DNA of 55,686 bases from Candidatus Woesearchaeota archaeon (GTDB taxonomy: Archaea > Nanobdellota > Nanobdellia > Woesearchaeales > ARS49). Of this stretch, positions 1 to 55,686 are shown one piece after another. Positions within the stretch are counted from its first letter, which is position 1, and every line of letters begins with the position of its first letter. The position numbers and the translations under genes were made by a program. Under the pieces are notes generated by a model. It was given only the letters and a program-made list of their open reading frames with translations. It was not told where the DNA came from and did not search any database. The stretch lies in NCBI GenBank assembly GCA_016203445.1, contig JACQMS010000006.1, forward strand, positions 1 through 55,686, written 5' to 3'.

Positions 1-55
1 ATATGATGACCAACAATAAGTCCGAGACTAACAACGACAAAACTTGATAAATCAA

Positions 56-322
56 TCAATAAGCCCATACACTATGACCCCACTGAATAAGCATGTCAAC
101 ACCTAAACGCTCGACATCAAAAGGTATATCACAAGCGCCATAACAAGAACCAAGCCACAAAAAAACAACGGCTCCAGAATCCTTATGAATTCTATCAGCA
201 ATTTCACCGCCCTTAGGACGCAAACCTTCAGGAAGCTGTAAACAAACAGTTTTCGCTCCAGACTTTTTTATCTCGGAAACAGCCTTTTCAAGCTCTAAAT
301 CGTAATCAACAAAAGACTCCAT
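56..322 (-). CDS. Short Dph2-like (diphthamide synthesis) protein, N-terminal domain only
   Basis: VCLQLPEGL and SCYGACD motifs of Dph1/Dph2 domain 1; ~88 aa from ATG 322 (track start GTG 340). Confidence 0.75.
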   Translation of the reverse strand: MESFVDYDLELEKAVSEIKKSGAKTVCLQLPEGLRPKGGEIADRIHKDSGAVVFLWLGSCYGACDIPFDVERLGVDMLIQWGHSVWAY

Positions 323-419
323 GGGCTGATCGTATAACACGCGTTTATAAAAGTAGCGATGCCAAGTATTTATTACAGAATAATAATGTTTTAAAACAGA
401 ACAAGGATAATTCCTCGGG

Positions 420-878
420 ATGCCGCAATATACAGAACACGTTTTATTGCTTGGAGGGATAGTAAGTACGGGTGTTAAAGCATCATCAATGCACCATCTA
501 GACGAGCACTACGACCACTTGTACGCAGCGCTAAGAAGCGGCGCAAGAATATCGAGAATAACATTAGTATATGGAAGACCAGTAGAAGGGTTCTTCGGAC
601 TACAATTTGATATTCACAACGAACAAGAAGAATTAGAACAGAAAATATTGCGCTTAAACAAAAGAAAGATTGCGATAGGGTTCGGGCCAAGACTTAACGA
701 CTTCCTACAAAAAGATGATCTTTCCATAAGCTACGTGGATAAATCCAGAAATATTCACGGGTTAAGATCCTTTCCAGTTCAAGTACCAACAGAGTACGAA
801 TTCTTAAGCATGGAAGAAATATTCGAAAATATAAGACGAGAATCAGAAACTAGAAGAAAATCTATGAAAGGTGCGTAA
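420..878 (+). CDS. Hypothetical protein
   Basis: 152-aa ORF with ATG start and upstream TTTTAAAA; no motif recognised. Confidence 0.65.
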   Translation: MPQYTEHVLLLGGIVSTGVKASSMHHLDEHYDHLYAALRSGARISRITLVYGRPVEGFFGLQFDIHNEQEELEQKILRLNKRKIAIGFGPRLNDFLQKDDLSISYVDKSRNIHGLRSFPVQVPTEYEFLSMEEIFENIRRESETRRKSMKGA

Positions 879-933
879 GAGCAAACAGTTGTTACAATTT
901 ACAATTGTATCAATATTGAGTTACGTTTGTAAC

Positions 934-975
934 GAACGTGAAAAGTTTAGATAGGGCTCTAAGCTTTCCACGTTC
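934..975. repeat. Intergenic inverted repeat (18-bp arms, 2 mismatches)
   Basis: GAACGTGAAAAGTTTAGA-N6-TCTAAGCTTTCCACGTTC. Confidence 0.7.
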
Positions 976-1045
976 AAACAGTACAAAACCTTATATACTT
1001 GAAGTTACAATCATGTGCATATAAAGTATTGTGAGGTGTATTTCG

Positions 1046-1297
1046 ATGGTTTTTGCAAGAGTGTTGCTTGATGAGTATGCAAACAAAGTTTTGAACGTTA
1101 TAAAAGCACAATTTGGACTAAAAGATAAGTCAGAAGCTTTGAACAAGTTCGTAAGTATGTACGGAGCAGAGATCGTTGAAAAAGAACCAAGAGATGAGTA
1201 CGTAAAGAAAATAATTTCCATAGAAGAAACACACTTAAAAAAATACGGCAGTAAAAAAATGACTTTGAAAGAACTTGATGTATTATGTGAGGCTTAG
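1046..1297 (+). CDS. DUF2683-like putative antitoxin
   Basis: N-terminus LDEYANKVLNVIKAQFGLKDKSEALN resembles DUF2683; GAGGTG SD before ATG 1046; directly upstream of a RelE-like gene. Confidence 0.65.
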   Translation: MVFARVLLDEYANKVLNVIKAQFGLKDKSEALNKFVSMYGAEIVEKEPRDEYVKKIISIEETHLKKYGSKKMTLKELDVLCEA

Positions 1298-1299
1298 AA

Positions 1300-1572
1300 A
1301 TGTTTTCTTTTAACATCTCAGATAATCTTAAAATAAAAATACGAAAGCTTGTGAAAAGAGACAAAAAGAAAGTTGATATTGTGAATAAAAAGATAAAAGA
1401 AATAATTAACAGTACAAAGGAAAGCATAGATCACTATAAGAACTTAAAATATGATTTTAGCGATAGAAAAAGAGTTCACATTGACAACAATTTTGTTCTA
1501 ACATTCAAAGTTGACAAAAATAAAGAACACGTAATTTTTCTAGATTTAGATCATCACGATAACATATACTGA
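1300..1572 (+). CDS. RelE/YafQ-family toxin
   Basis: 90 aa, basic; HYKNLKY...KRVHID..FVLTF...FLDLDHHDNIY pattern of archaeal RelE-like toxins. Confidence 0.8.
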   Translation: MFSFNISDNLKIKIRKLVKRDKKKVDIVNKKIKEIINSTKESIDHYKNLKYDFSDRKRVHIDNNFVLTFKVDKNKEHVIFLDLDHHDNIY

Positions 1573-1710
1573 GTTCATACAAACTGAAATGTTCATTCTT
1601 TACTTACTATTTCTTTACTTTCAACATTAAGAACTCCTTGAAACTTGCTAAGTCTTTTCTTTTCTTCTCTAGAAACCATAACGCCCCCGCATTGACTTAA
1701 AAATTCCTGA

Positions 1711-1794
1711 TGCGAGGGGCAGGGTTCGAACCTGCGAAGGCACTAAGCCAGAGGATCTTAAGTCCTCCCCGTTTGGCCACTCCGGCACCCTCGC
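1711..1794 (-). tRNA. tRNA-Leu(TAA)
   Basis: Cloverleaf GCGAGGG...CCCTCGCA, anticodon arm GAGGA-CTTAAGA-TCCTC, long variable arm, GGTTCGAACC T-arm. Confidence 0.95.
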
Positions 1795-1859
1795 GCCAAT
1801 ATACATTTTCTCACAATCTTTTTAAAGGTTTGTTCATTACAGGCGAAAAGGGGGCAATA

Positions 1860-2216
1860 ATGGTAAACGAAGCAAGAACTGACAGGATACTAGTGTATGA
1901 GAGCAGAGAAAAAAGAATAGTTCAAGACCATTACGACGGCATTGTAAAAGATGTACAAATTACTGGAGCTCAAAACCCGAGAATGGAAGTGACTATTGAT
2001 GATTTTATTGACGGAAAGCCTCGAGGGTTCACAATACTATTCCAAAACGCGTCAGTATCAACAGGCAGAGTTGCAAGAATACATACAGAACCAGGAACGG
2101 TAAAAGTTACAGGACTAGAAGTAAAAGATAAAACGGGAGTTTTACTGCAGGCATACACAATATCACCAAGATACGTGTACAGAAATAGAAACGAAGATCC
2201 AACAACAGAGTTTTAA
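1860..2216 (+). CDS. Hypothetical protein (~118 aa)
   Basis: ATG 1860 with GGGGG upstream; the longer track ORF runs antisense through tRNA-Leu. Confidence 0.65.
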   Translation: MVNEARTDRILVYESREKRIVQDHYDGIVKDVQITGAQNPRMEVTIDDFIDGKPRGFTILFQNASVSTGRVARIHTEPGTVKVTGLEVKDKTGVLLQAYTISPRYVYRNRNEDPTTEF

Positions 2217-2240
2217 GAAGTTTATTGGAAAAATCGAAAA

Positions 2241-2468
2241 TCATTTCGCAACGATCATAGTAGAAGTGTACTTAACTCCAGCAAGCGGGCGAATCTTTTC
2301 CATGACGAACTGCGCCAAAGCTTCAGGTGAAGGAATCTCAAGTTTAACAATCATATCCCACTCGCCAAAAAGAATGTGAACCTCACGAATATCCTTCTCG
2401 TCGCGCAAAGTATCAAAAATTTCCTGCTCCTTAGCAGAATCCAAAGTGATCATAACATAACCCAGCAT
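2241..2468 (-). CDS. Lrp/AsnC ligand-binding (RAM) domain protein
   Basis: EVHILFGEWDMIVKLE...IRPLAGVKYTST motif; 75 aa, no HTH. Confidence 0.85.
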   Translation of the reverse strand: MLGYVMITLDSAKEQEIFDTLRDEKDIREVHILFGEWDMIVKLEIPSPEALAQFVMEKIRPLAGVKYTSTMIVAK

Positions 2469-2515
2469 GACTTGGCGAAATATTGAAAGTATATAAAACT
2501 TTTGACAGAATATTA

Positions 2516-2690
2516 CTCAGAAATGTGAAGCTCCGCGCTTTAGCGCTTGAGCGTAGCATTTATGAGTTCAAATTTTGCACTTTTAGTGCGAGGAGAGTAA
2601 AGCCGCGGACTTTAGTCCGGGGATACTTGCGATGTTCTCATCGCAAGCTCCGAGTTGTATAGAAGGTTGGCTCCGAGCGTGCGAAATTTG
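2516..2690. repeat. Nested hairpin cluster with IS200/IS605-end-like or REP-like stem-loops
   Basis: CAAATTTTGCAC(2569-2580)/GTGCGAAATTTG(2679-2690) encloses CCGCGGACTTTAGTCCGGGG and CTTGCGATG-TTCT-CATCGCAAG; also GCGCTTTAGCGC. Confidence 0.6.
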
Positions 2691-2780
2691 TTACTGAAAA
2701 ATACACTGCCGGCTATACTATCAAATATTACTGTTCTGAAAGATAAATACTTAAATAGTTTCAGCATAAAATTTTTTATC

Positions 2781-3620
2781 ATGTCTGAATACAAGGGGAA
2801 AATAATAGTTATTGAAGGTATCGACGGCTCGGGAAAAACAACTCAGACAAACATGTTGATTGCAAGGCTTAAAGGTCAAGGCTTAAATGTTAAAACTCAA
2901 GATTTTCCAAGACATGGAGATCCGGCATTTCATTGCGGGGACAAATATTTGACGGGGGTTTACGGTCGTGACGTAAAATCATTAGGATTTCTTGGACCAT
3001 CAATTTTATACTCTGTTGATAGATTCGACTTCGCGCATACACAAATGATTCCTGAATTGAGTAGAGGAACATTATGGGTTCTCAACAGGTTCATTCAATC
3101 AAATTATGGACATCAAGGAGGAAAGATAGATGATTATTCCGCCAGAGAAGAATTTTTCAGAAAAATCGATGAGATAGAATTTGATTGGTTTGGAATACCA
3201 AGATGGGATTTCACAGTATTTCTAAAAGTGCCGCCAGTGTTAAGCAGACAATTTGTGCTAAGAAAAAAAGAATCTGAGAGAAGGCAAGGAGAAAGATCAT
3301 ATCTTGGTGAAGAAAAACAAGATTTACACGAGCAAGACTTGATGCACCTGATTAATGCATCCAGAGCTTATGATCACGCGGGAAATTTTTATGGTGGAGA
3401 CAAATGGGTATTCGTTGACTGTCTAGCACCAGAACTTGAAGAAGAAGTAAAAATTTTAACTGAAAGAGTTATTCGTGAAAGAATGAGTGCTCTAAAAGTT
3501 CAAGAATTGCTACAAAGAGATCTGGAAGCGTACTTGTTAAGTCCTGAACAAGTGCACGAAAGAGTGTTCAAAAAAGTATCAGAATTTTTAAAAAGGAATG
3601 ATACATTTTCTTTTTTCTAA
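2781..3620 (+). CDS. tmk: Thymidylate kinase
   Basis: IIVIEGIDGSGKTTQ P-loop, DFPR, DRF, LNRF...SNYGHQGGK, QDLHE; ATG 2781. Confidence 0.88.
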   Translation: MSEYKGKIIVIEGIDGSGKTTQTNMLIARLKGQGLNVKTQDFPRHGDPAFHCGDKYLTGVYGRDVKSLGFLGPSILYSVDRFDFAHTQMIPELSRGTLWVLNRFIQSNYGHQGGKIDDYSAREEFFRKIDEIEFDWFGIPRWDFTVFLKVPPVLSRQFVLRKKESERRQGERSYLGEEKQDLHEQDLMHLINASRAYDHAGNFYGGDKWVFVDCLAPELEEEVKILTERVIRERMSALKVQELLQRDLEAYLLSPEQVHERVFKKVSEFLKRNDTFSFF

Positions 3621-3646
3621 AACGCAGTCCCATCACCGCCAAAAAA
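3605..3646 (+). repeat. 42-bp direct repeat, copy 1
   Basis: ATTTTCTTTTTTCTAAAACGCAGTCCCATCACCGCCAAAAAA; 39/42 identical to 5618-5659. Confidence 0.9.
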
Positions 3647-3724
3647 AACATTTGATTCAATATATTTACCCACATCAAGTGAAAACATTTATAAAGTCTG
3701 TTTGCACTCTTGCTATGGGGGCTT

Positions 3725-4879
3725 ATGATTCATCATTGCGATTATGGACGGGGATTGCTTACTGCACTGCAAGGCAGTGTCATGAAAGCCGGCTCTCCAC
3801 TCTATCAACGAGGAGCATTAGACGGATTCCACGCAAAAAAAACTGATAGGTTTACAAAACACTTCTGCAGATGCGTTGGATGTGAGAAGAGATCTTCATC
3901 TTGTGATGTGCTTTACCAACCAGAATCTGAATTAAACCTTTCAGAATATAATGGAATTGAAGGAAAATTTATAGGATCACTTCTTGGAACTGCAATAGGT
4001 GATGCTTTAGGATTCCCATTTGAAACAATAAAAAATGAAGATTTACGAGCACAACGAGTATACATTAATGGACTGATAGGAACACTCTTCCACCCGAGAG
4101 GAATTTATTCTGACGATACTGAACTCACACTTCTTCTTGCAAACATGCTAAAAGAATCAAAAGAGTTCTCTTCCGATGCATTCCGCCAAGAAATCATGAA
4201 ATGGGCAAGCACGAATTCAAGAACTCCTGGAAGCGGAATGATCAAGTATGTACAATCATTGCAATCAGGAATTTCTTTTGATACATCTCAAAATATTGGC
4301 AATGGTATCTGCTCAAGAATTTCTCCGATTGCACTACGATATTACAACGATGAACAGTCTCTGATACAAACAATAGACTGCTATGCAAGATTGACGCATA
4401 ATAATTCTACCGCTGTCGCGGCGGCGCTTATCGTATCACAATGTATATCGTGGAGCGTTACGAGAACACCTGAAACGTTTGATCGTGATGCTCTCTGTGA
4501 ACATATGCTTTCTCTTTCGAAAAATCTTGATGATTCAGTGTATAAAAAATTGGATTGCATCATTCATTCACTACAAAAACCGGTTCGTCAAGTGATAGAA
4601 ACAATAGGAACAAGACCAGTAGTTACTGAAAGCGTTATAATAAGCATATACTCGTTCCTCCGAGAGTATGATGATGCCAGAAGAGCATTGCTACTCGCAG
4701 TAAATACAGAAGGTGACAGGGACACTGTAGGAGCGATCACCGGTTCAATGATAGGAGCATTACATGGAGTAAAAGGAATTCCCTCCATGTGGATTAAAAA
4801 GATCGAAAACCCATCAGGAATCATACAAGCAGGAAAAGAATTATTCCAATCATATTATGCAGACTCGACAAGAATCTGA
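3725..4879 (+). CDS. ADP-ribosylglycohydrolase (DraG/ARH family) with Cys/His-rich N-terminal extension
   Basis: GTAIGDALG, YSDDTE, GNG and GDRDTVGAITG Mg-binding motifs; ATG 3725. Confidence 0.9.
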   Translation: MIHHCDYGRGLLTALQGSVMKAGSPLYQRGALDGFHAKKTDRFTKHFCRCVGCEKRSSSCDVLYQPESELNLSEYNGIEGKFIGSLLGTAIGDALGFPFETIKNEDLRAQRVYINGLIGTLFHPRGIYSDDTELTLLLANMLKESKEFSSDAFRQEIMKWASTNSRTPGSGMIKYVQSLQSGISFDTSQNIGNGICSRISPIALRYYNDEQSLIQTIDCYARLTHNNSTAVAAALIVSQCISWSVTRTPETFDRDALCEHMLSLSKNLDDSVYKKLDCIIHSLQKPVRQVIETIGTRPVVTESVIISIYSFLREYDDARRALLLAVNTEGDRDTVGAITGSMIGALHGVKGIPSMWIKKIENPSGIIQAGKELFQSYYADSTRI

Positions 4880-5586
4880 GATTCATCGATAATTCCATCA
4901 TTTGTTGTAATAGTGTACGCACCTTCTTCAGCTTCTTTTGTGTAGTGTTGAAGAATAAAATTATTTGGATAGCACAGCGTGACAATCCATCCTTTTCTTT
5001 TCTCCGACTCATCCATAATACGCTCGATTTCTTCTTTGGAGATAGAATGAAACTCTCCGTGCTCTTCTGCTTCCGCCCACACTTCATCAGGCCCTTTTGA
5101 GAAAACAAATTCTCCGCTTCCAGGCGATAATCGTTCTAATTCATCAAACATATAATCTTCACCTGCCGCAATTTCTGCATGAATTCTTGCCTCATTCCTG
5201 TTCATAGTAAACCAGAACGGCTCATGTTTTTTCCCAGAACCCGCAACAAGCACGTGTTGTATTCTTAAAAGATTCAGTTTACGGTCTCCCATTCCATGAT
5301 ACAAAGAAAAATTGTTCTCTTTTAATTCATCTATTCTCATCATAATCTGTAAACATTTCTTTTTTACGAACGTACTATTATTCTTTTTCTCAAGAATTGT
5401 TTCTATTTCTGCAATGAAAAAATCAATGATATTGATAATATTCTCTTTTCCTACAAGCCGCCAATGAATTTTTCCTTTTAACTCTTCCTGACAAGACACC
5501 AACCATGCATGAACATTATCTGAAGAATTTTCTGCTATTATCGCACTCAATTTGGTGCGAAGCAAAAGAATCAATTCTTCATTCAT
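4855..5586 (-). CDS. Hypothetical protein, putative ADP-ribosyltransferase fold
   Basis: ATG 5586 with TTTATAAA ~25 bp upstream; SLYHG...FWFT...EARIHA...EEGAY resembles ART strand motifs; 3' end overlaps the ARH gene by 25 bp. Confidence 0.5.
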   Translation of the reverse strand: MNEELILLLRTKLSAIIAENSSDNVHAWLVSCQEELKGKIHWRLVGKENIINIIDFFIAEIETILEKKNNSTFVKKKCLQIMMRIDELKENNFSLYHGMGDRKLNLLRIQHVLVAGSGKKHEPFWFTMNRNEARIHAEIAAGEDYMFDELERLSPGSGEFVFSKGPDEVWAEAEEHGEFHSISKEEIERIMDESEKRKGWIVTLCYPNNFILQHYTKEAEEGAYTITTNDGIIDESQILVESA

Positions 5587-5617
5587 ACAAACTGTCCACA
5601 TAACTGAGCGTTTATAA

Positions 5618-5659
5618 ATTTTCTTTTTTCTCAAACGCCGCCCCATCACCGCCAAAAAA
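5618..5659 (+). repeat. 42-bp direct repeat, copy 2
   Basis: ATTTTCTTTTTTCTCAAACGCCGCCCCATCACCGCCAAAAAA. Confidence 0.9.
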
Positions 5660-5671
5660 TAAGCTCACCAT

Positions 5672-6454
5672 TTAACATATTCTTTTAACATATTCTGGCG
5701 AGGGCTTGCCATTCATATACATTATTTCTCTAGTTCCAACACTTCGCGCAGTACACTTTTCAGAACCATCACTGTCCAAAGACCAAGAAACAGCTAGTGC
5801 ACTGTTCTCCCAAAGACCAAAGCTGTAAAAATCAGAATTACCAACACAAGCCTTTTTCTTAAGAAGTTCATGCATTCTCTTCAAAAATTCTTCTGAAGGC
5901 AATTCTTTGCCGTCATCAACAAACAAACCGGCATAATCCTCAAAATGGGCAAAGAACGATGCATTCTCAATAACATTAAAAGCGCGAAAAACTCTTGAAG
6001 ATTCAGGTCTGACATTGTGGGGGTTAGACCAGCAGTTGCCAAGAATTAGGGCTCCTGCAGAGTTGCCGACAATGACAACACCAGAATCATACGCGCGTCT
6101 TAATTGTTCACGGAACCATTCAACAGGACCGAGAACCTTAAACGCATAAGGATTGCCGCCGCTCATATAAATAATATCAAAATCTTCTAGAGAAAAATTT
6201 TTAAAATTTTTTGGATCTGTAACGAATCTTGCATGACTAACATCACAACCTAGACGAGAACCGTAAGTGGCATTAAACTCGACCTCATCCTTTTGTGCAT
6301 CACCATTAGCAGTTCCAATGTGCAAAGCTCTAACCTTTCCAGAAGAACGAGCTCTAGCAAGATCCATAACGTAATCATCAATAGTAGGTGTACATCCAAT
6401 AGATAGCTGACCGCCGATGAGAACACAGTTTTTAGGCGCAGGGGGTGAAATCAT
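5672..6454 (-). CDS. Peptidase S51 family (dipeptidase E/cyanophycinase-like)
   Basis: IGTA, DIIYMSGGN, GNSAGA nucleophile elbow, FAHF. Confidence 0.85.
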   Translation of the reverse strand: MISPPAPKNCVLIGGQLSIGCTPTIDDYVMDLARARSSGKVRALHIGTANGDAQKDEVEFNATYGSRLGCDVSHARFVTDPKNFKNFSLEDFDIIYMSGGNPYAFKVLGPVEWFREQLRRAYDSGVVIVGNSAGALILGNCWSNPHNVRPESSRVFRAFNVIENASFFAHFEDYAGLFVDDGKELPSEEFLKRMHELLKKKACVGNSDFYSFGLWENSALAVSWSLDSDGSEKCTARSVGTREIMYMNGKPSPEYVKRIC

Positions 6455-6609
6455 AGTCGTGAACCCCGTTAATGCCTATTTAAAAACTAATTGACACATT
6501 TAATGAAAAAATTGACGAAATGACATACAAGAAAGTTTTATAAAAAGCTCCAAACCCCTCATCATAACACAGATGAATACAAAAAGATGATACTAAAAAA
6601 AAGAATTAT

Positions 6610-6721
6610 GCCTCTGTAGCATAGTAGCTATTGCGCCACCTTGGTATGTTTCGCGCACGGAATGTTCGGAGCCGAAGCGGCAGAAAGGTGGAGGTCGCGG
6701 GCGCACATCCCGCCAGAGGCT
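6610..6721 (+). tRNA. tRNA-Thr(GGT) with ~39-nt intron at 37/38 (6647-6685)
   Basis: Acceptor GCCTCTG/CAGAGGC; removing the intron restores CCACC-TTGGTAA-GGTGG; T-stem GCGGG/CCCGC with atypical loop. Confidence 0.8.
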
Positions 6722-6749
6722 GTAAGACTTTTGGATAACTGAGTATTGT

Positions 6750-7373
6750 TTATTCCAATATGTAATATTCTTTCATTGAATAGTTTACGCCAAGCTTTCC
6801 AAGTACAGTCATCGTTTCTTGCTGATATTCTTTTGGTATGATAAAAACATTTGAACTTATCTTTTTTCCTTTTAGATTGTGGAGTATTCCCTCTCCCCTA
6901 TAATATTTTTCTTTTCTTCCAAAGAATTTTCTCGTGAATTTGAGGTATTGTTCTTTTTTTGATGGTAGTTCTATGATGAAGAGTGTTTCTTTTTTTCCTT
7001 TTATAATATCTGTTTGTCTTGAATATAGGAGTATTCCTTCAGAACTAATGCTCGTGTTTAGTTCCCATACACGTACGTTTCCAGTGTTGATTGATATTGG
7101 GTGTGTGAATCGTAAAATTTTCCATTTCTCATATTCTTTCGATTCGTAGAATCTTGATATTGCAGATTTTCCTTCAGTTTCCATTTTTTTTTCATCTTTT
7201 TCCTCGCAATCAATAAAAATGTCTATATCACTTTCTTGTGTGAGCTCGTCTCGTGCTGCAGATCCGTAGAGGTATATTGCTCGTATCTTTTCTGCATTTT
7301 TTTCGTTGATGAACAGGAAGCTAAGTGCTTGTTGCACGTACGCAATAGCTTTATAACGTTTCAATGTCTTCAC
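6750..7373 (-). CDS. Minimal nucleotidyltransferase (MNT) with C-terminal extension
   Basis: YLYGSAARDELTQESDIDIF (GS-x-DxD) motif. Confidence 0.88.
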   Translation of the reverse strand: MKTLKRYKAIAYVQQALSFLFINEKNAEKIRAIYLYGSAARDELTQESDIDIFIDCEEKDEKKMETEGKSAISRFYESKEYEKWKILRFTHPISINTGNVRVWELNTSISSEGILLYSRQTDIIKGKKETLFIIELPSKKEQYLKFTRKFFGRKEKYYRGEGILHNLKGKKISSNVFIIPKEYQQETMTVLGKLGVNYSMKEYYILE

Positions 7374-7788
7374 CTTTTTTTGCTAATTCTTCTTTTATGA
7401 TTGCGTGAAGTTTTTGAAATGCTTCTAGTATAGTCTGAATACTTGTGAGTATTGGTTTTCCATAGATTAGTTTATTTCTATTGTTCTCAATTATGTAGAG
7501 AAGCTTGAATATTTTTTCTTTGTGAGGAAATTCTGCGGTTATCTTTCTTTCGGCTACTGGAATTATTTTTTGTCCTATTTGAGGCTCTTTAAACCATTCA
7601 TGTTTAATCATTGTTCCTCCTTGTATTTTTTCGAGTTTGTGTAGGTAGAGTTCAAGTAGTGATATTGAACATGCTGATGTGTGAAGTCCGAGTGTTGCGG
7701 GACGTTGTTCGATTCCTATTGTAATAGCATCGCGTAACTCTTGAATATGCTCTTTTATATGTTCTTTATGTATGCTTATCGATGTCAT
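7351..7788 (-). CDS. HEPN-like protein paired with MNT
   Basis: Helical 145-aa protein overlapping the MNT gene; IENNRNKLIYG at the Rx4-6H position. Confidence 0.55.
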   Translation of the reverse strand: MTSISIHKEHIKEHIQELRDAITIGIEQRPATLGLHTSACSISLLELYLHKLEKIQGGTMIKHEWFKEPQIGQKIIPVAERKITAEFPHKEKIFKLLYIIENNRNKLIYGKPILTSIQTILEAFQKLHAIIKEELAKKGEDIETL

Positions 7789-7792
7789 AGTA

Positions 7793-7861
7793 GGAATAAA
7801 TACTCCAATTATTTATAAATCTTTTGGAACCAAAGTTCCTTTTTATAGGAACTAAAATTCC
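7793..7861. promoter_or_regulatory. Three 14-bp pseudo-palindromic boxes around the TATA box of the HEPN-MNT operon
   Basis: GGAATAAATACTCC 7793-7806, GGAACCAAAGTTCC 7826-7839, GGAACTAAAATTCC 7848-7861; TTTATAAA at 7812-7819. Confidence 0.55.
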
Positions 7862-8115
7862 TACTCTTTTTTCACGTGGATGCACAATACTGGACAGCTT
7901 TTTTCTGCTTCATCATTGTTGTCAATATCTTTGTCATTTAATTCTAACTCGTAAACATCATCATTTCCGCCGATGTGGGCCATCTTATTTTTATCATCGC
8001 CTTTTTTTAAGTCTGCTTTGCCGTCGGAATTCATAACCCAGTGTTTTGGGCAGACCATTGCGCAGGCGCCGCAACCTATGCATATTTCTCTCTCGTGAAT
8101 TATTTTTATAACCAT
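7861..8115 (-). CDS. Ferredoxin (single cluster)
   Basis: CIGCGACAMVCP and C-terminal SCPVLCI; ATG 8115. Confidence 0.9.
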   Translation of the reverse strand: MVIKIIHEREICIGCGACAMVCPKHWVMNSDGKADLKKGDDKNKMAHIGGNDDVYELELNDKDIDNNDEAEKSCPVLCIHVKKE

Positions 8116-8207
8116 AATTTTAGTGGCAACAGCAAGCTTTTTAAAGCATTTGGGTTTCTTCAGCATTAGTTTTGTTGAATTACAGTATCTGTCTTAATGG
8201 TGATTTT

Positions 8208-8639
8208 ATGCATTTTCAGGATGTCGAGCCCAGAAGGCTTATTGAAGCATTGGCTTTGGAATTATCGTCACTAAAAGCTTTGGAACCTCCTAAATGGTCT
8301 GCTTTCGTGAAAACTGGGTCGCACAAGGAAAGGCCTCCACTAAAAGATGATTGGTGGTTTGTCAGAGGAGCCGCGCTTTTGAGGACTATAGCTCTAAAAG
8401 GGCCTGTGGGAATTTCTAAACTATCAGCGAAATATGGTGGTAGGAAAAGGAGAGGTCATGACCCTCCAGTATTCAGAAAGGGTTCAAGACATATACCAAG
8501 AACTATTCTGCAGCAGTTAGAAAAGTCGGGGTTTGTAAAGTCTGAGTTGAAAACTGGAAAGAAAGGGCGTTTAGCAACTCCTAAGGGAATATCATTATTA
8601 GATAAAACTGCTCAAAAATTGTTCAAGGGTGAAAAGTAA
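8208..8639 (+). CDS. rps19e: 30S ribosomal protein S19e
   Basis: PKWSAFVKTGSHKERPP...WWFVRGAA, YGGRKRRG, ILQQLE. Confidence 0.95.
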   Translation: MHFQDVEPRRLIEALALELSSLKALEPPKWSAFVKTGSHKERPPLKDDWWFVRGAALLRTIALKGPVGISKLSAKYGGRKRRGHDPPVFRKGSRHIPRTILQQLEKSGFVKSELKTGKKGRLATPKGISLLDKTAQKLFKGEK

Positions 8640-8812
8640 TGGCTACGGCAAAACACCCTGCGAAAAAGCAAAGGTTAGCAAAAAAAGGTAGGCAGACAAG
8701 ATGGGCTCCATTCTGGGTGATTCCAAAAGTTTTCGGCAAGGGAAGAAGAGTTCATCCTTCAAGAGTTACTGTTGTGAAAAGATCTTGGAGAAGGTCTAGG
8801 ACGAGGGTGTAA
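8639..8812 (+). CDS. rpl39e: 50S ribosomal protein L39e (not in ORF track)
   Basis: MATAKHPAKKQRLAKKGRQTRWAPFWVIPKV...KRSWRRSRTRV, 57 aa, between S19e and L31e. Confidence 0.9.
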   Translation: MATAKHPAKKQRLAKKGRQTRWAPFWVIPKVFGKGRRVHPSRVTVVKRSWRRSRTRV

Positions 8813-8814
8813 AA

Positions 8815-9270
8815 ATGACAGACCTAGAAAGATCTTACGTGATACCGTTAAGAAGTGAATGGTCAAAAGTTCCAAAATATAAGCGTGCGAAAAAGGCGGT
8901 GACAGCTCTAAAACAATTTTTGTCGAGGCATATGAAGTCTGAAGATGTTCGTTTGGGAAACTCTTTGAACTTAGCAGTGTGGAGCAGGGGAATAAAGAAT
9001 CCTCCGCACAAATTGGAGGTAACGGCTGTAAAACTCGAAAAGGAAGGTTATGTTCTCGCGGACTTAAAAGGGGTAAAAATTGTAAGGCCTTCAGAAAATA
9101 AAGAGGAATCAAAAGGTCTGGCAGCGACGGTTAAGGATGCTATTCTGGGAAAAAAAGGTGCTGATGTTGTTGAAGCAGTAGTGGTAAAAAAAGAGAAAAC
9201 TCCTGTTTCAGGCAAAGAGATAGAAAAGGAAAATTCATTAATTAAAAGAAGAGAATCTGCCGCTACCTGA
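8815..9270 (+). CDS. rpl31e: 50S ribosomal protein L31e with C-terminal extension
   Basis: ERSYVIPLR...KRAKKAV...LNLAVWSRGIKNPP. Confidence 0.95.
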   Translation: MTDLERSYVIPLRSEWSKVPKYKRAKKAVTALKQFLSRHMKSEDVRLGNSLNLAVWSRGIKNPPHKLEVTAVKLEKEGYVLADLKGVKIVRPSENKEESKGLAATVKDAILGKKGADVVEAVVVKKEKTPVSGKEIEKENSLIKRRESAAT

Positions 9271-9379
9271 ACTTGAAGAAAGTGCAGGATACTTCAGAAT
9301 AAGATTCAAAAGAGTTAAAGTACCAGAAAGGTGGTCAGAAACTACCCAGAAAACTACCCAGAAAACCTTAGAATTCTAA
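9245..9379 (+). pseudogene. Remnant of an AlbA_2/HATPase_c_4-HTH type gene
   Basis: Startless frame KEENLPLPELEESAGYFRIRFKR...TTQKTTQKTLEF*; ACTACCCAGAAA tandem repeat. Confidence 0.45.
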
Positions 9380-9454
9380 TGTTTCGGTATGTAACCACTT
9401 CAAAATAGTTACATGCCGAAACATTTATAAACTCCAAATTACGGCTGTACTAGA

Positions 9455-9997
9455 ATGGCCAGAGATAAAAATGATAATATTGAATCATACGTTAGAGCAG
9501 TTGAAGTAATAGTCGCAAGAATAGGTCACGAATGGGAAAACGCGTATCTCAACACAGAAAGAAATAACTTTGTAAGAAACGGTAGAAGCATAGATCATTC
9601 TATACTGAAAAGTTCTGAAGGTAGAACTAGAGTAGTAAACGATATGATAAGTTATCTTGAGTCGAGAATAGTAGATTACTTAGGATTCGATTTAGAATCT
9701 GACGAACAAAAAAAGATTGCGTTCAAAGACGTTCTAGGAGTTTCGAGAACAGAATTCAAAATATATTTCGCTCAAAACAAAAACGCACTATCTAAGGGAA
9801 TAATAAGAAAAGTGTGGAGTGATTACAAGAATAAAGCGCTGGCGATAATAACTCAAAAAGCATTAATAGGTAAGGGAATAGCGATAAACAAAAGAACAGG
9901 CAAACCCTTCAAGATAAATGACGTGGAAGAGTTAGATGATGAAGAAGCAACAGTTATAAATGCTGGGCTATCACCGGAAGAATTTGTAGAATTGTGA
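9455..9997 (+). CDS. Hypothetical protein
   Basis: 180-aa ORF with CGAAACATTTATAAA BRE/TATA-like element upstream. Confidence 0.7.
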   Translation: MARDKNDNIESYVRAVEVIVARIGHEWENAYLNTERNNFVRNGRSIDHSILKSSEGRTRVVNDMISYLESRIVDYLGFDLESDEQKKIAFKDVLGVSRTEFKIYFAQNKNALSKGIIRKVWSDYKNKALAIITQKALIGKGIAINKRTGKPFKINDVEELDDEEATVINAGLSPEEFVEL

Positions 9998-10012
9998 GAA
10001 GCTACAATTACG

Positions 10013-10579
10013 CTAAAAATATATTATTATCGCTGATAGAATCAGCGCGGAAAAGTACCACGCTTTGTTCCAATCAAAAACAATCTCTCCATCAAATTTA
10101 GGAAAAGGCAATAAATTAAAAAGAGCCAGCCACTCATTGACAACAACTGATGCGGTAGCAAAACCAGAAATCACTGGAATGAACGAAAGTATTGAGAAAA
10201 AAACTGCAAGAGCTATATTAGCCAAGGGACCCGATAACGCAATTTTTCCAGAACGAGAAGGACTCAAAGCACCCCTGATAACAACACTTCCAGGAACTGC
10301 AAAAACAAGTCCGAAAAAAGAAGAAATAACTGCCAGAATTAAAGTCAGAGGATTACTCCACAAAAAAACCCAGCAATGATGCCACTGGGCAACAAGCTTT
10401 CTAACAATCTCCCTTAATAATAATGCAACAGCCACTGCTAACAGCGCGTAAACAAAAGCTCTGGGAATGCCCAGTGACTGCCTGAAAAGTATAGTAAAAG
10501 CAACACTTAGAGCGATCCAAGACTTTCCAAGTTCAAATAGTTCAAAAGAAGAAAACCTTACAGGACCAATATTGAGCAT
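10013..10579 (-). CDS. Peptidase M50 (site-2 protease-like) membrane protein with degenerate HExxH
   Basis: GKIALSGPLANI and FNLLPFPKFDG motifs; LREIVRK where HExxHK is expected; ATG 10579. Confidence 0.75.
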   Translation of the reverse strand: MLNIGPVRFSSFELFELGKSWIALSVAFTILFRQSLGIPRAFVYALLAVAVALLLREIVRKLVAQWHHCWVFLWSNPLTLILAVISSFFGLVFAVPGSVVIRGALSPSRSGKIALSGPLANIALAVFFSILSFIPVISGFATASVVVNEWLALFNLLPFPKFDGEIVFDWNKAWYFSALILSAIIIYF

Positions 10580-10676
10580 GGAGTGCCAATGCGTTTGAGC
10601 ACTATTTAAAGATAGCGTTTTCACAGGTTCAAACGTCCACAACATTAAAAAAAGGCAGTATAAAAATGTGAATTTA

Positions 10677-11408
10677 ATGGTAAAAATCGCCAAGAACTCA
10701 GAGTTCACAAAAAGCAAAAATGTAGTTCTATTCAAAGATTTATGGATAGTAATACCAGCATATAACGCGCAAAAAACAATAACAAAAGTTATAGAAAATC
10801 TTAACGATTATGGTTACAGAAACATTATAGTAGTTGATGATGGAAGCAATGATTCAACATTCGAATCCGCACAAAATACTGGAGCAGAAGTATTAAGTCA
10901 TATGGCTAACAGGGGCCAGGGAGCCGCGTTGCAAACAGGAATAAGTTACGCGCTAACAAAAAATCCTGCGGCAATAATAACTTTTGACTCTGATGGGCAA
11001 CATGACCCATCGGATATAGAAAAACTTGCACTAAAAGTTTTAAGTGAAGGGTTCGACATATCTCTAGGAAGCAGATTTCTGGGAGTTCAAAGTAACGCGC
11101 CGCTTCATAGGAAGATAGCACTAAAGTGCGGAGCGTTCATGGTATATTTATTTCATGGGCTGTGGTTTTCAGACTGTCACAATGGATTAAGGTGTATGTC
11201 AAGAAACGTTTCAGAACAAATAAATATAACTTCTGATAGGATGGAGCACGCATCAGAAATTGTTGAAATGATAAAACAGAACTATTGGAAATTCACGGAA
11301 GTTCCAGTAACCATCCATTATGATGATGAATCACTGAAGCATGGTCAAAGTACTTTTTCAGCATTCAGAATACTTGCAAGAATGGTTTGGAGAAAGGTGA
11401 TAAAGTAA
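10677..11408 (+). CDS. GT2 glycosyltransferase, DPM1-like
   Basis: IVIPAYN, VDDGS, NRGQGAAL, FDSDGQH, GSRF. Confidence 0.9.
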   Translation: MVKIAKNSEFTKSKNVVLFKDLWIVIPAYNAQKTITKVIENLNDYGYRNIIVVDDGSNDSTFESAQNTGAEVLSHMANRGQGAALQTGISYALTKNPAAIITFDSDGQHDPSDIEKLALKVLSEGFDISLGSRFLGVQSNAPLHRKIALKCGAFMVYLFHGLWFSDCHNGLRCMSRNVSEQINITSDRMEHASEIVEMIKQNYWKFTEVPVTIHYDDESLKHGQSTFSAFRILARMVWRKVIK

Positions 11409-11734
11409 TGGCGCAATTTTTTGAAACCATAATACTAATATTTGGACTTTTTGCGTGGAGTAGAAGTTTTTTAAGATACCGGTCGAGAGATATCAATTTT
11501 GGAGAGTTCACTTTATGGACAATAATATGGGGGGGATTAATATTAATAGTGCTGGCGTCAACACCAGTTTACAGATTTGGAAAACTTTTTGGAACGGGCA
11601 GGCCCATAGACGTAATAGTTTACTCAAGCATAATACTTTTGTTCTACCTACTATTCAGAGTTTTCGTTAAATTAGAAACTGTGGAAAAAAATATGACAAA
11701 AATAACTAGAGAAATTGCATTAAAAAAGAAGTAA
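11408..11734 (+). CDS. DUF2304-family membrane protein
   Basis: Three TM segments, GTGRPID, TKITREIAL; coupled to the GT2 gene. Confidence 0.8.
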   Translation: MAQFFETIILIFGLFAWSRSFLRYRSRDINFGEFTLWTIIWGGLILIVLASTPVYRFGKLFGTGRPIDVIVYSSIILLFYLLFRVFVKLETVEKNMTKITREIALKKK

Positions 11735-11745
11735 GAAATTATTAT

Positions 11746-12825
11746 CTACCCAAACCATCCTTTCTTCCTGCTTGCAGAATCAAAATCCCTCAATAATTCT
11801 TCCTGCTTCTTGTTGACCTTTTTAGGAATTTCAACAGACAGTTTAACTAACAAATCACCAACACCGCCTCTAATGGAAGGCATTCCTGCACCCCTAAGCT
11901 TTAATATAGTTCCTGGCTGAGTTCCCTGAGGAATCTTCAAAGTTTTAGTGCCATCAAGTGTTGGAACATCAAGCTCTCCTCCAAGAATCGCGGTAGTAAA
12001 ACTAATACTTCTCTCAATAACTAAATCATCATTATGCCTCTCAAAAGTACTGTGCTCTTGAACAGTTATCTGAACGTACAAGTCGCCGGGATCCCCGCCT
12101 CTGTCACCAGACTCTCCAGCTCCCTCAACCCTCAACCTTAGCCCGGTATACGCACCTGAAGGAATTTTTATCTCGACAACATTATCCTTTCTGCTCTTAC
12201 CATCGCCCTTGCAAGACCTGCAAGTACTCTTAGGTTTTTGTCCATGACCTTGACAAGTTCCACAAGTGGTCTGCATTTGAAAAACACCAAATGGGGTTCT
12301 CTGAGATCGTATATTTCTGCCGCTTCCATCACAAGACGGGCAAGTCATAAACTCCCCGCCGTCAGCGCCAGTACCATTGCAGTCCTCGCATGCGCCAACA
12401 CCCTTTAGATGAATTTTTTTAGAGGTTCCAGTGGCTGCATCTTCAAGAGTTATAGATTCCTCATACAATAAATCTCTGCCTCTAGAACGCCTATTCCTGC
12501 CCCTGCTACCACCGCCAAAACCAGAAAAAAAGTTGTCAAAAATATCATCAAAATCAAAACCTTGACTAAACTCTCTGAAATCAAAACCGCTGAAGTTCTG
12601 ATCAAGGCCGGGATCTGCAGTACCATACTCATCATACCTTTTTCTTTTATCAGTATTGCCAAGAACTGCCGCTGCCTCGTTAACATCCTTAAATTTTTCT
12701 CCAGCATCAGATTCTTTGCTAACATCAGGATGATACTTTTTAGCCAAATTTTTGTAAGCCTTTTTTATATCGTCAGCAGATGCATCCTTTGATACGCCAA
12801 GAATTTTATAGTAATCTTTAGCCAT
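11746..12825 (-). CDS. dnaJ: Chaperone DnaJ
   Basis: J domain with HPD, G/F region, four CxxCxGxG repeats. Confidence 0.97.
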   Translation of the reverse strand: MAKDYYKILGVSKDASADDIKKAYKNLAKKYHPDVSKESDAGEKFKDVNEAAAVLGNTDKRKRYDEYGTADPGLDQNFSGFDFREFSQGFDFDDIFDNFFSGFGGGSRGRNRRSRGRDLLYEESITLEDAATGTSKKIHLKGVGACEDCNGTGADGGEFMTCPSCDGSGRNIRSQRTPFGVFQMQTTCGTCQGHGQKPKSTCRSCKGDGKSRKDNVVEIKIPSGAYTGLRLRVEGAGESGDRGGDPGDLYVQITVQEHSTFERHNDDLVIERSISFTTAILGGELDVPTLDGTKTLKIPQGTQPGTILKLRGAGMPSIRGGVGDLLVKLSVEIPKKVNKKQEELLRDFDSASRKKGWFG

Positions 12826-12836
12826 AAAATTATCAC

Positions 12837-13004
12837 TCACTCGTCAAATCTTCCTTTGACTTTAAATTGTTCACCATTGAGAACTGTATTGATGTCAGAA
12901 TTGTAAGATTTTTTAACGCCCTGCTTTAACGTCCACATTCTGAGATACCTGCTAGCAAGATAGTACAAAAGTACAACAAACACCGCCAACGCAACTTTGT
13001 TCAT
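12837..13004 (-). CDS. Small membrane-anchored protein (55 aa, not in ORF track)
   Basis: MNKVALAVFVVLLYYLASRYLRMW...KVKGRFDE; AGGAG upstream; fills the dnaK-dnaJ gap. Confidence 0.6.
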   Translation of the reverse strand: MNKVALAVFVVLLYYLASRYLRMWTLKQGVKKSYNSDINTVLNGEQFKVKGRFDE

Positions 13005-13019
13005 GCGGGGCTGCTCCTG

Positions 13020-14930
13020 CTACTCCTTTTTTTTCTTGCCATGATTCTTATTTTTCACAACTTCTGCATCAACAACATCCTCATCATTTAAGTCACTTTC
13101 GGTTTTACCTGCACTGCCAGCACCAGCATTACTACCGTCGCCTGCTTCACTTTTATTTTTAGACTGTTGTTCGGCTGAAGCTTTTTGGTACAACTCTACA
13201 GCAAGCTCTTGAGAGACCTTTGTTAGTTCATCAGTGGAACTTTTTATTTTCTCCAAATTTTTATTCTTCTCACTTAAGAGTTTTTTTAGCCCCTCAAGCT
13301 TGTTCTTAACATTTTTTATTTTATCATCGGAAACTTTGCCCTCAAACTCTTTTAGAGATTTTTCGGTAGTGTACACTAGAGAGTCAGCAGTATTCACAAC
13401 TTCAACATCTTGCTTTCTTTTCTCATCATCTTTAGCATTAGCTTCTGCCTCCTTTCTCATGCGCTCAACTTCTTTCTCATCAAGCTTATGAGGCGAAGTT
13501 ATCTGTAAACTTTGCTGTTTTCCAGTTCCCAAGTCTTTAGCTGAAACGTTTAAAATTCCGTTGGCATCAATATCAAAAGAGACTTCTATTTGAGGAATGC
13601 CTCTTGGAGCCGAAGGGATACCAACAAGGTCAAACTGTCCCAAAAGCTTGTTATCAGAAGCCATAGCCCTCTCGCCTTGAAAAACCCTTATAGTAACGGC
13701 CGGCTGGTTGTCAGCAGCAGTGCTGAAAACTTGCTTTTTCTGTACAGGAATTGTAGTGTTTCTTTCAATAAGCTTTGTGAAAACGCCTCCGAGAGTTTCA
13801 ATGCCCAAACTCAAAGGAGTAACGTCCAGCAATAGGACGTCTTTCACGTCACCAGCAAGAACTCCTGCTTGAACGGCCGCTCCAGCAGCTACACACTCCA
13901 TAGGGTCAACGCCCCTCTCAACCTTCTTACCGACCCAAGACTCAAGATTTTTTTGAACAACTGGCATCCTTGTAGGGCCGCCAACAAGAATAACCTTGTC
14001 AATATCTGAAACTTTAAGGCTCGCATCCTTCAAAGCTTGATCAACACTCTTCTTGCATCTCTTAACAAGATCATCAACAAGCTCCTCAAGCTTCGCCCTA
14101 GACAATTTCATAGACAAGTGCTGGGGACCCTTGTTAGTAGCAGTTATATAAGGAAGGTTAATATCAGTCTCTAAAGTTGTAGAAAGCTCAATCTTGGCTT
14201 TTTCAGCGGCCTCCCTAACTCTCTGCATAGCAACATTATCATCATTCAAATCCATGCCTGTCTGATCCTTGAAGTGTTTAATTATGTGATTAATAACTAC
14301 ACTATCCATATCAGTACCACCAAGCTGAGTATCGCCAGAAGTGCTCTTAACTTCGAAAACACCGTCGCCAAACTCCATAATAGTAACATCCAAAGTTCCG
14401 CCGCCAAAATCAAAAACCAATATTTTTTGCTCCTTACCGTCCTTATCTAAACCGTAAGCAAGAGCGGCTGCTGTGGGCTCATTGATTATTCTAATAACTT
14501 CCAAACCTGCAATAGTTCCCGCATCCTTTGTGGCTTGTCTTTGATCATCATCAAAATACGCAGGAACGGTTATAACAGCCTTGTCAACTTTAGTTCCCAG
14601 GAACGCTTCAGAGTCCCTCTTAATTTTTTGAAGAATGAACGCGCTAATCTGTTGAGGAGTGTATTCCTTACCGTGAATATTATACTTAAAATTAGTTCCC
14701 ATCTTTCTCTTAGCAGCCATTACGGTGCCTGCAGGATTTGTTACTGCCTGCCTTCTAGCAGGTTCGCCAACAAGAACAGTTCCATCATTAAGAAAGCTGA
14801 CAACTGAAGGGAAAGCTTTGCCATAAAGTGATGCTCCTTCAGCGCTAGGAATAATTTTAGGCCTTCCACCTTCCAAAACTGAAGCCGCGCTGTTCGATGT
14901 TCCAAGATCAATACCTATAATTTTTGTCAT
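13020..14930 (-). CDS. dnaK: Chaperone DnaK
   Basis: [25 protein letters not shown] and other Hsp70 signatures. Confidence 0.99.
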
Positions 14931-14931
14931 T

Positions 14932-15531
14932 TTATTTACCTCCTACCAAATTTTGTTCTATTTTTTGTTTTGATTTTGATATAACGACCCTTGCATGTCT
15001 TACAACCTTGTTTTTCAACTTGTAGCCTGCTTGAAGCTCCTCAATAACTGTATTATCAGAATTTTTTGATTCTTTAGTAAGCAAAGCTTCATGTTCATCA
15101 ACATTGAATTCTTTGTTCAAAACTTCAAGTCTTTGCAAACCTTCAGACTCCAAAACTTTTCTTAACTGGTCAAAAATCATTCTAACACCTTTTGCGTGTG
15201 AATCGTCACCAATATTTTTTAATGCCTGCTCAAAACTGTCAAGAACGCTTAAAAGTTTCAGAACTAGCTTTTCTGAAGCATACAACGCGTATTCCTGCCT
15301 TTCATTCTCAACTCTTTTTGAATAGTTTTCGAATTCTGCTTGCAATCTTTTCAAAGTGTTAGTGTACTCTTCAAGAGTTTTAGTCTTAGACTCCAACTCT
15401 TTCTTAATATCAAGCAAAGTTTTTTCTGAAAATTTTTCGGTATTTTCAACGTCCGCAGCTATATGCTGGGCCACTTTTTCCGCGCCCTTCATTATGCGTT
15501 CTTCAACGGATGAAACATTGTTTTTAGTCAT
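14932..15531 (-). CDS. grpE: Nucleotide exchange factor GrpE
   Basis: [36 protein letters not shown]. Confidence 0.95.
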
Positions 15532-15694
15532 AATTCAACATGGTAGAAAGCAAAAGTATATAAATCTGTCGATTTTAGGTCAACGTAAAAGTGATTTAAT
15601 GCTGTTATGAAGCAAGGAGTTATGAAAAAAAACGCTACTAATAACACCATTTTTATATACGTTCAATTTACAAAAACTTTTTCGAGGTGAAGCA

Positions 15695-15892
15695 ATGAAA
15701 AAAATAGTTTTGATCAGTGTGATGCTTTTAGTTGTAGTAGTAATACTTGCTGGGTGCGGTTCAAAAACTAACGCTATCCAAGGCTCTCAAGCAACTGCAG
15801 AAAGTTCAACAACGCCGCAAAAAGTTGTTCAAAACAAAACAACACCAGAAATACCAGAGCCTACAACTATTAGTATAATTGTAGAAGAGTGA
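15695..15892 (+). CDS. Small putative lipoprotein
   Basis: GAGGTG SD; MKK-hydrophobic-LAGC lipobox; T/P-rich tail. Confidence 0.6.
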   Translation: MKKIVLISVMLLVVVVILAGCGSKTNAIQGSQATAESSTTPQKVVQNKTTPEIPEPTTISIIVEE

Positions 15893-15975
15893 ACGTAACA
15901 ATTGTGATGACGTAATCGAATGTATATGTCTTGAGACAACACATTTTATAAATATTCATATTTTTCGTAATATCT

Positions 15976-16677
15976 ATGTTTCAGGAAAAGGATTATGATT
16001 GGCGCGAACACGACCCATATGCACTTGCAAAGTTTGAAGTGGTTAAATCATGGCTTCCAAAAATTCCTCGTTCTATTCTTGATGTTGGGTGTGGCAGTGG
16101 AGATTTTTCTGTTGCCCTTGCGCGTGATGGTTTTCATGTTATTGCTCTTGACCCTAATGCAAAGGCTTGCTCTATGGTCCGCGCAAAGGCGGAAAGTTTT
16201 GGTTTGAAAAACATTATGGTTATTCAGAAAGATTTTTACGATTTTTCTTCGAGAGAAAAATTTGATATTGTTCTTTCTCTGGACGTTTTAGAGCATGTTT
16301 CTGATGAAGAGAAGTTTATTCTTCATGTAAAAAAGTTATTGCACGAAAATGGTTCTTGGATTCTTTCAGTTCCAGCATTACAATTTTTGTACGGGAATTT
16401 TGATGTTCTTCTTGGCCATCGCGAGAGGTATGATAAGAGCAAGATTCGTCGTGGTGTTGGGAAGTATTTCAGTATTGCAAGACTGAGGTATTTTGGTTTT
16501 TTTTTCATCCCTCTTGCTCTTTTGTATAGTAAGGTGTTGAAAACTTCGTATCCTGTGCAGAAGGGTTCTAGTGGTTTTCTTGGCGCGATTATGAGAATTT
16601 TGTGCAGGATCGAGAGAACTGTTCCTGCACCTCTTGGTACTTCTCTTCTTGCAAAAGTTAAACACAAAAAATCATAA
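15976..16677 (+). CDS. Class I SAM-dependent methyltransferase
   Basis: ILDVGCGSG, DVLEH, SVPA...GHRERY. Confidence 0.88.
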   Translation: MFQEKDYDWREHDPYALAKFEVVKSWLPKIPRSILDVGCGSGDFSVALARDGFHVIALDPNAKACSMVRAKAESFGLKNIMVIQKDFYDFSSREKFDIVLSLDVLEHVSDEEKFILHVKKLLHENGSWILSVPALQFLYGNFDVLLGHRERYDKSKIRRGVGKYFSIARLRYFGFFFIPLALLYSKVLKTSYPVQKGSSGFLGAIMRILCRIERTVPAPLGTSLLAKVKHKKS

Positions 16678-16986
16678 AAATCCGCAAATCAGACGCTTTC
16701 TGATTTGCGGATGTCAAGAAGCACTAGTCAAAGACCAGCGGTATGTTGCTTAACGCAATAGCGCACAGTGGTTCTTGATCATGCTCAGAAACTGCTCTTC
16801 AAATTTAAATGTCAAAAAAAGAGCAGTTTCCGACATGCAAAAAACGGCGCCGCATGTCAAGAACTACGGTTCTTGATCATGATCAGAAACCGCTTTCTCA
16901 CTTCAAACTTAAGCGAGAATGTTATGAATAGCGGTTTCTGACATCTCCAAACTAAAGTATTGAGTTTTGGCGCCGTTTTTCCGCAT
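16672..16986. mobile_element. Composite nested palindromic element: host element with two double-hairpin units (16711-16836, 16854-16944)
   Basis: Units ATGTCAAGAA...GTTCTTGATCATG(C/A)TCAGAAAC...GTTTC(C/T)GACAT; the outer parts match 45721-45808 in reverse complement. Confidence 0.75.
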
Positions 16987-16991
16987 AATAA

Positions 16992-17699
16992 TTATACTTT
17001 TTCTTGTTGCATTCTTAATTTTTCATATGCACCTATAAATTCTCTTTGTGTTTCAATACTTCTTGGATGGTGTAATGTTTTTTTTAGCACATCTGGTGTA
17101 ACCGTTAGTATGTCCGCGCCTGTTCTTCTCGCGTATGTTACATCCAGTACTTGTCTCAGACTTCCCACAATTATTTGGGTTTTTGTTCCTGATTGTTTGA
17201 ATTGTTCAACGATTTCCTGCACCACTGTAACAGGGTCATATCCCTGATCTGCAACTCTGCCCCAGAATATGCTTGCGTATGTTGCGCCTGCTTGTGACGC
17301 CCCGTACATTTGTCCGGGTGTCATACAGCAAGTTACATTTGTTGGTATTCCTTCTTCTGAAAGCAGTGAGACGATATCAAGATTTGTTCTTCCTGTTGTG
17401 CTTTGTATCGGTACTTTTATGACAACAGGATTTTTTATTCTCTCAATACCATCGCCCCATCCTCTATACTTTTTTGCTTCTTCAATCATTTGTTCAGGAT
17501 CTTCGCTCGTCAGTTCTACACTTACATGCCAAGGAATTACTCTTGCAATATTTTGTATAATTTCTGGCGAGTATTGTACACCTTCCTTTGCCATTATGAG
17601 CGGATTTGTTGTGCATCCTCTGACGAGGGGTCGCACATCTTTCAGTTCCTTCAGATTTGCAGTGTCTGCATAGTAAACTGTCATATTATTTTCCTCCAT
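16992..17699 (-). CDS. tal: Transaldolase (TalC/FSA fold)
   Basis: ADTA, TTNP, IKVP, NVT; SVEL (Glu) and SIFWGR (Phe) favour transaldolase over FSA. Confidence 0.88.
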   Translation of the reverse strand: MEENNMTVYYADTANLKELKDVRPLVRGCTTNPLIMAKEGVQYSPEIIQNIARVIPWHVSVELTSEDPEQMIEEAKKYRGWGDGIERIKNPVVIKVPIQSTTGRTNLDIVSLLSEEGIPTNVTCCMTPGQMYGASQAGATYASIFWGRVADQGYDPVTVVQEIVEQFKQSGTKTQIIVGSLRQVLDVTYARRTGADILTVTPDVLKKTLHHPRSIETQREFIGAYEKLRMQQEKV

Positions 17700-17733
17700 T
17701 TATTTTTTTCTACTCTCTTCATTTTTCCTTATT

Positions 17734-18369
17734 TTATTGACGTAATGATATTCCCTGCTCTTTTGCTTTTGTGTGCTCAGCTATCTTTTCTATTATTCCA
17801 AAAACGATGCTGTGAAAAAGTACTGCGTGGAGTCCTTCAACGTGCGGTGTTGATTTTATTGGCACTACTATTGGTATATCTGCAAGTGTTGCGAGTGGAC
17901 CTCCATCAAATCCTGAGAATGCTATTGTAGTTCCGCCATTATCTTTTGCGTATTGTACTGCTTTCAGAAGATTTTGTGACCACGCTCCTGCTTTTTCACT
18001 GCCCGATCCTCCATGAACACTGAATGCTACAACTATATCTCCAGCTTGAAAATACGTTTTTAATTGCCCCGTGTAGAGTTCTCCCCATCCTTGATCATTC
18101 ACCCACGCGCTAACTAGAGGTATATTATCTGAAAGAGGCAATGCACGTATTCCTTTGTTTTCTCCTACAAGTATTGTTTTTGAGAGGTCCGCTGCAAAAT
18201 GTGTAGCATTTGATGCACTGCCTCCATTGCCTATAACAAATACTTGCTTGTTATCTTTCCAAGCTTGAAAAAGCACATCGCTTGCGCGAACAATTTTTTC
18301 CTGGTCAACGGTTGCAAGTGCTGAATGAGCGTTCGCCATGAATTGCTGGATATATTGTTGTGATGTCAT
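17734..18369 (-). CDS. gmhA: Phosphoheptose isomerase (SIS domain)
   Basis: GNGGSASNATHFAADL, ND, GFDGG, PHVEGLH. Confidence 0.85.
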   Translation of the reverse strand: MTSQQYIQQFMANAHSALATVDQEKIVRASDVLFQAWKDNKQVFVIGNGGSASNATHFAADLSKTILVGENKGIRALPLSDNIPLVSAWVNDQGWGELYTGQLKTYFQAGDIVVAFSVHGGSGSEKAGAWSQNLLKAVQYAKDNGGTTIAFSGFDGGPLATLADIPIVVPIKSTPHVEGLHAVLFHSIVFGIIEKIAEHTKAKEQGISLRQ

Positions 18370-18387
18370 TTTTTGTCCTTTTATTTT

Positions 18388-19383
18388 TTATGCATTGAAT
18401 AATACTCTTGTTCCGTCCCAATCAAACTTGAAAGGCATATATTGTAACCCTTCTTTTGTCATAGCATCTACGAACTGTTTTTGGTTTGTATCGCAGTAAA
18501 ACATGAAGAATCCTCCTCCTCCTGCGCCCATAATTTTTCCTCCAACTGCACTGTTTGCTATGGCATGATCATACCACTTGTCTATTTGGGGGTCAGTCAT
18601 TTTGTCAGATAATTTTTTCTTAACATCCCAGTGAACGTTCATCCATTCCCCAAATCTTCTTGTATTACCTGTTTCGAGTGCTTTTCTTATCTCTTCACCT
18701 ATTTCTTTTATTTGATGCATTCCTTCTATCCCTCTTGATGGATCTTTTTGCGCTGTATCTTTTTGATTTTGCAGTACTTCTGACGCGTTTCTTTTTATCC
18801 CTGTATAGAATAAGAATAAATTATTTTCGAGTTCTCTTATTGTCTGAGCACTAAGTGTGAGAGGTGTTGTTATAACACTTCCATTTTTGAATATCGTGTA
18901 ATGGTTTATTCCTCCAAATGTTGCGGCGTACTGATCTTGTTTTCCTATTGGTTGTTTGAGCGCATTGATTTCTACTTGGCATGCTTCTTCTGCGAGTTTT
19001 TGGAATGAAACGTACTCTTTCTTGTATATATGAAGTGCATGAAGAAGGGCAACGGTAAAAGTACTTGATCCTCCAAGTCCAGTATTTGATGGAATATCTG
19101 AAAAAGATACTATTTCTACACTCTTTGTTACTCCTAAAAGTTTGAGTGCTTCTCTTACTCGTTCATTTTGTATAGTGTTGATATCTGTTGTTTCTTCTGT
19201 CTTGGAGTATTTCACCAATACTTCATCATGAAAATTTCTGTGCTTGAGTACTATCGTGATATACTTGTCTATTCCTGCTGATATAAACGAGCCCTTGTGT
19301 TGGGAATAGTACCATGGTAGATCTGTTCCTCCGCCCCCTATTGGTAATCTTAATGGTGTTCTTACGACTATCACTCTTTTCAC
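18388..19383 (-). CDS. hddA: GHMP kinase, D-glycero-alpha-D-manno-heptose-7-phosphate kinase-like
   Basis: PLRLPIGGGGTD, PSNTGLGGS, GKQDQYAATFGG, GKIMGAGGGGF. Confidence 0.85.
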   Translation of the reverse strand: MKRVIVVRTPLRLPIGGGGTDLPWYYSQHKGSFISAGIDKYITIVLKHRNFHDEVLVKYSKTEETTDINTIQNERVREALKLLGVTKSVEIVSFSDIPSNTGLGGSSTFTVALLHALHIYKKEYVSFQKLAEEACQVEINALKQPIGKQDQYAATFGGINHYTIFKNGSVITTPLTLSAQTIRELENNLFLFYTGIKRNASEVLQNQKDTAQKDPSRGIEGMHQIKEIGEEIRKALETGNTRRFGEWMNVHWDVKKKLSDKMTDPQIDKWYDHAIANSAVGGKIMGAGGGGFFMFYCDTNQKQFVDAMTKEGLQYMPFKFDWDGTRVLFNA

Positions 19384-19507
19384 CTAAAAATAAAAAGTTC
19401 GAACATCATTTATAAAACTTGTGAAGAAAAGTTTATAAATAGAAAATGATTGCTCCGAAATTGGGTGAGCATTATATATATAATGTATTGCACCATTTTT
19501 TGGGGTT

Positions 19508-20437
19508 ATGAAAATGGTTGATTTGTTAAAAGTTTCTTATCTTGTTCCTGAGATTCAGCGTCAGGTTTCAAGACATCATTTGAACGTTTTTGACGGGAGT
19601 TTTGTTCTTAAGAATGGTGGAAAAGATTACACGACGGATGTTGACCGTATTGTTGAACAAGAGCTGTCTTCTCGTCTTCATGAAGAATTTCCAGGAACTG
19701 CTGTTCTTGGTGAGGAAGAAACTTCTGCCGATGAGAATTCAAGATTTATGTGGGTTATTGATCCCACAGATGGAACTGCTGTTTTTGCGACTGGTGGTGA
19801 ATATTTTAGTTCTTCTATAGCCTTGATTGATAGAGAAAATGGTACTGTTCCTTTTGGCAGCGTGTATCAGCCAAGGAGAGGCAGACAGTTTATTAGAAAT
19901 AATTTATATTGTGGTGCACCGGATATATGCGTAAGGTTGAGAATTCAGGTATTGAGTGAATATCAAGATGATTTTGTGGTATTCCGTCCGGAGCGTTCTC
20001 AATCTTCGAGCATGACTGATATGTTAGTGTGCGCAGTTGCGACTTCAAAATACTTGCCTCAACATCCAGGATTGAAAGAGAAACTTGATAGATTGTTTAG
20101 AAAAGAGAGAGTTCCAATTATTGATAGAGAATATGGTATGATAAACGCAAAACCTGCATCTGGTTCTTCTGCCTTGTACTTGTGTGACACTGCTTCAGGC
20201 AACAGGCACGGGGCGATTCTTTACTTTCAGAAGGCGTGGGATCTTGCTGTTGGCGCGTTATTTGCGAGAGATGCAGGATGTGTAGTCACGTGCAGTACTA
20301 AGGGTATCGAGTTAGAGGGCGAAGATATAGAAAAAGTTATTGCCGGATGCTCAAGGAATACACTCGTGAATTGCGCAGTGTATGCAAACCAGGACGTTAA
20401 AAATACTGTGGAAAGAATGATGAACACAAACTTTTAA
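19508..20437 (+). CDS. Inositol monophosphatase-family phosphatase
   Basis: TTDVD, GEE, WVIDPTDGT, WDLAVG. Confidence 0.85.
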   Translation: MKMVDLLKVSYLVPEIQRQVSRHHLNVFDGSFVLKNGGKDYTTDVDRIVEQELSSRLHEEFPGTAVLGEEETSADENSRFMWVIDPTDGTAVFATGGEYFSSSIALIDRENGTVPFGSVYQPRRGRQFIRNNLYCGAPDICVRLRIQVLSEYQDDFVVFRPERSQSSSMTDMLVCAVATSKYLPQHPGLKEKLDRLFRKERVPIIDREYGMINAKPASGSSALYLCDTASGNRHGAILYFQKAWDLAVGALFARDAGCVVTCSTKGIELEGEDIEKVIAGCSRNTLVNCAVYANQDVKNTVERMMNTNF

Positions 20438-20458
20438 GAATAATCATGTTTTACATCA

Positions 20459-21232
20459 ATGTTTATGAATGCAATGATATTATGCGCAGGTCTTGGCTCA
20501 AGATTAAGACCTATTACAAACACTATTCCAAAGCCAATGATTCCAATTGCGGGAAAGCCATTGCTTGAACATCAAATTGAGTGGTTCAAAAAATTCGGCA
20601 TAACAAATATTGCTATTAATTTGTTCTATCTTTCTGATAGTATTAAGAACTATTTTGGTTCTGGCAAAAATTTTGGTGTAAACATTTTGTATTCCCCGGA
20701 ACCTGAACTTTTAGGAACTGCTGGTGGAGTGAAAAAAGTTGATAATATATCAAAAGGGTTTTTTAGCGGAACATTCGTGGTCTATTATGGTGATAATTAT
20801 ACTGATTTAGATTTGAATCAAATGCTTGACTTTCACAAAAAAAATTGCGCGGTTGCGACGATTTTGATGAGGAAGCGTCCTCGTGGCAATAAAGTATCAA
20901 GCATTATAGAGCTTGATGATATTGGACGGGTAAGAACTTTTGTTGAAAAACCGTCACAAGAGTTAACGTTGTCTCAACCAGATGTTGTTCTCTCAAATAG
21001 TGGTATTTATGTTCTCGAACCCGAAGTATTAAAATACATTCCTCAAAATAAGTTTTTTGATTTTGGTTCTGATGTTTTTCCTGTATTGTTATCTGAAGGA
21101 AAGAAAGTTATGGGTTTTGTGAGCGGCACATTCTGGCGTGAACTTGGGACTCTTGAAAAGTATGAGAATGCAAAGAAAGATATAGAAGAAAGATTCAAGA
21201 TCAACAAAGAGGATATAAAAATGGATTTATGA
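20459..21232 (+). CDS. Sugar-1-phosphate nucleotidyltransferase (HddC/mannose-1-P guanylyltransferase-like)
   Basis: LCAGLGSRLRPITNTIPKPM, LGTAGG, YGD, FVEKP. Confidence 0.88.
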   Translation: MFMNAMILCAGLGSRLRPITNTIPKPMIPIAGKPLLEHQIEWFKKFGITNIAINLFYLSDSIKNYFGSGKNFGVNILYSPEPELLGTAGGVKKVDNISKGFFSGTFVVYYGDNYTDLDLNQMLDFHKKNCAVATILMRKRPRGNKVSSIIELDDIGRVRTFVEKPSQELTLSQPDVVLSNSGIYVLEPEVLKYIPQNKFFDFGSDVFPVLLSEGKKVMGFVSGTFWRELGTLEKYENAKKDIEERFKINKEDIKMDL

Positions 21233-22020
21233 GTTTTTGTTGGGGGAAAAATCATAGTATGCCAAACATTTTTGATTTAACGAAAGGTCCAGTATCAATA
21301 GAAGGTATGGAGTTTTTCTATGGCGCGGAGAGTTCCGGGCTATTAGAAGAAAATAGTTTTGAGGAGATAACATACATGTATGCTCCGAATCCTGCACTAC
21401 TGCTTCATCAAGGTTCGGAAATACTAATTCCGAGGCACAGTGTTACAGTTATAAGACCCAATACAAGTGTTCATTTGATAGTGAACAATCTTGAGAATGA
21501 GGTTTCGTCCTTATTCTTGAGGATTCCTGAAAAGTTTCCATCAGAACTCCAGGAACGCATGGAAAAACTGAACATGCAGTATACGTTGTCAAGAGCAAGG
21601 ATAAATAGTGATGTAAGAGTTTTCTCTTTTGGTGATATTACAATATATACCGATGCATCGAGAGAAGATACAGAGTCTTTGAAAAGAGGGATATGGAAAA
21701 AACCCGGATGGTTTACAGATTATTCAAAAGCACAAACTGCGGGGATTGCAGTCGCTCAATGGCGCGCATATCCTGAAGGAAAAGAAACATATCACTATCA
21801 CAATATTCTCTCAGAGTCATTTGTTGGTATTTGTGGAGAGGCAGATTTTAGAATTGGTGATAGAAGACATGTGCTTAAACCAGGAATACTGTTGTTCTTT
21901 CCTCCGGGTGTTGCCCATGAATTATGTAATATACGTACTGGAACCAGAAATATGTATAGTCATTTCTCTTGCCAATATCCCTCGCTTGCGGATGAAGGAA
22001 AAATAATTATTAAAGAGTAA
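21229..22020 (+). CDS. Cupin-domain protein
   Basis: HYH-x4-E and PPGVAH cupin metal motifs in the C-terminal part. Confidence 0.7.
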   Translation: MSFCWGKNHSMPNIFDLTKGPVSIEGMEFFYGAESSGLLEENSFEEITYMYAPNPALLLHQGSEILIPRHSVTVIRPNTSVHLIVNNLENEVSSLFLRIPEKFPSELQERMEKLNMQYTLSRARINSDVRVFSFGDITIYTDASREDTESLKRGIWKKPGWFTDYSKAQTAGIAVAQWRAYPEGKETYHYHNILSESFVGICGEADFRIGDRRHVLKPGILLFFPPGVAHELCNIRTGTRNMYSHFSCQYPSLADEGKIIIKE

Positions 22021-22107
22021 AGTACTGATAATGAAAAGAAAATTGATTAACAAATATCGTTGAAAAAAGTGGGGAATAATAAGATTTTTATAGAGAAAGA
22101 TATACGC

Positions 22108-22851
22108 ATGATCATGGTTGAAATCTCTATTGTTATTCCGGCATATAATGAGGCAAATCGTTTGCCTGCAACTGTTGAAAGAATTATTCAATTAATAAGT
22201 TCTATGAATATTGAATATGAATTAATTCTCGTGAATAATGCAAGCAAGGATGGCACTTTAGAGTATATGAATTCTTTTGCTTCAGCACACAAAAATATAA
22301 ATGTGAAAGTTTTGAGCACTCCAACCAAGGGAAAGGGTTTGGCAGTGAAAACTGGCATGCTTTCCGCGGTAGGAAAATATGTTTTATTTACTGATGCAGA
22401 TCTTTCTACTCCGATTGAAGAAATTGAAAAATTATTGCCCTTTGTAAAAGAAGATTATGATGTCGCGTACGGTACTAGGGCAATGAAGGAGTCTGTAATA
22501 GTAACTCCCCAACCTTTGCATCGCCGCCTTCTTGGCACTGCGTTAAAGGTTATTCTTTCTTTTCTGATTTTTACTCTTCCTCCAAGACCAACTGATACAC
22601 AATGTGGTTTTAAGATGTACAAAAGAGACGCGGTTAGATTGCTATTTTCTCGCCAAACTCTTGATGGAGGAATGTTCGATGTTGAAATTATATATATTGG
22701 CAGAAAACATCATTTAATGATGAAAGAAGTTCCTGTATTATGGGCTGATGATTCTAAGAATTCTAAGGTGAATATTTGGAAAAGCATGATAACAAACCCT
22801 GCAAAACTTGTAGGCATACGCTTGAAAGATATTTTGGGATATTACCGCTAA
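22108..22851 (+). CDS. GT2, dolichyl-phosphate beta-glucosyltransferase-like
   Basis: VIPAYNEANRL, GKGLAV, FTDADLSTP, DTQCGFK. Confidence 0.9.
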   Translation: MIMVEISIVIPAYNEANRLPATVERIIQLISSMNIEYELILVNNASKDGTLEYMNSFASAHKNINVKVLSTPTKGKGLAVKTGMLSAVGKYVLFTDADLSTPIEEIEKLLPFVKEDYDVAYGTRAMKESVIVTPQPLHRRLLGTALKVILSFLIFTLPPRPTDTQCGFKMYKRDAVRLLFSRQTLDGGMFDVEIIYIGRKHHLMMKEVPVLWADDSKNSKVNIWKSMITNPAKLVGIRLKDILGYYR

Positions 22852-22852
22852 T

Positions 22853-23329
22853 TTAAGATACGGGCAGTAATTGCAATACCGGCGTCAGAATGTAGAGAAC
22901 TATTCCTGTTGTGAGCATCCCAAGTATTATTCCGCCCGAAACATCTATGATATCGTGTCTTCTTAGTACTATTCTTGTCCAGCATATTGCCGCGGCAGAA
23001 ATTATTAGAAGAATGGTGACTGCAGTATTTTCATAAAATGATGCTGTAATGAGCGTGAGTGTTGTAACTCTCGATGCATGCAGGCTCGGAAATGATGACG
23101 CATCCAGTTTTTGTACTGTTGTAGTGTATAATTCTTCTTTTGGTCTTTTTTTAAAATAAAAGTATCTTATGAGCATTGTACTGCAATAGAATATGATGAA
23201 TCCTGAAGCCAGCTGGTATGATCGTAGCTCATAACCTGTGACAAAGAAAAGGATTGTAACTATTCCATATATTGGCAATCCCCCGAGTCCAGTTCCGTCG
23301 GTAATCCACTCTTTGTTCATAAAATTCAT
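22853..23329 (-). CDS. PAP2-family (polyprenyl-pyrophosphate) phosphatase
   Basis: RP, SFPSLH, TRIVLRRHDIIDV; several TM segments. Confidence 0.85.
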   Translation of the reverse strand: MNFMNKEWITDGTGLGGLPIYGIVTILFFVTGYELRSYQLASGFIIFYCSTMLIRYFYFKKRPKEELYTTTVQKLDASSFPSLHASRVTTLTLITASFYENTAVTILLIISAAAICWTRIVLRRHDIIDVSGGIILGMLTTGIVLYILTPVLQLLPVS

Positions 23330-23368
23330 TTAGAAATAATATACACATATTTATATGTTTCGAAGTTG

Positions 23369-24127
23369 TCATTTGTTATAAATTTGTTCTCGTCGTGTCT
23401 TTTTAATTGCAACCATGCCAAGCAAATGACCGCTTAATGCACTCATAAAAGTAGTTTTATTAATCCAAGTTTTGCTTAAAGTTCGTTGGAGTATGCGTGC
23501 ATAATAATCAGGATTCAGCCCGACGCAGTGTATAACTTCAAAGCCTGCATGCTGAAGCTCTTTTTTGAGTTGACTTTTTGTATATCTATACTGATAGAAT
23601 ACTGCGCCACGTTTAAGCTGATATTTATTTAGAATATAGCGTAATGGCCAAAATAGTTTTTGTGCAATATTAGCATAAGGAACAGTTATAAGAAACAATC
23701 CATTTGGTTTAAGTACTCGATATGCTTCAGCAAGAATTTTTTGTCGATCATTAAAGTTGGTGTAATGCTCAATAACTCCCGGGCTATAGTATGTATCAAA
23801 GAAGTCATTTTTGTAAGGGAGATTAAAAAGATCTCCCTTGACAATTCTTTTTGATATTTCTGGAAAAAATTTGCGTGCAGAACGAACTGCTTTTGTGCTG
23901 TAATCAATGCCATAAGAAGTTATTCCACGGGTATGAAGATCATATGAATATTGGCAGACACCACAGCCCGCTTCAAGAAATTTTCCTCGCGTGTATGTAC
24001 GAAGAAATCGCGCTACATGATCGCCCGAGAGTTTATTAAGCGTTTTTTGGCGGTCAACTACAGCATACTGAGTTGACCAAAAATCCGCATCTGGACCATA
24101 CAAAAGCTTGCGTACCTGCACAATCAT
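23369..24127 (-). CDS. Class I SAM-dependent methyltransferase
   Basis: FLEAGCG, GVIEHY, RVLKPNG; ATG 24127 (the track extension crosses a repeat). Confidence 0.85.
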   Translation of the reverse strand: MIVQVRKLLYGPDADFWSTQYAVVDRQKTLNKLSGDHVARFLRTYTRGKFLEAGCGVCQYSYDLHTRGITSYGIDYSTKAVRSARKFFPEISKRIVKGDLFNLPYKNDFFDTYYSPGVIEHYTNFNDRQKILAEAYRVLKPNGLFLITVPYANIAQKLFWPLRYILNKYQLKRGAVFYQYRYTKSQLKKELQHAGFEVIHCVGLNPDYYARILQRTLSKTWINKTTFMSALSGHLLGMVAIKKTRREQIYNK

Positions 24128-24228
24128 AATCAAAGTAGTTGGCAGATAAACTATATAAAATCTTTGGATCAACAACCTTGGCGTGAAAATCTGAGTATGA
24201 ATTGGATTGTTGGCGAGAGTATTAAATG

Positions 24229-24341
24229 ATGTCAAGAACCGCCGGGCTAAAGCCCGGGGCGTGAGGTTCTTGATCATGATCAGAAACCGCCTTCTTACTC
24301 CGAGCCGAAGCAGGAAGATTGCGAATGGCGGTTTCTGACAT
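24229..24341. mobile_element. Double-hairpin palindromic element (MITE/REP-like)
   Basis: ATGTCAAGAACC...GGTTCTTGATCATGATCAGAAACCGCC...GGCGGTTTCTGACAT; first loop has CCGGGCTAAAGCCCGG; 1 bp from the FkbM stop codon. Confidence 0.8.
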
Positions 24342-24342
24342 T

Positions 24343-25224
24343 TCACAATATCAGAAATGGCAGGTGTTCACGAAGAAGTGTGCGGCTATTCCTGTTGGCG
24401 AGGAGTACATTAATGTGTCGTCCAGTTAAACTTTCGGCGATAATTTCTTTGTCTGTAGCGAAACGCACTCGGCGTTTTTGTCCGTCAATGATGTAGAGCT
24501 CAAAATTATAAAGATGTATTATGCTTAGAAATTCTTCTACTGATGCGCCCGCAGCAGCGAGCAGCTCTTTTGAGCATTCAGCAATAATTATCATAGTATT
24601 ATTTGTTTTAATAAGTTTTTTCATGCCGCGAAGAACTTCACATTCATATCCTTGAACATCTATTTTTACCACGTCAAGACGCTTGTTTCTGAATAGTACA
24701 ATATCTAAAGAGCATATTTTTACAGGCACGTTTGCATGAGAAGAATGTTTTGTAATTCTATTATCTCCGCGATTGACAGTATTTAAAAGCAATTGGCCAT
24801 GAGAAGTTTTAGAGCCTAATGCAAATTTATACAGAGAAACATTTTTTAAATTGTTTTGTTTTACGGTGCTTTCTAAAACTATAAATTCCCGTGGGGATGG
24901 TTCAAAAGAATATACTTTTCCGGTTGGCCCGGCAAATTTCGCACAAGAAATAGTATATAAGCCAATATTTGCTCCTATATCTGCAACAAACATTCCTGGT
25001 TTTACTATTCTTCGTATTACTTCCTGCTCGAATCCCTCCCATAGAGAATACTTCCATAGCAAGAGCGCAAAATATCGATCAAGAGATCGAGCTTCAAAAA
25101 TCATTCCTTGTATAATAATCGTATATCTTTTTGATGGAAGAAAACCGTCAGCCTTAGAAAACAGCCAATTCACAAGTTTAGACTTTTCAAGTTTTAGAAC
25201 AATAGATTCAATAGAAAATATCAT
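24343..25224 (-). CDS. FkbM-family methyltransferase
   Basis: DIGANIG, FEPSP, KIDVQGYE. Confidence 0.9.
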   Translation of the reverse strand: MIFSIESIVLKLEKSKLVNWLFSKADGFLPSKRYTIIIQGMIFEARSLDRYFALLLWKYSLWEGFEQEVIRRIVKPGMFVADIGANIGLYTISCAKFAGPTGKVYSFEPSPREFIVLESTVKQNNLKNVSLYKFALGSKTSHGQLLLNTVNRGDNRITKHSSHANVPVKICSLDIVLFRNKRLDVVKIDVQGYECEVLRGMKKLIKTNNTMIIIAECSKELLAAAGASVEEFLSIIHLYNFELYIIDGQKRRVRFATDKEIIAESLTGRHINVLLANRNSRTLLREHLPFLIL

Positions 25225-25279
25225 GTATCTGCGGGAATTTCGAAATGTTTAAAAACTTTCGTACTGCACCACCAGCATT

Positions 25280-26701
25280 ATGGGGGCTTATCAAAAAGAT
25301 GTTCTTTCAGATTTTTATGATTCTCTTGCGATAAAATATGAAAAGAGAGGCGCATCGCGCAAATATTATCATAATCAGCTTTCGAAACTATTAAGATTTC
25401 TTATTCCTCCAGCTATGCACGTTTTAGAGTTAGGTTCTGGAACGGGAAATTTGCTTAGCTCAGTGAATCCTAAAAATGGTGTTGGAATAGATAGTAGCCG
25501 CGGAATGAATGCTTATGCCAAAAAAAAACATCCTGCACTAAACTTTATTTTTGCAAATTTAGAAACATATGTTCATACAAAAAAGTATGATTATGTGATT
25601 CTCTCAGATACTGTTGATGTTCTAGATGATGTTCTTCTCGTTCTGAAAAATACGCAAAAGGCGCTCAAACGAGATTCGCGGGTTATTATCACATATTATA
25701 ATAATTTGTGGCAGCCAGTTATTAATTTTGCCGAAAACTTTGGTTTTAAAGATAGAGCCAGGGTGCACAATTGGTTCTCGAAAGACGATCTAAAAAATCT
25801 TTTATATCTCGCAGGATACGATGTTATATCAACCGGGCAAATTTGTTTACTTCCGGTTTACATTCCGGTAATTTCAACAATTCTGAATAAATATTGCTCA
25901 GAACTGCCAATTTTAAAAAGATTTTGTTTTATACAGTATATTGTTTCAAGGAGTGCGCCAAAGCCATTTTTGCGGAAATCTTCTGTTAGCGTTATAATCC
26001 CAACTTGGAATGAGGTTGGTACTATAGATACTGCAATAAAAACTATTCCTGTTATGGGAAGCGGTACAGAACTAATATTTGTTGACAATCACAGCACTGA
26101 TGGAACAAAAGAGAAGATAGAAGAATACATGACTGTTTACAAAAATAAAAATATAAAACTTATTATGCAAATTCAAAAGAAGGGAAAGGCAGTTGCAGTA
26201 TATCAGGGATTTGATTCTGCGAAGGGTGATATAGTCATGATTTTGGACTCTGATCTGACTGTTCAGCCGAAGGAGCTTCCAAAATTTTACGATGCAATAG
26301 TTGATGGCAAAGGAGAATTTATCAACGGGTGCCGTCTTGTGTATCCTATGGAGGAAAAATCCATGCAAACAATAAATTATATTGGAAATAAATTTTTCAG
26401 CATGACATTTAGCTGGCTTTTAAATCAGCCTGTAAAAGACACGCTTTGTGGTACAAAGGTTCTTACGAGGCACTCTTATGAAAAAATTAAGGCAGGACGC
26501 GAGTATTTTGGCAACTTCGACCCTTTTGGAGATTTTGATCTTCTTTTTGGAGCTTCAAAGTTAAATTTGAAAATAGTTGATATGCCTATTAGGTACAAGG
26601 AAAGAACTTATGGAGATACTAAGATTCATCGATGGCAGCACGGTTTGCTCCTTTTGAAGATGTGTGTATACGCATATAAGAAGCTTAAGATTCGCTGGTA
26701 G
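25280..26701 (+). CDS. Methyltransferase-GT2 glycosyltransferase fusion
   Basis: VLELGSGTG at the N-terminus; VIIPTWNE, LDSDLTV, DTLCGTK, DPFGDFDLLFGA at the C-terminus. Confidence 0.88.
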   Translation: MGAYQKDVLSDFYDSLAIKYEKRGASRKYYHNQLSKLLRFLIPPAMHVLELGSGTGNLLSSVNPKNGVGIDSSRGMNAYAKKKHPALNFIFANLETYVHTKKYDYVILSDTVDVLDDVLLVLKNTQKALKRDSRVIITYYNNLWQPVINFAENFGFKDRARVHNWFSKDDLKNLLYLAGYDVISTGQICLLPVYIPVISTILNKYCSELPILKRFCFIQYIVSRSAPKPFLRKSSVSVIIPTWNEVGTIDTAIKTIPVMGSGTELIFVDNHSTDGTKEKIEEYMTVYKNKNIKLIMQIQKKGKAVAVYQGFDSAKGDIVMILDSDLTVQPKELPKFYDAIVDGKGEFINGCRLVYPMEEKSMQTINYIGNKFFSMTFSWLLNQPVKDTLCGTKVLTRHSYEKIKAGREYFGNFDPFGDFDLLFGASKLNLKIVDMPIRYKERTYGDTKIHRWQHGLLLLKMCVYAYKKLKIRW

Positions 26702-26705
26702 ATGT

Positions 26706-28334
26706 ATGATAAAAAAATCTGTTTTGAAGAAATGCCTGATTTTGTTCATCATTTTGCTTGTTGCATTCTTAGTAAGAAGTTTTCAGTATCAAGATAGGGG
26801 CATTATTAGTTATGATGAGTATGGGTATGTTAGTCAGGGGCATTGGACGGCGCAATTTATTGTTCTTTCATTGGAAAAGGTGTATTCTGTTATTTCTCAT
26901 CCTGAGGATGCAAGACAAATTTTGAAGATGATACCTTCAGAAGTATCGTCGCTGGAAGGTGTTCCTTCAATTGTATCGAAGCCATTGTTTGCATACACGT
27001 TGGGAATATTTTATCTTTTGTATGAGGATAGTATACCCGCTGCCATTCTTTTGAATTCTATGCTTGGCGCTATTATAATTTTACTTATTTATTATGTTGG
27101 AGTTTTTCTTTTTGATGAAAGAACGGGTTTTATTGCAGCAATTCTTGGGATTTTTAATCCGATGCTTATACAGTACTCACAACAGGCAACAAGTGAGAAT
27201 CTTTCCACTGCTCTTTTTCTTATTGGATTTATTTTTCTTATAAGCGATAATAAATTCAAATATCAGTTAACTGGTATTTTTTATGGTCTGGCGTTCACTG
27301 CCAATTTACGGGTTTTGGTAATTGAAGTCGTCACAATAGGAACTCTTCTTTTATACAATTTTTTTACGCGAAGAGAAACTTTTTTTACTGCAGTTAAAAA
27401 CATTCTTAAAAGCTTGCTGATGGGTGGTATACCAATAATTATTTTTGAGTTTATTGATCATATGCTTATACTTGCATTTAAAAATATAACAAGAACGCTT
27501 TACCAATATAACACATATTTTGAACAACTCGTGAGGCATTTTTTGTTGCTTAGTGAGAATCAGGGAGTTCGAAACTGGCAGTACATATTGCTCTTCTTCA
27601 AAGAATCTTTGAGCATACCAATTACTCTGCTTGCAGTTATAGGAATATATTATTTTAATAAAGAGGGGTTGAACAGGAAGATGGCAGTGTTGCTGGCTGG
27701 GGCGGTTCTCCCGTTGTTATTTTTTACAATAGTAAACTATAAATCACTTAGATTTTATTTTGTTGTCGTGCCATTTTTAATTTTGTGTGCAGCGCATGCA
27801 ATAAATAGTTTTTCATTATACGTTTTTCGGTGGAAAAATTGGGCGGTATTTGTTTTTATTATGGTTTCATTTGTTGCAGCCATTCCAAGCATATATAATG
27901 TTATGGCTGTAAAAAGCGCAACACCTGATGCTTTGGAATTCATTTATGATCATGGGGGCTCCAGATATCAATCGAATATTCCTTTTTACACATTTGAATC
28001 TGAAAGGCTTCCGCGAAATAATGTTTCAGAATTATTCCGGCTTTGTAATGAGAGAAATGCCTGTTATGTTATTAGCTATCTTGTGCATACCGGGCTGAGA
28101 CCAGAATATGCAAGATCCGGATTTAATTATAATATGTCTCTTTATTTACAGAATCATTGTGCACCGGAGGCAACATTTAAAAATAAGTATGGCGAGATAA
28201 ACTATTACTATTTCGAAAATAATGGTGATTATTCAGTAGCGGGAAATGATGCCTATGATTATTTTGCTGAAATAAATGTTTACAATTTAAGGAACTGTGC
28301 GTTGTCTAAAAATGAGGAGAAAGTTTTTGGGTGA
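26706..28334 (+). CDS. GT-C (PMT/ArnT-like) membrane glycosyltransferase
   Basis: R...YDEYGY after TM1, KP, SE, many TM helices, RYF-like LRFY. Confidence 0.75.
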   Translation: MIKKSVLKKCLILFIILLVAFLVRSFQYQDRGIISYDEYGYVSQGHWTAQFIVLSLEKVYSVISHPEDARQILKMIPSEVSSLEGVPSIVSKPLFAYTLGIFYLLYEDSIPAAILLNSMLGAIIILLIYYVGVFLFDERTGFIAAILGIFNPMLIQYSQQATSENLSTALFLIGFIFLISDNKFKYQLTGIFYGLAFTANLRVLVIEVVTIGTLLLYNFFTRRETFFTAVKNILKSLLMGGIPIIIFEFIDHMLILAFKNITRTLYQYNTYFEQLVRHFLLLSENQGVRNWQYILLFFKESLSIPITLLAVIGIYYFNKEGLNRKMAVLLAGAVLPLLFFTIVNYKSLRFYFVVVPFLILCAAHAINSFSLYVFRWKNWAVFVFIMVSFVAAIPSIYNVMAVKSATPDALEFIYDHGGSRYQSNIPFYTFESERLPRNNVSELFRLCNERNACYVISYLVHTGLRPEYARSGFNYNMSLYLQNHCAPEATFKNKYGEINYYYFENNGDYSVAGNDAYDYFAEINVYNLRNCALSKNEEKVFG

Positions 28335-28338
28335 ACAT

Positions 28339-29286
28339 ATGAATTTTTTCTTAAAACACATAAAAATATTTCTTGTAAAGTTTCCACGGTTGAATAATTT
28401 TGCATCCAAAGTGTATAAAATCAGCAGCAATATTGTGAAGCCAAAGATAGGTCTTCACAATAGAAAAATTTTGAATGATATTGTTGCTCTTCGTAGCCGT
28501 CTAAATCTTCGTTCTCTGCTTGTTGATTATGATGGAATTGTTCTTACACTTGGTGATAATTCAAAATTTTTTCTTGATGTAACCGAGTCTCACTCACTAT
28601 TATCTGTTCCGGAAACAGGATTCTTTGAAGCTGAAGAAACAGATTTTCTTAAAAATATTGTTGGGGCTGATTGGAATATTATAGATGTAGGAGCAAACTT
28701 TGGGTGGTATACAGTTCATTTCGCACTCTGGACTAATCATAATGGTTCGGTTCATTCATTTGAACCTGTTCCCACCGCATACAAGAGTTTATCACGCCAT
28801 GTATTGATGAACTCTCATACATCAAAAGTATTTTTGAATCGTTGCGCTGTTGGGGCAGAAAATGGTTTTAAAACAATTTACTCTCCTATTGGGCGCAGTA
28901 CAGCATTTTCTTCAGAACATCAATCAGGGACTCCTTTTAATGTAGAGTCCATTCAGCTAGATAAATATGTTAAGAGTAAGAGGTTAAAACGTGTAGATTT
29001 TATAAAGATAGATGTAGAAGGCGGAGAATTAAATGTTCTGCGTGGAGCAAAAGAAACAATCCAAAAGTATCATCCTCGTATACTGCTGGAAGTTGAGAGC
29101 CGCCACGCTGGATTGTTTGGCTATTCACCCTTAGATATTCAAATTTTTTTTAGACAGCACGGATATATAATGTACTTTTTAAACAGTGGAAAATTGTGCA
29201 GAGTTGATAATATTTTGAATGCTCCTGCATACAATTTTTACTGCGAATGGAACAAAGATGCTGATTCTCTGAAGACTAATATTTAA
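28339..29286 (+). CDS. FkbM-family methyltransferase
   Basis: DVGANFG, FEPVP, KIDVEGGE. Confidence 0.9.
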   Translation: MNFFLKHIKIFLVKFPRLNNFASKVYKISSNIVKPKIGLHNRKILNDIVALRSRLNLRSLLVDYDGIVLTLGDNSKFFLDVTESHSLLSVPETGFFEAEETDFLKNIVGADWNIIDVGANFGWYTVHFALWTNHNGSVHSFEPVPTAYKSLSRHVLMNSHTSKVFLNRCAVGAENGFKTIYSPIGRSTAFSSEHQSGTPFNVESIQLDKYVKSKRLKRVDFIKIDVEGGELNVLRGAKETIQKYHPRILLEVESRHAGLFGYSPLDIQIFFRQHGYIMYFLNSGKLCRVDNILNAPAYNFYCEWNKDADSLKTNI

Positions 29287-29312
29287 ATACTCTTTAAGTT
29301 CACCAAGGGTGT

Positions 29313-30683
29313 ATGGGTAGAACATCAGCAATTTTTATTTTAATGTATTTCGTTTTTTTTTCTCTTGCAGTTATACAGGGATTTCATCAAAGTTTGATTG
29401 ATGAACAGCAAATGTTGATGATATCATATTGGATATCCGAGGGAAAAATTCCGTACACCGATTTTTTTGAGCATCATATTGTTTTTAATAATTATCTTTT
29501 TGCACCGTTGTTTTGGATTTTTGGAAAAGGTTCGGCTCTTATTGTTGCAATTCATATTATAAATATACTATTTGTTTTTTGTTCTGCCTGGCTTGTGTGG
29601 TGCATTGCAAAGAAGAACAATTTTTTGTATCCTCACGCCGCATCAATAGTTTTTCTGGCAGGGTATACTGGCATTCCTTTCGCAATTTTAAGAAGTGAAT
29701 CACTGGTCCTTCTGTTTCTTCTTTTGTTCTTTTTTTTCTCTAATCATCTTCTTCGCGGGATTTTTATGGCTCTTCTTATTGGAACAACTCCCTTAATGAT
29801 AATTCCTGGGATTATTGTTGGGAGCGTCTATGGTATTTTTTTGTTGAGGCATAATTTGAGAAGCTTGTTATTTTTTATTTTTGGCGCATTGCTTGGAGGG
29901 CTTTTCTGGCTACTTGTTTTTTTTCATGTATCTTTTCAGTCCATGTATTGGTTTGTATTCACGTATAACAATCTTATATCGAAAATTTATAGCCTTCCGT
30001 GGCAGGAGGTTTTCTTTTTTACCTTTTTCTTTACTGTTCCTCTAATTGTGATGGGAGCATATTTGGCATGGACTTCTGCTCGCGAGGGCAATGAGTATGC
30101 AGTATTGTGTTTGATTTTTGTGTTAATATTTATTTTACAAACAATTTTTTGGAATGTTCAATTTGGCCCTTGGACTAGGATAAAACTTCCCAATGCTCTT
30201 CCAGTTATAGGAATTCTTTGTCCAATTTTTGCTCGCGGTAACAGGAAACTGTTGTTAGTTTTTAGTTTGTATTTATTGCTTCTTACAATGTTTGTGTACA
30301 CTCCATCTATTGAGGCCAGACAGTTGAAAATAGCAGGTATTGCTGGAAAGCTTGATAGTTGCGTTATAGATGATGCGATTATCAGCATAAAGCCTGATGA
30401 TTGGAGCGGCAGAGTGCTGATCGAATTATTTCGTGAGCCAAATCAGTTTTTTTGGACAAATTTTTACACATTCAAATATACAAATATAACCGCGGTTTCT
30501 TCTTCAGTACCGGACGAAATTTTATTATGCAGAAATGGTGTTTCAAGAAAAGATATTGTTTGTTCGCAGGAGATGCTCAGAAATATTCAGAAAGACTGTG
30601 ATAGTTTGTTCACTTCTTCTTCTCTGTATGTGTATACACGTTCATTGATTTTTGGCAACGATTCTGTTTTGCGGGTGTCATAG
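29313..30683 (+). CDS. Polytopic membrane protein, GT-C-like
   Basis: IDE after TM1, GKIPYTDFFEHH motif, about 10 TM segments. Confidence 0.65.
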   Translation: MGRTSAIFILMYFVFFSLAVIQGFHQSLIDEQQMLMISYWISEGKIPYTDFFEHHIVFNNYLFAPLFWIFGKGSALIVAIHIINILFVFCSAWLVWCIAKKNNFLYPHAASIVFLAGYTGIPFAILRSESLVLLFLLLFFFFSNHLLRGIFMALLIGTTPLMIIPGIIVGSVYGIFLLRHNLRSLLFFIFGALLGGLFWLLVFFHVSFQSMYWFVFTYNNLISKIYSLPWQEVFFFTFFFTVPLIVMGAYLAWTSAREGNEYAVLCLIFVLIFILQTIFWNVQFGPWTRIKLPNALPVIGILCPIFARGNRKLLLVFSLYLLLLTMFVYTPSIEARQLKIAGIAGKLDSCVIDDAIISIKPDDWSGRVLIELFREPNQFFWTNFYTFKYTNITAVSSSVPDEILLCRNGVSRKDIVCSQEMLRNIQKDCDSLFTSSSLYVYTRSLIFGNDSVLRVS

Positions 30684-30707
30684 TTATAGTTTTCAGGATT
30701 TTTTTCA

Positions 30708-32231
30708 TTAATTTTTCAATGTATTGATGATACATAGAGAGTATGAATTGTAAGAGTATATTTGCATGAACTCTTTACTAGGTTGTGATGGACATTGAAC
30801 ATATTTAGCGTTGTATTGACTGGATATGGCGAGTATGTCGGTTATATTTTCATTGTTATAAATTGTTTGGAGTTTTGAATGATAACTGAATCCTCGTGGC
30901 CGTTTCGTAATAATTATCGCATCTGAGGGCAAATTGCTCGAAGCCCATTCCGCGGCGCGCAGTGCGCTTTCTGTTTCTGGAGTGTTCTCATAAGGATAGC
31001 CCGGGTTTTCATAATAGCCGGTTGTTATTGATGAAAATTTTATTGCTGTAAAAATGTAGAGAAAGAGTATTGCGCCATATAGGAGCAGTATAATTGGTAT
31101 TTCTATTTTTGGGCGAATGCGCGGTTGATAAAAAGAGCTGATGTTGAAAATTGCGTGAATACTGACGAGGGTTAGAAGAGGTGCAAGCGGCATCATGTAT
31201 CCGTATTCAAATACCCAGTAAGTTGTGTGAAATATACTGTTGTATACATAGAGTGTTCCTATAAACCATTTGCTTGCTCCTCTTGTTATAAAAAGCCCAA
31301 AAATTGCCAGTATATGAAGTGGAAATAATGCAATAATGTAGGCTTTAAACTTGTTTAAAACTAATTGTGTTATTTCTAAAATTGGTTTTTGTTGAATATA
31401 TTCTTTATAAGATGGCAGTGTTGTATTCCAGTACATCGCGCCTGTTCTGCCTCCTTGGGCCAAAACTACTGCATTATATTTATTGACTGAGAAAATAGGA
31501 TCTCCGTATAGATCGATATTTCTAACAAACCATGGCAGTGTAATGATAAGAAAAATTATTGTTGCAAAGAGCAAATAGCGTGTAGGTTGTATTCTTTGAG
31601 TAAAACTACCCCATGCATAGATAGTTATTATCGACAATATGAGTAATATTCCTGTATATTTTGTAAGAATTGTAAATGCTAACAGTATGCCAACAATAAT
31701 TGTGAATTTAGGTTTTTTTATCGATTTCGTAAAAAAAAGTGCTGTAAGAAGCGTGAATGTTGTATAGAGTGGTTCTGCTTCAACATGTAGGCTGACGGGT
31801 ATTGCAAGAGGTGAATACATTGTGAGGAGCGCAGCTATAAAACCAACACGTTTGCTATACCAGTATTTTCCAAGTGAATAAACTATGAGCGGCAGTATAA
31901 TAAATTGTAGTGCAAGATTTGGTATTTTTGATATTAGTACTGAAATACCTATAATTTTGTAAAGTAGTGCTAGAAGTAGCGGATATAATGGTGGCGAAGT
32001 ATCATCTGGATGCGTTACTGACGGGTAAATAGTATAAAAGTAGAGTACTGTTGTTGTCTGAAAACCTTTGCCTTCTGATAATTGCCACGCTATAAGCGAA
32101 TATCCTGCATCTTCTGCTCCTCCTATGTAATGTATGTCTGATATGAAAAACATCATAACAAGAAATGTGGCGAGCCCCGCAAAGAAAATAATTATTGACA
32201 AAGGTACTTTTTCCTTGAATAAAAAGTTCAT
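30708..32231 (-). CDS. GT-C (PMT/ArnT-like) membrane glycosyltransferase
   Basis: ED..Y, PPLYPLLL, EP, LTKYTG, PWFVRN motifs. Confidence 0.78.
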   Translation of the reverse strand: MNFLFKEKVPLSIIIFFAGLATFLVMMFFISDIHYIGGAEDAGYSLIAWQLSEGKGFQTTTVLYFYTIYPSVTHPDDTSPPLYPLLLALLYKIIGISVLISKIPNLALQFIILPLIVYSLGKYWYSKRVGFIAALLTMYSPLAIPVSLHVEAEPLYTTFTLLTALFFTKSIKKPKFTIIVGILLAFTILTKYTGILLILSIITIYAWGSFTQRIQPTRYLLFATIIFLIITLPWFVRNIDLYGDPIFSVNKYNAVVLAQGGRTGAMYWNTTLPSYKEYIQQKPILEITQLVLNKFKAYIIALFPLHILAIFGLFITRGASKWFIGTLYVYNSIFHTTYWVFEYGYMMPLAPLLTLVSIHAIFNISSFYQPRIRPKIEIPIILLLYGAILFLYIFTAIKFSSITTGYYENPGYPYENTPETESALRAAEWASSNLPSDAIIITKRPRGFSYHSKLQTIYNNENITDILAISSQYNAKYVQCPSQPSKEFMQIYSYNSYSLCIINTLKN

Positions 32232-32299
32232 ATCGTACGGCCCCTCTTTTGCGGTTGTCTTCGAAGTCTTTAAATATCTTGTGTGTTCTCCAAGTTTAC

Positions 32300-34195
32300 A
32301 TGTGCGGTATTGTTGGCGCGTGGGGCATTGTTGATTCTTCAGTTCCTCGTCGTATGTTGAACTTGTTATCTCATCGAGGTCCCGATGCTTCTGGATTTTT
32401 TTCTGATAATAATGTGTGGCTTGGTCATCATCGTTTGTCTATTCAGGATATTTCTAATGCAGGCAATCAGCCTATGTGGGATTCTTCCCGCCGTTTTGTT
32501 CTTGTATATAATGGTGAAGTGTTTAATGCTCCTATTCTTCGTGGTATGCTAATAAAGCGCGGAGTTGTTTTTCGGTCTTTATCTGATACGGAGGTTATTC
32601 TTGAAGGATTTTCTGTTTGGGGTAATGCCGTTTGGGGTATGCTTCGGGGTATTTTTTCTTGTTTGTTGTATGATACAGTTGAGAAAAAGTTATTTGTGTG
32701 CCGTGACCCACTTGGTGTGAAGCCTTTATACGTATGGAAGAAAGATAATGTTATATTTTTTGTTTCAGAGTATAAAGCGTTGTTTTCTCATGATTCACCT
32801 CCAAATGTTGTAAGAAAGAATGTTGTTGCGCGTATTCTTTCGTTTCGGTACAATCCTACAAATGAAACTCTTTTGGAGGGTGTTGAGTGCGTTCCTCCAG
32901 GCATAATCTTCACATATTCTCATCGCAGTGCTGTAGTTTCTTCTAGTGTTGCTGTTTCTTCAAGGCCTTTTTGGTCTTGGGATTCTCCTCTTCATCACGT
33001 GTCTGAGGAAACTCTTTGTAAGAATCTTGAATTGTCTGTTCGTGAACAGTTATTATCTGATGTTCCTATTGCGTTATTATCAAGCGGGGGTCTTGATAGT
33101 GCGATTATTGGTTCTCTTGCTCATCGTGCTGGAAGTAATTTGTCATCTTTTACTGTATCATATGATGATCCTAGTTTTGAGGATGCAAAATTTGCTCGTC
33201 TTCTTGCAGATGAGTGGGGTTCCGAGCATTTCGAGATCATGCTTGATTCTGAATCGTTGCATTCTCTTCCAGAGACTATTTTTGTAATGGATGATGTAGT
33301 AGCGGATCCGTCAAGTATTCCTCAGCTTGCGTTGGCTAAGCACATTCATGGAAAATTTAAAGTCGTTTTGAGCGGCGGTGGCGGTGATGAATTATTTGGA
33401 GGGTATACTCATCATCGTCTTCTCGCATTTCATTCTTTTCTTCGCAATGCTATTGTAAGAGTTCCTTTATCATTTATTCTCAAACGTGTTTCTCCAGGCA
33501 TTCTTGGAATGGTTAGTCCATATGCCGCGCGTCTTGGTAGTGACGGCGTTCAATCTCTTTATCTTGCAGTAAAGGGTGCAGATAATAAAAAGTTTTTTTA
33601 TCGTTCCCTTGTTGAGATGAGTTCTCCTGAACATCGTTCTTCTGTTTTGGGTGCTTTTGATCCTAAGACTGTTTTAACGGCACATCTTCCTGAAAAGTTC
33701 AGCATTCCAGAAGATATTACAAAAGTAGAGTGTCAAACTTTTTTGCAGCACGATATTCTTCAGCAGTCTGATAAATTGTTTATGTGGCAGGGTATCGAGT
33801 CTAGAGTTCCTTTGCTTCATCTTCCTATTGTTCGTTTGGGTTTAGGTATGCCATTCTCTCAGAAGGCCAGCGCTCTTGGTACAAAATTGCTGTTTCGGAA
33901 AGCTGTTAAAAAGTATCTTCCAAGAAGTGTTCTTAATAGAAAGAAGCAGGGTTTCTGGGTTCCTTTGGAAAATTTTCGTCGTGACCTGATTGCGCGCGCG
34001 GAAAGTATTGATGCAAGTTCTTGGAAAGGGTTGGGCATAAGACCTGATGGTGTGAAAAATATTATTCAGAGATGGTCTGGTTCCAGTTCATCTTTGTCAA
34101 ATGCTCGTGCATTATATTCTTTGGTTCATCTTGGTATATGGCACAAGATTTTTATAGCATCTGAAAATCCTTCTCGCGTATGGAAAAAATTATAG
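32300..34195 (+). CDS. asnB: Asparagine synthase (glutamine-hydrolysing)-like amidotransferase
   Basis: MCGIVG, HRGPD, RLSI.D, NGEVFN, RDPLGVKPLY, SGGLDS, DELFGGY. Confidence 0.92.
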   Translation: MCGIVGAWGIVDSSVPRRMLNLLSHRGPDASGFFSDNNVWLGHHRLSIQDISNAGNQPMWDSSRRFVLVYNGEVFNAPILRGMLIKRGVVFRSLSDTEVILEGFSVWGNAVWGMLRGIFSCLLYDTVEKKLFVCRDPLGVKPLYVWKKDNVIFFVSEYKALFSHDSPPNVVRKNVVARILSFRYNPTNETLLEGVECVPPGIIFTYSHRSAVVSSSVAVSSRPFWSWDSPLHHVSEETLCKNLELSVREQLLSDVPIALLSSGGLDSAIIGSLAHRAGSNLSSFTVSYDDPSFEDAKFARLLADEWGSEHFEIMLDSESLHSLPETIFVMDDVVADPSSIPQLALAKHIHGKFKVVLSGGGGDELFGGYTHHRLLAFHSFLRNAIVRVPLSFILKRVSPGILGMVSPYAARLGSDGVQSLYLAVKGADNKKFFYRSLVEMSSPEHRSSVLGAFDPKTVLTAHLPEKFSIPEDITKVECQTFLQHDILQQSDKLFMWQGIESRVPLLHLPIVRLGLGMPFSQKASALGTKLLFRKAVKKYLPRSVLNRKKQGFWVPLENFRRDLIARAESIDASSWKGLGIRPDGVKNIIQRWSGSSSSLSNARALYSLVHLGIWHKIFIASENPSRVWKKL

Positions 34196-35058
34196 TTACA
34201 ATTCCTGCATATAATGAGGAAAAAACTATAGGACGCGTTGTAAAGGATATTTCTTGTGTTTTAAAAAAATATCCTCGTTCTAAAATTCAAGTTTTTGATG
34301 ATGGCAGTCGTGATAGTACTGCGCAACGTGCGAAAGATGCTGGCGCCCGCGTTATCTCTAATCATACAAATCTTGGTCTTGCTCGTACTTTTCAGCTTGA
34401 GATTGCTGAGTGTGTTAGATCTGGTGCGGATATTATTGTTCACACTGATGCTGATGGACAGTATCGCGCCGATGATATACCGAAGCTTATTGAAATGGTT
34501 CGTTCAGGATATGATCTTGTTCTTGGAAATCGTTTTTCTGGCGGTATTGAGCGTATGCATTGGTTGAAGCGTTTGGGCAATTTATCTTTTACTGTTCTTG
34601 TTTCTTTGTTGTCCCAGAAGCATATTGGTGATGCTCAGACCGGTTTTCGCGCTTTTACTAGGGCCGTTGCCATTTCGTGCCCTATCACGAGTAATTATAC
34701 ATATACACAGGAGCAGATCTTGAAGACATCGTGGAGTGGTTTTCTTATCGGAGAGGTTCCAACTCAGTTTTCCTCCCGCATTGACGAGAGCCGCTTGATT
34801 AAAAATCCATTTCATTATGCAATGAATGTCAGCATTAATCTTATTCGTCTTCTTCGCGATTATTCTCCAATGAAATTTTTTTCTTTGGGAAGCGGGATGT
34901 GCATTATAATAAGTTTATTTTTATTAAGTCTTTGGCATGTTTCTTCTTCTGTTGATACTAGCACTCTTTTTGCAGTTTTTTCTGGAATTTTTTTTCTTTT
35001 AGCTTTACAATTATTTCTCATTGGTTTACTTTCTGATATGTTTCGAAAAACTGTTTGA
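34180..35058 (+). CDS. GT2 glycosyltransferase with C-terminal TM helices
   Basis: IPAYNEE, DDGS, TDADGQY, DAQTGFRA. Confidence 0.9.
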   Translation: MEKIIVTIPAYNEEKTIGRVVKDISCVLKKYPRSKIQVFDDGSRDSTAQRAKDAGARVISNHTNLGLARTFQLEIAECVRSGADIIVHTDADGQYRADDIPKLIEMVRSGYDLVLGNRFSGGIERMHWLKRLGNLSFTVLVSLLSQKHIGDAQTGFRAFTRAVAISCPITSNYTYTQEQILKTSWSGFLIGEVPTQFSSRIDESRLIKNPFHYAMNVSINLIRLLRDYSPMKFFSLGSGMCIIISLFLLSLWHVSSSVDTSTLFAVFSGIFFLLALQLFLIGLLSDMFRKTV

Positions 35059-35129
35059 TAAGAGTTTTTTTTCTTTTCTTTTAGCTCTTTAATCATAAGA
35101 TTTTAAAGCTTCGCATTTGAAAGTAATTC

Positions 35130-36404
35130 ATGAAAGTTCTCATTGTAACAAGAAGGTATATCCCGGAGGTAATTGGTGGTGGACAATTAAGTGTTCATTA
35201 TATTGCAAGAATTCTTAAAAAAAAAGGAATTGATGTAAGAGTTTTAACGTTTACTGCAGGAATAAGAAAAGACGAAATTATTGATAAAGTGCCTGTAACA
35301 AGATTGAGCATTCGTACAATTCCGCTTTTTCCAAGACTTTCAAATCTTGAATGGATGTATTATGAAATGTATCGTCAGACTATGAATTATTTGAAAGAGT
35401 TCACTCCAGATATTCTTCATAGTTTTAATTCAGAAAGCGCGCCAAGTCTTCGATGGGTATCTAAAAAAACAGCAATACCGTACGTTGTAACCATTAATGG
35501 ACCAAATTTATTTTGTTTCACACAGAAGGGTATTGATTCTAAAGGAGAAAATTGTCTTGGATGCGGAGGATTTCATCGGCTTCGAGAAACTATTGTGGTA
35601 TGGGGGGGCAAAAGCTGGCTTAGGAAGAGTGTTGCACTTGCATATTGGTTGTATAGTATTCCACACATGAAACTTTTTGAAAAAACTTTAAAAGATGCAA
35701 GCCTTCTTCTGCCTATTAGTTATGGAATACGAGATGATATAGTAAAATTAGGATATTCTCCTGAAAATATGCAAGTAGTTCACAATCCTCAACGAGTGTG
35801 CAAAAAAGTTCGGAGTAATATTAATGTTAAACTAGGCATTCCAAAAAATGCACCGATATTATTATATGCGGGTAGAATAGAGAAAGAGAAGGGCATTCAA
35901 AACATTATAACTCTTCTTCAGTTTATACCAGATGCACACGCAATTATTATTGGAAGAGGTGCATACGAGAAGGAAGCAAAAAATTTGGCGAAAGAATTAA
36001 ACGCTGAATCAAGAACTCATTTTGTTCCTTGGACGGAAAATTCCAAACTTGGGGCGTATTATAGCAAAGCAAGCATTGTACTAATGCCCGGAAGGTTTTA
36101 TGAAAGTCTGGGCCGGATGCTACTGGAGGCCTGTGCACATGGAGTTTCTGTTATTGGAACACGTATTGGAGGCATTCCTGATGTGATTGAAGATGGAAAT
36201 AACGGGTTTCTTTTGGAAACATTTTCACTTGGGGAATTATTAAAAAAAGTGAAGAAAATACTTGCGTCTTCAACAATAAGAAAAAACATGGGAGCGTACG
36301 GAAAAAGAAAGATTAAAAAAGAGTTTTCTGAAGAAAAGTGCTTCAAAGATATTATTAACGCATATAATAAGGTTTTATCAAAAAAAGTCACCGAAAAAAA
36401 TTAA
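35130..36404 (+). CDS. GT4 glycosyltransferase
   Basis: GGG, GRIEKEKG, ESLGRMLLEA. Confidence 0.9.
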   Translation: MKVLIVTRRYIPEVIGGGQLSVHYIARILKKKGIDVRVLTFTAGIRKDEIIDKVPVTRLSIRTIPLFPRLSNLEWMYYEMYRQTMNYLKEFTPDILHSFNSESAPSLRWVSKKTAIPYVVTINGPNLFCFTQKGIDSKGENCLGCGGFHRLRETIVVWGGKSWLRKSVALAYWLYSIPHMKLFEKTLKDASLLLPISYGIRDDIVKLGYSPENMQVVHNPQRVCKKVRSNINVKLGIPKNAPILLYAGRIEKEKGIQNIITLLQFIPDAHAIIIGRGAYEKEAKNLAKELNAESRTHFVPWTENSKLGAYYSKASIVLMPGRFYESLGRMLLEACAHGVSVIGTRIGGIPDVIEDGNNGFLLETFSLGELLKKVKKILASSTIRKNMGAYGKRKIKKEFSEEKCFKDIINAYNKVLSKKVTEKN

Positions 36405-36429
36405 AATTGTTAAAAGTACTACAGAAGTT

Positions 36430-37086
36430 TCACATCTTTTTCTCGAGAACAAAAAAGTGATGATTTGGATTTGTTGGAGAATAGAATTCTCTACGTATAT
36501 TAAACGATTTTTTGATAGCAGTACTAATTTTTTTATAAGAATAGCCACGCGTGCCCATTTCCCAATAGTGTTCTTTATTTTTTATTCCATCAAATTTAAT
36601 AATATTGAACACGCGGGGAATCTTAAATAAACAGGATATTGTTCTAGAAGTAAAAGGCAGGCTCCATCTTAGCAATAACGCGAAGAATACTGTGCTGAAT
36701 GGAATAGAAACAATAACAAAGCGTTTTGTAACTCTTGCCAATTCTTTCAACGCCGAGGGAACATCGGAGAATGGAATGTGCTCCAAAACCTCAAAAGAAA
36801 CTACAGTATCAAATGAATAGTCAGAAAAAGGAAGGTCACGTATATCTCCAACTATATCAGGATTCAATGCATGGTCAATATCGCATGTTTTCACATAGAA
36901 ACCAATACTTTTCAGATATGTTGAAACAATGCCAGAACCAATCCCTATTTCAAGAATTTTTTTTGGTTTCGTTTGTATAATGGAATCTATTTGGTAGAAA
37001 TAAGATTGAAAACGATCTAAAGAATTATATTTTTGTGAGAAGTAATGCTCCCGGCTGACTTGCAGAAAAAAGGATTTATTGCCCAT
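36430..37086 (-). CDS. Class I SAM-dependent methyltransferase
   Basis: ILEIGIGSG, FEVLEHIPF, EHYWEMG. Confidence 0.88.
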   Translation of the reverse strand: MGNKSFFLQVSREHYFSQKYNSLDRFQSYFYQIDSIIQTKPKKILEIGIGSGIVSTYLKSIGFYVKTCDIDHALNPDIVGDIRDLPFSDYSFDTVVSFEVLEHIPFSDVPSALKELARVTKRFVIVSIPFSTVFFALLLRWSLPFTSRTISCLFKIPRVFNIIKFDGIKNKEHYWEMGTRGYSYKKISTAIKKSFNIRREFYSPTNPNHHFFVLEKKM

Positions 37087-37198
37087 TCTATTACAAAAAT
37101 GCGGGGATATAAAAGGGTTGTGAAAAGATCAACATAAGATATTTAAAGGGAGCGATGACCGTACATCATAAGTACAATTATATAGAGTGTTGCAGTTT

Positions 37199-38398
37199 AT
37201 GAAAATTGTTATTCCTTTTCCTTATTTTCGAGAAGGAATGGGCGGTATATACAAATTTTGCTTAGAGTTTAGTCGTGAGGCAGTTTCTCGAGGCCATGAA
37301 GTTGTTATTATTTCTTCGTTGCCCAAAAATAAAAATGTTGATGATGTAATGAGCGGTGTTCGTATTATTCGTGTTCCTCTTCATCATGCCAGATTATTTA
37401 GACGTATTCGTGATTACGTTTTGTTTGGACGCAAGGTTAGTGTCCTTATAAAAAAAGAGCATCCTGATATTATTTTGGGTGTTTCTTTGGGCGCGTATGG
37501 TGGTGTTGGGTGCGACGCCCCTCTTGTGTACCGTTCTGCGGCAACTCCGATTATCGTTGAACAAAATATTTGGAAAAAACTTTTGAATGATAAAATCGTA
37601 AAGAAATCGTTGTTAAAGCGGGTATTTCTTTCTTTTGATTTTTTTCTTCAGAAAACTATTGAACGTGCATGTCTGAGAAATGCAAAGGCATTCTTTTGTC
37701 AGTCAAATGAATTGTACTCTTACTTTCAAAGAGAATATTCTCTGTCTTCAAGTCTTCGGGTGTGTTCTCCTTGTACTGGTGTTGATACAAAGAAATTTTA
37801 TCGTGATTTTTATCAGCGCGGAATTGTTCGAGAGCGTTTAGGTGTTCGTGATGATGAAAAAATAATTATGTTTTCTGGCGGGCTTTCACCAATCAAAGGG
37901 GCTTTTGTTCTTGAGAACGCGCTTTCTTTAGTGTTTAAGAGCATTCCGAATGCAAAATTTCTCCTTGTTGGCAGTGAACAATGTTCTTTTAATCTTGGAG
38001 AATATAATAATCGCATTCTTCGTACTGGGTCCATTTCTTTGTCAGAGATTCCTAATTTTTATTCGGCATCAGATATTTTTGTTCTTCCTTCTCTTGTAGA
38101 AGGGTTTCCCAATACTCTTCTTGAAGCTATGTCTTGTTCTCTTCCTTGTATTTGTACTCCTTTGGTAGGAATGGCAGAATATGCAAAGAATAAAAGGGAC
38201 ATTTTGATCGTGCCTTTCTATGATCATCTTGCTCTTGCCGATGCCATCATTTTTTGTCTTAAGAATCCTGCTATTTGTAGTTCTCTTGGCAAAAATGCCC
38301 GCAAACAAGCATTAAAATTTGATTGGGGCATTGTTTCTACAAAGATGTTATCATTTTTGGAGAGTGTTGTTGAATCCGAATCAAAGATCTCGACGTAA
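37199..38398 (+). CDS. GT4 glycosyltransferase
   Basis: GG, GVDT, KG, PSLVEGFPNTLLEAM. Confidence 0.9.
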   Translation: MKIVIPFPYFREGMGGIYKFCLEFSREAVSRGHEVVIISSLPKNKNVDDVMSGVRIIRVPLHHARLFRRIRDYVLFGRKVSVLIKKEHPDIILGVSLGAYGGVGCDAPLVYRSAATPIIVEQNIWKKLLNDKIVKKSLLKRVFLSFDFFLQKTIERACLRNAKAFFCQSNELYSYFQREYSLSSSLRVCSPCTGVDTKKFYRDFYQRGIVRERLGVRDDEKIIMFSGGLSPIKGAFVLENALSLVFKSIPNAKFLLVGSEQCSFNLGEYNNRILRTGSISLSEIPNFYSASDIFVLPSLVEGFPNTLLEAMSCSLPCICTPLVGMAEYAKNKRDILIVPFYDHLALADAIIFCLKNPAICSSLGKNARKQALKFDWGIVSTKMLSFLESVVESESKIST

Positions 38399-38775
38399 AC
38401 CCGGTGCGTGCGATGTTGTTAACAAGTTGTCAAATCAACAACTTCAGCGTTTACGCCGAGGTATGAACACTGCTGTTGACAAAATTATAGCAAATCTCAT
38501 TAATTATTGAACAGTTGTGAGATTTGCTAGACTAGTAAATTGCATTGTAAAAGTTCCAAAATTAATGCAATTTACTATTACTAAAAGCCAAAACAGAGGT
38601 TGTTCAATACTTGTGCGCAACTGCTCCTCGAGCTGAAGCATCGAGGTGTCAAAGGTGGCAAGGACCTCCAGTCAATAGACTGGGGGCATGTTCGCTTAGC
38701 TCACCCCGCCACCTTTGATCATGATCAAAAATATCCTAAAAATTCGTCTCAGCGAATTTTTAAGTACTTTTGTCG
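38389..38775. repeat. Intergenic array of hairpins including a divergent double-hairpin element (~38646-38772)
   Basis: 12-bp IR 38488-38499/38518-38529; 14-bp IR 38533-38546/38564-38577; TCAAAGGTGGC...GCCACCTTTGATCATGATCAAAA; TCCTAAAAATTCG...CGAATTTTTAAG. Confidence 0.7.
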
Positions 38776-38825
38776 CTTACTAATAATCCACAACCATTTT
38801 AAACAATTAGCAATATTCATAAACT

Positions 38826-39791
38826 ATGAATGTTTTGATCGTTGACATGTTTGGCTGTTCATATCCTTCTTTAGGACACCAAATTTTTTCGGCATTTGAA
38901 CTTTTGGGGCACAATGTTCGTTCGTTTCATTATCGTCAGCACCATCTCCAAAAATTCTCTTTGACTAATCGTTTGTTAAATAAATCACTTATAAAAGTTG
39001 CAAAATCTTGGCCCGCCGACCTTGTTTTTGTTAGCAAAGGCGAAACTATTATTCCAGGGACTATTGAGAAGATTAGTTCTCTAGGATGTAAAACTGCAAA
39101 CTGGGGGCCTGATGAGCCTTTTGGAGAGCTTCAAAAGTTTAACAAGATCGAGAATGTTTCTGAGTACGACGCTTTTTTTATGTATGATCATCAATATGTT
39201 AATCGTTTAAGGGAATTAAATCCTAATTCATATTACTTGCCCGCGTGCGCCGATCCTTTGGGTGTTCATCGTGAACTAGTATTGTTAGAAAATCGTTCTT
39301 TTCCATCTGATGTTTGTATGGTTGGTACTGCTTATGGTAATCGTATTCCATTGATGCAAAAATTTGTTGGAAAAAGATTATTGATTGCAGGTCCCGGATG
39401 GAATAAAGCGCCCAATGAGCTCTCCAGTATTTCTCTTCCTCCTGTTGATTTACGCAGTATGGTTCGATTGTTTAACCAGTCAAAGATCGTGCTGAACCCT
39501 CATGGTGCATCAAAAAGTTTTATCATGCCAAACCCTCGTACGTTTGAAATTCCTGCTTCAAGGTCTTTTCAGTTAACTGATGCACATCGTGATATTGATT
39601 CTTTTTTCCGCAAAGGAAAGGAGATCATAATATACAAAACTGAGGAGGAACTTTTGGAGCTTGCTGAATACTATCTTTCACATCATGATGAACGTTTAAA
39701 GATTACACAGGCAAGTTATAATCGTGTTATTAAAGAGCATACGATGGTTCATCGTATTCGTGAGATCCTTCAGAGGATGAATTTACAATGA
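38826..39791 (+). CDS. Glycosyltransferase, CgeB/Glyco_trans_1_2-like
   Basis: W..DEP, SKIVLNPH, NPRTFEIPA, EHT..HR. Confidence 0.82.
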   Translation: MNVLIVDMFGCSYPSLGHQIFSAFELLGHNVRSFHYRQHHLQKFSLTNRLLNKSLIKVAKSWPADLVFVSKGETIIPGTIEKISSLGCKTANWGPDEPFGELQKFNKIENVSEYDAFFMYDHQYVNRLRELNPNSYYLPACADPLGVHRELVLLENRSFPSDVCMVGTAYGNRIPLMQKFVGKRLLIAGPGWNKAPNELSSISLPPVDLRSMVRLFNQSKIVLNPHGASKSFIMPNPRTFEIPASRSFQLTDAHRDIDSFFRKGKEIIIYKTEEELLELAEYYLSHHDERLKITQASYNRVIKEHTMVHRIREILQRMNLQ

Positions 39792-40837
39792 AGATTTTCT
39801 TTTTCGGCAGGTACGAGCCGCATCATGCCCGCCCCCATATTTTGATGGAGGCATTACATTCTCGCGGCCACACTGTTATAGAATATTCTTCAATGAGTTA
39901 TGCTCGCCTTTTATTATATTCTTTTCGTTTGTTATTGTCTCATGCAGATGCAGTTGTCGTGACTGGAAAGCTGGCTCTTGTTTTGTCTCAGTTGTTTCGT
40001 TGGAGAATTCCTGTTTTATTTGATGTTTTTATTTCTGATTATCAGAATCTTGTTCGTGATCGCAATATTATTCGTGATAATTCTGTGATTTCGCGATTTT
40101 TGCGTTGGAATGATAAATACTCTCTTTATTTTTCGGATATTCCTTTTCTTGATACTGCAACTCATCGTAATTATTTTGAGCACACTCTTCATGTTTCTCA
40201 TGGAATGATTTCTCTTGTTCCCTTTGGCGCTCTCGCATCAAGAACTCCTCGAAAATTTCCCCTTATTAGGAAGACATTTCGAGTATTATTTTGGGGGTCA
40301 TTCATTCCTTTGCACGGAATCGATGTAATTTTGGGCGCCGCAAAAATATTGAAGAGAAAAAATTATGATAAGATTCATTTTGACTTATGCGGCCGAGGTC
40401 AGACGTGGTATATGATGAGAAAAAAAGTGAAGACTGATAATTTAACAAATGTTTCCATTCATGGCTTTGTTCCATCTCTTGATCCTTTTGTGAATCGTTC
40501 TCACGTTGTGCTTGGAGTTTTTAGTTCCGGTGAGAAAAATTCTTTGATGATTCAGACAAAAATTGTTGAAGCTATGGCTTTTGGAAAGGCCATTATCACT
40601 CGTAATGCTCCCGGTGTTTCTGGCATTCTTGTTCATGGAAAGAATTCACTCCTTATTCCTCCAGATAATACTTATGCTCTTGTCAGTGCCATCCTGCTTT
40701 TATATAAGAACCCTGCACGTGCAAAGTTGTTGGGTGTTCACGCAAGACAGTCATACAAAGAATTGATGTCTCCTGAAAAGATAGGAAGTATTCTTGAGTC
40801 TCTTGTTTTGCGTGCAAAAAATAATAGTTATATATAA
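39788..40837 (+). CDS. GT4-like glycosyltransferase
   Basis: [22 protein letters not shown]. Confidence 0.85.
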
Positions 40838-41796
40838 TGTTCTATTTTATCATCATTCTCACGAATATACCACTCAATGGTCCGTCGTAAACCATCATCA
40901 AAAGTAGTTTTTGCGGTAAAATTAAACATTGTTTTTGCTCGGGAAACATCCAAACATCTTCTTGGCTGACCATTTGGTTTAGTAGTGTCCCAAATAATAT
41001 CGCCTCCAAATCCAACCATTGATGAAATCTTCATCGCAAGATCCTTAATAGAAATCTCGTGTCCTGAACCAAGATTCACGGGTTCCGAACCATTATACGT
41101 CTCTGCGGCCAGAACAATACCTTCTGCGGCATCATTAACAAACAAAAACTCTCTGGTTGAAGATCCGTCACCCCACAAAACAACAGTAGAATCATTGCGG
41201 TGTTTTGCTTCTAAAAACTTTCTGATCATTGCAGGTATTACATGAGATGATGAATGATCAAAATTATCCCTTGGGCCATACAAATTCACTGGAAGTAAAT
41301 ATATTGAATTAAAACCATACTGACTACGATATGCCTGAGATTGAACCAACAACATTTTTTTTGCAAGGCCATAAGGGGCGTTAGTTTCTTCAGGATACCC
41401 GTCCCAAAGATTTTCTTCCCTGAATGGTATTGTAGCAAATTTTGGATATGCACAGATAGTTCCAACGGCAACAAACTTTTCAATCCCCGCAAGACATGAT
41501 TCATGAATTAATTGGACTCCCATCATAATATTTTCGTAAAAAAATTTTCCAGGATTCTCCCTGTTTGCCCCTATTCCACCAACAACCGCCGCAAGATGAA
41601 TAACTACGTCAGGACGAGCATCTCGTAATAATCTTCTAACTGCATCGCCCTGCACAAGATCATACTCTGAACGTATAGGAACAACAACATCGCTTTCTTG
41701 AGCATGCTCCTTAAGATACTCGACAAGATGAGAGCCAAGAAAACCCGCACCCCCGGTTACTAATATTCTTTTTCTGTTTAAATAATTTAATACAAT
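40828..41796 (-). CDS. fcl: GDP-L-fucose synthase-like epimerase/reductase; no canonical start codon upstream of the NAD(P) motif
   Basis: Open frame from ~41796 reads [12 protein letters not shown]...[12 protein letters not shown]...YGLAK...SSHVIPA...PNGQPRR. Confidence 0.85.
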
Positions 41797-41937
41797 TCCA
41801 CATCACACTCCGCATCCGGGGTTTTTGTCTCATTTAAATAACTTATTATTTATTGGTACACGACAAAAGTAACTCATAGAATAAGTCTATTTACATTCTC
41901 ACAATAAATTTATAAACTTTCATAAAATTCTCCAAAC

Positions 41938-42690
41938 ATGTTTAATGTTCTTAAAAAGATGCATGAGTTGGGAGCAATGTTCAATCCATTTCTCTACAAA
42001 TTTGGGTTCAGAATATCCAGATTGAACCGCTCGTTAGAATATGATAATATGATTATTGCGATACACCAGCTTAAAGAAAAAGGATTCCGTCCCAAAACAA
42101 TCATAGATATAGGTGCAGGAAGAGGGAGATGGACAAAGGCAGTTCTTCCCATATTTCCGCGGACAAAATATTTGTGCATTGATCCACTTGATGAAAATAA
42201 ATCAAGGTTATCAAAAATTGCACAACAATACGGCAACATAATATGTGCACAAACGCTTCTTGGGCAAAGAAAAAAAACAGTAATATTTTACCAGCACGGG
42301 AATCAAAGCTCAATTTTCTATGATTCAATTCATAAGGGAACACCAACAAAAATGACTCTCACAACGCTTGATAATATTATCAAACAAAAGGGGATTACAA
42401 ACCCGGATTTCATCAAACTAGATGTTCAAGGATATGAACTTGAAGTTCTTAAAGGCGCAACAAAAACACTTTCAAAAGCGCAGTTCGTACTACTTGAAGT
42501 TTCGTACAGTCCATGGATGAAAGGAATGCCGATTTTCCATGATGTTGTTGCATTCATGAAACAACAGAACTATAGAATATACCATATTGTTTCAATGTCA
42601 GTACGAGTACGGGATAGTATGCCAATCGCGTCAGATGTTCTTTTTGTAAAAAATGGAACACTTTTTGCAAATGATTCATCATGGGAATAA
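41938..42690 (+). CDS. FkbM-family methyltransferase
   Basis: DIGAGRG, KLDVQGYELEVLKG. Confidence 0.88.
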   Translation: MFNVLKKMHELGAMFNPFLYKFGFRISRLNRSLEYDNMIIAIHQLKEKGFRPKTIIDIGAGRGRWTKAVLPIFPRTKYLCIDPLDENKSRLSKIAQQYGNIICAQTLLGQRKKTVIFYQHGNQSSIFYDSIHKGTPTKMTLTTLDNIIKQKGITNPDFIKLDVQGYELEVLKGATKTLSKAQFVLLEVSYSPWMKGMPIFHDVVAFMKQQNYRIYHIVSMSVRVRDSMPIASDVLFVKNGTLFANDSSWE

Positions 42691-42877
42691 TACTAAAGTT
42701 TGCCCAGTTCATGAGTATTTTTCGTGTTTTTTGTTCAGGTTCTCTCCAGTGTTTTTCTTGTTCTACCCTGCGGGTTTCGCTCTGAACTCAACCACGTAAG
42801 CATGCACACAAGGGAAGCGAACAGTAAAGGAGACACAACAAAACTTTGTTTTGTGCGCAAAAATCTGGTCTTACTAA

Positions 42878-42926
42878 TGGTCCTGGCCAGATTCGAACTG
42901 GCGACCTTCTCCGTGTAAAGGTGACG
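42878..42926 (-). repeat. Partial 3' copy of tRNA-Val (att-like fragment)
   Basis: 44/49 identical to 42975-43023; lacks the D-arm and 5' acceptor strand. Confidence 0.85.
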
Positions 42927-42974
42927 CAACAAAATTCTTCAAATTTTGTGCGCAAAAATCTTTGGCAACAACAG

Positions 42975-43047
42975 TGGGCCTACCCAGATTCGAACTGGGG
43001 ACCTTCTCCGTGTAAAGGAGACGTCATAACCACTAGACCATAGGCCC
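42975..43047 (-). tRNA. tRNA-Val(TAC)
   Basis: GGGCCTA...TAGGCCCA; anticodon arm TCTCC-TTTACAC-GGAGA; GTTCGAATC. Confidence 0.95.
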
Positions 43048-43150
43048 TCACAAAGCCAAAGATTTTTTGCGTCATAATAGTTTTTAACGTGGTTTCAGAT
43101 AAGCTTTTTAAACTATTTGGTATAAACAGGTGTAAAGAGAGGTGTTTTTA

Positions 43151-45643
43151 ATGAAAAAGTTCTTCGCAATATTCGTTTTGTTAATGTTTCTCAACACTGC
43201 GCTCGCCGCAGAATTAGATAATAAAGATGTTATTCCTCGAAAGATCGGAAGAGATGATGATAGAGCTAGAGCTTTTGATGAAGGCCCTGATGATTTTAAA
43301 AGAGGCCCCGAAGGTTTTGGTCCGGGACCTAGTGATGATTTCGGGTCTTTTGACGGTCCTCCAGATGATGATTTTGGTCAATCAGGCAGAGGTCCCAGAG
43401 GTTTTGATAAAGGACCTGGAGGTCCTGAGAGGGAGCGATTCAAAGCAAGAGAAGATTACGGTCCAAGAATTCCAGATTTTAGCAAACACCCTGACGGAAT
43501 TTACGGAATGGCGTTTCAATACATTGATGATGAAATAAGCGAGGAAGAAATATTTCCTTTATGCGGAGAGCCTGAAAAAATTGCCGATTTGCTTGTAGGA
43601 AAGATAAAAGAAAATATTGGTGGAGATGTTTCAACAGTTTGCAACGAGTTTCCAGTAGCAGAATGCGCCCAAAGGGTTGAAGAAGGGTGTGGCAGGATAG
43701 GCAAGCCTCCAGAAGAATTTTTTGATGGAGCTTCAGAACTTGAAAAGAAAGAGATGACTGCTCACAGTTGTCCAGTGCCTAGCGAGGAAACATTTGTAGA
43801 ATTATGCAAAGAAAGATCAAAACAATGGCTGGAGACTAGAAGAGAAGTAATATCAGATCAAGAATTTTGCGAGCAAGAATTTGATAGACACCAACCAAGA
43901 GATTTTCAAGACGAATCCTCAGAAAGGACTCAAAGAGTTGAGCGTGTTGAAAGGAGAGCAGAATCAACAGTTGAAAGGTCTGATACTAATCAAGAAAGCG
44001 TGAGTAATGAAGTATCACCTACTGAAACGGCTTCAAGAACTCAGGGGTCAACAGGTTCAGAAACAACGTCTCCAACAACGAACACTGGTTCTTCATCGCC
44101 AAGCACTGGCGCAACTACTAGTGGAGGATCTACAGAGAGCACTGGATCAGGAAGTTCGGCAGGAACAGGAACATCTGCTAATACAAATAGTGCGTCTACA
44201 AGCCCCGACGGTGTTACTGGCAGTGCTATAACAGAGCAGAGAACTCTAGGACAATCATTATTAAGGATCATAACGGGAGCGGCCGTTGGTCTAGGGCTTG
44301 TTGAAGATAGTCATTCAAGCGATGGCCATAGCGGGCCACCATCAGGCGGAGACTCATCAGGAGGAGGTTCGGGCTCATCATCCGAGAGTGCCAGCGGTTC
44401 TACAGTTAGCGGTGATGCAACAAGTACTGGCGGGGACTCGTCAGGAGGCAGCACAGGCGGCGAAGGTTTGGGAAGAGTTCCTCAAGATAATTTCAGGCAA
44501 GACAATTTCAGACAAGACCAGATAAGCCCAGAAGATAAAGAAAAATTTGATAGAGAATCCCGTGCATCGAGAGAAGACTTTGAGAGGAAAAACCAAAGAG
44601 AACCGCCAAGAGAAGAATTCAGAGATGATACTAGAAGAGAAGATTTTAGGCAAGAACCTTCAGACTTTGAAAGGTTTGAATCAGAAAGAAGAGGCCCGTC
44701 AAAAGATGAAATGCTTCAAGAATGTATTAAAAGACAGAAAGAAGACGCAGAAAATCCAACACATTGTAAAGTAGAAGCAAAAATAGAGGCCAAAAGACAA
44801 ACACAAATGTGTACGCGATTCGAGAAAGAACAAAAAAATTGTAAAGAGAAAAATGCCCAAATGTGCAAGAAATTAGAAGAAGTTCAAACATTGTGCAAGG
44901 AAAAAATGAATGAGCAATCGTTAAGAGAGTTCATATTAAAGGAAGCAAAAAGAAGGTGTGCATTTGTAGAAGTACAGGATGAACTTTCAGGACCAGAGGA
45001 ATCGCTAGGATATATAGCACTAGTAACACTATCAGAAGATTCAACCGTTAAAGATATTGAGGGATTAGAAATAGCTATGGATGCAACACTGGACAGGTAC
45101 AGAGCTATAAGAGACTCAATAGTTTACGGAGCAAAGTATGAATCAAAAGATGTAGCAACAAAAGCAGGACAGCTAGCCGCAAAGTTTTCAGGCAGCGTAG
45201 TGTTAGGAGTTGACGTGGTTAAAGATTTCAGGGAAGGAGAAAGTGTTAAACAAAAAGATTTAAGAAAAAGACTCCTTCTAGCCGCCCAGAGATTAGAAGA
45301 AGCTAAAGGCGGAGACTTTGAAGGGATAGCACAAACGCAAGATTTAGTTGAAGCGGCCCAAGAGTTGAAGAGCCAGGAAGAAGGTAAGGGAACTTTTTAC
45401 AGATTCCTAAAATTTTTCGGAGCGAAAAAGGAGCAGGAATTGAGAGAAGCTACAACTCTTGAAGAAAAAAATGCGAAGATTGACGAGCTGATAAAAGAAT
45501 TAGAGAGTGAGATAGCCGATGAGCAGGATCCCGTTCTTGCAACAATACTTGGTGAAGAGATTGAAACTCTTAAAGAGCAAAAAGGGGAATTGAACGCCCA
45601 CATAGAAGAAAAGAAAGATGACGCGGGAGGATTATTCGGATAG
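43151..45643 (+). CDS. Large secreted Cys-rich protein with low-complexity linkers
   Basis: GAGGTG SD; signal peptide MKKFFAIF...ALA; GP/DF repeats, Cys-rich helical blocks, S/T/G linker, QDNFR repeats, coiled-coil C-terminus. Confidence 0.8.
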   Translation: MKKFFAIFVLLMFLNTALAAELDNKDVIPRKIGRDDDRARAFDEGPDDFKRGPEGFGPGPSDDFGSFDGPPDDDFGQSGRGPRGFDKGPGGPERERFKAREDYGPRIPDFSKHPDGIYGMAFQYIDDEISEEEIFPLCGEPEKIADLLVGKIKENIGGDVSTVCNEFPVAECAQRVEEGCGRIGKPPEEFFDGASELEKKEMTAHSCPVPSEETFVELCKERSKQWLETRREVISDQEFCEQEFDRHQPRDFQDESSERTQRVERVERRAESTVERSDTNQESVSNEVSPTETASRTQGSTGSETTSPTTNTGSSSPSTGATTSGGSTESTGSGSSAGTGTSANTNSASTSPDGVTGSAITEQRTLGQSLLRIITGAAVGLGLVEDSHSSDGHSGPPSGGDSSGGGSGSSSESASGSTVSGDATSTGGDSSGGSTGGEGLGRVPQDNFRQDNFRQDQISPEDKEKFDRESRASREDFERKNQREPPREEFRDDTRREDFRQEPSDFERFESERRGPSKDEMLQECIKRQKEDAENPTHCKVEAKIEAKRQTQMCTRFEKEQKNCKEKNAQMCKKLEEVQTLCKEKMNEQSLREFILKEAKRRCAFVEVQDELSGPEESLGYIALVTLSEDSTVKDIEGLEIAMDATLDRYRAIRDSIVYGAKYESKDVATKAGQLAAKFSGSVVLGVDVVKDFREGESVKQKDLRKRLLLAAQRLEEAKGGDFEGIAQTQDLVEAAQELKSQEEGKGTFYRFLKFFGAKKEQELREATTLEEKNAKIDELIKELESEIADEQDPVLATILGEEIETLKEQKGELNAHIEEKKDDAGGLFG

Positions 45644-45720
45644 TGATGACTAGTATTTGTTTTGTGGAAGGGGTAGACCGCTCCTTCCATTTTTACTCTT
45701 TCTTTTTTTTGTTCTTCTTT

Positions 45721-45808
45721 ATGCGGAAAAACGGCGCTAAAACTCAATACTTTAGTTTGTAGATATAGCGCCGTTTTTTGCATCCTAAAAATCCGCGGAT
45801 TTTTATGA
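45721..45808. repeat. Palindromic element, uninterrupted version of the 16672-16986 host element (inverted)
   Basis: ATGCGGAAAAACGGCGCT...AGCGCCGTTTTTTGCAT followed by CCTAAAAATCCGCGGATTTTTATGA. Confidence 0.8.
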
Positions 45809-45880
45809 TTTCAAAATCGGGTTTAATTCCTCGCGAGAACATAGATTAATCTTTAGCACTTAAACTGGCATTATAAATTT

Positions 45881-46360
45881 ATGGAAAGATATAAAAAGAT
45901 TGTTCAAAACAAAGAAATAATGAACGATCGCCCGCTCTCAGAAATAACTCTTAGAAAGTACGAGCATCCTGGAGGTTTAGAAAAAAGAGCACTAGTAAGA
46001 AAAATATGCTTGTCAATAGGACTTCTGAACCCCGGAGATTCCAGAGACGTTATAGTTGATATATTATACAGCATTTTTACGAAAAAGCAGTTAACAACTG
46101 AAGAAATAATAAATGAAGCAAGAGTTAACAGAGGCAAAGGAAAAAATTCTTCTCAAGGAACATCACAATCAAATATCAGAACACAATTAAGAAAACTAAA
46201 AAATATAGGGCTAATAGAAAAAAATGAAAGAAAATACAGGGTGCGAGAAGGACTGGCGTTATCTGAAGCATTCAAAAAGCATGTACGAGAAGAAATAATA
46301 GATAACATACTGCAAAGAGTTGAAAAACTCATGGAAGAAGCAGACAAGCGATTTAGTTAA
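45881..46360 (+). CDS. Winged-helix DNA-binding protein (hypothetical regulator)
   Basis: EITLRKYE.P, GLLNPGDSRD, SNIRTQLRKLKNIGLIEK. Confidence 0.7.
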   Translation: MERYKKIVQNKEIMNDRPLSEITLRKYEHPGGLEKRALVRKICLSIGLLNPGDSRDVIVDILYSIFTKKQLTTEEIINEARVNRGKGKNSSQGTSQSNIRTQLRKLKNIGLIEKNERKYRVREGLALSEAFKKHVREEIIDNILQRVEKLMEEADKRFS

Positions 46361-46403
46361 TAGAAACAGCACTATTTAAAAAACACGAGCACAATCTAAA
46401 CTT

Positions 46404-47417
46404 ATGGAGCTCAAACAATTAGGAAAAGTAGAGCCTGCAAGAGAACATTTAGATATAGCATTCAAGAGAGCGAGAAAAATTGCTGATGCGCAAAGACCAA
46501 AAATAACGATAAAAAACGGAACGCTTTACAAAAGCAGAAGAATAGAGCTTGAAAGAATAAGAGAAGTAGAAAGAAGCCTCAAAGACACTCTAGGAAGAAT
46601 AATAAAAAACTTTCCGAGCTTTGGCCAACTACCACCGTTTTACAGAGATCTAGTTAATACAACAATGGATGTTGACACTGTAAGAAATGCGCTGGGAGCA
46701 ATACAATGGAGCGTAGAAAGAATAGAAAAACTGACAAGACAAGCAGTAATAGATATAAAAAGTACAGAAGTACTAGAAAGAGTAAACAAAAGACGAGGAG
46801 AGTATTATGGAAGAATCAGCAGTGTTGTAAAACAAATAGACAAATCGTTGATAATTGTTGAACGAGCAAGAAAAACGTTCAAAAATTATCCACCAATAAA
46901 AACAAGCATGACTACAATAATTATTGCAGGAATGCCTAATGTTGGAAAAACCACTCTTCTCAAAACTCTTACGGGCGCCCAGCCAAAAATTGCTTCCTAT
47001 CCGTTCACGACTCAACACTTAATGCTAGGATATACTGAAGAATACCAATTCTTAGACACTCCAGGACTTTTGGACAGACCCGCAAAAAATGATATAGAAA
47101 AAAGGGCTCTTATCGCTATTAAACATTTGCCTTCACTCATTATTTTTCTTATAGACCCGACAGAAAGCTGCGGATTCAATATTCAAGAACAAGTCAACTT
47201 GAAAAAAAATATTGAAAAAAACTTTAATACTCCGATAATAACTGTAGCAACAAAGAAAGATCTATCGGAATCTGAAGATGTTGAAAGACTGCGAGAGAAA
47301 ACTACTATTGATATATCTATTAATGCAAACGACTCTCAAGATGTTAAACAAGTATTAACAATGGTTCGAGAGAAAGTTCCGATCATTGAAGAATTGAAAG
47401 ATGACGTGAAAGATTAA
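46404..47417 (+). CDS. NOG1-family GTP-binding protein
   Basis: NOG1 helical N-domain, GMPNVGKT, YPFTT, DTPGLLDRP, TKKD. Confidence 0.92.
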   Translation: MELKQLGKVEPAREHLDIAFKRARKIADAQRPKITIKNGTLYKSRRIELERIREVERSLKDTLGRIIKNFPSFGQLPPFYRDLVNTTMDVDTVRNALGAIQWSVERIEKLTRQAVIDIKSTEVLERVNKRRGEYYGRISSVVKQIDKSLIIVERARKTFKNYPPIKTSMTTIIIAGMPNVGKTTLLKTLTGAQPKIASYPFTTQHLMLGYTEEYQFLDTPGLLDRPAKNDIEKRALIAIKHLPSLIIFLIDPTESCGFNIQEQVNLKKNIEKNFNTPIITVATKKDLSESEDVERLREKTTIDISINANDSQDVKQVLTMVREKVPIIEELKDDVKD

Positions 47418-47421
47418 GCTT

Positions 47422-47482
47422 TTCGTTTCCTTATGGAAACTAATAATAGTATTATTCGTTTCGTATTGGAAACGTATAATAG
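47422..47482. repeat. Two 28-bp imperfect direct repeats, each with a GTTTC..GAAAC palindrome
   Basis: TTCGTTTCCTTATGGAAACTAATAATAG and TTCGTTTCGTATTGGAAACGTATAATAG, 33-bp period. Confidence 0.6.
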
Positions 47483-47566
47483 ATAAAGAATGTATTAAAT
47501 TAATATGTACAAGAGCAACCAAAAAACTCAAGAATTAAAAATACGACAAAAAAGCACTAACCATTC

Positions 47567-47639
47567 GGGGCCGTAGTCTAGCTTGGTAGGACTCACCCTT
47601 GGGGTGGGTGCAACCGGGGTTCAAATCCTCGCGGCCCCA
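47567..47639 (+). tRNA. tRNA-Pro(GGG)
   Basis: GGGGCCG...CGGCCCCA; anticodon arm CACCC-TTGGGGT-GGGTG; GGTTCAAATCC. Confidence 0.93.
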
Positions 47640-47750
47640 TATATCATCACTCCAGTAATAAATCAGGGAAGACTCTCCTATAAACGCGTTAAGCGTCTAC
47701 AGGTTTGAGCCCCCCTACCCCATGCGAGTATGAAATTGGCGTAATTAAAT

Positions 47751-50700
47751 CTAATAATCGTCACGGCCATACTTTCTGAACACTAAATACGCTACTAGTA
47801 TCAGCAATGCAATTGTTTGAGCAACTACCAACCCTACGAGTGTTGTAGGAGCTTCAATATCTGTTGAAAACCATCCAGTAATCCAGTCAAAAAAGCCCTT
47901 ACTTTCTCTTGATACAACTATAGCAATATTTTGAGTAGAACTCTTACCATTACTGCCTGTAACTGTTATTTCCCACAACGCGCTGCCAACATTAGAATTT
48001 GAAGCAGTCAGAGTAGCAATACCTGTACTTTCATCAAGAACTATGCTTACAACATCACTGCCGCTCTTCAAATTTCCAACAATTTTTGTTACAGTAACGC
48101 CTGTAGGAAGAGTTACATAATCTTTCAACCTTAAAACTCCAGACTCTCCACTCTTCAGGTTAACAGTTGTAAAAGTTGAAACCCACGCTGGAGGATCTTG
48201 AGAAACTATGGGACCTTCTCTAACAAGCCTGAATGATAATTGTGCGACAGCAGTTCCTGAAACTGATTGTACTGTAACAACAAAGTCTTCCTGACCATTA
48301 TCATCAAGATCGAACAATGCGTTTTCTCCAACAGCTATTATTTTTGTTTGAGGAGAACTCTCAACAGTAACAGTGACCAATTCACCAGCGATACTGTCAA
48401 GAGTAACCTTGTGCTGAGCGCCATTATAGCTAAATCTGGCACTAGACTTTACAGACATTACTTGAACAGTAGTACCATCAAGGCTAACAGTTACAGAGTA
48501 AACAGGAGGGCCAGTAACAACACTTCCACCTGACGAACCGCCGCCACTAGAACCACCACCGCCTCCACCGCCTGAGGAGCCTCCGCTAGTACTAGGAGTT
48601 GAAACAATAACAGTTAAAGACACAGTATTTGAAACACCAAACCTGTCAGTAACAGTTAAAGTTACGGTCTTAGAACCTGCAGTATTAAAAGAGTGAGAAA
48701 CTCTCACACCGGTCTTTACACTACCATCAATATTCCAAGAGTATGAAACTGCATCAGTACTAGTTGAAGCATCAAAGTTTACTGTATCACCAATATTAAC
48801 AGAAGTTCTGTCGGCTGAAGCTCTGGCTACTAGAGCGCTTACGAGTTCTGACAACAATTTAGGGCCGCCGCTTATTCCGACCTCGTAGAAAGTTCCATCA
48901 GATTTTCTCAACTTTCCAGATTTAAGAGTGTTGTCTTCTATAAGAGCGCGGGCTCCCTGAGTTCCTACAACAACAGCATTATTAACAGTACTTTTCTTAA
49001 CATCTGTGTAAGTCAAAAAGCTGTTCAAAACAGTAGAATCTTCGATTGTAGAATCAACCATTGTGGTAGGGTCAACAAAAGAATTCTTTATATTGCACGC
49101 ACCATTAGTTGCAGACATTCTGCCTTTGAAATCTATAAGTGTGGAATTCTCAACAGTGCACCCTTCAATATAACTGTTTCTAACAGTAGAATTTAGAACA
49201 GTGCTGCTCTCAACAATAAAGCTGTTATCAACTGTTGAGGACTTAACAGTGCTCTTAATAACATTCCAAAAATTTTTAAGATTTGAATCTTCAACCAGAG
49301 ATTCTATAATATTAGTAAAAGTTGAGCTAGTACCGTCAGATTGCTGACCGTCATTAAATTTAACATTCTTAAAAGTACTAGTACCTTCAGATACAGCAGT
49401 AATAGTGAAAGTAGCAGTGGTGCACTTGTTAGAAGCAGTGCTAGTGTCACAAACTTTTAAATTAACAACTTTCTGCTCTCCAATAGTTGCGGGAGTATAA
49501 TTAGACAGTATTCCTGTTTGGGCTCCGAGAGTAAATACTGGAGTGTCAACAAGCTTGTAAGACAATAATGAGTCTTCCTTATCAAAATCAGTAGCAACAA
49601 CCTGCATAGAGAAAAGTCTGTTAACATAAGACTTAACATTTAAAAGATTGTGAATAGTAGGAGCAACATTTTCTCTAGCAACAGTCACACTAAAAGAAGC
49701 AGTTGCGCTCTTGGCAAGATTACCGAACAAGTCTCTGTCCTTAACAGTACAAGTAACCATTACAGAGCCAACAAAATTGCTTGATGAATTAAGCTTCAAA
49801 GTTTTAGCAGTGTTATCAACACTAACTTCCAAATCAGACCTTTCAGAAGCGCAAGACCAAACGTTAGTTGATTGCGAATTAGGCTCTCCAGAGTCAAAAA
49901 CGTATAAAGAGTATTCGGGCTTCAAATCTATCGTTAGCGCAGTATTTCTTGTTAGTACGGCTTTCTCTTGAAGCTTCGTGAAATTCAGTACTGGAACATT
50001 ATTAAATGGAGAAACTCTTATTGTGAAAGGCGTTGAAACTGAAGACATTCCATCACTATCAGTTACAGAAACTCCCCAAGATGAGGCAGTTCCAGTCAAA
50101 GATTTTGTCGTTAAAGTTGCAAAACCAGTACTAGCATCAAAAACTACACTGACATAATTATCATTAAGATTTGACGGAACAAAACTGTAAGAACTTATTG
50201 TTGCGCCAGCGCTTAAATCATACAAGTCAGAAACGCTAAAAGAAAATTGAGAGTTAGACTCCAAATCAATAGCAGTCTTAACCCCAGACTTAAGTGTCGG
50301 ACTCTTCTTAACCGCAGTTAGAGTTACAGCAACAGTTATAGGACCAACAGTTTTTCCAGTAAGATCAGACTTCGCAGTTATTTTAACATTAACAGTTCCA
50401 ACCCTCTTATTAGTACCAACAAGCTTCAAAAAGTCGTGGTTCTCATACTTATCGCCAACTCTTACAGATTTGCTGACAAAGTTTGAAGAACCTAAATCCT
50501 GAAAAGCATCACGAGTTTCAACAGGGTCGAATTCCAGAGAGTATTTAAGAGTTGAACCATAAGGCTCTTTAAAAAGAGCAAATAAGTCAACATCAGTATT
50601 AACCCCGTTAGAACTCATAGATATCGCTGAAGCAGTAGTGCTTAACAATAATGGAGGGTGATCCTTTCTTAAAACGTTAACAGTAAAAGTTTTATCAGAA

Positions 50701-51401
50701 CTTTTAGAACCATCAGAAGCCCTAACAGTCAAGCTAACGGCCCCAACATTGTATAATACTGGCTTGCAAAACAATTTTTGTGATTCAATTTTGCACTCCA
50801 AAAAGTTCTGATGTGATAATCCTACAACGCTAAAAGACAAATCTTCCTTCTTAACCAAACCCTGAGTAACAAAATCGTCAGTTACAGAATTTGAGAGATC
50901 TAGCAATTCAGCAAAAGAGGGAGTTGCGCCAACTTCAGGCTCGTGAATATCAAAACTCGTTAAGACATTAGAATTCCAAACAGGAGCAGTGTTAATACCA
51001 AAGTATTCAATAGTAACCACTTCAGAATCAAACCAAACATCATGAGAATCTTTAACCTGAGCTTTGTACGTGTGAGTGCTTCTAGTACCATCGCTAACAA
51101 CATACCAAGTGGCTTTGCAAGAACTCTCACCGGCACTATTAGAACCTCCAAGACATGACCATAACGCGGGGCCTACAGGACTATTATATAATTGTCCATC
51201 CTCTAACAATCGCAACTCTTTCAAATCACTATTAGTGCCTCTGTCATTAGCTATGACAGTAAAAACTGCGTAGTCAGGATTCTTCTCAACAGTCATAGAA
51301 ATTACTGGATCGTAATCAACAGCTGAGGAAAATACTGGAAGCAAAAGTGCAAGAATTGCTACAAGACCAAAAATTTTTGATATTTTCATTTTAATTGCCA
51401 C
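47751..51401 (-). CDS. Large cell-surface protein (Ig/cadherin-like repeats, beta-helix-like region, PKD domain, C-terminal TM anchor)
   Basis: Signal peptide; N.AP...VRASDG Ig-like repeats; (V/I)xxS repeats; FDAS.S...YSW...G...SHSF...VTLTVTD PKD motif; Gly/Ser linker; TM plus RK tail. Confidence 0.85.
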   Translation of the reverse strand: MAIKMKISKIFGLVAILALLLPVFSSAVDYDPVISMTVEKNPDYAVFTVIANDRGTNSDLKELRLLEDGQLYNSPVGPALWSCLGGSNSAGESSCKATWYVVSDGTRSTHTYKAQVKDSHDVWFDSEVVTIEYFGINTAPVWNSNVLTSFDIHEPEVGATPSFAELLDLSNSVTDDFVTQGLVKKEDLSFSVVGLSHQNFLECKIESQKLFCKPVLYNVGAVSLTVRASDGSKSSDKTFTVNVLRKDHPPLLLSTTASAISMSSNGVNTDVDLFALFKEPYGSTLKYSLEFDPVETRDAFQDLGSSNFVSKSVRVGDKYENHDFLKLVGTNKRVGTVNVKITAKSDLTGKTVGPITVAVTLTAVKKSPTLKSGVKTAIDLESNSQFSFSVSDLYDLSAGATISSYSFVPSNLNDNYVSVVFDASTGFATLTTKSLTGTASSWGVSVTDSDGMSSVSTPFTIRVSPFNNVPVLNFTKLQEKAVLTRNTALTIDLKPEYSLYVFDSGEPNSQSTNVWSCASERSDLEVSVDNTAKTLKLNSSSNFVGSVMVTCTVKDRDLFGNLAKSATASFSVTVARENVAPTIHNLLNVKSYVNRLFSMQVVATDFDKEDSLLSYKLVDTPVFTLGAQTGILSNYTPATIGEQKVVNLKVCDTSTASNKCTTATFTITAVSEGTSTFKNVKFNDGQQSDGTSSTFTNIIESLVEDSNLKNFWNVIKSTVKSSTVDNSFIVESSTVLNSTVRNSYIEGCTVENSTLIDFKGRMSATNGACNIKNSFVDPTTMVDSTIEDSTVLNSFLTYTDVKKSTVNNAVVVGTQGARALIEDNTLKSGKLRKSDGTFYEVGISGGPKLLSELVSALVARASADRTSVNIGDTVNFDASTSTDAVSYSWNIDGSVKTGVRVSHSFNTAGSKTVTLTVTDRFGVSNTVSLTVIVSTPSTSGGSSGGGGGGGSSGGGSSGGSVVTGPPVYSVTVSLDGTTVQVMSVKSSARFSYNGAQHKVTLDSIAGELVTVTVESSPQTKIIAVGENALFDLDDNGQEDFVVTVQSVSGTAVAQLSFRLVREGPIVSQDPPAWVSTFTTVNLKSGESGVLRLKDYVTLPTGVTVTKIVGNLKSGSDVVSIVLDESTGIATLTASNSNVGSALWEITVTGSNGKSSTQNIAIVVSRESKGFFDWITGWFSTDIEAPTTLVGLVVAQTIALLILVAYLVFRKYGRDDY

Positions 51402-52968
51402 CCCAAGGAATTTCTAACTGAACATAAGCTCCATGGCTAACCTTTCCAGCATCATTAATTGCCTGCCTTGAAGGGCTTGAAGCATCGCCTGAAGGTACAG
51501 AATCATTATACCATCCGCCAACAGTTAATGATTTACCATTCTTCAAACCAAGAACAGCTTCTAAACCGGTGCGGATATCTCTACGACCTTCTAATTCTTT
51601 ACGCCTCTCAGAACCGCCAGTGAACTCATCAAGACCGTGCTCACCATTAGGGTCTGCGGAAGCGTTCAAACCAACCCTTAAGTATTTATTAAACGGAAGC
51701 AATAATTGTGTTCCAACTCTAATATTGCTATCACCAGGAATACCATCAGCGGTAAAAGAAAGAACTACTCCATCAAGACTTCTTAACAATGAGTGATTTC
51801 TTTCACGAGCAAGAGTTTCAACGAGCGAATGTCTCAAACCAATACCTTGAACAGCTTGAGATTCCTGCCAGGATGATTGAACCCTTGAAGAATCGTCTTT
51901 GTCAAAAGTAAAATTTACAGCGCCGCTAAAACCAGTGTCCGCATAGTTGGCAGTGAATCCTGCATGGTTGCCCCAAACTCCTAAACGTCCACCGCCACCA
52001 GCATTATGATCCGGAGCGCTAACATGATTTCCAGAAATACCAGTAGCTCCAATGTGAAAACCTCTCTGAGAAACATCTAAGTCATACTGCATGGCTCTGT
52101 CTTCGGGAAAAACTTTACCTTTGCCATTACTAAACAATAATCCGTTAACCATCTGCCATAAAACTCTTCCAGAAACAACTGTAGAGTTTGGATTACCAAA
52201 AGTCATTCCTAAACCATAAGTAGTCCCGTCTTCTTGAAAGTTAGAGCCTGAAAGCCTGACATCATCAATAGTAACTCCGGTAGGCATTCTAGTATGATTT
52301 TCTGTAGCAGTTGAATCTTTCTCTCTGGTCTTCCATTTACCGCCTATCAAGTTAAAAGCAAAACCTGGAGAAACCTCGTAGCCCAAATCAACAACCCATT
52401 GATCCTGATCTCTAACGTGCTGAGTTTTGTCAGTTTGAGTAGCATACTGTCCTGATTGAACAACCTCTTCCCTTCTAACCCTGACATTTCTGGAAAAAAG
52501 TCCTGTTAAAGAACCGCCGTCGAAAGGCACTGTTAAAGCACCGCTCTTCTCGTCGTGATCTAAAGTATTTGAATCCTTAAAATAGTTAGGGCCCGCGCCT
52601 TTCTCAGAATCGCTGACCTGCTCAACTCTGCCAAGAAGACCAAGATTTCCTGAATCTACAGAAACGCCGCTGTCAAAGCCGTCGGCTCCAGACCTTTTAG
52701 AATACCCGCCTAGAACCCCGCCAATATCCCTCTGGTGAGTTGCCTGTATATTATATAGTGAACGTAAAAGAGTTGGTGCTGTAGAAGAAACTGCAGAATT
52801 ATTTCTTGTAGAGGTTTCAGGAGCCTGAATTCTCTCGGCATTAGCATCTTGAGGAAGCAATGATGCCAATCCTAAAACTGCAACAGCCGCAGCTCTTTTT
52901 GCTCCAGTGTAAAAATTTGATACTGTGTTGTAGAATTCGTTGCTCGCATGGTTCATATCATATTTCAT
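51391..52968 (-). CDS. Secreted Gly-rich, beta-strand-rich hypothetical protein
   Basis: GGAGGG SD; signal-like KRAAAVAVLGLASLLPQDANA; many alternating-polarity strands; overlaps the surface-protein gene start. Confidence 0.7.
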   Translation of the reverse strand: MKYDMNHASNEFYNTVSNFYTGAKRAAAVAVLGLASLLPQDANAERIQAPETSTRNNSAVSSTAPTLLRSLYNIQATHQRDIGGVLGGYSKRSGADGFDSGVSVDSGNLGLLGRVEQVSDSEKGAGPNYFKDSNTLDHDEKSGALTVPFDGGSLTGLFSRNVRVRREEVVQSGQYATQTDKTQHVRDQDQWVVDLGYEVSPGFAFNLIGGKWKTREKDSTATENHTRMPTGVTIDDVRLSGSNFQEDGTTYGLGMTFGNPNSTVVSGRVLWQMVNGLLFSNGKGKVFPEDRAMQYDLDVSQRGFHIGATGISGNHVSAPDHNAGGGGRLGVWGNHAGFTANYADTGFSGAVNFTFDKDDSSRVQSSWQESQAVQGIGLRHSLVETLARERNHSLLRSLDGVVLSFTADGIPGDSNIRVGTQLLLPFNKYLRVGLNASADPNGEHGLDEFTGGSERRKELEGRRDIRTGLEAVLGLKNGKSLTVGGWYNDSVPSGDASSPSRQAINDAGKVSHGAYVQLEIPWGGN

Positions 52969-53159
52969 TTTTTTCCCTCCAAATCACCACACCTCTAGGC
53001 AGTAGTGACCCCACCCATATATAAATGTTTCGTTTTCTTAACTACTAGGGGGTGAAAACAGTTTGTGTCGAATTTTTACGCAACTAACAACCTCAAGAAC
53101 TATATTAGTAAAATATCCATTCATATAAATTAATTTTCTCGCTTACTAACAAAACCAAA

Positions 53160-53295
53160 ATGTCAAGAACCACTGGTCAAAGACCGATAGCATGTTGCTT
53201 AATGCAATGGTGCACAGTAGTTCTTGATCATGCTCAGAAACCGCCTTCTTGCTACGAGCGGTAGCGAGGAAAATGTGAATGGCGGGTTCTGACAT
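53160..53295. mobile_element. Double-hairpin palindromic element (MITE/REP-like)
   Basis: ATGTCAAGAAC...GTTCTTGATCATGCTCAGAAACCGCC...GGCGGGTTCTGACAT. Confidence 0.8.
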
Positions 53296-53375
53296 TTCAC
53301 AAAACAGCCAGAAATTTTTAAAACGCATTACGCATTGGTAAGGTTTAAAAAGGGGCTATTTTCCTCCAAAGGACT

Positions 53376-53945
53376 ATGGGTCTATATTCTCATATACAAG
53401 AAGCATGGAAGTCTGAAGAGCTAAACCACTTGTGGAGAGAAAGATTGATAACATGGCGTAAAGAGCCTGTAACACTAAGAATTCAATACCCAACAAGATT
53501 AGACAGGGCAAAATCACTGGGGTTCAGAGCAAAACAAGGAGTATTTATAGTAAGACAAAGAGTAATGAAAGGCGCTCACAGAAGACCGGACTGGAGCGGT
53601 GGCAGAATGTCAAGTAATATGAGGGCGACCAAAGAGTTAAGAAAAACATTCAAACTGATAGCTGAAGAAAGAGCGGGAAAAAAGTTTTCAAACTGCGAAG
53701 TATTAAACTCATACTTTGTAGCACGCGACGGAAAATATGAGTGGTACGAAGTAATACTGGCGGACAGGTCAAGCACTCAAGTATTAAGCGATAAAAGATT
53801 ATCATGGATTTCAGAACCATCAAACAGGGGCAGAGTGTTTAGAGGTTTGACAAGCGCGGGCAGAAGAATGAGAGGATTAAGGTGGAAAGGCAAAGGCTCT
53901 GAAAAGGCAAGACCAAGCAGGCGTGCTCACAAGAGACTATTATAA
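53376..53945 (+). CDS. rpl15e: 50S ribosomal protein L15e
   Basis: PTRLDRAKSLGFRAKQG, IAEERA, VLNSY, RGRVFRGLTSAG. Confidence 0.97.
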   Translation: MGLYSHIQEAWKSEELNHLWRERLITWRKEPVTLRIQYPTRLDRAKSLGFRAKQGVFIVRQRVMKGAHRRPDWSGGRMSSNMRATKELRKTFKLIAEERAGKKFSNCEVLNSYFVARDGKYEWYEVILADRSSTQVLSDKRLSWISEPSNRGRVFRGLTSAGRRMRGLRWKGKGSEKARPSRRAHKRLL

Positions 53946-53960
53946 ACAAGGTGACAAAAA

Positions 53961-54266
53961 ATGCCTTCGAGAAAAAAGAAGCAAAAAAGGAAGGTTGTTA
54001 AAAGCACTAAAAAAAAGTCAGGAAAAAAATCCATTACTGAGAAAACAATTCCGAAAAAAGCAGGAGCAGTAACAGCATCAGAACTTTTAACAGATTCAGA
54101 AAAAGATGATGATGATTGGGAAGAATTCAAACAAGAAAAGAAAAAAACGGACGATGTAAAATTCGAGGATTTAGAAGGGTTTGACTTCGAGGATGACGCG
54201 TATCACGAACCTGAAGAAAAAGACCCGGGAATTCGCGCAGAAGAAGTATTTGACGATGAACCGTGA
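53961..54266 (+). CDS. Hypothetical protein, basic N-terminus and acidic C-terminus
   Basis: AGGTGA SD; 101 aa, low complexity, downstream of rpl15e. Confidence 0.6.
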   Translation: MPSRKKKQKRKVVKSTKKKSGKKSITEKTIPKKAGAVTASELLTDSEKDDDDWEEFKQEKKKTDDVKFEDLEGFDFEDDAYHEPEEKDPGIRAEEVFDDEP

Positions 54267-54307
54267 CAAGAAGAACAGGTGCAGTTAATTTGAGTTTATT
54301 TTTGTAG

Positions 54308-55354
54308 TTATTTAATTATTTTCTGAATTTTGTTGCACAATTGATAAGTATTTGCATGCATTGCGTACGCTTTCCACCCACACAAGATTTCAAGAATAGT
54401 TTCATAACTATTGTTATTCTGTTTGTACATATCGAGAAATAAATGTATTTTTGAAAATATTTTTCTAATATTTCTTTTTCGAATCCTTTTATGATAATAA
54501 AAAATAGCGTATCCTACAAAATGTATGCCGTTCTTTAATGGAGTTATATTGCATTTTTGAGGGTGAAGTTCAAGTTTCAACGTTTTAAGAAAAGTATCAA
54601 TTTTTAATTTATATTCTTGTAACACTCTTCCTGAACGGTGCAGTATCACAAAATCATCAACATAACGAACGTAATACTTTATCTTCATAACCTGTTTGAT
54701 GAATGCATCGAGTTCGTTCAGATAAACATTTGCAAAGAACTGGCTTGTCCAATTACCAAGAGGCATCCCTTTTCCATCGCGTCCAGAGTTATAATTCTGA
54801 AGAAGTATTCTCAAGAGCCACAACAGTTCCTCATCTTTAATTTTTTTTGAAAGTATCTCGATTAGTACGTCATGATCAACAGTGTCAAAATAGTGTCTGA
54901 TATCTGCTTTGAGTACATAGCCCATAACATCATTTTTCGTTTTTGCATCTGGTCTGAGTACACCGTTTCTTGTAACTTTGTGTAAATATTTTTCTAAACG
55001 TTTCACCGCAGGCAGTGTTCCTTTGCCCCTGCGGCTTGCGTAACTATCAAAAATAAATCGTGGCTCATAAATTGGTTGTAGAACATTCACGAGAGCATGA
55101 TGTACTATCCTATCACGAAAATCACTAACACAAATGGTTCTAGTTTTTGGGTCTCTAAGAATAAAAGTTTTCATAGGTTGTGGCATATATGTTTTGTTTT
55201 TGAGTTCTAAGTGCAATCTAAATATGTTAAGGATATGATTTTTGTGAAACTCTTCAATGGCAGGAGTATTTTTGTGTCTTCTTGCATTCCAGTACGCTGT
55301 TTGTAATGATGATATACTTATGAGCTGTTTATATAATTTTTTGTACGTTTTCAT
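54308..55354 (-). CDS. Reverse transcriptase, DGR class
   Basis: PKTRTI...FRDRIVHHA, SYASRRGKG, KADIRHYF, GMPLGNWTSQFFANVYL (LG..SQ), YVRYVDDF. Confidence 0.92.
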   Translation of the reverse strand: MKTYKKLYKQLISISSLQTAYWNARRHKNTPAIEEFHKNHILNIFRLHLELKNKTYMPQPMKTFILRDPKTRTICVSDFRDRIVHHALVNVLQPIYEPRFIFDSYASRRGKGTLPAVKRLEKYLHKVTRNGVLRPDAKTKNDVMGYVLKADIRHYFDTVDHDVLIEILSKKIKDEELLWLLRILLQNYNSGRDGKGMPLGNWTSQFFANVYLNELDAFIKQVMKIKYYVRYVDDFVILHRSGRVLQEYKLKIDTFLKTLKLELHPQKCNITPLKNGIHFVGYAIFYYHKRIRKRNIRKIFSKIHLFLDMYKQNNNSYETILEILCGWKAYAMHANTYQLCNKIQKIIK

Positions 55355-55397
55355 AAACAAACCCCAAGTCCTTCTCTTTTTTTTAGAGACTGAGAGT

Positions 55398-55496
55398 TAT
55401 TCCGCAAGCCCGGCCATTGTTGTTGAAGTTGCTGTATGCATTGACATTGTTCAAGTTGTTGTTGAAGTTGTCGACACCCCCAACACGGAACAACCG
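55398..55496 (-). ncRNA. DGR template repeat (TR)
   Basis: Non-coding, just upstream of RT; reads RLFRVGGVDNFNNNLNNVNAYSNFNNNGRACGI with 11 AAY codons; ends approximate. Confidence 0.85.
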
Positions 55497-55686
55497 AGTG
55501 TGTAGCTCTGTACACTATAAATAACAATCACCGCAGTTCCAAGACTTTCACTTTACAGTTACTCGTTGTCACCGCTGAATTTTATAGCGAAGATCAAATT
55601 TGGTGCTCTCGCCATAGTGACAGAACGTGTAGCTCCCAAGGATGTTTTTATTCGCAGGTTTTGCGACAGTACATCAGGACTTAGGG

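What the first reader, a model, noticed from the sequence alone, without database searches (positions are those of the whole stretch)
3605..5659. Putative ADP-ribosyltransferase / ADP-ribosylglycohydrolase cassette bounded by a 42-bp direct repeat
Seen: two convergent genes with overlapping 3' ends lie between two copies of a 42-bp repeat (39/42 identical). Deleting one copy plus the 2 kb between leaves a clean tmk-to-S51-peptidase convergent junction. One gene is a clear DraG/ARH hydrolase. The other has SLYHG, FWFT..EARIHA and a late EEGAY, resembling ART strands 1, 2 and 5. Known: ART/ARH pairs act as writer/eraser or toxin/immunity systems (DraT/DraG, Tre1/Tri1). Inference: an acquired or excisable ADP-ribosylation toxin-antitoxin, defence or host-manipulation module in a DPANN archaeon, with no integrase in the cassette.
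Basis: partly seen in the sequence, partly recalled or inferred. Interest (0 to 1): 0.85.

Follow-up and report, generated by a model that had tools for sequence, protein, structure and literature searches.

The report
Repeat-flanked ADP-ribose hydrolase gene cassette
A tiny archaeal genome carries a 2-kb insert, bounded by a 46-base repeat, that holds a clear ADP-ribose-removing enzyme and a facing orphan gene that may be the matching ADP-ribose-adding enzyme, but that second identity is still only a lead.

Summary
A 46-nt direct repeat (42/46 identical; 3601-3646 and 5614-5659) brackets two convergent genes whose 3' ends overlap by 25 nt. A same-genus genome (G001) has a natural empty site: its tmk and S51-peptidase stop codons lie 4 nt apart, with no repeat copy.

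One gene (3725-4879) is a sound DraG/ARH-family hydrolase. Its metal-site motifs are intact, and it has a conserved 85-residue Cys-rich N-terminal extension.

The other gene (X, 4855-5586) is an orphan. Its only relatives are one 70%-identical lineage, and no Pfam, NCBIfam, PADLOC or PDB match was found. AlphaFold2 failed on its C-terminal half. Only the ESM Atlas places residues 88-243 nearest the Arr, PARP and Tox-ART-HYD1 ADP-ribosyltransferases, and every such row is below that tool's own bar. "ART" is therefore a lead (about 0.55), not a result.

New context: this genome holds at least four 1.35-2.0-kb cassettes bracketed by 46-83-nt direct repeats. Two carry NTase-HEPN toxin-antitoxin pairs and one a DUF4143 ATPase. 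None has a recombinase gene.

Best reading: an accessory conflict module, with a putative ADP-ribose writer and its eraser or antidote, inserted by Campbell-type recombination. Linkage of the two genes in relatives could not be tested. No empty-site or circle junction appeared in the four runs' contigs.

The parts
2781..3620 (+). Left flank: thymidylate-kinase-like gene. Its last 7 codons and stop (DTFSFF*) lie in repeat copy 1. G001's orthologue ends RNIL* instead.
   Evidence: PF02223 E 2.7e-12; NF005923 E 1.3e-21, below cut-off; G001 orthologue 91% identical; tails read.
3601..3646 (.). Direct repeat copy 1. It starts 1 nt after homology to the G001 empty site ends (3599).
   Evidence: three-way alignment with copy 2 and the G002 copy.
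3688..3695 (+). TTTATAAA box, ending 29 nt before the ARH ATG: a likely archaeal TATA box for a short-leader or leaderless mRNA.
   Evidence: 7 of the 11 TTTATAAA matches in the window lie 21-29 nt before the start of an ORF of at least 100 aa (read by me).
3725..4879 (+). ARH (DraG-like ADP-ribosylglycohydrolase), 384 aa. Catalytic domain is residues ~80-360. It has a conserved 85-aa N-terminal extension with C-x-C-x2-C-x7-C.
   Evidence: PF03747 E 2e-52. Database protein P0004 starts at this ATG. The relative P0016 (384 aa, 82% identity) keeps the extension, with KKTDRFTKHFCRCVGCEKR identical. D130 D131 T132 and D331 D333 are invariant in 5 ARH sequences.
4855..4879 (.). 25-nt overlap of the two convergent 3' ends. 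It encodes ..YYADSTRI* on the + strand and ..QILVESA* on the - strand.
   Evidence: Both C-termini are identical in the relatives.
4855..5586 (-). Gene X, 243 aa, an orphan. It has an N-terminal four-helix bundle (1-90) and a C-terminal ~150-aa domain with candidate ART motifs: H97 in FSLYHGMG, W125/F126 in FWFT, D167 in GPD, and EEG at 220-222.
5611..5618 (-). TTTATAAA box, 24 nt before the X ATG (5586). It overlaps the inner edge of repeat copy 2.
5614..5659 (.). Direct repeat copy 2.
5672..6454 (-). Right flank: S51-family peptidase. It ends ..PEYVKRIC* here and ..PEYVKR* in G001. A 12-nt stretch TTAACATATTCT stands twice at its 3' end (5672-5683 and 5686-5697).
   Evidence: PF03575 E 9.2e-12.

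Best explanation
The stretch 3601-5659 is a two-gene accessory cassette in a small-genome archaeon. Earlier notes of this scan call the organism Woesearchaeota-type DPANN; I did not test that.

Anatomy:
- The cassette carries an active-looking DraG/ARH-family ADP-ribosylhydrolase with a conserved Cys-rich N-terminal extension.
- Facing it is an orphan protein X. Its C-terminal ~150 residues most likely form an NAD+-binding ADP-ribosyltransferase fold of the H-Y-[D/E] type (Arr/PARP/Tox-ART-HYD1-like). The candidate triad is H97, F126 (or W125) and D167.
- Each gene has its own TTTATAAA promoter box at its outer end, and the two transcripts converge and overlap.

Proposed working (inferred): X transfers ADP-ribose from NAD+ to a cellular or invader target. 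The ARH removes it, acting as eraser or antidote, and may additionally hold X in check through its N-terminal extension, as Tri1 does with Tre1. Convergent overlapping transcription would set the two genes against each other.

Insertion: the cassette is one of at least four such inserts in this genome, all bracketed by 46-83-nt direct repeats and all lacking a recombinase gene. That pattern fits Campbell-type recombination of a circular intermediate through the repeated sequence, using enzymes supplied in trans.

Shown: the repeat, the indel, the ARH identity, that X is conserved full-length and open in its one known relative lineage (no expression data), the promoter boxes, and the sister cassettes.
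Inferred: the ART fold and activity of X, the functional pairing, and the insertion mechanism.
For: Cassette and indel:
- Repeat of 42/46 against at most 30/46 in 20 shuffles.
- G001 empty site with stop codons 4 nt apart.
- X was not found in 60 of 60 relatives searched, including G001 and G002.
- The window-type ARH was not found in G001 or G002. G001 has only a 24-28% identical paralogue elsewhere.

ARH:
- PF03747 at E 2e-52, with metal-site Asp/Thr invariant.
- The N-terminal extension is conserved in P0016.
- A review states that Tri1 both occludes Tre1 with an N-terminal extension and reverses its modification (PMC8120803, passages read).

X is a real gene:
- Two relatives are 70% identical over all 243 residues without gaps.
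- Its codon usage is typical of the genome: 24th percentile of distance from the genome mean among 351 ORFs.

X as an ART (one source, leads only):
- For residues 88-243, 26 of the 30 nearest named ESM Atlas clusters carry PF12120 Arr-ms (score 0.92, 120 of 256 features shared). Others carry Tox-ART-HYD1 or PARP.
- By structure, 4 of 10 rows are PARP or Tox-ART-HYD1 clusters and 1 is a PT-HINT/TreTu_C cluster. TM is 0.40-0.48 by query and up to 0.70 by row.
- The spacing H97-F126-D167 (+29, +41) resembles Arr's H19-Y49-D84 (+30, +35). Arr also has an HGT motif at the end of strand 1 (PMC6092378 and PMC8120803, passages read).
- Arr is described there as lacking obvious sequence similarity to other ARTs, so failure of profile searches is not unexpected.
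- G000 (92% complete) has no recognised Arr, Tpt1, PARP or SIR2. The single Tox-ART-HYD1 match is noise: E 0.017, 15 bits, with a stop inside. The ARH therefore has no other known-family writer in this genome.

Context:
- Three other repeat-bracketed cassettes occur in G000. C17: 69/69 identical, wHTH-NTase plus HEPN. C30: 82/83, HEPN plus wHTH-NTase. C33: 50/52, AAA_14-DUF4143.
- For the C17 cassette, both G001 and G002 have the empty site, and G001 shows a single copy of the 69-nt sequence.

Promoters.
Against: - No HMM or sequence method links X to any ART: Pfam at E up to 10 on the domain alone gave 0 families; NCBIfam and PADLOC gave 0; PDB phmmer gave only unrelated weak hits and the profile search gave 0; PHROGs gave only unknown-function hits at E of 0.015 or worse.
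- AlphaFold2 gave pLDDT below 50 for residues 111-243 and 35.5 for the domain alone, so no fold comparison of my own was possible.
- The ESM Atlas rows are all 'under the bar'. TM by query is below 0.5. Only 120 features are shared, where same-family hits usually share 170 or more. The tool says a third of shuffled proteins also get ten concordant top hits.
- The aromatic position is W/F, not Y, and Arr's SN[Y/F] and DPN motifs are not present.
- The genes are convergent, not an operon as in DraT/DraG, Tre1/Tri1 or DarT/DarG.
- In 29 other ARH loci of the phylum, the 58 immediate neighbours are often NAD-metabolism genes (NadA 2, NAPRTase 2, NAD kinase 3, NMNAT-like 3, NUDIX 2, isochorismatase 1). 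No ART appears among the 25 of 36 families shown. No X-like ORF appears among 384 ORFs there; best E 0.33. ARH genes in this phylum therefore do not generally need an ART neighbour.
- Cluster records list X relatives on 6 contigs and the ARH relatives on 2, with no shared contig length. This leans against strict linkage. The bookkeeping is incomplete, however: it lists one contig for P0001 although a 3854-nt Logan contig carries the gene.
- The G001 empty site has no repeat copy.
- Composition and codon usage are not foreign.
Confidence: 0.45

Rival explanations
1. The ARH is the only ADP-ribose enzyme here. It works alone, either to strip ADP-ribose that foreign transferases (viral, host or competitor) put on this cell's molecules, or in NAD+/ADP-ribose salvage. 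X is an unrelated orphan accessory protein that happens to share the cassette.
For: - No profile method sees an ART in X.
- ARH genes occur in 41 of 301 phylum genomes, while Arr was found in 0 of 401 and Tpt1 in 0 of 301.
- Neighbours of 29 other ARH loci are often NAD-metabolism genes and show no ART among the families listed.
- The genes are convergent, each with its own promoter.
- The cluster records do not show shared contigs for the two relatives.
Against: - The window's ARH is only 24-33% identical to the other ARHs found and sits in a different setting: it has no NAD-metabolism neighbour.
- Both genes lie in one 2-kb indel with overlapping ends, and both have relatives in the same collection source at comparable divergence (82% and 70%).
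- The C-termini encoded by the shared 25 nt are identical in the relatives.
- The ESM Atlas neighbours of X are concentrated in ART families.
- The ARH has a conserved N-terminal extension of the kind Tri1 uses on its toxin.
Confidence: 0.33
2. The segment is not mobile. The 46-nt sequence is a bidirectional transcription-end or spacer element that occurs in convergent gene junctions of this genus. The difference from G001 is a one-off illegitimate insertion or a deletion in G001, and the two genes are ordinary lineage-specific genes.
For: - The repeat has T-runs on both strands around a G+C-rich core and sits at convergent gene ends in all three copies, including G002:C137, where it forms the 3' end of a gene.
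- The G001 site has no copy.
- No recombinase gene is present.
- No foreign composition.
- No junction in contigs of 4 runs.
- The copies have diverged at 4 of 46 positions.
Against: - Only 3 copies exist in 61 genomes of the group, and none elsewhere in one genome for each of 185,579 species. The 4 metagenome matches lie in unrelated G+C-rich DNA. That is too few for a general terminator element.
- The left indel boundary coincides with repeat copy 1, and the right one lies about 21 nt beyond copy 2.
- Three further cassettes with the same footprint lie in the same genome. One has empty sites in both same-genus genomes.
Confidence: 0.17
3. X is not a real protein-coding gene.
For: No homologue outside one lineage in 1.84 billion representatives. 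No expression data: no RNA run was listed.
Against: - A 243-codon open frame is kept without gaps at 70% identity in two further sequences. One of these is recorded on 5 contigs.
- A promoter box sits at the usual distance.
- Codon usage is typical.
- The N-terminal 90 residues fold confidently as a helical bundle.
Confidence: 0.03

Closest known systems
Tre1/Tri1 (Serratia T6SS ART toxin with DraG-like immunity protein)
   Same: A DraG/ARH-fold hydrolase stands next to a putative ART. The hydrolase carries an N-terminal extension ahead of the catalytic domain. The NCBIfam Tri1 model aligns its positions 69-358 of 361 to the ARH domain at E 2.6e-20. The dual action of Tri1 is described in PMC8120803 (passages read).
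   Different: The score of 72.5 bits is far below the Tri1 cut-off of 490, so this is not a Tri1 orthologue. Tre1 is an R-S-E ART, whereas X, if an ART, looks like the H-Y-[D/E] type. There is no secretion system context. The genes are convergent rather than co-directional. The host is an archaeon. Binding between X and the ARH is untested.
DraT/DraG reversible ADP-ribosylation switch
   Same: The writer/eraser logic, and the ARH family of the eraser (TIGR02662 E 1.2e-28).
   Different: 100 bits against a cut-off of 337, so this is not a DraG equivalog. DraT and DraG are co-expressed in one operon (PMC8120803). X has no similarity to DraT that any search found. No nitrogenase context is present.
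Arr (rifamycin ADP-ribosyltransferase, H-Y-D, about 16 kDa)
   Same: It is the nearest named family in the ESM Atlas for X residues 88-243 (26 of 30 named clusters). The domain size is similar. There is an HG motif after the first strand and similar spacing to an aromatic residue and an Asp.
   Different: The Pfam PF12120 and NCBIfam models do not match X. The aromatic position is W/F, not Y. Arr's SN[Y/F] and DPN[V/L] motifs are missing. X has an extra N-terminal helical bundle. Arr is not known to me to pair with an ARH (recalled).
Repeat-bracketed single- or two-gene cassettes at gene ends in this same genome (earlier scan finding e1-900741; compared there with C-terminal displacement in Rhs/CDI loci)
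   Same: A 1.35-2.0-kb insert carrying its own promoter, bracketed by a 46-83-nt direct repeat that overlaps the end of a housekeeping gene, with no recombinase gene, and absent from same-genus genomes.
   Different: In the C17 and C33 cassettes, one repeat copy overlaps the coding 3' end of the neighbouring housekeeping gene. For C17 I confirmed a single native copy at G001's empty site. Here only 20 of the 46 nt are coding (a tmk tail that G001 lacks), the G001 empty site has no copy, and a third copy sits at another gene's end in G002.
DarT/DarG and other ART toxin-antitoxin pairs
   Same: An ART toxin neutralised by an enzyme that removes the modification, carried as a mobile two-gene module.
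   Different: DarG is a macrodomain, not an ARH. Those systems are operons. PADLOC models do not match either protein here.

Membership tests
ADP-ribosylglycohydrolase (DraG/ARH, PF03747), for gene 3725-4879 | Full-length match to the family profile above the curated cut-off | tested here: met
   179.1 bits against a cut-off of 26.2; profile positions 1-286 of 287.
ADP-ribosylglycohydrolase (DraG/ARH, PF03747), for gene 3725-4879 | Acidic/Thr metal-site residues (GDALG..E, SDDT, GDxDT motifs; motif names recalled) | tested here: met
   D130 D131 T132, D331 and D333 are invariant in 5 aligned ARHs. E100 is present in the 4 sequences that cover it.
Tri1-type dual immunity protein | Equivalog-level similarity to Tri1 | tested here: not met
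   NF041672: 72.5 bits against a cut-off of 490.
Tri1-type dual immunity protein | N-terminal extension that binds and occludes the cognate ART | tested here: inconclusive
   An 85-aa extension exists and is conserved in P0016. Whether it binds X was not established.
DraG (dinitrogenase reductase-activating glycohydrolase) | Equivalog-level similarity | tested here: not met
   TIGR02662: 100.1 bits against a cut-off of 337.
ADP-ribosyltransferase superfamily (H-Y-[E/D] clade), for gene X | Profile match to an ART family (Arr-ms, PARP, Tox-ART-HYD1, Tpt1 and the like) | tested here: not met
   0 Pfam families at E up to 10 for residues 91-243 and at E up to 0.1 for the whole protein. Family searches of the whole genome do not hit the X locus.
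ADP-ribosyltransferase superfamily (H-Y-[E/D] clade), for gene X | ART fold (split beta-sheet NAD+ pocket) | tested here: inconclusive
   AF2 pLDDT is below 50. ESM Atlas structural neighbours include PARP and Tox-ART-HYD1 clusters at TM 0.40-0.48 by query, all under the tool's bar.
ADP-ribosyltransferase superfamily (H-Y-[E/D] clade), for gene X | Catalytic His, aromatic and Glu/Asp triad | tested here: inconclusive
   Candidates H97, W125/F126 and D167 (alternatives E221, E235) are invariant in 3 sequences. Their placement rests on spacing only.
ADP-ribosyltransferase superfamily (H-Y-[E/D] clade), for gene X | NAD+-dependent transfer of ADP-ribose | not testable with these tools
   Needs a biochemical assay.
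Type II-like toxin-antitoxin module | Co-directional, co-transcribed pair | tested here: not met
   The genes are convergent, with separate promoter boxes and 25 nt of 3' overlap.
Type II-like toxin-antitoxin module | Toxicity of one partner, neutralised by the other | not testable with these tools
   Needs expression tests.
Integrase-borne integrative element | Recombinase gene within the element | tested here: not met
   Only two genes lie between the repeats, and neither matches a recombinase family.
Integrase-borne integrative element | Direct repeats at both ends and an empty site in a relative | tested here: met
   The empty site, however, lacks a repeat copy.
Integron gene cassette | attC-type imperfect inverted repeat at the cassette end | tested here: not met
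   None of the 15 inverted pairs in 2500-7000 pairs the two cassette ends or lies wholly within one repeat copy. The only pair touching a copy (I10) partners 5613-5626 with 3960-3973 inside the ARH gene. The bounding repeats are direct.
Repeat-bracketed gene-end cassettes of this genome (scan finding e1-900741) | 1-2 accessory genes with their own promoter between direct repeats that overlap a neighbouring gene's end; absent in close relatives; no recombinase | tested here: met

The most novel reading that the evidence does not exclude
X founds an unrecognised archaeal family of Arr-like (H-Y-D) ADP-ribosyltransferases that no sequence profile detects. It is paired with a Tri1-like ARH whose N-terminal extension also restrains it. 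The two are wired as a convergent, antisense-coupled switch. The pair travels as one of a class of recombinase-less cassettes that insert at gene ends in DPANN genomes through short duplicated sequences. This would be a mode of spread for defence and toxin modules in these reduced genomes that my searches of the paper library did not find described.
Probability: 0.3. Interest if true: 0.75.

Novelty: new variant of a known kind. Interest (0 to 1): 0.55.

Why it matters
Reversible ADP-ribosylation modules (DraT/DraG, Tre1/Tri1, DarT/DarG) are known from bacteria. My searches of the paper library found only one paper holding both 'DPANN' and 'ADP-ribosyltransferase', a defence-system survey seen as a listing only. 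They found none describing an ART/ARH pair or repeat-bracketed cassettes in Woesearchaeota (listings only).

If X is an ART, it is a family invisible to current profiles. Finding it beside an ARH would show how to find more.

Independently of X, the genome shows at least four small cassettes with the same direct-repeat footprint and no recombinase, and natural empty sites in sister genomes for the two that I checked. This makes the question of how tiny symbiotic archaea exchange defence and toxin genes directly testable with reads and relatives.

Tried and rejected
- AlphaFold2 on X with the 2-sequence alignment and on residues 88-243 alone. The C-terminal half had pLDDT below 50 and 35.5, so no fold search on that half was made.
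- Complex prediction of X with the ARH: 'no answer' (score 0.00 in two runs). This is neither for nor against binding.
- Homologue hunts for X that found nothing beyond P0003 and P0015:
  - 5.8 billion clustered proteins;
  - 1.84 billion representatives;
  - 60 relatives;
  - 400 phylum genomes, where 10 matches at E 0.005-0.09 and 10.9-15.4 bits were taken as chance; one of them lies in G036, flagged unpublished;
  - JGI metagenomes, GTDB genomes and IMG/VR;
  - phages by tblastn: the best full-length hit overlaps an unrelated 260-aa ORF with no ART signature by eye, E 9;
  - plasmids by tblastn: best E 0.6, to a hypothetical protein with no ART family;
  - PHROGs.
- Short fragments of the ARH relative: none found.
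The table is incomplete (compare).
- I looked for ART sequences to run a profile-profile comparison. Arr was found in 0 of 401 and Tpt1 in 0 of 301 phylum genomes, so no ART alignment could be built from session data and no hhalign test was run.
- Sequencing runs: 4 DNA runs of one study hold the stretch, and no RNA holder was listed. Laying their contigs gave no joint across 3600-5660 and no circle junction. One 3854-nt contig spans 2800-6636 without differences. Contigs drop rare variants, so this says nothing on excision.
- The repeat core elsewhere: 4 exact matches in JGI metagenomes lie in G+C-rich unrelated DNA with no similarity beyond the pattern, so I rejected them as chance.
- The G002 gene that ends in the repeat: no Pfam family and no IMG/VR relative.
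- I considered that one repeat copy is the native tmk/S51 spacer. G001's 16-20-nt spacer can be threaded onto the repeat only with several gaps, so this is not demonstrable.
- The sigma-70 promoter and intrinsic-terminator scans are not applicable to an archaeon and gave chance-level counts.

Full report
**1. The observation**

The repeat finder reports one outstanding direct repeat in 2500-7000: 3601-3646 and 5614-5659, 46 nt, 42 identical, start-to-start spacing 2013. In 20 shuffles of the region, the best 46-mer pair had at most 30 matches.

Two long ORFs lie between the copies and converge:
- 3725-4879 on the + strand. The start is set by the database protein P0004 and its relative P0016.
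- 4855-5586 on the - strand.
- They share 25 nt at their 3' ends.

The flanks are a thymidylate-kinase-like gene (2781-3620, +) and an S51-family peptidase (5672-6454, -). No further ORF that could encode a recombinase lies in the segment.

**2. A natural empty site**

The window is contig C28 of an 815,648-base, 37-contig genome estimated at 92% complete. A same-genus genome, G001, has the tmk orthologue (91% identical) on a contig that ends about 45 nt into the S51 gene.
- Its DNA aligns to the window up to 3599 and again from 5685 by local alignment. Reading codons, it resumes from about 5681.
- In G001 the tmk stop and the S51 stop are 4 nt apart (read).
- The window therefore has about 2,080 nt where G001 has 16. 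The left edge of that difference is the first base of repeat copy 1, and the right edge lies about 21 nt beyond copy 2.
- Both flanking genes have altered tails: tmk ends RNIL* in G001 and RNDTFSFF* here; S51 ends PEYVKR* in G001 and PEYVKRIC* here.
- G001 has no copy of the repeat.
- X was not found in any of 60 relatives, including G001 and G002. The window-type ARH was not found in G001 or G002; G001 has a 24-28% identical paralogue at another locus.
- G+C content and codon usage of both cassette genes are typical of the genome. The DNA is therefore not recently foreign, or it came from close kin.

**3. The repeat elsewhere**

With up to 3 mismatches, the 27-nt core occurs three times in 61 genomes of the group: twice here and once in same-genus G002. 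A scan of one genome for each of 185,579 species found only that G002 contig. Four metagenome matches are chance matches in G+C-rich DNA.

In G002 the reverse complement of the core encodes the last residues (..LDLFFGGDGTAFGKK*) of a gene of at least 324 codons, convergent with a neighbouring gene. Paralogues of that gene in G000 and G001 end differently (..LFGSVDEDL..). In the window, the reverse complements of both copies also read as short frames containing FFGGDG[T/A]AF.

I cannot explain the third copy. It may be a solo scar of a similar cassette, or the core may be a sequence that recurs at convergent gene ends in this genus.

**4. The hydrolase**

- 3725-4879 matches PF03747 end to end (E 2e-52).
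- It scores far below the equivalog cut-offs for DraG (100 against 337 bits) and Tri1 (72.5 against 490 bits).
- The Asp/Thr residues of the SDDT and GDxDT motifs are invariant in five aligned ARHs, and the Glu after GDALG is kept where covered.
- An 85-residue N-terminal extension with C-x-C-x2-C-x7-C is kept nearly unchanged in the 82%-identical relative P0016.
- A review (PMC8120803, passages read) describes Tri1 as protecting against Tre1 in two ways: an N-terminal extension occludes the toxin, and the DraG-like domain reverses the modification. This is the closest analogy, not a membership.

**5. Gene X**

X is 243 residues. Its only relatives are P0003 and P0015, both 70% identical, gap-free, and from one other lineage. 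The searches listed under Tried and rejected found nothing else.

Residues 1-90 fold confidently as a four-helix bundle (pLDDT about 70-85), a generic arrangement. Residues 111-243 could not be modelled by AlphaFold2.

No profile library or PDB sequence search recognises any part of X.

The only positive signal is from the ESM Atlas, which holds its own model of X (pLDDT 0.68, pTM 0.56).
- For residues 88-243, 26 of the 30 nearest named clusters are Arr-ms. The others are Tox-ART-HYD1 and PARP.
- Among the ten structural neighbours shown, one is a PARP cluster, three are Tox-ART-HYD1 clusters, and one is a PT-HINT/TreTu_C cluster. TM by query is 0.40-0.48.
- The tool marks all of these as under its bar, counts both searches as one source, and warns that shuffled proteins often get concordant families.

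The invariant FSLYHGMG, FWFT followed by a helix, and GPD give a candidate H97 - F126/W125 - D167 triad. Its spacing (+29, +41) is like Arr's H19 - Y49 - D84 (PMC6092378 and PMC8120803, passages read). However, Arr's other motifs are missing and the aromatic residue is not Tyr.

The genome has no recognised Arr, Tpt1, PARP or SIR2 gene. Its single Tox-ART-HYD1 match is noise with a stop inside. X is therefore the only candidate writer for the ARH within this genome.

I put the chance that X is an ART at about 0.55.

**6. Evidence that cuts the other way**

ARH genes occur in 41 of 301 genomes of the phylum (this count includes G011, flagged unpublished), while Arr and Tpt1 were found in none of 401 and 301.

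The 58 immediate neighbours of 29 other ARH loci (two of these ORFs come from G011) are often NAD-metabolism genes. No ART family is among the 25 of 36 families that the tool listed. No X-like ORF is among the 384 ORFs there. ARHs of these archaea therefore commonly work without an adjacent ART.

The window's ARH is, however, a distant branch (at most 33% identical to any other found) in a different setting.

Linkage in the one related lineage could not be tested.
- The records place X relatives on 6 contigs (longest 10,923 and 6,973 nt) and ARH relatives on 2 (4,348 and 1,989 nt), with no shared length and no short ARH fragments.
- The bookkeeping is visibly incomplete: P0001 is listed on one contig, although a 3,854-nt contig of run X1 carries it.
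- The residues encoded by the shared 25 nt are identical in the relatives of both proteins. This fits a conserved overlap but does not prove it.

**7. Expression signals**

TTTATAAA occurs 11 times in the window, against 4.5 expected. Seven of these lie 21-29 nt before the start of an ORF of at least 100 aa. Two of the seven are the boxes before the ARH (3688-3695) and before X (5611-5618, overlapping the inner edge of repeat copy 2).

Each gene thus has its own promoter at the outer end of the cassette, and transcription converges over the shared 3' ends. No RNA run was available.

**8. Sister cassettes**

I scanned the whole genome for direct repeats of at least 30 nt spaced 300-8000 nt apart. 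I found four cassette-like cases:

| Contig | Repeat coordinates | Identity | Cargo | Which gene end the repeat overlaps |
|---|---|---|---|---|
| C17 | 14378-14446 / 16022-16090 | 69/69 | wHTH-nucleotidyltransferase plus HEPN | Copy 2 is the 3' end of a RadB/Rad51-like gene |
| C30 | 3630-3712 / 4980-5062 | 82/83 | HEPN plus wHTH-nucleotidyltransferase | The 5' end of a small ORF |
| C33 | 35346-35397 / 36838-36889 | 50/52 | AAA_14-DUF4143 ATPase | Within the last codons of the RNase P p30 gene |
| C28 (this cassette) | 3601-3646 / 5614-5659 | 42/46 | ARH plus X | The tmk tail |

For C17, both same-genus genomes have the empty site, and G001 shows a single copy of the 69-nt sequence.

The other cargos are toxin-antitoxin or defence-type genes. 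This raises the prior that ARH plus X is a conflict module. It also points to a shared insertion route: integration of a circular DNA by recombination through a short shared sequence would leave exactly such direct repeats, with the enzymes supplied in trans. That route is inferred. No junction was seen in contigs of the four runs, and contigs cannot show rare forms.

**9. Verdict**

- cassette, yes;
- eraser, yes;
- writer, plausible but unproven;
- toxin-antidote or switch, inferred.

Relative to known systems, this is a new variant of ART/ARH pairing, if X is an ART. It sits in an archaeon with a reduced genome, with a convergent gene arrangement, and is carried on a recombinase-less repeat-bracketed cassette.

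Noticed in passing
G000:C17:14378-16090; G000:C30:3630-5062; G000:C33:35346-36889: Three further 1.35-1.65-kb cassettes are bracketed by direct repeats identical at 69/69, 82/83 and 50/52 positions. They carry NTase+HEPN, HEPN+NTase and an AAA_14-DUF4143 ATPase. In C17 and C33 one repeat copy overlaps the 3' end of a housekeeping gene (RadB-like, Rpp30). The C17 site is empty in G001 and G002.
   Followed up: partly
window 6610-6721 (+): A tRNA gene of 112 nt, presumably intron-containing, was found by Rfam (44.5 bits, E 4.7e-07). ARAGORN missed it. It lies between the S51 peptidase and an NTase gene. Contig depth is about 5-fold higher here in all four runs.
   Followed up: partly
window 6750-7788 (-): A nucleotidyltransferase (Polbeta, PF18765, E 3e-12) overlaps a 145-aa partner with no firm family. 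It looks like another NTase/HEPN-type pair next to the cassette, but it is not bracketed by a repeat of at least 30 nt.
   Followed up: no
L008 (G002:C137) 1498-2472 (-); G000:C35:377-1753 (-); G001:C5 (L031 1021-2415): A genus-specific family of ~460-aa proteins of unknown function (no Pfam) has a C-terminal Q-x-x-L-F-G-like motif. The G002 member instead ends in the repeat core, as ..QLDLFFGGDGTAFGKK*.
   Followed up: partly
window 2509-2700: A hairpin-rich non-coding stretch lies upstream of tmk. It shows 3-4-fold higher contig depth and a variant form (61 nt replaced by 16) in all four runs. There is no Rfam match at E up to 5 apart from a chance snoRNA hit. It may belong to the hairpin-repeat family noted earlier in this genome.
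   Followed up: partly
window 5672-5697: The 12-nt stretch TTAACATATTCT stands twice, 2 nt apart, at the 3' end of the S51 gene, where G001 has it once. This gives the window's protein two extra residues (IC).
   Followed up: no
29 ARH loci of the phylum (L039-L068 except L061): ARH genes of these archaea often sit beside NAD+ synthesis or salvage genes (NadA, NAPRTase/NAMPT, NAD kinase, NMNAT-like, NUDIX, isochorismatase). This suggests a housekeeping ADP-ribose/NAD role for most of them. Two of the 58 ORFs come from G011, flagged unpublished.
   Followed up: partly

Follow-up and report, generated by a model that had tools for sequence, protein, structure and literature searches.

What fills the intergenic spacer at 16.7 kb of this archaeal contig, and how did it come to be there? 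The window, the whole stretch of 55,686 nt analyzed here, is contig C28 of an assembly of 37 contigs and 815,648 bp (37% G+C, 92% complete); its genes are archaeal, and the genome is that of a Woesearchaeota-type DPANN organism, a metagenome-assembled genome (MAG) of ~0.82 Mb from groundwater. A composite of nested hairpins fills a spacer of ~314–315 nt between two convergent genes that were identified by Pfam match, a SAM-methyltransferase gene (15976-16677, forward strand) and a transaldolase/F6P-aldolase gene (16992-17699, reverse strand). The fold of the 319-nt region is far more stable than those of shuffled versions (z = −11 as RNA and −12.7 as DNA). An earlier note on this DNA had proposed that a mobile double-hairpin unit is inserted here into another palindromic element, an empty version of which stands at 45.7 kb. 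The sequences at 16672-16986 and 45721-45808 read as claimed there, and we confirmed the relationship between a nested element and its empty paralogue.

The composite begins with a small hairpin at its 5′ edge (16680..16712, forward strand), an inverted repeat with a 14-bp, 100% complementary stem and a 5-nt loop. Parsing places a first double-hairpin copy of 124 nt (copy 1; 16712..16835, forward strand) between ...GCGGA and TGCAAAAAAC; its left hairpin has a branched loop of 49 nt and its right hairpin a loop of 33 nt. The remainder is a host element, TGCAAAAAACGGCGCC...GGCGCCGTTTTTCCGCA (16836..16985, forward strand), recognized by its fold and by stems that covary in five copies, with A/T runs on either side; we refer to it, the AAAAACGGCGCC palindrome, as the T hairpin. 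Its loop is interrupted, between ...GCCGCA and TCTCCAAAC, by a second double-hairpin copy of 89 nt (copy 2; 16855..16943, forward strand), which has the left loop TACG and a right loop of 43 nt. The earlier note had drawn the inner unit as 91 bp (16854-16944) and the other as 16711-16836. Both are present, but the former includes one flanking base on each side of an 89-nt insert (16855-16943), and the latter, with a true span of 16712-16835, replaces the linker TTTTTAGGA and does not merely follow GCGG. The 91-nt unit (copy 2 with its flanking bases) recurs on contig C27 (98.9%, E = 5e-45) and on C6 (96.7%, E = 3e-40), matches that chance does not account for.

In the bare paralogue (45721..45808, reverse strand) the linker TTTTTAGGA joins a short palindrome to the T hairpin, and there is no double-hairpin insert. 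Its reverse complement is palindromic, TCATAAAAATCCGCGGA-TTTTTAGGA-TGCAAAAAACGGCGCT...AGCGCCGTTTTTCCGCA-T, and it provides the empty reference for three insertion sites. At the position of the 5′-edge hairpin it reads CCGC|GGA and is without the inner 23 nt (16686-16708); hairpins related to the 5′-edge hairpin sit before copies on C6, C7, C25, C27, and C35. The same host T-hairpin element, also without the 89-nt unit, is carried by C24. The compensatory stem change described between the two window loci is real: the T-hairpin stem is CGGCGCT/AGCGCCG at 45.7 kb and CGGCGCC/GGCGCCG at 16.7 kb, on C27, and on C24, and a further variant, TGGCGTT/AACGCCA, is found on C33, so that three stem positions covary. 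Solitary double-hairpin copies, each followed by TTTCAC, stand at 24230..24340 (forward strand; a member of the commonest subfamily, with loops of 26 nt on the left and 43 nt on the right) and at 53161..53294 (forward strand; left loop 49 nt, right loop 43 nt). The flanks of other copies part from the copy at 24230..24340 exactly at 24229/24230 and after 24345.

All parsed copies of the double-hairpin family share one plan, TGTCAAGAAC-loop 1-GTTCTTGA-KCATGM-TCAGAAAY-loop 2-RTTTCTGACA. Parsing gave 165 complete copies from 187 sources, 37 of them in the host genome, and throughout the 165 the terminal inverted repeats are TGTCAAGAAC on the left and the reverse complement of RTTTCTGACA on the right. 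Loops range from 2–6 nt to 60–80 nt; the shortest units are ~55 nt (the 50–59-nt class holds 12 of 144 copies), and the commonest length is 110–119 nt (33 of 144). Within the host genome, identity between copies reaches 97%. The 23-nt core GGTTCTTGA-TCATGM-TCAGAAAC gave 27 + 15 matches in the host genome at no more than two mismatches, and the reversed control gave none. The core is present in 12 of 41 related genomes and in at least 103 stretches of a species-representative collection, in other DPANN MAGs; the titles of the other core-bearing contigs are those of Woesearchaeota, Pacearchaeota, Aenigmatarchaeota, and Nanoarchaeia MAGs. Neither the viral contigs searched for the core nor a metagenome scan with a unique 24-nt stretch beside the composite yielded a match. 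Rfam 15 contains no matching family, the best being weak, microRNA-like chance hits far below thresholds; readings as a K-turn, a hammerhead, or a C/D box were dropped on inspection by eye, the required motifs being missing.

The left stem is near-invariant across copies. Conservation across DPANN lineages covers this stem (TCAAGAAC/GTTCTTGA) together with the KCATGM joint and the two ends, and compensating substitutions alter the right stem and both loop extensions. Position 8 of the right stem is T-A in 79 of 144 copies and C-G in 58; at position 4, G-C is found in 133 copies and A-T in 8. Pairing extends from the stems into the loops by a mean of 2.7 and 4.4 bp, versus 0.6 bp for shuffled loops. 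When 32 copies of one subfamily, drawn from many genomes, were aligned, double-sided changes occurred at 10 of 27 predicted pairs. These covarying pairs include the terminal TG and CA paired with the central CATG, and the unit therefore consists of exactly two abutting hairpins. TG opens each hairpin and CA closes it; the whole unit accordingly begins with TGTCA and finishes with TGACA.

Although 88% of the genome is open reading frame (ORF), 28 of the 37 copies have no overlap beyond 15 nt with any crude ORF. Nine copies lie between convergent genes, 5 between divergent genes, 7 + 6 between codirectional genes, and 10 beside a contig end, and no orientation preference relative to neighboring genes was detected among the 37. 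The elements shape the scarce noncoding bases of minimal genomes, at gene ends, in terminator-like hairpins, and at the contig breaks of MAGs.

To find empty sites, the 30 nt on either side of each genome copy were joined and the joint was sought in the genome, with junctions then compared over 24 + 24 nt. Five insertion sites have uninterrupted paralogues, matching at 31–47 of 48 flanking bases (35–47 for the best empty copy of each site). The first is the T-hairpin loop, filled at 16855-16943 and at C27:14833-14921 and empty on C24 (47/48), at 45.7 kb of the window (40/48), and on C33 (39/48). The second, in a GC-rich repeat of ~140 nt, is occupied at C29:4162-4272, and its empty counterparts are on C14, C26, and C7 (46/48 each). 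Two more are the joints on either side of the linker: ...CGCGGA|TTTTTAGGA, filled on C6 and empty on C33 (39/48) and at 45.7 kb (31/48), and TTTTTAGGA|TGCAAAAAAC, filled on C24 and empty at 45.7 kb (35/48) and on C33 (32/48). The fifth is in the right hairpin of a sister copy, between TCAGAAAC and TTTCCAT, filled at the end of C13 and empty in four other copies (41–43/48); what look like tandem left modules on C10, C25, and C35 are built in the same way as this insertion.

In all five filled/empty sets the net gain is TGTCA...TGACA, with no target duplication longer than 1 nt. Both the element and its right flank begin with T, so a 1-nt duplication or a shared base may be involved. The earlier suggestion that the unit inserts at AT with a 2-bp duplication is not supported in that form: the gain is exactly TGTCA...TGACA, with at most one T duplicated or shared, and although A stands to the left of the insertion in four sets, the fifth has C there and is a C|T site. 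A precedes the element (A|T) in 24 of 36 copies in the host genome but in 63 of 145 across genomes; AT is thus a local habit, not a rule. Long target duplications were found in none of 131 copies: direct repeats of at least 11 nt are shared between the 90-nt flanks in two, neither at the element ends. The precise empty sites are all paralogues rather than alleles. In addition, G001, a genome of the same genus, has orthologous spacers at 45.7 kb and 53.2 kb that lack the elements and have diverged too far for the ends to be placed; at 45.7 kb it is shorter by ~220 bp, the unit 45721..45808 included. The genes flanking 16.7 kb have no DNA match in G001, G002, G003, G004, or G009. With five filled/empty sets and two alignable G001 spacers devoid of elements, the proposed mobility of the double-hairpin unit is borne out.

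Nested arrays likewise exist, the insertions in the T-hairpin loop and in the right hairpin of a sister copy being instances. The broader proposal that the unit targets other hairpin elements is supported only in part: insertions into these two kinds of target are real, but the majority of the 37 copies are in intergenic DNA that is unique. Since only a target that is itself a repeat can offer a paralogous empty site, the proven sites are skewed toward repeats.

The flanks of 145 nonredundant copies reveal a one-sided target motif. The 10 nt of left flank carry no more than 0.35 bit per position, whereas the right side, after ...GA, runs C (139 copies), A (135), T (131), any base, T (122), C or T (122), A (111), and A or G (125). 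At least four of the five specified positions of T-N-T-Y-A-A are matched by the right flank in 108 of 142 copies and all five in 59, in contrast with 15 and 0 of 142 for the mirrored left flank and with 991 and 88 of 19,978 random 6-mers. The one-sidedness is beyond doubt, but the copies that yielded the motif also served for counting it, and its exact form is therefore provisional. The corresponding sequences at the empty sites are TCTCCA, TTTCGA, TTTTTA, TGCAAA, and TTTCCA, so the T-N-T-Y-A-A bases belong to the target. These five proven targets fit the motif at three to four of five positions, more poorly than the population does. The first six bases of the element, TGTCAA, themselves match T-N-T-Y-A-A. 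On the complementary strand, T-T-R-A-N-A stands 5′ of each copy, and the copy itself ends in TTGACA.

The window contains no transposase, as had been noted, and the same is true of the 92%-complete assembly for the eight families that were searched: no match was obtained to Y1_Tnp, TnpB, DDE_3, DDE_Tnp_1, IS110, Resolvase, Y2_Tnp, or Phage_integrase. Control genomes gave matches for seven of the eight, Y2_Tnp giving none, and for DDE enzymes the search covered the DDE_Tnp_1 and DDE_3 families. The genome holds just six pairs of paralogous ORFs, three of which are annotated as FtsZ, TrmB-type regulators, and reverse transcriptases. Two reverse transcriptases adjoin repeat pairs typical of diversity-generating retroelements, an observation that we do not link to the double-hairpin element. 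Y1 genes occur in 13 of 41 relatives, yet in just 5 of the 12 core-bearing genomes. The earlier note had advised looking for HUH or DDE enzymes flanked by the same termini; among the families searched, the host genome yielded none, and no element ends were detected at the 10 Y1 loci of relatives that were examined. Resolvase was found in 10 of 41 relatives, with the unpublished G011 counted in, and in 2 of the 12 core-bearing genomes. Over ~1.9 Mb, 155 of 159 exact left hairpins directly abut a right hairpin, and no coding copy of the element was detected. No gene family recurs within 2.5 kb of the copies, the largest being present at 4 loci among 625 ORFs from other genomes. The best reading is that the element is nonautonomous and mobilized in trans. 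The enzyme may be encoded in the missing 8% of the genome or on an unbinned replicon, or it may belong to an unrecognized family.

Several known kinds of small repeat resemble this family in part. REP/BIME sequences and REPINs with their RAYT are short extragenic palindromes, often arranged as mosaics of alternating modules, for which a single trans-acting enzyme is postulated. The DPANN family differs in several ways: no RAYT-type (Y1) gene was found in the host genome, its modules consist of two hairpins bounded by invariable TG...CA ends, its insertion footprints are exact, and the conserved 5′ GTAG-type tetranucleotide of REP sequences is not seen in it. Correia-type MITEs, of ~100–150 bp, are intergenic, have terminal inverted repeats, and occur in many copies; they originate from DDE insertion sequences and duplicate TA or a longer stretch on insertion, whereas the DPANN element duplicates at most 1 nt and a search for its parent insertion sequence was negative. 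To judge by title and abstract, none of the papers retrieved on DPANN or Woesearchaeota describes repeats of this kind.

Going by descriptions, the small mobile repeats SMR-A of Haloquadratum walsbyi (HqIRS42/43/55) come closest. They measure ~110 bp, too little to code, and are present in tens of copies per genome; their terminal inverted repeats are prominent, insertion leaves no target duplication, no related transposon is known, they prefer the near-terminal palindromes of other mobile elements, and their mobilization is called "enigmatic" (PMC3119063). By description, the DPANN family shares with SMR-A the ~110-nt size, the inverted ends, and the lack of both a duplication and a related transposon. 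The targets differ: SMR-A enters PATEs and IS605-type transposons (PMC3119063), and the proven targets here are sister copies, a terminator-like hairpin, a linker, and an unrelated GC-rich repeat. Nesting into sister copies and the T hairpin is seen in the DPANN family, but the empty-site search favors repeated targets, and most copies lie in unique spacers. A double-hairpin anatomy and a one-sided motif characterize the DPANN family and do not figure in the passages on SMR-A (PMC3119063). The second resemblance is to IS200/IS605 elements and PATEs, which insert without duplication and in an oriented manner next to a 4–6-nt motif, with a related motif at the far end (TAM/TEM), and have similar hairpins at both ends on one strand; fused-end versions of ~52 bp are apparently mobile (PMC3119063, PMC10055086). 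The DPANN element is likewise free of duplication and oriented, with a one-sided motif and hairpins at both ends. PATEs, however, have subterminal palindromes and no terminal inverted repeats (PMC3119063), as do IS200/IS605 elements, while the DPANN element has inverted ends and hairpins that run to the last base. A further difference is that no tnpA or tnpB was found in the host genome and that the 10 Y1 loci examined in relatives have no element ends.

New here are the base-exact ends, the absent duplication, the one-sided motif, the anatomy of TG...CA modules with covarying terminal pairs, and a deletion model set out below. Small mobile repeats of archaea that leave no footprint and have no transposase have so far been an unexplained curiosity, represented by the Haloquadratum SMRs. 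The wide spread among DPANN genomes, the base-exact ends, the clear one-sided motif, and the ~55-nt minimal form make the question of the mover directly testable.

Precise, duplication-free, and oriented insertion, a motif mirrored in the element's own end, and hairpins at both ends make up the signature of IS200/IS605 "peel-and-paste" transposition and of the derived PATEs (PMC10055086, PMC3119063), and a single-strand, HUH-type mechanism is therefore favored. The course of events that we regard as probable, with moderate confidence, is oriented insertion without duplication beside T-N-T-Y-A-A by a HUH-like single-strand enzyme supplied in trans, followed by nesting and then by recombination at the cores. 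On this reading the region is a pile-up of noncoding mobile DNA, the basic element of which is a pair of abutting hairpins. The trans-acting enzyme would insert the unit precisely and in one orientation immediately 5′ of T-N-T-Y-A-A, with no target duplication; on the other strand this would be insertion immediately 3′ of T-T-R-A-N-A, a motif matching the element's own end, TTGACA. We favor the latter as the active strand, which would read T-T-R-A-N-A | TGTCAGAAAY ... GTTCTTGACA |. Hairpin elements bearing the motif, sister copies included, are struck again, giving nested arrays, and recombination between the identical 22-nt cores of neighboring copies would then delete or shuffle their halves.

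The 124-nt unit of the composite is probably such a product, a chimera formed by deletion between the cores of two adjacent copies. The left half of a first copy would have been fused through the core to the right half of a second, with loss of the linker, and a third copy would subsequently have entered the T-hairpin loop at 16.7 kb. Contig C24 retains both parental copies, one on either side of the linker TTTTTAGGA, the second of them preceding the T hairpin; on C6 both of the matching joints are occupied, with no T hairpin thereafter; and C27 carries the same chimeric 124-nt unit at 94% identity, the linker again being absent. Empty forms are known for both parental sites. The same right loop is combined with different left loops on C6, C24, C27, and C28, so the halves appear to recombine freely. 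Counted against the favored model are the lack of a Y1 or TnpB match in the genome, the presence of Y1 in just 5 of the 12 core-bearing genomes, and the lack of element ends at the 10 Y1 loci examined in relatives, along with inverted-repeat ends, hairpins that are terminal, TG...CA termini of the kind usual in DDE transposons, the weaker motif fit of the five proven targets, and empty sites that are paralogues throughout. The orientation of copies relative to local GC/AT skew, a putative proxy for replication direction, is likewise a point against it, being unbiased (21:15 here, 39:46 elsewhere).

A bolder reading, possible but less likely than not, is that these sequences represent an undescribed DPANN transposition system. 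An enzyme belonging to none of the known transposase families would insert modules of one TG...CA hairpin (the T element) or two on the 5′ side of T-N-T-Y-A-A, duplicating nothing, and the system would have been recently active in this 0.8-Mb genome, where the eight transposase or recombinase families searched, tyrosine recombinases among them, gave no match.

Insertion of a circular form by a tyrosine or serine site-specific recombinase, in the manner of integrative elements or integron cassettes, is unlikely. The crossover would take place within a short core, TGTCAA × T-N-T-Y-A-A, and there is something to suggest it: the first six bases of the element and its right flank form an imperfect direct repeat, the joint GTTCTTGA-KCATGM-TCAGAAAC resembles two inverted binding arms around a 6-bp spacer, and insertion is precise and oriented. 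Targets deviate from the core, however, at one to three of six positions, and site-specific recombinases usually tolerate core mismatches poorly. The genome has no match to Phage_integrase, Resolvase, or IS110, and Resolvase is confined to 2 of the 12 core-bearing genomes (10 of 41 relatives).

We also doubt that a DDE transposase mobilizes the element as a conventional MITE, with 10-nt terminal inverted repeats and a duplication of 1 nt (T) or 2 nt (AT). TG...CA ends are typical of DDE transposons, and the element has them along with the terminal inverted repeats TGTCA(A)GAAAC; four of the five proven sites, moreover, lie between A and T, where a 1–2-nt duplication is conceivable, and A precedes 24 of 36 copies in the host genome. 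The remaining proven site is C|T, and across genomes A stands before the element in 63 of 145 copies compared with A in 135 and T in 131 after ...GAC, so that left and right disagree. A one-sided motif is not what symmetric cut-and-paste into a short palindromic target would lead one to expect, and the genome has no DDE_Tnp_1 or DDE_3 match and few multicopy ORFs (six pairs).

Still more doubtful is the reading that these are functional structured RNAs or protein-binding hairpins, such as bidirectional terminators or RNA-stability elements, spread by recombination and kept by selection. Conserved unpaired bases, stems that covary across genera, very stable folds, and a location at gene ends, including a T hairpin with T-runs on both strands between convergent genes, would all suit such a role. 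Against it stand the absence of a matching Rfam family, an orientation unrelated to neighboring genes, precise insertion inside unrelated repeats and sister copies, and patchy presence among relatives. Some copies may nonetheless have acquired a cellular use after insertion.

That the 16.7-kb composite is an assembly chimera, with reads joined through the shared repeat core, is scarcely credible: many copies do lie at contig ends and the Logan unitigs stop at the repeated core, leaving the two halves of the 124-nt unit unlinked, but C27, an independent locus, repeats this arrangement at 94% identity and carries substitutions of its own, and unitigs span both junctions of the nested 89-nt unit. 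Unitigs from four public runs, all of one groundwater study, were placed on 15500-25500. The left junction of the nested unit is crossed in X2 (16771-16912) and X3 (16826-16912) and the right junction in X1 (16900-16985) and X2 (16900-16982), which amounts to two runs per junction and three of four runs in total, although these unitigs could also derive from the near-identical C27 copy. All four runs have a unitig gap at 16752-16770, in the repeated core. A joint that skips 89 nt (16852/16942) in X1 and X3 was considered as an allelic empty site and rejected, since it has just 27 nt on one side and is accounted for by the C24 paralogue. Over the solitary copy at 24230..24340, the summed unitig depth is ~18 times that of its flanks.

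The T hairpin, the palindromic element at window positions 16836-16985 whose loop is interrupted by the double-hairpin element, is present uninterrupted at 45721-45780 (minus strand) and on contigs C24 and C33 of the source genome, and with its loop likewise interrupted on C27. Comparison of the five copies revealed a covarying stem, and the base following the hairpin is T in four of them and A on C27. The orthologous site in a genome of the same genus is without a T hairpin. Like the double-hairpin element, the T hairpin starts with TG and ends with CA, and it may be a single-hairpin relative within the same mobile class. At the 5′ edge of the composite, the 16.7-kb copy carries 23 additional bases (16686-16708) relative to the CCGC|GGA of the 45.7-kb copy (45790-45800, minus strand). 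These bases form a mini-hairpin with an 8-bp stem and GC on either side, and this stem is similar to the outer portion of the stem of the right hairpin in the double-hairpin element; the mini-hairpin may represent a very small hairpin inserted in its own right.

Double-hairpin copies were also found within other repeated sequences of the source genome. A ACTTAAGTGCCAAAGATTAATCTATGTTC-like motif occurs repeatedly 5′ of genes (window 45815-45870, minus strand; C18:8346-8373; C26; C35; and C37), and double-hairpin copies lie inside it at two distinct positions, one on C26 and C37 and the other on C35. The motif could be a promoter or operator element. One of the four copies of a GC-rich repeat of ~140 nt (C14:9012-9148, C29:4053-4300, C26:1-66, and C7:17-150), for which no Rfam match was found, is likewise split by the double-hairpin element.

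No XerA-type (Phage_integrase-family) recombinase was found in the 92%-complete source assembly by a search that was positive in 14 of 14 control genomes. FtsZ and the TrmB-type regulator are each represented by a pair of paralogues in the genome. A reverse transcriptase gene (Pfam RVT_1) occupies window positions 54308-55360 and 55497-55658 on the minus strand, with an Rfam RT-16 RNA match (77 bits) upstream, and a paralogous RVT_1 gene is located at C26:25141-26223. Window 55403-55497 is 85% identical to C33:57697-57791, and the end of C26 contains an internal 93-nt repeat of 90% identity; these repeat pairs near reverse transcriptase genes suggest diversity-generating retroelements.

In one of the public groundwater sequencing runs, a single contig proceeds from window position 24345 back to 24229, forming a head-to-tail pair of the 111-nt double-hairpin unit with a 6-nt spacer, which may originate from another locus or another organism. 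Among the matches listed, the conserved 23-nt core of the element also occurs in contigs titled Aminicenantes (L066), Legionellaceae (L034), and SAR86 (L039), which may reflect mis-binned DNA or chance; L034 and L039 were not parsed as complete copies, and L066 contains a complete double-hairpin element.

Follow-up and report, generated by a model that had tools for sequence, protein, structure and literature searches.

A probable family of non-autonomous mobile double-hairpin DNA elements in Woesearchaeota-type archaea

The repeated structures described here probably belong to a family of non-autonomous mobile double-hairpin DNA elements carried by Woesearchaeota-type (DPANN) archaea. This reading is built on features observed directly: the architecture of the copies, its conservation and covariation, an intergenic position, presence/absence and nested insertion footprints, a sequence motif on one flank only, and identical modules combined with different partners. 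By analogy with IS200/IS605 or REP elements, we infer that movement proceeds through single-stranded hairpins and is carried out by an enzyme that is yet to be recognised. In the mechanism that we propose, the four short arms and the palindromic centre, which are kept across genera and families, would be the recognition sites of this mobilising enzyme, and the hairpin interiors (3 to ~100 nt) would ride along as passengers. Whole dimers would insert immediately 5' of a T-N-T-Y-A-R motif without target-site duplication. We further propose that the interiors reassort because all copies share identical arms, and that they might do so by two routes. In the first, copies at different places in the genome would undergo homologous exchange or gene conversion via the shared arms. 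In the second, one element would insert into another, and the centres or 3' arms that are thereby duplicated would serve as direct repeats for a deletion. Either route would swap a loop.

Architecture and genomic setting of the elements

The window is the whole stretch of DNA analysed (55,686 nucleotides), and it constitutes the entire contig C28 of the host genome, G000 (815,648 bp in 37 contigs, ~37% GC, 92% complete). A preliminary description of this DNA had reported four copies with common stems and a centre that varies between A and C at one site, and all four are present where it placed them (Table 1). The centre, GTTCTTGATCATG(A/C)TCAGAAAC, is a palindrome of 22 bases that occurs four times in the window with no mismatches and not once in 100 dinucleotide shuffles. 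The repeat unit as a whole is a two-hairpin dimer that can be written as TGTCAAGAAC, left loop, GTTCTTGA(K)CATG(M)TCAGAAA(Y), right loop, (R)TTTCTGACA, and the copies in G000 follow the consensus TGTCAAGAAC - left loop - GTTCTTGA(T/G)CATG(A/C)TCAGAAAC - right loop - GTTTC(T/C)GACA. Loops measure from 3 to ~100 nt, and the junction between the two hairpins of a dimer is always CATG (rarely CACG, CGTG or TATG).

Table 1. Positions of the dimers, their parts and associated hairpins in the window
Feature	Position	Strand	Description
Reported dimer	53161..53294	+	L1 (49-nt left loop) + R1-type (43-nt right loop)
5' arm of reported dimer	53161-53170	+	
Left loop of reported dimer	53171-53219	+	
Centre of reported dimer	53220-53241	+	
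Right loop of reported dimer	53242-53284	+	
3' arm of reported dimer	53285-53294	+	GGTTCTGACA, 1 mismatch
3' flank of reported dimer	53295..53300	+	TTTCAC, fits the landing motif T-N-T-Y-A-R
Dimer of the commonest G000 type	24230..24340	+	L2 (26-nt left loop) + R1 (43-nt right loop)
Dimer L1 + R3	16712..16835	+	49-nt left loop, 33-nt right loop; 5' arm TGTCAAGAAG
89-bp dimer L3 + R5	16855..16943	+	4-nt left loop, 43-nt right loop; inside another hairpin's loop; site empty on C24
Separate hairpin module	16680..16711	+	ATCCGCAAATCAG...CTGATTTGCGGA; precedes L1-type dimers at several loci
Host hairpin	16840..16980	+	AAAAACGGCGCC ... GGCGCCGTTTTT; its loop holds the 89-bp dimer

The termini of the element are TG...CA, with imperfect terminal inverted repeats (TGTCAAGAAC / GTTTCTGACA) that are complementary at 8 of 10 positions. 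A TGTC...GACA tag adjoins the stem at both element ends, and the hairpins begin 2 nt from those ends. Folding predicts two hairpins on both strands, with z scores from -4.9 to -8.2 and none of 200 shuffles folding as well. The few mismatches in the arms are mirror-symmetric about the centre, and no single strand is named by a bias of G.T over A.C. The preliminary description also held that every hairpin runs ATG...CAT. This is true of the four window copies; across the family the leading A is part of the flank and not of the element, given that the base before TGTCAAG is A in 17 of 28 distinct flanks in G000 and in 25 of 69 distinct flanks elsewhere.

Collecting all copies, as had been suggested, yielded 42 centres in the 0.82-Mb genome at no more than two mismatches (a reversed-pattern control gave none), with reassorted modules among them. 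Both loops could be parsed in 31 of these 42 copies, the rest being truncated, nested or cut off by a contig end. Apart from a few singletons, the left loops of G000 form three classes, of 49 nt (L1), 26 nt (L2) and 4 nt (L3), and the right loops fall into a 43-nt class (R1, with its relative R5), a class of 47 or 54 nt (R2), a 33-nt class (R3) and forms of 11-13 nt. The nine L2+R1 dimers of the genome have a mean pairwise identity of 92%, and lone single hairpins are rare. It had been noted that the left loop of the copy at 53160 matches that of the copy at 16711 and its right loop that of the copy at 24229. The loops do belong to the same types, with 39 of 49 and 36 of 44 positions identical, respectively. 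Those values place the match at the level of the class and fall short of near-identity, so the reported copy is a diverged L1+R1 member. The left loop of the copy at 16854, given earlier as only 4 nt, is indeed TACG.

Two sets of more distant relatives were also encountered. A diverged subfamily with a 3-nt left loop, the centre TCACGA and right arms TCAGCAAT...ATTGCCGA lies within a larger multi-copy repeat at four sites in G000 (C12:15530, C20:10444, C26:19595 and C30:3502). Another diverged dimer, with the compensated left arms TCAAAGG...CCTTTGA, is found at C8:4560-4860.

The four arm 8-mers occur 66-102 times in G000, as compared with ~16 expected from composition. The 42 centres group into 34 clusters that cover 4,456 bp, such that a tiny, streamlined DPANN genome spends ~0.55% of its DNA on these elements. 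Eight of the 34 clusters are found no more than 150 bp from the end of a contig; the repeats break the G000 assembly at these eight ends. All clusters are intergenic or fall in the first 6-180 nt of over-long maximal ORFs, as judged with a crude ORF caller. By the same caller, the 26 clusters with both neighbours called comprise 14 between co-directional, 6 between convergent and 6 between divergent genes. Because all neighbour orientations occur, the elements have no fixed relation to transcription. Avoidance of restriction sites was considered and set aside, since the ratios to Markov expectation in G000 (CATG 0.83, GATC 0.69) are unremarkable.

In the window, the gene for ribosomal protein L15e lies 81 nt downstream of the 53160 copy, and the dimer at 24230 sits between two minus-strand methyltransferase genes, where its flank TTTCAC (24341-24346) contains the stop codon of the upstream gene (24343-24345). 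For the downstream methyltransferase gene, the longest ORF (23369-24346, minus strand) traverses that whole element from a GTG start, and automatic gene callers may add ~40 repeat-derived codons to the protein at 24226-24346. The 314-bp spacer at 16678-16991, between convergent methyltransferase and transaldolase-family genes, consists entirely of hairpin modules, in the order short hairpin, L1+R3 dimer and hairpin with the L3+R5 dimer in its loop. For the annotation of DPANN MAGs, the family accounts for hairpin-rich spacers, for spurious ORFs across elements and for contig breaks.

Loop reassortment and the CATG junction

The earlier suggestion that these are non-coding elements made of two hairpin modules in several combinations is supported by identical loops with unrelated partners. 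For example, the left loop at C28:16771 is identical at 49 of 49 positions to that at C6:55105, and the right loops of the two copies are unrelated (R3, 33 nt, versus R2, 54 nt). Three L2+R1 copies (C28:24266, C16:7150 and C35:3213) share a 26-nt L2 loop with C30:25612 at 100% identity, and the right loop that follows is 11 nt long in C30:25612 as compared with 43 or 55 nt in the copies with the identical left loop. Furthermore, an identical 33-nt R3 loop stands behind both 4-nt and 49-nt left loops. Dispersed repeats with identical arms are in this way shown to yield new hairpin combinations.

The preliminary description attributed these combinations to a combinatorial non-coding system of hairpin cassettes that recombine at CATG; taken strictly, this would be a dedicated system in which cassettes are joined and exchanged by site-specific recombination. 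The modules do reassort, and the constancy of the intradimer junction speaks for such a system. Head-to-tail joins of two elements (GACA|TGTCAA) also recreate CATG, and two such joins (L133 and L165) occur among the 64 distinct 3' flanks from other genomes. However, the breakpoints that can be inferred lie on both sides of the A/C site, which is one base 3' of CATG and is the sole informative site of the centre. This site follows the left module in L1+R1 copies (C) and in a single truncated L2+R2-like copy (A), and it follows the right module in L2+R4 (C). Because it travels with either the left or the right module, the points of exchange are not fixed at CATG. The unit that moves is the whole dimer.

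Free combination of modules also fails to describe the data, as left and right classes are strongly linked. With loop classes that are rule-based and coarse (the rules misfile two G000 elements), L2 is paired with R1 in 21 elements of other genomes and with R2 or R7 in none, L1 is paired with R1 in 5, with R2 in 8 and with R7 in 6, and minimal left loops are paired with minimal right loops in 7. In addition, searches of G000 brought up neither a tyrosine nor a serine recombinase, and the scarcity of isolated single hairpins also counts against such a system. We consider recombination of cassettes at CATG very improbable. Exchange between shared arms, or nesting followed by deletion, explains the reassortment better. 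By comparison with bacterial BIME mosaics, reassortment looks like a by-product of dispersed repeats that share identical arms of 8-22 bp.

Conservation among relatives and footprints of movement

At no more than two mismatches, the centre is present in 14 of 60 relatives (control 0), a tally that takes in the unpublished genomes G011 and G026, neither of which is the basis of any specific claim. The holders are 12 of 36 genomes of the same family, together with one genome in each of two other families of the order. An exact-match scan in which each species was represented by a single genome yielded at least 104 loci, nearly all of them in MAGs labelled Woesearchaeota, Pacearchaeota, Nanoarchaeia, 'archaeon' or Methanosarcinales, and the MAGs with the last of these labels are probably mislabelled. 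Among the matches listed, three records are labelled bacterial, two of which have the centre only, without arms, and both outer arms are present in 73 of the 80 loci fetched. Viral contigs gave no matches to the centre. Copy numbers in other genomes reach 50 (G064) and 31 (G062).

The arms are nearly invariant across genomes, and the loops are mostly unrelated between genomes. Where stem positions do vary, pairing is kept. At the first variable pair of the right stem, 24 of 68 distinct elements have CG, 20 have TA, 13 GC and 10 AT, with one non-Watson-Crick pair, and the last arm pair is TA in 48 and CG in 16, with 4 exceptions. One genome has the compensated change from CATG...GACA to CACG...GACG. 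Across 32 L2+R1 elements from many genomes, compensated changes occur in the internal stems around conserved C-T(A/G)AA-G tips, as judged without a formal score from a MAFFT alignment that is not structure-aware. It is important to note that near-invariant arms across families and covarying L2+R1 stems exceed the conservation usual for decaying selfish DNA. This counts against the mobile-element reading, and would fit a host function too.

Evidence for movement comes from footprints within G000. On C24, a larger repeat is uninterrupted (...GCGCCGCA^TCTCCAAAC..., with GCCGCA^TCTCCAAAC at the junction), whereas its paralogues on C27 and C28 (16855-16943 of the window) carry the 89-bp L3+R5 dimer exactly at that junction point. 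This presence/absence difference may reflect insertion or precise loss, and, as far as the compared sequences indicate, the whole dimer behaves as an insertion. Contigs of two of four DNA runs, all four from one groundwater study, contain a joint that skips the 89 bases, with a 3-nt ambiguity, and this joint probably reflects the paralogous locus on C24. When contigs from these runs were compared over positions 7000-26999 of the window, none of the loci there showed an insertion polymorphism, and the contigs break at the repeats.

The second footprint involves an identical 138-bp dimer (L1b+R2a) that is nested in host elements, where it separates the TCAGAAAC arm from the right loop. Left halves of this arrangement are found on C10, C25 and C35, with three different host left loops, and right halves on C13, C24 and C35. 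The host right loop starts with TTTCCA where it is uninterrupted and with TTTCAA at the interrupted copy on C13. Intermediates of the route through nesting and deletion are also seen, with the orders L-centre-L-centre-R-arm-R-arm and L-centre-R-arm-R-arm, the latter partly resolved. There is no target-site duplication beyond an ambiguity of 0-3 nt in the two exact footprints.

Comparison with relatives supplied no clean orthologous empty site for the copies at 53160, 24229 or 16711. In G001, a genome of the same genus with 94% identity in the L15e protein, the spacer upstream of L15e has no copy of the element; the flanks there are conserved, and the spacer itself is unalignable and contains a different palindrome. 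When the 24229 and 16711 loci were used to search G001 and G002 DNA, all matches were to the repeats themselves. Metagenome contigs scanned with L15e gave five loci at 49-67% identity, none of them close enough for an orthologous site. The palindrome in G001 belongs to a second, unrelated repeat family of the type ...GGATTTCGACC...GGGTGCTTTCCACG, which fills the L15e upstream spacer of that genome (L086:1290-1460). In G000, an L2+R1 dimer lies inside a copy of this second family, just before TTCCGACC (C29, ~4090-4300), and spurious ORFs on C7, C29 and C32 translate the second repeat.

The sequence 3' of the element follows a pattern. The T that follows ...GACA is nearly fixed (22 of 24 distinct flanks in G000 and 59 of 64 in other genomes), and in the 64 flanks from other genomes it is followed by N, T (55 of 64), C (37) or T (18), A (51 of 64), and A (40) or G (17). 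The resulting pattern, T-N-T-Y-A-R, is the same in G000, and the 5' flank is only weakly biased, towards A. The motif exists before the element arrives: the empty site on C24 reads TCTCCA, and uninterrupted R2 loops start with TTTCCA. T-N-T-Y-A-R is therefore a target preference and not a part of the element. Because some right loops start with this landing motif (TTTCCA), elements land inside each other, and because the 5' end of the element, TGTCAA, fits the motif as well, occasional head-to-tail joins arise, with CATG at the seam.

A different reading takes the dimers for structured-RNA genes or modules, with specificity carried by the interiors. Such RNAs could be small regulators, hairpins that stabilise or terminate mRNAs, or double hairpins akin to guide RNAs. 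Very stable folds on both strands agree with this, as does covariation across genera in the stems and in the L2+R1 internal stems. The conserved apical C-T(A/G)AA-G loops, a conserved unpaired stretch in R1 and the Cbf5 domain (TruB_N) encoded in G000 point in the same direction. However, the Rfam search that the preliminary description had proposed gave nothing at the gathering threshold, and even at permissive thresholds the best hits were generic miRNA-type hairpins far below gathering scores. Further arguments against RNA genes are the near-identical copies at many loci (exemplified by the nine L2+R1 dimers), the presence/absence difference and nested insertions, a position that is not conserved in same-genus G001, and the occurrence of all orientations to neighbouring genes. 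Moreover, the structure is equally good on both strands, as DNA palindromes would give. On balance, we view an origin as RNA genes or modules as quite unlikely. H/ACA and C/D guide RNAs in particular were rejected from the sequence alone, given the long perfect stems, the many near-identical copies and the empty Rfam result.

The search for an enzyme and comparison with known repeat systems

Returning to the mobile-element reading, one point against it is that no mobilising enzyme was found in G000. In this genome, which is 92% complete and from which a repeat-flanked enzyme gene could be lost in assembly or binning, there was no match to Y1_Tnp (PF01797), the TnpB zinc ribbon, Phage_integrase, Resolvase, IS110 DEDD, rve or DDE_Tnp_1. 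With the controls for these transposase and recombinase profiles, between 6 and 14 of the 14 reference genomes gave a response, according to the profile used. The Y2_Tnp profile was silent in its control as well as in G000, so that its silence says nothing about this family. No Xer-type tyrosine recombinase of the Phage_integrase family was detected in G000, and its control responded in 14 of 14 reference genomes. Y1_Tnp is present in 15 of 60 relatives, yet in only 5 of the 14 element holders, and the richest holders (G004, G009 and G045) are without it. No element arms were found beside Y1 genes in the 12 Y1-gene loci inspected. The genes bracketed by pairs of elements in the three element-rich genomes G062-G064 (12 regions with 30 ORFs) are housekeeping genes or belong to no Pfam family.

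The REP sequences and BIME/REPIN mosaics of Enterobacteria and Pseudomonas are mobilised by RAYT (Y1 HUH) proteins, and the RAYT gene is typically flanked by its own REPs. These repeats have a GTAG-type tetranucleotide 5' of the stem and are, as a rule, species-specific. Such features are reportedly those described by Nunvar 2010, Bertels & Rainey 2011 and Ton-Hoang 2012. The elements of G000 resemble REP/BIME repeats in being short imperfect intergenic palindromes with tens of copies, in forming mosaics of hairpin types (42 centres in 34 clusters), in having a short conserved tag beside the stem, and in the absence of any target duplication seen. Unlike REPs, they have an archaeal host and a fixed two-hairpin dimer with a 22-bp palindromic centre, their dimer arms are the same across families of an order, their interiors reach ~100 nt, and their tag is TGTC at both ends rather than GTAG. 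Also unlike REP/BIME, there is no Y1/RAYT gene in G000 and no link to Y1 genes in relatives.

The elements share with IS200/IS605 and with transposase-less PATEs (palindrome-associated transposable elements) a hairpin at each end and no target duplication and, as in IS200/IS605, a short specific target motif flanks one end only (here, T-N-T-Y-A-R). The IS200/IS605 mechanism is said to be that given by He et al. 2015. Unlike in these systems, G000 has no TnpA/TnpB, and there is no parent IS with a Y1 enzyme that shares the dimer ends. Moreover, unlike in these systems, the dimer hairpins start at a distance of 2 nt from the ends, a conserved palindrome takes the place of the scar of an internal deletion at the centre, and the loops are variable cargo. 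Functionally, the family resembles REP/BIME mosaics and PATEs, yet lacks the Y1 enzyme that marks both.

Classical MITEs have terminal inverted repeats, a fixed-length target-site duplication and a DDE transposase. The present elements are MITE-like in their small size, multiple copies, intergenic position and lack of coding capacity, as well as in their TG...CA termini and imperfect inverted repeats. They differ from MITEs in the absence of target duplication from the two footprints and in the absence of rve and DDE_Tnp_1, the two DDE families searched, from G000. The preliminary description did not recognise the repeats as a named family, and this impression has stood: there is no Rfam match, and no published description of a double-hairpin family was found. 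The family may still be catalogued within a MITE census whose accessible text reports a 'Woesearchaea genome' with 105 MITEs per Mb and describes no family (PMC11602168).

Chenal et al. 2025 describe SRM/NTS repeats that are cut by Ssn GIY-YIG single-strand nucleases, and the hallmarks, as given in the accessible portions of that paper, are a small single-domain GIY-YIG (cd10448) gene that is usually flanked by the repeats and a motif that begins HGTCWY... (PMC11893778). Its discussion, in the same portions, mentions REP/BIME (PMC11893778). On this model, or on that of RAYT and REP, the hairpins would be targets of a site-specific single-strand nuclease or domesticated enzyme, kept by the host for genome dynamics, and their spread would be a side effect. 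Several observations fit this idea. The TGTC...GACA tag adjoins the stem at both ends, and the SRM as published in the text available is HGTC followed by a hairpin (PMC11893778). To go by the same text, the two systems also share hundreds of dispersed copies and a non-palindromic conserved flank that orients the repeat. The arms are, in addition, invariant over a large phylogenetic distance. Lastly, G060, a genome from this order, has TGTC...GACA palindromes of different sequence on both sides of a 93-codon GIY-YIG ORF (L216:1440-1900, on a contig whose archaeal origin is assumed), a layout like that published for bacterial Ssn genes and their repeats.

However, the published SRM search motif has no match on either strand of G000, as compared with 0-5 matches in 10 shuffles, and position 6 of the element is A where the motif calls for Y. 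The GIY-YIG profile (PF01541) has no match in G000, G004 or G009, and matches in only 4 of the 14 element-holding relatives. Three of the four best matches lie in frames of 222-533 codons, so most are not small Ssn-like proteins, and that of G001 alone is small (80 codons). As far as the accessible text goes, SRMs are described for bacteria only, and the word 'archaea' is absent from its main text (PMC11893778). We find it unlikely that the hairpins are nuclease targets of this kind.

After these comparisons, the family stands as a clear DNA signature, conserved over a wide range of genomes, whose insertion footprint is exact and for which the searches brought no enzyme to light. A more specific form of the mobile-element reading, which we offer tentatively as a possibility that is less probable than not, is that the arms and centre, unchanged over families and orders of DPANN archaea whereas all that lies between them varies, are the recognition sites of an undiscovered archaeal transposase or nuclease. 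This enzyme would be specific for hairpins or single strands, would be neither Y1/HUH nor GIY-YIG, and would move dimers to T-N-T-Y-A-R without duplication. If this is true, the elements would give access to the enzyme in the way that NTS repeats did to Ssn. It was reportedly by reasoning from the repeat that RAYT and, in 2025, the Ssn nucleases were found.

A reverse transcriptase encoded at the end of the window was also considered as a mobiliser and was rejected, as it is present in only 6 of the 14 element holders and absent from G009 and G045. Its ORF (RVT_1, 350 aa, 54308-55360, minus strand) lies directly downstream of an RT-16 RNA motif (Rfam RF03019, 77 bits) at 55497-55658, such that RNA and ORF together occupy 54308-55658. 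A second copy of the reverse transcriptase, 59% identical, is located at C26:25165-26187 of G000, and the gene is patchily distributed among relatives (16 of 60), often in several copies. The RT-16 RNA and the reverse transcriptase look like a small retroelement of their own.
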